Notes under the pieces: generated by a model
Seen by the model: only the letters and a program-made list of their open reading frames with translations
The model's database searches: none
Told to the model about the DNA's origin: nothing
Assembly (NCBI GenBank): GCA_041739675.1
Contig: JBGSNL010000030.1
Location: forward strand, 1 to 22,205
Reading direction: 5' to 3'
Origin: a bacterium
GTDB taxonomy: Bacteria; UBA10199; 2-02-FULL-44-16; DYJF01
DNA length: 22,205 nucleotides
Shown here: one piece after another, positions 1 to 22,205 of the stretch
How the letters are laid out: every line of letters starts with the position of its first letter
Position numbering within the stretch: the stretch's first letter is position 1
Made by a program: the position numbers and the translations under genes

Positions 1-19
1 TTTTGCGTGCAAAAAATTC

Positions 20-45
20 CGGACTTTTCGGCCTTATGCCGATGT
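20..45 (+). promoter_or_regulatory. Weak sigma-28-like promoter candidate, CGGACTTT-N10-GCCGATGT
   Basis: GCCGAT at 38-43 matches the FliA -10 core (GCCGATAA). The upstream ACTTT resembles the GCAACTTT box seen at 2815, 10268 and 19663, but the spacer is one base shorter. Confidence 0.3.
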
Positions 46-65
46 ATAGCGGAAAGGCGAGCTTT

Positions 66-1454
66 ATGGGCGATGTTGCGGCGGCAAAATCGGTATTTGA
101 GCGGTTCTACGAGAGGTTTGAGCCGTTTTATGTCGCAAAATGCGGCGAGGGAGACACGTTTCCCCTCATTGCCGCCGACTATTCATCCTATCTCGATGCG
201 CGCGGCATCGATGCCCGCCAATTGCTCAGAGGGCCGCCCTCTCAGGCAATGTCGACATTCGAGGGCTTCATCGGGGACGGCGAAGGTTGCCATCACGACT
301 CTCCCACTGGGCAGGCGATAAGCGCCGCGCGCGAAATCAAAGCCGTGAAGGATCCCACTCAGCGCACGCTGGCCCTATTCCGTTTTGTGGACGCATACCT
401 TCATAAAATAGAGAAACTTCACCTGCTGGCGGTGAACGCAGTGCAGATGGAGACCGCCCCGTCTTTCATGCTCGAATCAATACATCAGCTGGCAGTCTCT
501 TCCGAGAACCTGATCGCCAGATTTTGGGCCGAAATAAAGCAACCCGTTTCGCGCGCCTCATCACCTGCTATGGTCGCCGATATGTGGAGGGCGCTGCAGA
601 ATCACTTTCAACCGGCCGGAAGAGAGATCGCGTATGCGCAGACGGCCTTCGTTGAGACGATACATCACGTATTAAGGGCCGCGCTGCTGGGCGTCGATCC
701 GTCCAGGGGGCTCACGGAGAGCGGATTACCCCGGTTCCTGGGCCCGTTCCTGAACGTTTACAGAAAATTCGGAAATCCGTTCGAATGGATACACTGGTCC
801 TATGTCCACAACGCGTTCGATAACAAATCGCTGATCGTGGTCGGTCCGCGGACAATTCCGAACATCAACCCCGTGAGTCCCACAGAGATACGCCGCGTGA
901 TCGATCTCATCGTTTTCAACGCTTCTCTCGTTGCAACGCGCCAACACACAGTGCACATAGAGTTTTCGTGGGATCACAATCAAAGACTGATGAACGTCAC
1001 CTCAAGAGAGCTCGCGCAGATGCCGGCTGCGTTCTGGCGGCAGATATCACAGCTCATAGGCGATTGGAACCCGACGATCGTGCATCTTGACTACGGCTCG
1101 GCCATGATCTCGATCCCCGTTCCTCTCAAGGGGGATTCCATCACGCCGCCGCCCGGCGAAAAAAACGGCGGCGGGAACGGTTCCGAACGGCCGCCATACA
1201 GCCGCGATGTCACGAGCGGATCCACGCAGGAAGGAACGGTCACGGGAACCTTCTCGCCGGAAGAGGTTTCGTCCGGCCACGTAATCGGAAGGATCCGGTC
1301 ACGAGCGACGGTCGCGAACAGAAACGTCGCCGGGGCCCTGCGCTTCGCCGGCAGATCGAGAAGCATCTACCGAATTCCCAGCCGTTCTTTTTTCGACAGA
1401 ACGGCTAGTGCGGTATTTTCACTTCAGGCACGACCGCTCTGCTTCGCAAATTGA
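66..1454 (+). CDS. Orphan paralogue 1: putative degenerate histidine-kinase-like protein with VTGTFSPEE motif and basic C-terminal tail
   Basis: The ORF is open from position 3. ATG at 66 is preferred because GGAAAGG lies upstream and it puts the conserved Cys-Gly at residue 26, against residue 27 in paralogue 2. It shares CG...CH, [ND]PxxW and VTGTFxPxE motifs with its neighbours. Confidence 0.75.
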   Translation: MGDVAAAKSVFERFYERFEPFYVAKCGEGDTFPLIAADYSSYLDARGIDARQLLRGPPSQAMSTFEGFIGDGEGCHHDSPTGQAISAAREIKAVKDPTQRTLALFRFVDAYLHKIEKLHLLAVNAVQMETAPSFMLESIHQLAVSSENLIARFWAEIKQPVSRASSPAMVADMWRALQNHFQPAGREIAYAQTAFVETIHHVLRAALLGVDPSRGLTESGLPRFLGPFLNVYRKFGNPFEWIHWSYVHNAFDNKSLIVVGPRTIPNINPVSPTEIRRVIDLIVFNASLVATRQHTVHIEFSWDHNQRLMNVTSRELAQMPAAFWRQISQLIGDWNPTIVHLDYGSAMISIPVPLKGDSITPPPGEKNGGGNGSERPPYSRDVTSGSTQEGTVTGTFSPEEVSSGHVIGRIRSRATVANRNVAGALRFAGRSRSIYRIPSRSFFDRTASAVFSLQARPLCFAN

Positions 1455-1475
1455 TTTTTTAGCAAGGGCTTTTCC

Positions 1476-2810
1476 ATGCCGTCAACTTCATCGACACTTG
1501 TCAACGCGCTGGACCGTTACAGCAATCCCTTCCTCGGCATGTACGAGAGTTCATGCGGCGACAAAGGGTCATACGTAGCGGTGAGACCGAGATTCCTGAA
1601 TTTCGTCACATCAAGAGCTACCGAATCGATAAAAGAGGGAAGATTCAAAGACGCTATCTCGTACGCGTCGATCGCGATGGGGCTGGCTCCGGTGGCCGCC
1701 GCCGCCAACGCCTTCGAAATGTTTTTGGACAACAAAGCCAACTGCCATGAAAATTCCATTGCCGGCGAGGCATTTTCGATGGCCGGCGCTTTTGTTAAAG
1801 AACCAGGCAAACTTTCACTCCATTTCTATGATAACAAAGAGTTCGTGGCAATATCAGACCCCACCCGCCTCTACATAGGATGGCAAAAATCGGTAACGAC
1901 CTACATGGAGCATGTCGCAGACCTTGAAGAGATAGTGAGGGCGGCGAAAGGAGATGTGAGCCCAGATGTCAAACGGATGATATGGGCGGCTGCCAACCGG
2001 GCCGAGATTTTCGCTGGCATCGTTAACCGTACAGTGAGATTGTTGAAGACGAGTTTTGCGGGTTCCGTGGCATGGAACATGGTGAGGCAGCAGCACGGCA
2101 GGATCAACAACTTCAGGAACGTCGTCTATCAACTAAGAGAAGCAAGCCTTCCGGTTTCAAAAGTCGAAAACTCCCTTGAAGCGGCCAAGAGCCATTTCGT
2201 TGAATCGTTGGAAGAGCTCCACGATCCGTTCGACTGGATAGCTCAGGTTGTTTCATGGTATCAACCCAAAAACGGCGCGGCAAAAAAATTCAAAATAGTG
2301 TTTCCGGAAAATAGCGCCAAGCTGAGAATCGACAAAGCCGACGCGTTATGGGAGATAATCGACTGGGTGGTCATCGTCGCGGACAGATCCGGAAGCGAAC
2401 AAAAACCGCTGACAATCGAATTCGGTCTGAACGATGAAAAAAATCTGGTCATTCGAATACCGCTGGTCGAAACGCACGTGTGGTCGTACATCGACGCCGT
2501 CCTGCGTCGAGTGAGGGGATCGAGGCTGACCGTTTTGAGAGACGACGCGTTTTTCACGGAGGTCAGGGTGCCGCTGAAAGATGCGTCTCCCGCGCCGGAA
2601 AGAGGCGGGGGCGGATCGGTCACCGGAACTTTCAGGCCAGACGAAATATCGGGTCCTTTACCGTCTCGCGGGGCATCGCCGGCCGCCCTTTCCAGCCATT
2701 CAAGACGCGCCCGCGGTTTCAGGCCGGTCATCAATCCGTACTTTTCGCCCATTAGAGTTTGGGGGGCGGCCAGAGCCGTTTTTAGGGCCCCAGCCGTCTT
2801 CGCAAAATAA
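1476..2810 (+). CDS. Orphan paralogue 2: same family, 444 aa
   Basis: Long ORF starting 21 nt after paralogue 1, with AAGGG upstream. Collinear motifs CG, CH, HDPFDWI and GSVTGTFRPDEI, then an Arg-rich tail. Confidence 0.8.
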   Translation: MPSTSSTLVNALDRYSNPFLGMYESSCGDKGSYVAVRPRFLNFVTSRATESIKEGRFKDAISYASIAMGLAPVAAAANAFEMFLDNKANCHENSIAGEAFSMAGAFVKEPGKLSLHFYDNKEFVAISDPTRLYIGWQKSVTTYMEHVADLEEIVRAAKGDVSPDVKRMIWAAANRAEIFAGIVNRTVRLLKTSFAGSVAWNMVRQQHGRINNFRNVVYQLREASLPVSKVENSLEAAKSHFVESLEELHDPFDWIAQVVSWYQPKNGAAKKFKIVFPENSAKLRIDKADALWEIIDWVVIVADRSGSEQKPLTIEFGLNDEKNLVIRIPLVETHVWSYIDAVLRRVRGSRLTVLRDDAFFTEVRVPLKDASPAPERGGGGSVTGTFRPDEISGPLPSRGASPAALSSHSRRARGFRPVINPYFSPIRVWGAARAVFRAPAVFAK

Positions 2811-2814
2811 TCAC

Positions 2815-2853
2815 GCAACTTTTTTTGCGAATGTGCGAAAAGGGGGATGAAGG
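2815..2853 (+). promoter_or_regulatory. Conserved upstream element, sigma-28 (FliA)-like promoter GCAACTTT-N11-TGCGAAAA followed by GGGGGATGAAGG
   Basis: 30/39 ungapped identity by hand count to 10268-10306. Bases 2811-2841 are 25/31 identical to the reverse complement of 19637-19667. The spacing equals that of the FliA consensus TAAAGTTT-N11-GCCGATAA. Confidence 0.6.
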
Positions 2854-2865
2854 ATAAGAAAACGT

Positions 2866-5800
2866 ATGGTAAGAGTCAGGCTGCAACAATCCATCCTCGA
2901 TTACCTGCCGTATAAAGCGGCCTATGTCTGGCAGTTCAGGCGGATGGGCAGCGATCCTCAATCCATAGAAACTCTTGATGAGAGGGACGTCAGGACATTT
3001 ATTGCAGAGAAATTTCCCCACCTCTCGCGCTTTCGCCTGGCACCCCACTTAGCAGACGATTATGCAACCGCATTGGGTCAATACTTGAGTGTTCGCTTTG
3101 GGCATCCGGCTGCGAGCCAGACTCCCACGGTGGACGTCGCTACAAGACCCAGCGCAGCGCCGGGAGCCGAGACTGTTGCGATTCGATCACCGGCTTTGCG
3201 CGAAGACCGGCGTCCAACCAGTGAACACCATATATCGCCGGAACTGGCCAGACGATGGGATTCACAGGCTTCGGGCTTGCCGCAACCTCCCGATGGCCGA
3301 AAAACTCAGGAAATGCCTGTCGTTCCCGAACCGGGTCAGAGAGCCGGCTCGGTCTTCATACCGCCGCCGCGCCCATTACCACAGGCACCTTCTGCACCGG
3401 CACAACCCGGCACAACGCCGCGGCCGCAACCTTTGCCTTCGGCACCGCCCAGACCGGACGCTTCACCACTGCCAAGACCTTTACCGCCGCGGCCTCAAAC
3501 ACCGCCGGCTCCAGTTGCACCTCCGCCGCCTTCCCGTGCAGCTACACCGGGAACAGCCACACAAGTGGCGCTTCAAGCTGCGGCCGATCAAATCGATTCG
3601 TCGCCGACAGGCGACCCGCGTATGACACAACAGGGTGCGGCAGCCCCGGGACAACCGGCGCCGCCAAGACCGGCGCCTCTTTATCCGCCGGCGCTGCCCA
3701 GTGCGACACAAGTTGGAGCAGCTGTTGACGGGCTTTCAAGCGGTCCAGCAAGCGGTCCGGAACCTCTCCCGCGATTTACCTATGCCGGGCCGCCGTCACT
3801 TGACACAGGATCTCCTCTATCTCCGCCGGCACCGTTTCCAATAGCACCTCCGCCGATCGCACCTCCAGCTCCTGTTGCACCTCCGCCGGCACCGGCAGCA
3901 GCCCCCGCGGCAGCGTCAACATCTTCCCCCAGAGTTACCTCTGCGGTGACAAGAGATCTTCCTGCGCAGGCGGGGACCGGACCTTCAAGCCCGGTTATTC
4001 CTCCGCCTCCGCCAACGGCACCTGCAGCTGTAGCACCGTCCGCAGCCGCTGCGCCGGCACAGAGCGGGACGATGTCGGAAAACGTGTTCATGGCCAATTA
4101 TCAGAGGTTGCAGGCCCACATAGGCAACGTCCATCTTGCATTCCTGACGGGCCTACGCGGAGACGCGCCGCCGGTTGAGATGACCTATGGACTTTTGATC
4201 AATGAGAGCGTCCCGTCGCGACAAGGAATGCTTGAAAGCAATATCGCAGTCGCACCCTACAAACTGCGTTTTATTATCAGCGCGGGCGGCGTTATACGCC
4301 GGATTGACTTACTGAATCCGGAGCTCAACCCGTATGCCCAGATCATCACCAGGCTCGCCGATGAATATAACGTGGATCAGATGGAGCAGCTCGAATATCA
4401 TCTCTCCGGCGATCCGTCGATCGACGACGAAGGACGCAGAAGACTTGGTGATGCGATCTTTGCGAGCCGCGAGTATGCAACGATACATCCGCGGGTTCTC
4501 CTGTTTGGAGAGTCTTCGGGCGAGACTTCAGAGATAGCGGTTGCCGCGCGGCGCGATTCCGGCCCGCCGCCGGTTGAACAGGCAAGCATTGTCCCGCCTG
4601 AAGCTGCAGCAGTCGCGGGAGGTATGAGAGTCATCGTATGGGAAGGACCTCGGGATCAAGTAACAGGAAACACGCCGCCGGCAGGACCGATTCCACCGGC
4701 ACGGCCTGTGGCAGTCGGTTCTCATGGCGAGCCAAGAAGAATTTTGCCGGAGACGTTCACGGCCCCGCCGGCGGGCACAAGGGCAAGCACACCCCCTGCC
4801 ACGGATGCGGATCCATTCGCCTCTGAAACCCCAAGGATCAGGTCAAGTGCGATCAATCTTGCAAACACCTTAAGAACTGCAGGCAGCGCGCAGGCCCGTC
4901 TGGCTGCCTGGCAGAACATACAGATCCAGTATCTGAGCCTTCTGGGAAAACTCGTTCGGCTAATCGAAACCGAGTCCGTCGGTCTCTCTCTACCCGGCGC
5001 ATTCGGCGTGCAGTCGCGCCAAGCGATTCTGAGCATGGCGAAGAACACGGACATCTTCGCGGGAATTGTATTCACAACCGCATGGGACGTGACAAAACCG
5101 TTTGCCAGCAAGCCGAAGACTGCAGAACAGGCATTTCTTCTGACCCAGATGAAAATGATCTCGGAGATCAGAAAAAGCGTCGCGGAGTTGGCAAAGATAA
5201 TCGACCCCAGCCGCCCCAGCACACCGGCGCAGGTTTCAGAAGCGGTTTCGGCCACACAAACCGGGTTGGAAGTCTTCAATAACCCGATCGCGTGGACCGA
5301 CAAATTCCTAACGACCATACGCGAGTTCGGGGGAAAATTTAGCAGACGTTTGGCAAGAGTTACCTCGTCCACGCAAGGCAACTGGTCCAACGTGGAGTTC
5401 CAAAAACCTCAGCAGTACATCGACCTGATCGGCAAAATGCTGCTCTTCGTTTCCGACAGCCACTGGTCGAGGTTTTTCAGAATCAGGAACCGTAAGATCA
5501 AATTGAATTTCGAATGGGTTCGCACGCCCGCCGTGATCAACAAAAAGGGCGTAATCAAAAAACCCGAAGAGATGAAACTTGTGGTGAGCTCCAGATCATA
5601 CGACTTCGGCGGATGGTTCAGGGGCATGAGATGGCACGCTGACGGTTTGAGACAACTCGTGAACGAAATGGGCGGCGAGTGGCACAACCCCAACCGTATC
5701 GGAAGAACTCTCAGACTTCTCTTGGCGTTCATACCGGCAGTGCGCCGCAGCAGAGCTCACAGACTCATAGTGCCGATCTCCATCGTTCAGGAAGGCGGCG

Positions 5801-6096
5801 TAGTCGTATCGGGCAGCGGAATGCCTGCGCCTCCAGCACCCGCGTCCGGCAGCCCGGCAACCGGAGCCACGCCGTCTACGGTCACAGGACTCGTCAGTCC
5901 GGAGGCGCTAGGAGAAACGATAGTGGCAGGTCACCCTGTAGACCCGTCGATTTCGACATATTCACATTCCCAACGCTCGCAACAGGCACAGCGCCGCATG
6001 ATCCAGCAGCGACAAGGCTGGGTGCAAAATGCTCAAAGAACGTGGGGCGCTTCGGCCGCGGCAGCCGCTGTAAGGGTGCCGGTGCGAGTGCGCTAG
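2866..6096 (+). CDS. Orphan paralogue 3: 1076 aa, with a long Pro/Ala-rich region, a degenerate HK-like C-terminal core, the VTGLVSPE motif and a basic tail
   Basis: Long ORF with AAGGA upstream of the ATG. Pro/Ala low-complexity region at about 3280-4070. Motifs DPSR, FNNPIAW, GLRQLVNEMGGEW and STVTGLVSPEAL. Confidence 0.8.
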   Translation: MVRVRLQQSILDYLPYKAAYVWQFRRMGSDPQSIETLDERDVRTFIAEKFPHLSRFRLAPHLADDYATALGQYLSVRFGHPAASQTPTVDVATRPSAAPGAETVAIRSPALREDRRPTSEHHISPELARRWDSQASGLPQPPDGRKTQEMPVVPEPGQRAGSVFIPPPRPLPQAPSAPAQPGTTPRPQPLPSAPPRPDASPLPRPLPPRPQTPPAPVAPPPPSRAATPGTATQVALQAAADQIDSSPTGDPRMTQQGAAAPGQPAPPRPAPLYPPALPSATQVGAAVDGLSSGPASGPEPLPRFTYAGPPSLDTGSPLSPPAPFPIAPPPIAPPAPVAPPPAPAAAPAAASTSSPRVTSAVTRDLPAQAGTGPSSPVIPPPPPTAPAAVAPSAAAAPAQSGTMSENVFMANYQRLQAHIGNVHLAFLTGLRGDAPPVEMTYGLLINESVPSRQGMLESNIAVAPYKLRFIISAGGVIRRIDLLNPELNPYAQIITRLADEYNVDQMEQLEYHLSGDPSIDDEGRRRLGDAIFASREYATIHPRVLLFGESSGETSEIAVAARRDSGPPPVEQASIVPPEAAAVAGGMRVIVWEGPRDQVTGNTPPAGPIPPARPVAVGSHGEPRRILPETFTAPPAGTRASTPPATDADPFASETPRIRSSAINLANTLRTAGSAQARLAAWQNIQIQYLSLLGKLVRLIETESVGLSLPGAFGVQSRQAILSMAKNTDIFAGIVFTTAWDVTKPFASKPKTAEQAFLLTQMKMISEIRKSVAELAKIIDPSRPSTPAQVSEAVSATQTGLEVFNNPIAWTDKFLTTIREFGGKFSRRLARVTSSTQGNWSNVEFQKPQQYIDLIGKMLLFVSDSHWSRFFRIRNRKIKLNFEWVRTPAVINKKGVIKKPEEMKLVVSSRSYDFGGWFRGMRWHADGLRQLVNEMGGEWHNPNRIGRTLRLLLAFIPAVRRSRAHRLIVPISIVQEGGVVVSGSGMPAPPAPASGSPATGATPSTVTGLVSPEALGETIVAGHPVDPSISTYSHSQRSQQAQRRMIQQRQGWVQNAQRTWGASAAAAAVRVPVRVR

Positions 6097-6114
6097 AAAA
6101 ACCCCCCTTTTTTA

Positions 6115-6142
6115 TTGCCAACAATTGCCCGTCTGATAATCT
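6115..6142 (+). promoter_or_regulatory. Putative sigma-70 promoter, TTGCCA-N16-TAATCT with extended -10 TGn
   Basis: TTGCCA at 6115-6120, TG at 6134-6135 and TAATCT at 6137-6142, upstream of the acyl-CoA synthetase gene. Confidence 0.4.
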
Positions 6143-6172
6143 TTTTGCCTCCACAAAATCGGAGGTAAAAAG
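6141..6172 (+). promoter_or_regulatory. Hairpin that sequesters the Shine-Dalgarno sequence of the 6172 gene
   Basis: CTTTTTGCCTCC (6141-6152) pairs with GGAGGTAAAAAG (6161-6172): 12 bp with one G-U pair and an 8-nt loop. Confidence 0.55.
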
Positions 6173-8283
6173 TGCTGGATAAATTTTTCAGTCCGCGTGC
6201 GGTGGCCGTCGTCGGCGCATCAAGGGAAGAAGGGAAGGTCGGCCACTCCCTCATGAAAAACCTTGTGGACCACGGCTTTGCCGGCCCCATATATCCGGTA
6301 AATCCCAAGGCCACAGACGTGCTGGGCAAAAAATGTTTTTCCGATATCTCATCGCTTCCTGATGGAATTGATCTCGCCGTCATAGCGATCCCCGCCAAAC
6401 TTGTTCCCAACGCAATCGAAGAGTGCGGCAGAAAAGGGATAGCCGCCGCCATCGTCATATCGGCGGGCTTCAAGGAAGTGGGCGAAGAGGGAAAAGAGCT
6501 GGAGCAGCAGCTCTTCAACGCAGCGATGGCATCGGGTGTGCGCGTTCTCGGCCCAAACTGTCTGGGGCTCATAAGCACTAAGGCAAAACTCAACGCCTCT
6601 TTTGCGGCGGAGCACCCCGAAGACGGCGACATATCCGTAATCTCGCAGTCGGGCGCGCTTTGCACAGCGATTCTCGACTGGGCGGTGAGAAATCACATCG
6701 GCTTTTCAAAACTCGTCTCGATCGGAAACAAAGTTGACATAGATGAAGAGACTTTGATCGAGGCGCTAAGCGAAGATTCCCACACAAAAGTGATCGTGGG
6801 CTATCTTGAAGATATTGCAAACGGCCCCCATTTCATGAGGACAGCGGAAAGGGTCACTAAGAAAAAACCGATCATTTTGATCAAGGCCGGAACAACAGAG
6901 GCGGGCTCCAAGGCCGCAAGCTCGCACACGGGCTCCATTGCCGGCGCGCGCATGGCATATCAGTGCGCGTTCAGAAGAAGCGGCGTCTTGCAGGCGCCAT
7001 CTCTCGAAGCCCTTTTCGATTACGCGCAAATTTTTTCCTATCAGCCGCTTCTCAAAGGGCGGCGCATAGCAGTACTGACAAACGCAGGCGGTCCCGGGAT
7101 CATGGCGGCCGACGCGGTTGAAAACATCGGGTTAAGCTTTGCTGTAATATCGGATGCGACAAAGGCGAAATTCAGGGAATTCCTCCCTGCGGCGGCAAAC
7201 ATATCGAACCCGATCGACATTCTTGGAGACGCCCCCGCCGAGGTCTACGGCAAGGCGCTGAAAATAATTTTGGAGGAAGAAGGTGTCGACGGGGTCGTCG
7301 TACTTTTGACGCCGCAGGCGATGATAAACGTGGAAGAGGCCGCGCGCCAGATCGCGCATACTGCGAAAGATCACGCAAAACCCGTCGCCGCATCTTTCAT
7401 CGGCGCCGAGCGCGTTGCAGAGGGAATCGAAATCCTTCAGAAGAACCGGATACCCCATTACCCCACGCCGGAGCGCGCAGTGGAAGCGCTCTCCATGCTG
7501 GGCGAATACGTGAAGTGGCTCGAACGGCCAAGACGCGTGATAAAACGCTTTGCGGTTAACACAATGAAGGTGGACCGTGTCATCAGGTTTTCGCAGAAGC
7601 GCAATCAGTTAAACATCGGCGAGCAGGAATCGAAGGAGATACTGGCCGCATACGGTTTCACGGTTCCGCGCGACAGCCTTGCAAGAAACGCCGACGAAGC
7701 GGTTTCTCAGGCATCGGTGATAGGCTATCCCGTCGTCATGAAAATCGTTTCTCCCGATATAGTGCACAAGTCGGACGCCGGCGGCGTTCGCGTGGCCCTC
7801 ACTGGCCCGGGACAAGTGCGCGACGCCTTTGAGCTGATGATGATGCGCGTTCATGACAAAGAGCCGGGTGCGCGCATCCACGGAGTTCTCATGCAGGAGA
7901 TGGTGACCGAAGGGCGCGAGATCATCGTCGGCATGACGCGCGATCCGCAGTTCGGCCCCATGCTAATGTTCGGGCTGGGCGGCATATACGTGGAAGTCTT
8001 GCGCGACGTCTCGTTCCAGCTGGCGCCCATCACATCCGAGGAGGCGTTGGAGATGCTCTTCGGCACAAAGACGTACAAACTTTTGCAGGGTGTGCGCGGA
8101 GAAAAATCGGTCGACATGCAGCTCGTCGCCGAATGCATACAGCGCATCTCGCAGCTCTCCATGGACTTTCCGCAGATCGAGGAGATGGACATAAATCCTT
8201 TGAAGATAAGCTCGGAGGGCGCGCGGGCAGTTGCGGTGGATGCAAGGATCAGAATCGGAGGAGAAAATAATGTCGAACTATGA
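6172..8283 (+). CDS. Acetate/acyl-CoA ligase (ADP-forming), fused alpha and beta subunits
   Basis: GTG start with GGAGGT upstream. CoA-binding domain (AVVGAS, YPVNP, GPNCLG), SQSGA, phosphorylatable His in SSHTGS, TNAGGPG, and an ATP-grasp domain (GYPVVMKIVSPDIVHKSDAGGV, DPQFGP, DINPL). Confidence 0.93.
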   Translation: MLDKFFSPRAVAVVGASREEGKVGHSLMKNLVDHGFAGPIYPVNPKATDVLGKKCFSDISSLPDGIDLAVIAIPAKLVPNAIEECGRKGIAAAIVISAGFKEVGEEGKELEQQLFNAAMASGVRVLGPNCLGLISTKAKLNASFAAEHPEDGDISVISQSGALCTAILDWAVRNHIGFSKLVSIGNKVDIDEETLIEALSEDSHTKVIVGYLEDIANGPHFMRTAERVTKKKPIILIKAGTTEAGSKAASSHTGSIAGARMAYQCAFRRSGVLQAPSLEALFDYAQIFSYQPLLKGRRIAVLTNAGGPGIMAADAVENIGLSFAVISDATKAKFREFLPAAANISNPIDILGDAPAEVYGKALKIILEEEGVDGVVVLLTPQAMINVEEAARQIAHTAKDHAKPVAASFIGAERVAEGIEILQKNRIPHYPTPERAVEALSMLGEYVKWLERPRRVIKRFAVNTMKVDRVIRFSQKRNQLNIGEQESKEILAAYGFTVPRDSLARNADEAVSQASVIGYPVVMKIVSPDIVHKSDAGGVRVALTGPGQVRDAFELMMMRVHDKEPGARIHGVLMQEMVTEGREIIVGMTRDPQFGPMLMFGLGGIYVEVLRDVSFQLAPITSEEALEMLFGTKTYKLLQGVRGEKSVDMQLVAECIQRISQLSMDFPQIEEMDINPLKISSEGARAVAVDARIRIGGENNVEL

Positions 8284-10135
8284 TTGGCGGAACGTATATC
8301 AGAAAAAACTTGTGAGCGCGCGCGAGGCCCTTTCACACATAAAATCGGGCGACAAGATATTCATCGGAACGGGTTGCGCAGCTCCGCAGGCGCTCATCGA
8401 AGCCCTGACCTCCGAGACGCAGAACGTAGACGACGCCTCCATCTTCCATTTGTTGACGATGGGTGTCGCGCCCTACGCGCAGGACAAACTGCACGGCCGC
8501 TTCCGCTTCAACAGCTTTTTCATAAGCCAGAACGTGAGAGAGGCGGTCCAGCAGGGGTTGGGCGACTACACGCCGATATTTCTCTCCGAGATCCCCAGGC
8601 AGTTCGAGTTGGGGCGCATACCTTTGGATGTGGCGCTCATCCAGACGACGCCGCCCAACGCGGAAGGCATGGTGAGTTTAGGCATCTCCGTTGACATCGT
8701 GAAAAGCGCCGCGGAAAACGCAAAGCTCCTGATAGCGGAGGTCAATCCCCGCATGCCGTGGACGCACGGCAACTCGCTCATCCCCGTCGATTACATAGAT
8801 TTCCTTGTTGAATCCGACATGCCGCTTTTGAACTACGAGCCGCCCGTCATCGACGAAACTATAAGGGCGATCGGGCGGAACGTCGCCTCGCTCATCGAAG
8901 ACGGCTCAACGATCGAAGTGGGCATCGGCGCTATTCCACAATCGATACTGGAATTTTTGAGGGATAAAAAAAATCTGGGCATCCACACGGAGATGTTCAC
9001 CGACTCGCTCATAGAGCTCATCGAATCGGGTGTGATCAACAACTCCAAAAAAGTGATCGATCAGGGAAAAACCGTAGCGTCTTTCATCATGGGATCGGAG
9101 CGCCTGTACAAATACGTAAACGGGAATCCCGCAATCGGGCTCCATCCGTCCGAATACGTCAACGACCCGTTCGTGATAGGCCAGCACCCGAAGATGGTGG
9201 CCATCAATGTGGCGCTTGAAGTGGATCTCACAGGACAGGTCTGCGCGGATTCCCTGGGATACAAATTCTATTCAGGCATCGGCGGGCAGGTGGATTTCAT
9301 CCGCGGCGCGGCAAGATCGCCCGGCGGGAAACCCATCATCGCGATGAGGTCCACGGCAGTGAACGAAACCGTTTCGCGCATCGTACCCCGCCTCTCGGAG
9401 GGCGCGGGAGTTGTGACCACGCGCGGAGACGTCCACTTCGTGATAACTGAATACGGCATCGCGGACCTCCACGGCAAAAGCATACGCGAACGCGCCATCT
9501 CCCTCATCAACATAGCGCATCCCAAATTCAGAAAAGGACTTTTGGATGCGGCGAAGGAGATCCACTACGTCTATAAAGATCAGGCGGAGATTGCCGCCGC
9601 CCCCTACCCCACGGAGCTTGAGCGTTGCGTGGTCATCGCCGACGGCACGGAGGTGACGCTGCGCCCGATAAAACCCACCGACGAAGAGCCGATGCGCGAT
9701 CTTTTTTATTCCATGTCGCAGGAGAGTCTCTACTACCGTTTCTTTCAGGTTCCCAAGAGCATGCCCCACGACCGCGTCATGCAGCTCGTCAATATAGATT
9801 ACGAAAAGGACATGGCGCTCGTGGCCACGGTCGAAGAGGTTTCAGGAGAGAAGATAGTGGCTGTAGGCCGTTACATGCGCTCCTCGGAGGACGACAAATT
9901 TGCCGAGGTGGCCTTCCTCGTCCGCGATGAATGGCAGAACCGCGGAATGGGGCGCGCCCTATTGGGCTCGCTCATCGATGTGGCAATCGAAAGACATATA
10001 CAGGGCTTTATCGCCACCGTTTTGCCCGCCAACAAGCAGATGCTGACCGTCTTCCACACCTGCGGCTACAAGCTTAAAATGTCCTCAGAAGAAGGGGTCT
10101 ACCAGCTCTCCTTCCGCTTCGACGAACCCTTGTAA
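8270..10135 (+). CDS. Acetyl-CoA hydrolase/CoA-transferase fused to a C-terminal Pat-type GNAT acetyltransferase
   Basis: ATG at 8270 with GGAGGA upstream, overlapping the previous gene by 14 nt. Transferase motifs GIGAIP, HTEM (catalytic Glu), GIGGQVDF and VITEYGIA. GNAT motifs LRPIKPTD, SLYYRFF and AEVAFLVRDEWQNRGMG. Confidence 0.92.
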   Translation: MSNYDWRNVYQKKLVSAREALSHIKSGDKIFIGTGCAAPQALIEALTSETQNVDDASIFHLLTMGVAPYAQDKLHGRFRFNSFFISQNVREAVQQGLGDYTPIFLSEIPRQFELGRIPLDVALIQTTPPNAEGMVSLGISVDIVKSAAENAKLLIAEVNPRMPWTHGNSLIPVDYIDFLVESDMPLLNYEPPVIDETIRAIGRNVASLIEDGSTIEVGIGAIPQSILEFLRDKKNLGIHTEMFTDSLIELIESGVINNSKKVIDQGKTVASFIMGSERLYKYVNGNPAIGLHPSEYVNDPFVIGQHPKMVAINVALEVDLTGQVCADSLGYKFYSGIGGQVDFIRGAARSPGGKPIIAMRSTAVNETVSRIVPRLSEGAGVVTTRGDVHFVITEYGIADLHGKSIRERAISLINIAHPKFRKGLLDAAKEIHYVYKDQAEIAAAPYPTELERCVVIADGTEVTLRPIKPTDEEPMRDLFYSMSQESLYYRFFQVPKSMPHDRVMQLVNIDYEKDMALVATVEEVSGEKIVAVGRYMRSSEDDKFAEVAFLVRDEWQNRGMGRALLGSLIDVAIERHIQGFIATVLPANKQMLTVFHTCGYKLKMSSEEGVYQLSFRFDEPL

Positions 10136-10151
10136 ACCTTTGATCCTCTTG

Positions 10152-10234
10152 TGTCATTCTGAGCTCGCTACATTTGTTGGCGAGCGAAGAATCCCAATGA
10201 CATCAAGGGGATCCTTCGCCTGCCGGCTCAGGAT
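10152..10234. repeat. TGTCAT-tagged composite palindromic (REP-like) element
   Basis: Reads TGTCATTCTGAGC...GCGAAGAATCCC-N12-GGGATCCTTCGC...GCTCAGGAT. Nested stems: 10156-10164 with 10226-10234, 10184-10195 with 10208-10219, and 10163-10168 with 10180-10185. Confidence 0.7.
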
Positions 10235-10278
10235 TGCTCAGAAAATGAAAAAACTTTCATTTTCTGAGCAACTTTTTT
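10234..10278 (+). terminator. Perfect 17-bp inverted repeat followed by CTTTTTT; candidate intrinsic terminator or operator
   Basis: TTGCTCAGAAAATGAAA-AAAC-TTTCATTTTCTGAGCAA (10234-10271), then a T6 run at 10273-10278. Confidence 0.55.
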
Positions 10279-10306
10279 CCAAATTTGCCGAAAAGGGGGT
10301 TGAAGG
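10268..10306 (+). promoter_or_regulatory. Sigma-28 (FliA)-like promoter GCAACTTT-N11-GCCGAAAA followed by GGGGGTTGAAGG
   Basis: The -10 box matches GCCGATAA at 7/8 with the canonical 11-nt spacer. Related copies lie at 2815 and 19663 (minus strand). Confidence 0.65.
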
Positions 10307-10341
10307 TAGCTTTCCGTAACAGGGGGAAAAAGGGGGCAATA

Positions 10342-13300
10342 ATGCCGACAATACCGTTTAGACCTGTCTCTGATATCGAACATGATATCCCTGTATGTTC
10401 GCCCGATAGGGACCTGTGCCAGTTGCGAGTCAGAATTGATGGTAATGATGTTGATGTCGCGTGCTATGAAAGCCAGTTTATGCACACGACGCCTGCCTTC
10501 GCCGCCACGCACAACTTGTCTCTCGAGCAGTACAACAGCGGTCTGGAGTGGCTAAACGCCCACTACCAGAACGTCTGCCGCAGTGAATATGTCGATACGA
10601 GCGATCAGGACGGAAGATTCGAGCTCTTCTCATTCAGGATAATGAACAGGTCCGACGTGCAGGCAGAGGCCCGGGGGATAGTGGATGCCGTAGTCGGCGA
10701 TGCAGCGGGAGGCGCAGGCCTGCCGGGTGTCCTCGATCCGAATAATTTTCCCACATGCAGCGCCGAGTTGGGCGACGATAACGGAGGTAAGTTTCCGACA
10801 GTATGGTTGTCCGCTGCCGGGGCTGATTATCTTTCGGCAAAATTTGCATCACATAACCGAATGGTGGGCTGTTTCATAGAATCACTAACTGATCAGAACG
10901 GTAAGGTTCAATACTGGCTTCCACCTATTCCCGAGATTCTTCGGCCTGTGATTGATGAGATAAGAACAGATATAAGAAAAAATACGGTCCCTGAAAATGT
11001 TGGGGCAGCGGATATCGTGAGGTCACTCGAAACTATCCTTGAAAAAGATCCCACGCGCTTTCCTTCACCGGAGTGGACGACGCAGGATATTCTCAACGCA
11101 ATTTTAGGCGGCATGGGCGTTCTGACCTCAGTTGTAATCGGAGTATTCTTTTATCTGTCACACAGACAGAATAAACGTATCGCAGAAGGACGCTTTGGTC
11201 CAGAGGTGAAGCTCGAAGATTTTACAGACGACCTTGTAGAACAGGCGAAAAAAGATCTGGCCCGAAACAACCCCAACCGCGAAATCAATGAAATCATCGG
11301 CCGCGATAACGAGGCCATAGAATTTCTCAACAGGCTTGCTCGTCCTGAATACTCAAACCCATTCTTGCTCGGAGAATCGGGGAGCGGAAAAGACATGATC
11401 GTCAAAAGAGCGGCGCAGTTGATCGCACTCAGGGATCACCGAATTCCGGACATCTTTCTGAGAGGTGATATCCAATTGCGTTATGTCGATCCTACTGCAT
11501 TTGTTGCAACGGAGGGTGTCGTCGGATCGAACGGCAGGCGTGTTAAGCTCATCGAAGACGCAATGAAAAAGGGGAATAAATTCTATTTTCCCGAGCTCGC
11601 CGACTCTGCTACTGCCGGTGCCCACTCGCGCGGAACTGCTGAGCAACTTGGTTCGCTTCTGAAATCCATATTGGACAAACCATGGTCCGGTTTTTCTGCC
11701 TCCACGACACCGGATGGTTACCAGGTTCTAATGCGAAACAAATATTTCAAGGATCTCTTCCGCCGCCAACCAGCACAGCGTGTCGAACCGATGTCTCCCG
11801 ATATAATCCGTAACGTCATGACAACGCGAATTGCCCCATGGTATGCCAGCCACGACAGCGTGACAATCACGCCAGAGGCACTGGAAACTGCAATTCGTAT
11901 GGGATATGATTTCTATACGAAAACGGGGCTGGCCGGAGAAATTGGCTTTGGTGAGGTTGACGCGTGCAAGCAGGCTCTATCCAACGGCATACTTGAGGCG
12001 ATGAGAGAATCCGGTTGGAAAAAGTCCGGTCTTACCATTACACCTGATCACATAATTAAAGCTGCAGAGCGAGCATTACAGATAAGTATTCCTTCAATTC
12101 CTAATCCAGCCCCCGACAGTGCAGCCAAAACTCCGGAACGTCCCGGTGGGCCGACGGACGGATCGCCGGTTGTGCATCGCGCCGGTCTAGTCTCTCCTGA
12201 AGAGTTTGCGGCAACGTTGCACGATTTCATCAAGACGACCGAGTGGTCGGATGTGTGGACGAGGGTCAGAATCGGGGCAACGCGCACCGCTTCAGGATTG
12301 GGCGAGTTCGCAAAAGGATTCGTGGAAAATCTCGGCGGGCTGGGCGTAGGTTTCGGCGCTGCAGAATTTTTGAGCGCCGCGGCGCAGGCTGCGCACTTTG
12401 GGCCCATTCAAACCATGGCTACGGTTTTGGGCGGCACGCATGTCGTAACAACGGCCGCAGCCAATGTGGAGGCGAGAAGCGCAGCGACCTTTTTCACGAG
12501 AACCCTTGGCGCCGAATCTTGGAGATCGTTTGCCAGAGGCATGCCCTCAGTCATGATCGGCATGGCAGTATACGATCAGGCGATCAATGCTGCATTCGGC
12601 GAAAATGGCGGCGGGGCAGTGGGAGATTTCGCCCGCTTCGGTGGAACGAGATTCGCCGTCGGCGGATACGTGATGCCCCAGACAGCCCGGGCCGCGGTGG
12701 GATCGATCACCGGCATGTTGGAAAAACGAGTGGCCGCAGGAGCTGCGGGATTTTTGACCCGCGGAGCGTTGGCCACGCTGAGCTTTGTCGGCGACGTTGC
12801 AGTACCTGTCGTCGGTTGGGGCCTCATGGCTTATGAGACCGCGCCGATTCTGGCGCTGAAGATGGCTCAGGACGATCCCAATTTTGCGTCGAACATGAAA
12901 GACGCTTGGGCGCTTCACATCTACCGCGCGCATAAGATTGGTGACGCTGAAGCTGAGAAGACCGCATGGACCGCCGCGGGCGATCCGTACAGCGACATAG
13001 ACATGGTGGATGCCGCATCGGGCGCAGAGTTGGACGCCGCGCGCGTCTATGTGAACGGCGTGATCATGAATCAGGCGAAGGCCGCCCGGGAGCAGCTCAT
13101 GAGCGTGCTTCAGATGAAGATGCTGGGATATGCAAGTGAAGCCGAACAGCAAGGTCTGGCCTCCAATCCGGCACAGTTCATGAACACGGTGCTCTCCAAG
13201 ATGGATACGTTTATGTCGGGGCTGGAACAGGAAGTGGAATTCAACAGCAAGGAAGTCGAGTACAAAAATTACATAATGAATCTTATGGAATCCGGCACGA

Positions 13301-13734
13301 GCCCAAGGGATATCTTCATGGGGCTGATCGGCGGAAGCAACGACATCTCGTTTGTCGGTTTGCCCGTGATGAGACCGGATGAGGCCACGGCGTTCCTTGA
13401 AAAACTCGAAGTCTCTATGCTTCAGAAGACGATGCAGTCGATCGCTGAACTCAGACCTCCGTTCACAAGCGCCGACGGCGCCTACACAGGGACACATATT
13501 CCGAACGAGGACCTGTGGAATATGATACAGGGTTATTCGGATTCCGATGGTTACGCGCAGACCCCATTGGCAACACCATGGCGCCCTGTGGCGAGACCCT
13601 TTGCCTATGAGCAGGCCGACGGTTCGATTACGATGCCCAACGTCGACAATGGCGTGACGGATTCCCTGTTCGGCATCTTTCTTAAAGAAACGAACGCTGC
13701 AGAGCTTCTGGGCAAGATGATTGAGTGGGAATAA
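10342..13734 (+). CDS. Orphan multidomain protein: N-terminal domain, TM helix, degenerate ClpA/ClpB NBD1-like AAA+ domain, AGLVSPEE motif, Gly/Ala-rich hydrophobic C-terminal region
   Basis: ATG at 10342 with AGGGGG upstream; the TTG at 10285 lies inside the promoter element. Clp-like segments FTDDLVEQAK, IIGRDNE, NPFLLGESGSGKD, STTPDGY, LFRR and VTITPEALETA. Hydrophobic helix at about 11089-11157. Confidence 0.8.
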   Translation: MPTIPFRPVSDIEHDIPVCSPDRDLCQLRVRIDGNDVDVACYESQFMHTTPAFAATHNLSLEQYNSGLEWLNAHYQNVCRSEYVDTSDQDGRFELFSFRIMNRSDVQAEARGIVDAVVGDAAGGAGLPGVLDPNNFPTCSAELGDDNGGKFPTVWLSAAGADYLSAKFASHNRMVGCFIESLTDQNGKVQYWLPPIPEILRPVIDEIRTDIRKNTVPENVGAADIVRSLETILEKDPTRFPSPEWTTQDILNAILGGMGVLTSVVIGVFFYLSHRQNKRIAEGRFGPEVKLEDFTDDLVEQAKKDLARNNPNREINEIIGRDNEAIEFLNRLARPEYSNPFLLGESGSGKDMIVKRAAQLIALRDHRIPDIFLRGDIQLRYVDPTAFVATEGVVGSNGRRVKLIEDAMKKGNKFYFPELADSATAGAHSRGTAEQLGSLLKSILDKPWSGFSASTTPDGYQVLMRNKYFKDLFRRQPAQRVEPMSPDIIRNVMTTRIAPWYASHDSVTITPEALETAIRMGYDFYTKTGLAGEIGFGEVDACKQALSNGILEAMRESGWKKSGLTITPDHIIKAAERALQISIPSIPNPAPDSAAKTPERPGGPTDGSPVVHRAGLVSPEEFAATLHDFIKTTEWSDVWTRVRIGATRTASGLGEFAKGFVENLGGLGVGFGAAEFLSAAAQAAHFGPIQTMATVLGGTHVVTTAAANVEARSAATFFTRTLGAESWRSFARGMPSVMIGMAVYDQAINAAFGENGGGAVGDFARFGGTRFAVGGYVMPQTARAAVGSITGMLEKRVAAGAAGFLTRGALATLSFVGDVAVPVVGWGLMAYETAPILALKMAQDDPNFASNMKDAWALHIYRAHKIGDAEAEKTAWTAAGDPYSDIDMVDAASGAELDAARVYVNGVIMNQAKAAREQLMSVLQMKMLGYASEAEQQGLASNPAQFMNTVLSKMDTFMSGLEQEVEFNSKEVEYKNYIMNLMESGTSPRDIFMGLIGGSNDISFVGLPVMRPDEATAFLEKLEVSMLQKTMQSIAELRPPFTSADGAYTGTHIPNEDLWNMIQGYSDSDGYAQTPLATPWRPVARPFAYEQADGSITMPNVDNGVTDSLFGIFLKETNAAELLGKMIEWE

Positions 13735-13754
13735 AAAAGAGCGTGAAAAAAGAG

Positions 13755-13785
13755 GGGACAGGTTCAAAAGGGACCTGTCCCTTTT
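13755..13785 (+). terminator. Intrinsic terminator-like hairpin
   Basis: GGGACAGGTTC-AAAAG-GGACCTGTCCC followed by TTTT, 20 nt after the stop at 13734. Confidence 0.7.
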
Positions 13786-13801
13786 AATTTGCCCTACTTT
13801 C

Positions 13802-13831
13802 TTGACATCACCACTCGCTTCATCTTATCTC
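13802..13831 (+). promoter_or_regulatory. Putative sigma-70 promoter TTGACA-N18-TATCTC, possibly giving a leaderless mRNA
   Basis: Perfect -35 box and a weak -10 box. The predicted start site falls at about the ATG at 13839, which has no Shine-Dalgarno sequence. Confidence 0.35.
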
Positions 13832-13838
13832 ATCTTTG

Positions 13839-14282
13839 ATGAGAGCAAAGCCCCCAACCGAACCGAAAATTCACGTAGCGATCTCCAAAAATCTCAAATG
13901 GGTGGAGCCGTATTTGAGGCGCGCGAAAAAAAGAATGCCCACGCTTCTCATGCCGAAACGCATCCGCTCCTACTGCCCCACACTCAAGAAAGAGCACTTA
14001 AGCTGGGGATCATGCGACATGGAGACGCGCACGATCACGCTTTGCACGCACAAGATCATCGTTATGAAGGGGTTGAAGCGCAGCACAAAAAAACAGGTGG
14101 CCCTCTCCGAAAAAGAAATGCTGATGACGCTCGCCCACGAGATCGCCCACCTTCGCTATGAAAAGCACGGCTACGAGCAGGAGAGCTACGGGCGAATCGT
14201 CTTTCACGCGATGGGGGTCACCGACACCTGCCCCACCTGCAACGGTAAGGGGGAAGTCCCCGCGGAGTATAAAAACGATTGA
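13839..14282 (+). CDS. Small zinc metalloprotease-like protein (SprT/YgjP/WLM-like minigluzincin) with a C-terminal CxxCxGxG
   Basis: WGSC...TITL and [15 protein letters not shown] (HEXXH plus a third His), and CPTCNGKG near the C-terminus. The stop codon overlaps the cysK start. Confidence 0.75.
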
Positions 14283-15199
14283 AGATATATAATGATATAA
14301 CCCAAACCATCGGCAACACGCCCCTCGTCCGCTTGGGAAGAATTGCAAAGGACTGCCAGGCGACGGTCGTCGCAAAGCTCGAATCGTTCAATCCCCTCTC
14401 CAGCGTGAAAGACCGCATCGGACTGGCGGTCATCGAGGCAGCGGAAAAAGACGGCCTTCTCAAAAGCGGCGGAACGATCGTGGAACCGACATCCGGCAAC
14501 ACCGGAATCGCGCTGGCCTTCGTATCCGCAGCCAAGGGATACAAACTCATACTCACGATGCCCGAAACGATGACCATTGAACGAAGAAATATACTCAAGG
14601 CGCTTGGCGCGGAAATTGTGCTGACACCGGGCCCCAAGGGGATGAAGGGCGCAATCGAAGAGGCCGCCCGCATCAAGAGCGAGAACCCCACCTACTTTAT
14701 GCCCCAGCAGTTTGAAAATCCGGCCAATCCCGAAATCCACAGAAAAACGACGGCGGAGGAGATCTGGAAAGACACCGACGGAAAGATAGATATTTTCGTC
14801 GCGGGGGTCGGAACCGGCGGAACGATAACGGGCGTGGGCGAGGTCATAAAGAAGAAAAAGCCGTCCGTGAAGATCGTCGCTGTGGAGCCCGCCGCGTCGC
14901 CCGTTCTATCAGGCGGCCAGCCGGGACCTCACACGATTCAGGGCATAGGCGCAGGATTCGTCCCAAAGGTCCTGAATACCGCCATTTACGACGAGGTCGT
15001 CCGGGTCTCAAATGATGACGCCGCGGCCACTGCGCGCCTTCTGGCGCGTCAGGAAGGCATATTTGCGGGTATATCCTCCGGCGCCGCCTGCTTTGCCGCA
15101 TTGGCAGTGGCTTGCCGCCCTGAGAACAAGGGAAAGCTCGCCGTCGTGCTCTTTCCCGATACGGGCGAGCGCTATCTCTCCACTCCCCTCTTTCAATAA
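14279..15199 (+). CDS. cysK: Cysteine synthase A (O-acetylserine sulfhydrylase)
   Basis: [17 protein letters not shown] (PLP-binding Lys), [33 protein letters not shown] and DTGERYLST. The TTG start overlaps the upstream TGA. Confidence 0.96.
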
Positions 15200-15229
15200 T
15201 TGACAAAGGGGTGTTAGAGCCCCTATAAG
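15200..15229 (+). promoter_or_regulatory. Putative sigma-70 promoter of acs, TTGACA-N18-TATAAG
   Basis: TTGACA at 15200-15205 and TATAAG at 15224-15229. Ribosome-binding site GAGGAGG at 15247-15253. Confidence 0.55.
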
Positions 15230-15257
15230 AAGCGTCCAACTTAAACGAGGAGGCAGT

Positions 15258-17237
15258 ATGGCAGAAGGTCACACGATCAAGTCCATGATGGACGAGACCA
15301 GGAAATTTGAGCCCCCCGCAGAGCTCAAAAAGAACGCCTGGATCAAGAGTTTTGACGAGTACAAAAAACTGTGGGATCAGTCGATTGCCGATCCTGAAAA
15401 ATTCTGGTCGAACATGGCCGAAGAATTCACGTGGTTCAAAAAGTGGAATCGCGTCCGCTCATACGATTTCAAAAACAAGATCGATATCAAATATTTCGAA
15501 GGCGCCGAGACGAACATCTCCGTTAACTGCCTTGACCGCTGGGTCAATTCAGGCAAGGGCGACCGCAAAGCGATCATCTGGGAAGGCAACGAGCCCAACG
15601 AGACCAAGACCTATACATACAAGCAGCTCCTGGACGAAGTCTGCAAGTTCGCCAACGTGCTGAAGGACAATGGCGTGAAAAAGGGCGACCGCGTCTCCAT
15701 CTACATGCCCATGATCCCCGAGCTTCCGATTGCAACGCTGGCGTGCGTCCGCATCGGCGCGGTCCACTCCGTGGTGTTCGGCGGTTTCTCGGCCGAATCG
15801 CTCCGCGACAGGATTCTTGATTCAGGTTGCAAGTTTTTGATCACGACCGACGGCGGCTATCGCGGCAACAAGAAGATCCCGATGAAAAAAGCCGCTGACG
15901 ACGCGATGAGAATGTGCGAAGAAGCGGGAAATCCCGTCGCAACCTGCATCGTTTACAAGCGCACGGGCGAGGCGGTTGATATGAAGACCGGCCGCGATCT
16001 CTGGTGGAACGACCTGATGGCGAAGGCCTCCACAACCTGCGAACCGGCGCATGTAGGCGCGGAAGATCCGGCGTTCATACTCTACACATCCGGCTCCACC
16101 GGCAAACCGAAGGGCGTGCTGCACACGACGGGCGGCTACATGGTATTTGCCGCGCAGACATTCAAGTACATGTTCGACTACCATGCAGACGACATCTTCT
16201 GGTGCACGGCAGATATCGGATGGGTGACGGGCCACACCTACATCGTCTACGCGCCGCTTTGCAACAACGCGACGGAAGTGATGTTCGAGGGAATCCCCAA
16301 CTATCCGCATCCGGACCGCTTCTGGGAAATCGTCGAGAAGCACAAGGTCTCGATCATCTACACGGCCCCCACGGTTATCCGCTCGCTCATGAAGGAAGGC
16401 GAGCAGTGGCCGGCAAAGCACAACCTCTCATCGCTTCGAATTCTGGGAACGGTCGGCGAGCCGATCAACCCCGAGGCATGGATCTGGTATCATAAGAATA
16501 TCGGCCATGAAAAATGCCCGATCATCGACACGTGGTGGCAGACAGAGACGGGCGGCGCCTTGATCGCGCCTCTGCCCGGTGCGGTTGCCACGAAGCCAGG
16601 TTCGGCGACGATCCCATTCTTCGGCGTGAAGCCCAAGGTCATCCGCGAGGACGGCACGGAATGCAAACCGAACGAGGGCGGATATCTCATCATCGAAGAG
16701 CCGTGGCCCGGAATCATGAGAACGGTCTACAACCATCATGAGCGCTTCAAGGAAACATATTTCTCCCGCTTCCCCGGCGTGTATTTCACCGGCGACGGTG
16801 CGCGCAAGGATGAAGACGGATACTACTGGCTCATGGGCCGCGTTGACGACGTTATCAACGTCTCCGGCCATAGGATCGGAACGGCCGAGGTTGAATCGTC
16901 GCTCGTCAGCCATCCAAAGGTTGCAGAGGCGGCGGTTGTGGGCTGCCCGCACGACATCAAGGGCCAGGGCATCTACGCATATGTCACATTGAAAACGGGC
17001 AACGCTTCTTCAGATGAGTTGAAGAAGGAGCTGGTCGCTCATGTGAGAAAAGAGATCGGGCCGATCGCGATGCCCGACAAGATACAGTTCACAGACGCGC
17101 TTCCAAAGACCCGTTCGGGGAAGATCATGCGCCGTATTTTAAGAAAGATCGCCGAGGGCGAACTTGAAAGCCTTGGCGATACATCGACGCTTGCCGATCC
17201 CAACGTCGTCAATTCGCTTGTTGAGGGAAGGCAATAA
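15258..17237 (+). CDS. acs: Acetyl-CoA synthetase (AMP-forming)
   Basis: ILYTSGSTGKPKG, ADIGWVTGH, GEPINPEAW, DTWWQTETGG, GRVDDVINVSGHR, PKTRSGKIMRR and GDTSTL. Confidence 0.97.
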   Translation: MAEGHTIKSMMDETRKFEPPAELKKNAWIKSFDEYKKLWDQSIADPEKFWSNMAEEFTWFKKWNRVRSYDFKNKIDIKYFEGAETNISVNCLDRWVNSGKGDRKAIIWEGNEPNETKTYTYKQLLDEVCKFANVLKDNGVKKGDRVSIYMPMIPELPIATLACVRIGAVHSVVFGGFSAESLRDRILDSGCKFLITTDGGYRGNKKIPMKKAADDAMRMCEEAGNPVATCIVYKRTGEAVDMKTGRDLWWNDLMAKASTTCEPAHVGAEDPAFILYTSGSTGKPKGVLHTTGGYMVFAAQTFKYMFDYHADDIFWCTADIGWVTGHTYIVYAPLCNNATEVMFEGIPNYPHPDRFWEIVEKHKVSIIYTAPTVIRSLMKEGEQWPAKHNLSSLRILGTVGEPINPEAWIWYHKNIGHEKCPIIDTWWQTETGGALIAPLPGAVATKPGSATIPFFGVKPKVIREDGTECKPNEGGYLIIEEPWPGIMRTVYNHHERFKETYFSRFPGVYFTGDGARKDEDGYYWLMGRVDDVINVSGHRIGTAEVESSLVSHPKVAEAAVVGCPHDIKGQGIYAYVTLKTGNASSDELKKELVAHVRKEIGPIAMPDKIQFTDALPKTRSGKIMRRILRKIAEGELESLGDTSTLADPNVVNSLVEGRQ

Positions 17238-17261
17238 GAGAAGGATCTGAATTCAGAAAAT

Positions 17262-17292
17262 AAAAAACCCCGCAAGATGCGGGGTTTTTTTT
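17262..17292. terminator. Bidirectional intrinsic terminator
   Basis: AAAAAACCCCGCA-AGA-TGCGGGGTTTTTTTT between the convergent acs and MltD-like genes. Confidence 0.9.
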
Positions 17293-17301
17293 ATTCGATC
17301 T

Positions 17302-19545
17302 TTAATTGGTGTGAATTTTAAGACTGTCGCCGGGTTTCACGGCTGAAGGATCTGAAAGATTGTTCCACTGCTGAATATCGGCAATCGTGACTTTGTGGCG
17401 ACGCGCTATGTCCCAGAGGGTGTCGCCGTCTTTCACCTTGTAGTTGAGGCGGGATTGCTGCTCCGGAAGCGGGATATCGGAAAGCTTTATGGGCGACCCT
17501 TCCTCTTTTTGCGGCACCGGCGCTACGGCAGCCGGCTCTTCAATCTTTTCCACCGTCTCAGCTTGCGGCACTGGAGCCGTCTTCTGTATCGGCGCCTTCT
17601 TTGCCTCCTTGATTTGAACTTCCGGCTTCCGACTTCCGACCTCCGTCGTCTTGATCTTCAAGACCTGACCGGAGCGAACGACTTTGGGATTTTTGATTCC
17701 GTTCCATTTCATAATGTCACTTACTGTCACACCATGTTTCTTCGCGACAGCACCCAGCGAATCACCCTTCTTCATTGTGTATTTTTTTGTGACCGCGACC
17801 GGCTTTTTATCCGCCGGTTTTTTTACAGTATCATTCGCGCTCAAGTCTATGTCATCCGGACTCGCCTCCGAGGCAGCCGCCATCGCTATTTCCCTCACCT
17901 CCGTCGACTGAGGCGACTCCTTGGCTTCAGGCTGAACCGAACCTTGTACGGGTTCATCTTTTACCACAATTTCCGCCGCCTCAGGCGCCGCGGCGTCACC
18001 CGAAGCCTCTATGGCGGTCTTGCCCTGCGCCATCTTGACGATGATCTTTTGCCCGGGTTTTATTTTTGCCGATGAATCAAGGCCGTTCATGGCGGCCAGT
18101 TCATCCACCGACATGTCGTAGCGCTGAGCTATGGTCCAAAGCGTATCTCCGGAGCGGATGCTGTGCTTCGTTCCGCCGCCGGAAAGACCGGCATCGGCCA
18201 TCTGCTTTTGTCCCTGCGGAGATTTCTTGGCCACTGTCACCTGCTTATATATCTTCAGCGTCCGCCCGGCCCTCAACGGATTTTTTGCCGTGATCGAGTT
18301 CCAGCTCTTGAGCTGCGCCGGCGTTACACCGAACTTTCTTGCGATCTGGCTCACTGAATCCATTTTTTTCACGCGGTAGGTGACAAGCTTCTTGGTGCGC
18401 ACGGTACTTGTCTCGCCCTCGGAGCTGTCTTCAACATACGCTGCGCGGCCGCGCGGGACCACAAGCATCGTTCCGGCCCGCAATTTGTGTTTTGTTGAAA
18501 TATCGTTAGCCGCTATGAGCGAACCTTTCGAGACTCCGTATCGCTTCGCAATTGTCGCCACGTTTTCTCCGCGGCGCACTCTATGATAGACAACCTTCAC
18601 GCGCTCGCTCTCTGGAAGCGAGGCATACTTGGTCTTGAAGGTTGCGGTTGTTCCCTTTGGCAGATTGATCTGATAATTTCTGGCACCGGGAGGCGTCGCT
18701 CCTCTCACGAGGTGCGGGTTCAAATCGGAAACGGCATCGGGTGAAACTCCCGCGCAATCGGCTATCACTTCAAGATCGGTCTGCGTCTCGACCGAGGCAA
18801 CGTCGTACTCCAGAGGTTTTTGGGAACTGGCGAGTGAAAAACCGAAATTCTGCGGCATCTTTGCAATTATCGCCGCCGCTATAAACTTGGGAACATAATC
18901 GCGCGTCTCAGCCCTCAAATGTCTTTCGCGCGAATCCGCTATCACCCAGAAATTTCTGGACCCTGAATTGGCAATCGCCTCTCTGATCCTTCCCTCTCCA
19001 GCATTGTAGCCGGCCATAGCCAGATACCAGTCGCCAAATTCATTATAAAGGTCCCTCAAATATCTTGAGGCAGCCCATGTTGCCTTGACGGGATCCCGCC
19101 TCTCGTCCTCCCACCCGTTGATATCCAGATCGTAACGCGACCCCGTTCCCCTTATGAACTGCCAGGGTCCCACGGCGGCAGCCCTTGAGTACGCGTTGTT
19201 GTTGAATCCGCTCTCGATCATTGCGACATAGATAAGATCCTGCGGCAGGCCGTTCTGCTTCAAAATATCCCGCATCATCTTCATATAGCGGCCGGAGCGG
19301 TCCAGATATCTCTGGAAATGGCCCCTTCCGGCGCCCTGAAAGTAATCCATCCATGCATAGACGCGGTCGTTTAGGGTCAAAGGAACGTCAGATTGGGGGA
19401 GATGGCCGAGATTATGCTCGGCTGTGAACTTTTGGCGCTCGGCCTCATTATGATAGCGCGACCTGCTATCGGCCAAACGATCCTTTGCGCAACCGGCAAA
19501 TAGAAAAAAAACCGCCCCAACCGCCAGAAGAGCTCGAAACCTCAT
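17302..19545 (-). CDS. mltD: MltD-like lytic transglycosylase lipoprotein with five LysM domains
   Basis: Signal peptide with lipobox FAGC. SLT motifs MIESGF, AVGPWQF, DERRDP, AGYNAGEG and ETRDYVPKF. Five LysM repeats, with acidic/Pro-rich linkers before the last two. Confidence 0.9.
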   Translation of the reverse strand: MRFRALLAVGAVFFLFAGCAKDRLADSRSRYHNEAERQKFTAEHNLGHLPQSDVPLTLNDRVYAWMDYFQGAGRGHFQRYLDRSGRYMKMMRDILKQNGLPQDLIYVAMIESGFNNNAYSRAAAVGPWQFIRGTGSRYDLDINGWEDERRDPVKATWAASRYLRDLYNEFGDWYLAMAGYNAGEGRIREAIANSGSRNFWVIADSRERHLRAETRDYVPKFIAAAIIAKMPQNFGFSLASSQKPLEYDVASVETQTDLEVIADCAGVSPDAVSDLNPHLVRGATPPGARNYQINLPKGTTATFKTKYASLPESERVKVVYHRVRRGENVATIAKRYGVSKGSLIAANDISTKHKLRAGTMLVVPRGRAAYVEDSSEGETSTVRTKKLVTYRVKKMDSVSQIARKFGVTPAQLKSWNSITAKNPLRAGRTLKIYKQVTVAKKSPQGQKQMADAGLSGGGTKHSIRSGDTLWTIAQRYDMSVDELAAMNGLDSSAKIKPGQKIIVKMAQGKTAIEASGDAAAPEAAEIVVKDEPVQGSVQPEAKESPQSTEVREIAMAAASEASPDDIDLSANDTVKKPADKKPVAVTKKYTMKKGDSLGAVAKKHGVTVSDIMKWNGIKNPKVVRSGQVLKIKTTEVGSRKPEVQIKEAKKAPIQKTAPVPQAETVEKIEEPAAVAPVPQKEEGSPIKLSDIPLPEQQSRLNYKVKDGDTLWDIARRHKVTIADIQQWNNLSDPSAVKPGDSLKIHTN
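17619..17646. repeat. Short heptamer tandem repeat within the mltD linker
   Basis: CTTCCGG CTTCCGA CTTCCGA CCTCCGT. Confidence 0.45.
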
Positions 19546-19601
19546 GGAAAACCCCTTAAAATGCGCTAAATTGCATCCATAACAGCCTACAACCTAGCAA
19601 A

Positions 19602-19631
19602 ATTATAACGCACGCCCAGGAAAGCTGTCAA
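19602..19631 (-). promoter_or_regulatory. Consensus sigma-70 promoter TTGACA-N18-TATAAT for the MltD-like gene
   Basis: On the minus strand, TTGACA at 19631-19626 and TATAAT at 19607-19602. Confidence 0.75.
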
Positions 19632-19636
19632 AATTA

Positions 19637-19667
19637 TTATCCGACATTTTCCAAAAAAGTTGCGTGA
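19637..19667 (-). promoter_or_regulatory. Third copy of the sigma-28-like element, TCAC-GCAACTTT-N11-TCGGATAA
   Basis: The reverse complement reads TCACGCAACTTTTTTGGAAAATGTCGGATAA. Its first 15 nt are identical to 2811-2825. Confidence 0.55.
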
Positions 19668-19684
19668 AAAATAACTTAAGGCCC

Positions 19685-20986
19685 CTAGTCGGCCTGTTTG
19701 CGTAAAAATGTCGGTATATCGTATTCGTCATCACGATATTCCATTATACCCGCATCGATCCCCAGCTCCTTCGCATCGACCATAGACGCCTTTTTAGGCA
19801 AAGGCAAGTCCTGTCCCACCATAAGCTCACCGGCAGGCACATTCCGCATGGCACCGGCTGGATAACCACCCTGACCGCGCCCTGGAGTGGCCTGAGCGCT
19901 GTATGTCTGCTGTGCCGGCTGAGGAGCCCAATTTGACTGCCGCGCAGGTGCAATTGGCGCACTCTGCAGGATCGTTGGCTTTGCAAACCCTCTCTGAGCG
20001 GTAGCAGTAGGTCTTGCAACCCTCTGAAGCGGCTTATTAAAGCCCGTGGCAATGACCGTTACGCGCATTATGTCCCTCATCGACTCATCAATAACCGCTC
20101 CGAAGAGGATATTTGCATCCTCATGAGCTTCACCCTGAATGATCTTCGAGGCCTCGCTGATCTCATGGAGGGTCATGTCCGGGCCGCCGGTTATGTTGAT
20201 GAGAATTCCTGTCGCGCCCTTGATTGAGACGTCTTCAAGTAACGGAGAAGAGATCGCCTTCGTGGCGGCGTCGATCGCCCGGCCCTCGCCAGTCGCGCTG
20301 CCGGCACCCATCAGGGCCATGCCCATCTCGTTCATGATCGTTCTGACATCGGCAAAGTCGAGATTGATGAGACCGTGCACCGTGATGAGATCCGATATGC
20401 CCTTCACCGCCTGATAGAGAACCTGATCGGCCTGCTTGAACGCATCGACCACCGTGACGTCGTTTCCAACGAGGCCCAAAAGTTTCTCGTTGGGGATCGT
20501 GATCAATGTGTCCACCGCCTCACGAAGCTCGGCGATGCCGCGGTCTCCCTGTATCCCTCTCTGTCTTCCTTCAAAAGCGAAGGGTCTGGTGACAACGCCG
20601 ACGACAAGGGCGCCAAGCTCCTTGGCAAGACGCGCGATTACAGGCGCGCCGCCCGTTCCCGTGCCGCCGCCCATTCCGGCGGTGACAAAGACCATGTCGG
20701 CGCCGCCTATCGCCTCGGCCACCGCGCGCTGATCTTCAAGGGCCGCGTTTTTGCCGACTTCCGGATTGGCTCCGGCGCCAAGCCCTTTTGTCAGCTCACG
20801 TCCTAATTGGATTTTTACCGGCGCTATGTTCGCCTTCAGCGCCTGCAGGTCCGTGTTGGCGGCGATGAAATCCACGCCCTCCAGATCCAGTTCCATCATG
20901 GTGTTGATTGCGTTTCCGCCGCCGCCGCCGATTCCTACCACTTTAATTTTGGCATTCGGTGCCAAATTTTCCACAAGTTCAAACAT
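19685..20986 (-). CDS. ftsZ: Cell division GTPase FtsZ
   Basis: [41 protein letters not shown] and the C-terminal peptide [14 protein letters not shown] at 20986 with AAAGGGGG upstream. Confidence 0.98.
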
Positions 20987-21022
20987 GATACCCCCTTTCA
21001 ATATTAAAATTGAATTCCGTTT

Positions 21023-22204
21023 TTAAAACATCTCACCTAACCATTCCTTCATGCGGCCCCTGACCTTTGCGTACACGTTCCGGTCCTTCACCTTGAATCT
21101 CTTGCTTACGGCCGAGGTCGAACCCATGAGCACAAGCCCAACTCCAGTCGCGTACATCGGGCTTCTCACGACATCGACAAGACCTCCTATCCCTTTCGGC
21201 ACTCCGCGCCTCACCGGCAGATTGAATATCTGCTCGGCAAGTTCGGGAACCCCTTCCATGATGGAGGTTCCGCCCGTGAGAACCACGCCCGCCGCTACCA
21301 TATCTTCGCAGCCTGAACGCGTGATCTCCTGCTGGACGAGCGTGAATATCTCCTCCATGCGCGGCTCAACTATCTCCGCTAAAATCTGCCTCGAAAGTAC
21401 GCGCGGATTTCTTCCGCCGACCGACGGAACCTCGATCGTCTCATCCTTGTGAACGAGGCCCGCGGTTGCGCATCCGTATTTCAGCTTGATACGCTCCGCC
21501 TCGTGCGCGGGAGTTCTGAGACCCACGGCGATATCGTTGGTGAGATGATTCCCGCCGAGTGTGAGAACCGCCGTGTGGATGACCGAGCCCCCCGAATAGA
21601 CCGCAATGTCCGCAGTGCCGCCTCCGATATCCACCAGCACCACTCCCAGCTCCCTCTCATCCGTCGAGAGGGCGGCCTCGCTTGCGGCCAGCTGCTGGAG
21701 AAGTATGTCGTTGACGTTGAGCCCCGCGCGGTTGCAGCACTTTATTATATTCTGCGCCGAAGTGACCGCACCGGTCACAATGTGAACCTTCGCCTCGAGG
21801 CGCACGCCGCTCATGCCGACCGGGTCTCTCACTCCATCCTGATCGTCGACAATGAACTGCTGTGGTATGACGTGTATCACCTCTCGGTCGAGCGGAATCG
21901 AAACGGCCTGCGCCGCATCTATCACGCGCTCGACATCGGCCACGCCCACCTCTTTATTTTTGATTGCGACAATACCGTGGCTGTTGAGCCCCTTGATGTG
22001 GCCCCCGGCTATCCCAGCGTAGACCGACGTGATCTCGCAGCCGGCCATCAGCTCCGCCTCCTCAACCGCCTTTCTGATGGAGGAGACGGTACTTTCAATG
22101 TTGACGACGACCCCTTTCCTTAAGCCCTTTGAAGGGTGGGATCCGATCCCCACGATATCTATCCCTTCATCGGCTATTTCGCCCACAATTGCGGCAATTT
22201 TAGT
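21023..22204 (-). CDS. ftsA: Cell division protein FtsA, 5'-truncated by the window edge
   Basis: The frame is open to the window end (TKIAAIVGE...). Motifs GLRKGVVVNIE, PVGMSGVRLE, VDIGGGT, AERIKLKYG and VLTGG. Lies directly upstream of ftsZ. Confidence 0.97.
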   Translation of the reverse strand, partial: TKIAAIVGEIADEGIDIVGIGSHPSKGLRKGVVVNIESTVSSIRKAVEEAELMAGCEITSVYAGIAGGHIKGLNSHGIVAIKNKEVGVADVERVIDAAQAVSIPLDREVIHVIPQQFIVDDQDGVRDPVGMSGVRLEAKVHIVTGAVTSAQNIIKCCNRAGLNVNDILLQQLAASEAALSTDERELGVVLVDIGGGTADIAVYSGGSVIHTAVLTLGGNHLTNDIAVGLRTPAHEAERIKLKYGCATAGLVHKDETIEVPSVGGRNPRVLSRQILAEIVEPRMEEIFTLVQQEITRSGCEDMVAAGVVLTGGTSIMEGVPELAEQIFNLPVRRGVPKGIGGLVDVVRSPMYATGVGLVLMGSTSAVSKRFKVKDRNVYAKVRGRMKEWLGEMF

Positions 22205-22205
22205 G

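Follow-up and report, generated by a model that had tools for sequence, protein, structure and literature searches.

The window, by which the whole analysed stretch of 22,205 nucleotides is meant, belongs to the 1.9 Mb genome (G000) of an uncultured bacterium and carries four genes of interest, all of them, like every feature located below in and before these genes, on the forward strand. ORF1 (66..1454) encodes a cargo with a degenerate histidine-kinase fold and a C-terminal tag of 72 aa (1236..1454), composed of a TVTGTFSPEEVSSG core and an Arg-rich, acid-free tail; its start at 66 was picked by alignment to the sister-genome orthologue, the frame being open from base 3. ORF2 (1476..2810; 444 aa) combines a helical bundle, a GHKL-type catalytic-domain fold (residues 249-370) that lacks the N-box Asn, and a disordered tail with a tag of 64 aa (2616..2810), for which pLDDT is below 50 in the model. 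ORF3 (2866..6096; 1076 aa) contains an N-terminal domain, a long Pro-rich region, a paralogous histidine-kinase-like domain (about 4849-5780) and a tag of 72 aa (5878..6096). ORF4 (10342..13734; 1130 aa from the ATG at 10342, in a frame open from 10285) is preceded by the same class of promoter as ORF3 and is without a C-terminal tag. The original prediction had reported one short peptide in all four proteins, and the four peptides are indeed found at 1233-1268, 2613-2648, 5875-5910 and 12172-12207.

The C-terminal module of ORF1-3 spans 63-78 aa and is built from a Gly/Pro linker, a [ST]VTGLxxxGE core and an Arg-rich tail poor in Lys and acidic residues. The distance from the first motif residue to the stop is 72 aa in ORF1 and ORF3 and 64 aa in ORF2, and the final 45 aa contain 7-8 Arg, 0-1 Lys and 0-1 acidic residues. 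Hence, the tag is the whole tail of some 70 aa rather than the 12-aa motif initially put forward. Applied to 14,714 ORFs, the strict pattern G[TL][FV][SR]P[ED][EA] retrieved nothing beyond the four sites of the window; it was overfitted and concealed the family. An iterated tail profile revealed 40 such C-termini in G000, and an independent whole-genome search 42 matches, located on 19 contigs; by BLAST, 43 tagged cargos fall into 32 groups, so that the anticipated further matches on diverse orphan proteins at a fixed C-terminal distance do exist. In all 37 members listed, of the 40, the distance between core start and stop is 63-78 aa, and matches to a plain pattern among 1049 ORFs accumulate at 60-69 aa (18) and 70-79 aa (20) from the C-terminus, as compared to 1-9 in each other 10-aa bin up to 200 aa. 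Summed over the last 45 aa of the 40 members there are 299 Arg and 5 Lys, and 39 of 40 have at most one acidic residue in this segment versus 7% of 603 other long ORFs. Mean column identity of the tails is only 28%, a V, a G and one E being the only (nearly) invariant residues, and the tails end in small hydrophobic and basic residues. In a leave-contig-out test with no seed from this contig (871 sequences scored, background of 1011 C-termini of untagged long ORFs), ORF1-3 took ranks 1-3 with 27.0-28.1 bits and E about 1e-7; their likeness is not due to chance. When 35 tails were compared with NCBIfam, a single unrelated match at E 0.016 was observed, and no XVIPCD or BID profile of Pfam matched in 43 tagged proteins. 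A membrane-anchoring sorting signal of the PEP-CTERM/GlyGly-CTERM type is not indicated, as the tails lack a transmembrane helix or any hydrophobic segment (five of 40 members have one somewhere in the protein), the proteins lack signal peptides and NCBIfam gives no match.

The histidine-kinase-like fold claimed for three of the proteins is upheld for ORF2 by a structure model and fold search, for ORF1 by homology and for ORF3 by a profile match (E 2e-14). The DHp-CA fold of ORF2 was recognized from the model and fold comparison, with a Foldseek match to EL346 (E 5.6e-4), a Z score of 11.6 and rmsd of 3.4 A over 117 aa against the ETR1 catalytic domain, and a profile E of 0.007 against WalK. 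Like the DHp-CA core of EL346, ETR1, PhoR and WalK, ORF2 unites a helical bundle and a GHKL sandwich, but differs in a cargo domain of about 120 aa, degenerate boxes, the lack of a sensor or transmembrane part and an identity of only 9-16%. In alignments of the ORF1-3 cargos, the H, N, G1 and G2 box residues were not found: the N-box Asn is replaced, the G boxes are unrecognisable and the phospho-His is unconserved. ORF2 has no homologue beyond itself in a 5.8-billion protein set; the ESM Atlas returned unnamed clusters at 0.91 and HisKin-conflict (PF22561) at 0.88, which serve as a lead only. Pseudo-enzyme cargo as a general rule, as had been proposed, does not hold, since other tagged cargos retain intact GHKL, SNF2, HD and B12/radical-SAM motifs of cytoplasmic enzymes; any Pfam match was found in six of 40 tagged proteins scanned. 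At the N-terminus, a signal-peptide-like hydrophobic start occurs in one of 40 tagged versus 417 of 1625 other genes under a crude hydrophobicity rule in which Tat was not scored apart, in line with the absence of obvious Sec/Tat signals noted earlier. An M-x1-3-G-[GAD] start is present in 14 of 40 tagged versus 47 of 1625 other genes, gene starts being set by a crude rule and paralogues inflating such counts, and the first 25 aa contain more G, S and P and less K and L. The N-terminus of ORF2 is predicted to be helical from residue 4.

ORF4 has a different architecture, with a Cys-containing N-terminal part followed by a single hydrophobic helix (about 11089-11145), a Clp NBD1-like AAA module (about 11212-11919) and a Gly/Ala-rich C-terminal module (12181-13719) common to a protein of contig C25. 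Of the degenerate ClpB-like fold originally assigned, the Clp domain stands (ClpB/C-like match, E 1e-11), but all six sequences aligned keep the Walker A Lys, the Walker B Glu and the Arg finger without exception, and the Walker B Asp alone is replaced. Protein searches returned ORF4 itself, the C25 paralogue and seven Clp proteins, a phage search gave Clp-like matches only, and the ESM Atlas nothing useful for the C-terminal module. The look-alike site VHRAGLVSPEEF (12172..12207) opens the C-terminal module common to ORF4 and the C25 protein and lies 519 aa before the stop; it reaches 2.3 bits on a 12-column matrix, as do 103 of 603 untagged long ORFs, and ORF4 obtains 3.1 bits and rank 21 in the leave-contig-out test. 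Furthermore, its last 45 aa contain no Arg and eight acidic residues, and none of five aligned AAA orthologues keeps GLVSPEE, the residues whose conservation had been named as decisive for this protein. Position, score and orthologues thus rule out ORF4 as a family member, and the notion of one tag on four proteins is retained for ORF1-3 only. The site is possibly a decayed relic of the tag core. A helical-insert profile from long tail variants (six seeds, one of them a wrong-frame ORF) brought neither a further member nor a link to ORF4.

The 39-nt repeat noticed earlier upstream of ORF3 (2815-2853) and ORF4 (10268-10306) is 77% identical between the two and forms part of a promoter-like family spread over the genome. 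Before ORF3 the element reads GCAACTTT-N11-TGCGAAAA (2815..2841; 31.1 bits), two changes away from GCCGAWAA, and before ORF4 it is an exact GCAACTTT-N11-GCCGAAAA (10268..10294; 39.5 bits). The latter overlaps a perfect 17-bp hairpin at 10234-10271. Both ORF1, located at the edge of the contig, and ORF2 lack the element, their best scores being -8.9 and -11.9, and hence the predicted co-regulation of four genes is supported for two only. G000 contains 71 sites above 20 bits versus 0, 0 and 1 in three shuffles, and 85 of the phylum's 93 genomes carry the motif, with two matches in total for the reversed control. Its -10 equals the sigma-28 consensus GCCGATAA, according to the available part of PMC12784957, and is accompanied by an upstream box at a fixed distance; for the -35, no TAAAG-N14-GCCGAWA sites were found versus 23 GCAAC-N14-GCCGAWA sites. 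Judged by these sequence features, the element represents a sigma-28-like putative promoter family. It precedes 16 of 40 tagged versus 45 of 1625 untagged genes, counts subject to the same crude start rule and paralogue inflation, and this bears out the expected association; 24 of 40 tagged genes are without it. Because it also precedes signal-peptide genes (13 of 45), smc, recN and the lytic transglycosylase gene of the window, the promoter is not specific to tagged genes.

The distribution of the tail is narrow. In the sister genome G001, at least 21 proteins bear a related tail, at 22 places, and its 10 places not used as seeds (nine proteins) all lie 57-125 aa before a stop with the same V-x-G-L-x4-E spacing. 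G001 also carries tandem core copies, and its tails are less Arg-rich. The two tail profiles align with E 9e-4 and an HHalign probability of 24%, while in cross-detection the G000 profile finds no match in G001 and the reverse search two weak ones. A tail search of 1.84 billion representative proteins gave 29 hits, all of this genome: 28 matched G000 exactly, and P0022 has the start and tail of the C86 protein. Outside the genus, the tail was found neither in these proteins nor in 91 other genomes. The G000 profile was positive in one of 93 genomes, with nothing at E 0.01 in the other 92; a search of 60 relatives gave one weak match with an internal stop, and two hits of the G001 profile outside the genus were rejected, being internal and not C-terminal. 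A DNA pattern searched in metagenomes gave at least 117 stretches, 17 of them with a stop 45-90 aa on, and the tail in none. Homologous cargos in G009, G015, G017 and G019 end in different, partly acidic tails. An FtsZ search gave matches of 45-66% identity to a mixture of delta-lineage records, and thus no placement; the phylum, with a single class and 93 genomes, would fit GTDB UBA10199. The open-access main texts searched contain no description of the tail, and the literature searched none of the lifestyle of the group.

As for the secretion apparatus expected to co-occur with the tag, G000 encodes a non-flagellar type III system, with SctV, SctN and SctR above NCBIfam cut-offs, SctU at 356 against a cut-off of 358, and SctJ, SctL, SctQ-like, SctT-like and SycD-like matches below cut-off. 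Between the type III genes lies a FliA/WhiG sigma gene, split over contigs C5 and C87, and FliK-like ruler and FliG-like genes are present. On contig C37, sctU directly follows four clustered tagged genes, beginning no more than 70 bases beyond the last of them. Of the 19 tagged contigs, only one adjoins a type III gene. A SctV/FlhA-family gene is carried by 60 of the 61 class genomes. The identical -10 and the FliA/WhiG-family gene inside the type III operon recall the late sigma-28 regulon, from which G000 differs by GCAACTTT instead of TCTAAAG at -35, by the lack of any flagellin match in the genome and by a gene set made of orphan cargo, envelope proteins, smc and recN. Of other systems, VirB10, VirB4 and VirD4 had no match in the genome, each search being positive in 2-7 control genomes, and neither had TssC of type VI systems; HlyD of type I systems exceeded the cut-off in none of 22 genomes (best 36 bits, in G000, against 209). 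The class I chaperone CesT was found in none of 22 genomes, and in none of 14 controls as well. Two secretins and GspE-, PilB- and PilT-like ATPases are present, and no third secretin that could serve the type III system was detected. Because the genome is 94.6% complete (5% of markers missing), a missing machine is possible.

We propose, with a probability of about 45%, that the 70-residue tail is a putative C-terminal address on type III cargo. Direct observations behind this proposal are the tail family, in which stop distance and composition are kept, the absence of Sec-type starts from its members, the family of promoters, and the type III genes with a FliA-type sigma factor. The sigma factor of the type III operon would read GCAACTTT-N11-GCCGATAA and turn on the cargo genes late, like sigma-28-dependent late flagellar substrates. 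The Gly/Ser/Pro-rich N-terminus, often M-x1-3-G-[GAD], would enter the export gate in the usual way, the VxGLxxxxE core may form a short strand, presented on the Gly/Pro linker and bound by a single chaperone or sorting adaptor common to the cargos, and the unstructured, Arg-rich tail would complete recognition. A domain gaining the tail by recombination would join the exported set, and the cargos (pseudo-histidine kinases, GHKL ATPase, SNF2 helicase, HD hydrolase, B12/radical-SAM enzyme) would act in the cytoplasm of prey or host. Against such a type III address, the available text of PMC10025392 describes known type III signals and chaperone-binding domains as N-terminal and positive C-terminal tails as marks of type IV substrates; moreover, the tail is limited to the genus, in contrast to a type III system found throughout the class. 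The poor cross-detection between the two congeners, the promoter's lack of specificity and its absence from 24 tagged genes, the single tagged contig next to a type III gene, the lack of a third secretin for export across the outer membrane and the hydrophobic segment in five members also count against it. The closest parallel for the machine is the needleless T3SS* of Myxococcus xanthus, likewise a non-flagellar export apparatus with a sorting platform and without a secretin of its own in a delta-lineage bacterium (PMC12075869, PMC10849154, PMC12428579). As far as these sources are available, T3SS* is needed for prey lysis, its effectors are hypothesised only and no shared substrate tail is described for it. 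G000 differs in having FliK-like, FliG-like and SycD-like genes and in lacking a Tad/Kil ATPase among its four PF00437 matches, as judged by length and context.

A different role is conceivable, though unlikely, in which an N-terminal signal alone directs export and the tail acts after delivery, in membrane or nucleic-acid binding, membrane crossing or routing in the target cell. Its Arg-rich, acid-poor composition recalls cell-penetrating peptides and organelle presequences, the tails differ among families with the same machine, as would fit adaptation to different targets, and the N-termini show a composition bias of their own. However, the acidic core, which is conserved and kept at a fixed distance, looks like a protein-binding motif, as do its tandem copies in G001, and congeners keep the core although the tails of G001 are less Arg-rich.

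Distinctly unlikely is that the tail is an export signal for another machine, be it a type II/type IVa pilus system, an unrecognised translocator or a type IV system in unassembled DNA. The combination of a motif and a positive C-terminal tail matches type IV substrates such as those with XVIPCD or BID plus tail (available text of PMC10025392), and the GspE-, PilB- and PilT-like ATPases, the two secretins and the missing markers leave room for it. XVIPCD of the bacteria-killing type IV effectors of Xanthomonas, Stenotrophomonas and Lysobacter is likewise a single C-terminal module, with conserved motifs and a tail of low complexity, that many unrelated cargos lacking signal peptides have in common; however, it is about 120 aa long, folded and Gln-rich in its tail and binds VirD4, whereas the tail of G000 is about 70 aa long, disordered, Arg-rich and without Pfam/NCBIfam match, in a genome without detected VirD4, VirB4 or VirB10. 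Bipartite VirB/D4 signals (Bartonella BID plus positive tail, Agrobacterium Arg motif, Legionella E-block; same source) also place an acidic or conserved element before an Arg-rich C-terminal tail, but here no BID-like folded domain is present and the injection-type system is type III. The negative type IV searches with their positive controls speak against such a machine, as do the sigma factor and the one tagged cluster physically tied to type III genes; a type II route would need Sec/Tat starts, which 39 of 40 tagged proteins lack.

Ranking lower, a turnover or processing tag in the producer, i.e. a degron or protease site by which toxic proteins left unexported would be removed or matured, perhaps via a small HExxH peptidase (13836-14282), appears improbable. 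Tails that are unstructured in the model and end in small hydrophobic and basic residues would suit it, and in G009, G015 and G017, too, the peptidase gene is flanked by homologous cargo genes and acs; yet the tails of these three genomes are different, the link to the peptidase may reflect no more than synteny with acs, a degron needs no conserved motif 70 aa upstream, and only a V, a G and one E are (nearly) invariant. Spread without common function, with neighbouring genes duplicating and converting one another, is very improbable, since in spite of tandem clusters and almost identical C36 and C37 tails, spacing, core and charge are maintained at 28% identity on 19 contigs and in 32 cargo groups, and the architecture is kept in a second species.

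Extended to the whole phylum, the type III address reading becomes doubtful: a secretin-less type III system would pick its substrates by a swappable C-terminal tag, rewritten in each lineage and read by one adaptor, here serving a 40-member effector arsenal (pseudo-histidine kinases, SNF2 helicase, HD hydrolase, GHKL ATPase) that is injected into prey as part of a late sigma-28 programme, with internal motifs of the ORF4 type as relics of tag exchange. Substrates of secretin-less type III systems in delta-lineage predators are merely hypothesised in the available parts of PMC12075869 and PMC12428579. The tail marks about 40 of some 1,700 genes and hence provides a ready list of candidate substrates, and as a portable element of 70 aa it can be tested in fusions, while the promoter motif, present throughout most of the phylum, offers a second handle on the late programme. 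A role of the tail in type III export would break with the rule of N-terminal type III signals; should it serve another machine, this machine is not among the type I, IV and VI systems sought.

The C-terminal module treated here is a new genus-specific tag on about 40 orphan proteins, and it is tied to a non-flagellar type III system through a promoter and through gene position. The four peptides from which the original prediction started are all present where it had placed them, in ORF1 (66-1454), ORF2 (1476-2810), ORF3 (2866-6096) and ORF4 (10342-13734), all on the forward strand. The further carriers that it anticipated exist as well: a looser motif pattern matched 14 sites, 12 of them 54-70 residues before the stop, a tail profile iterated over 14,714 six-frame ORFs converged at 40 proteins on 19 contigs of the genome (1.91 Mb in 88 contigs, 94.6% complete, the window being one entire contig), and an independent search with an alignment of 35 of these tails gave 42 matching C-termini. 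The module runs from a Gly/Pro linker through the core STVTGLxxTGETSGG, in which V and G are invariant and one E nearly so, to the tail proper, with the core starting 63-78 residues before the stop in all 37 tagged proteins listed of the 40. Over their final 45 residues, the 40 proteins contain 299 Arg and 5 Lys in total; 39 of them have no more than one acidic residue in this stretch, which is the case for 7% of the 603 other long ORFs compared. A profile built without the tails of the window placed ORF2, ORF1 and ORF3 at the top with 27-28 bits, followed by a tagged gene truncated at a contig end (13.3 bits), below which only background was observed. Two further proteins are long variants, whose core lies 103 and 125 residues from the end and which have an insert ahead of the Arg-rich tail. 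The tail is almost certainly a real shared functional module.

In the sister genome, the syntenic cluster ahead of the same operon is enlarged to at least eight genes, every one tailed, with V-x-G-L-x4-E 53-67 residues from the end or a long variant. A profile of 12 of its tails matched 22 places in the sister genome. Ten of these, in 9 proteins, were new and lie 57-125 residues from a stop. The tail profiles of the two genomes have only the core in common and scarcely detect each other. Profile search of the other 91 genomes of the phylum (one class, 93 genomes, 24 families) revealed no member, nor was any found outside this genus in 1.84 billion representative proteins or among the 117 metagenome pattern matches listed. 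Homologous cargos in four other genomes of the phylum (G009, G015, G017 and G019) carry different tails, which are either acidic or include a small helical domain. Each lineage thus has tails of its own and tails can be exchanged, an argument against a universal signal. A small helical domain, W-x2-[LM]-S-x2-[EQ]-Q, ends several cargos in four other genera (loci L209, L207, L210 and L211) and also stands between core and tail in long variants of the sister genome (L196).

ORF4 is a co-regulated neighbour of the tag family and not a member. Its candidacy as the fourth carrier was rejected on three counts: the site lies 519 residues from the stop; the window-free profile gives it 3.1 bits (rank 21) and a short matrix 2.3 bits, which 103 of the 603 untagged proteins attain as well; and it is absent from all five aligned orthologues of the AAA module in other genomes. 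The site opens a 513-residue module that has 49% identity with a protein on contig C25, where the sequence reads SGLPPAAEL. Some observations speak against dismissing it entirely. G-L-x4-E is kept in both proteins; in the C25 protein, core-like repeats follow Gly/Pro linkers at two internal positions and the N-terminal part is homologous to a tagged protein; and tandem, decaying cores are seen in the sister genome. That the site is a relic of the tag is nevertheless doubtful. The Gly/Ala-rich 513-residue module (12181-13719; L039:1614-5594, reverse strand) is common only to these two proteins, both encoded downstream of a sigma-28-like promoter, and could be a membrane-inserting delivery domain. 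The AAA module of ORF4 is ClpC/ClpB NBD1-like, as predicted. Since the Lys of Walker A, the Glu of Walker B and the Arg finger are retained in 6 of 6 aligned sequences, it is divergent rather than clearly dead. Together with L002-L007, the module (11212-11919) represents a family in which a hydrophobic helix precedes a single Clp NBD1-like AAA module, Walker B reads YFPE and the N- and C-terminal parts vary; members occur in 7 of 41 genomes, this one among them.

ORF1 and ORF2 are paralogues, and the same domain is present in ORF3 (E 2e-14, profile built without ORF3). The predicted model of ORF2 (pLDDT 74.5 overall, below 50 in the tail) matches histidine kinases (Foldseek E 5.6e-4; residues 249-370, Z 11.6, rmsd 3.4 A over 117 residues), and a ClyA helical match ties with Z 11.8, of a kind flagged by the tool as common for bundles. 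Because the N-box Asn, the G boxes and the phospho-His are not conserved, this cargo, whose family is found in 6 of the 93 genomes, is a predicted pseudo-kinase, as had been proposed. Degenerate enzymes are not the rule, since GHKL, SNF2, HD and B12/radical-SAM cargos retain intact catalytic motifs, as does a tagged GHKL protein of the sister genome. Comparison of 43 cargos gave 32 groups, with any Pfam match in 6 of 40 scanned. Between ORF3 and ORF4, 6172-10135 (+) encodes an acyl-CoA ligase-like protein (CoA-binding, ATP-grasp) and, next, an acetyl-CoA hydrolase/transferase-GNAT fusion, a pair that also follows the cargo cluster of the sister genome. At 13836-14282 (+) lies a small HExxH metallopeptidase-like gene with a C-terminal CxxC zinc finger and weak Pfam matches only; in G009, G015 and G017, too, such a gene has orphan cargo genes on one side and acs on the other. 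Contig C31 carries at 4077-7839 two divergent gene pairs, all four genes being small and paralogous, whose products resemble four-helix-bundle 23S rRNA intervening-sequence proteins.

The element GCAACTTT-N11-GCCGAWAA has 14 exact matches in the genome, and a matrix trained on 23 sites found 71 sites above 20 bits as compared to 0, 0 and 1 in shuffles. It is present in 85 of the 93 genomes of the phylum, with 2 occurrences of the reversed control across all. Its -10 is identical to the sigma-28 consensus (PMC12784957); the -35 differs. The expected association with the tag was observed, the promoter standing before 16 of the 40 tagged genes and 45 of the 1625 without a tag (paralogues being non-independent and gene starts estimated). 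Co-regulation of all four ORFs was borne out in part: there is a site ahead of ORF3, of ORF4 and of a lytic transglycosylase gene in the window, and the matrix finds none before ORF1 or ORF2. The site at 19637-19663 (-; 35.4 bits) lies ahead of this LysM lytic transglycosylase gene (17302-19545), whose orthologue in G009 also has one. A terminator-like perfect 17-bp inverted repeat with a T run (10234-10271) overlaps the -35 box of the ORF4 promoter.

The predicted secretion apparatus is present as non-flagellar type III genes, with SctV, SctN and SctR above cut-off, SctU, SctJ, SctL, SctQ-like, SctT-like and SycD-like proteins also encoded, and sctU directly downstream of four tagged genes. 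A FliA/WhiG-family sigma gene is split across the ends of contigs C5 and C87, between type III genes; FliK-like and FliG-like genes are present and no flagellin was found in the genome. A SctV/FlhA-family gene occurs in 60 of 61 genomes of the class. The CesT chaperone profile matched in none of 22 genomes, and in none of 14 control genomes either. Three small genes without Pfam support inside the type III operon (L201:1687-2277, L201:3836-4270, L202:8552-9055) have ends that resemble needle, rod and translocator subunits. Proteins with FHA/YscD-cytoplasmic domains (L203:894-3071, L203:6249-7382) adjoin sctV; the kil clusters of Myxococcus are likewise rich in FHA genes (PMC12428579). Among known systems, the machine nearest to this one is the needleless T3SS* of Myxococcus, for which effectors have been hypothesised (PMC12075869, PMC10849154, PMC12428579). 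In design, the tail comes nearest to XVIPCD and to the type IV signals that are rich in Arg; signals for type III export are described as N-terminal (PMC10025392). No description of the tail was found in the titles and passages searched, and the passages of bioRxiv 10.64898/2026.10.21.760627 hold nothing on the subject.

A hydrophobic start is seen in 1 of 40 tagged proteins versus 417 of 1625 other genes, and an M-x1-3-G-[GAD] start in 14 of 40 versus 47 of 1625; the tagged proteins are probably exported cargo. We propose, with a probability of about 0.45, that the type III pathway would recognise the tail ahead of export. Action after delivery, with the tail working in the recipient of the cargo, is unlikely. 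Service to another secretion machine, which the type IV-like design of the tail would suit, is less likely again; VirB4, VirB10, VirD4, TssC and HlyD were not found in this 94.6% complete genome, and of the two secretins found one is PilQ-like and the other, by context, part of a type II operon. A turnover or processing tag is slightly less probable still, and a tail without function is very improbable. Genome size and secretion genes together suggest that the source bacterium is a predator of other cells or dependent on them.
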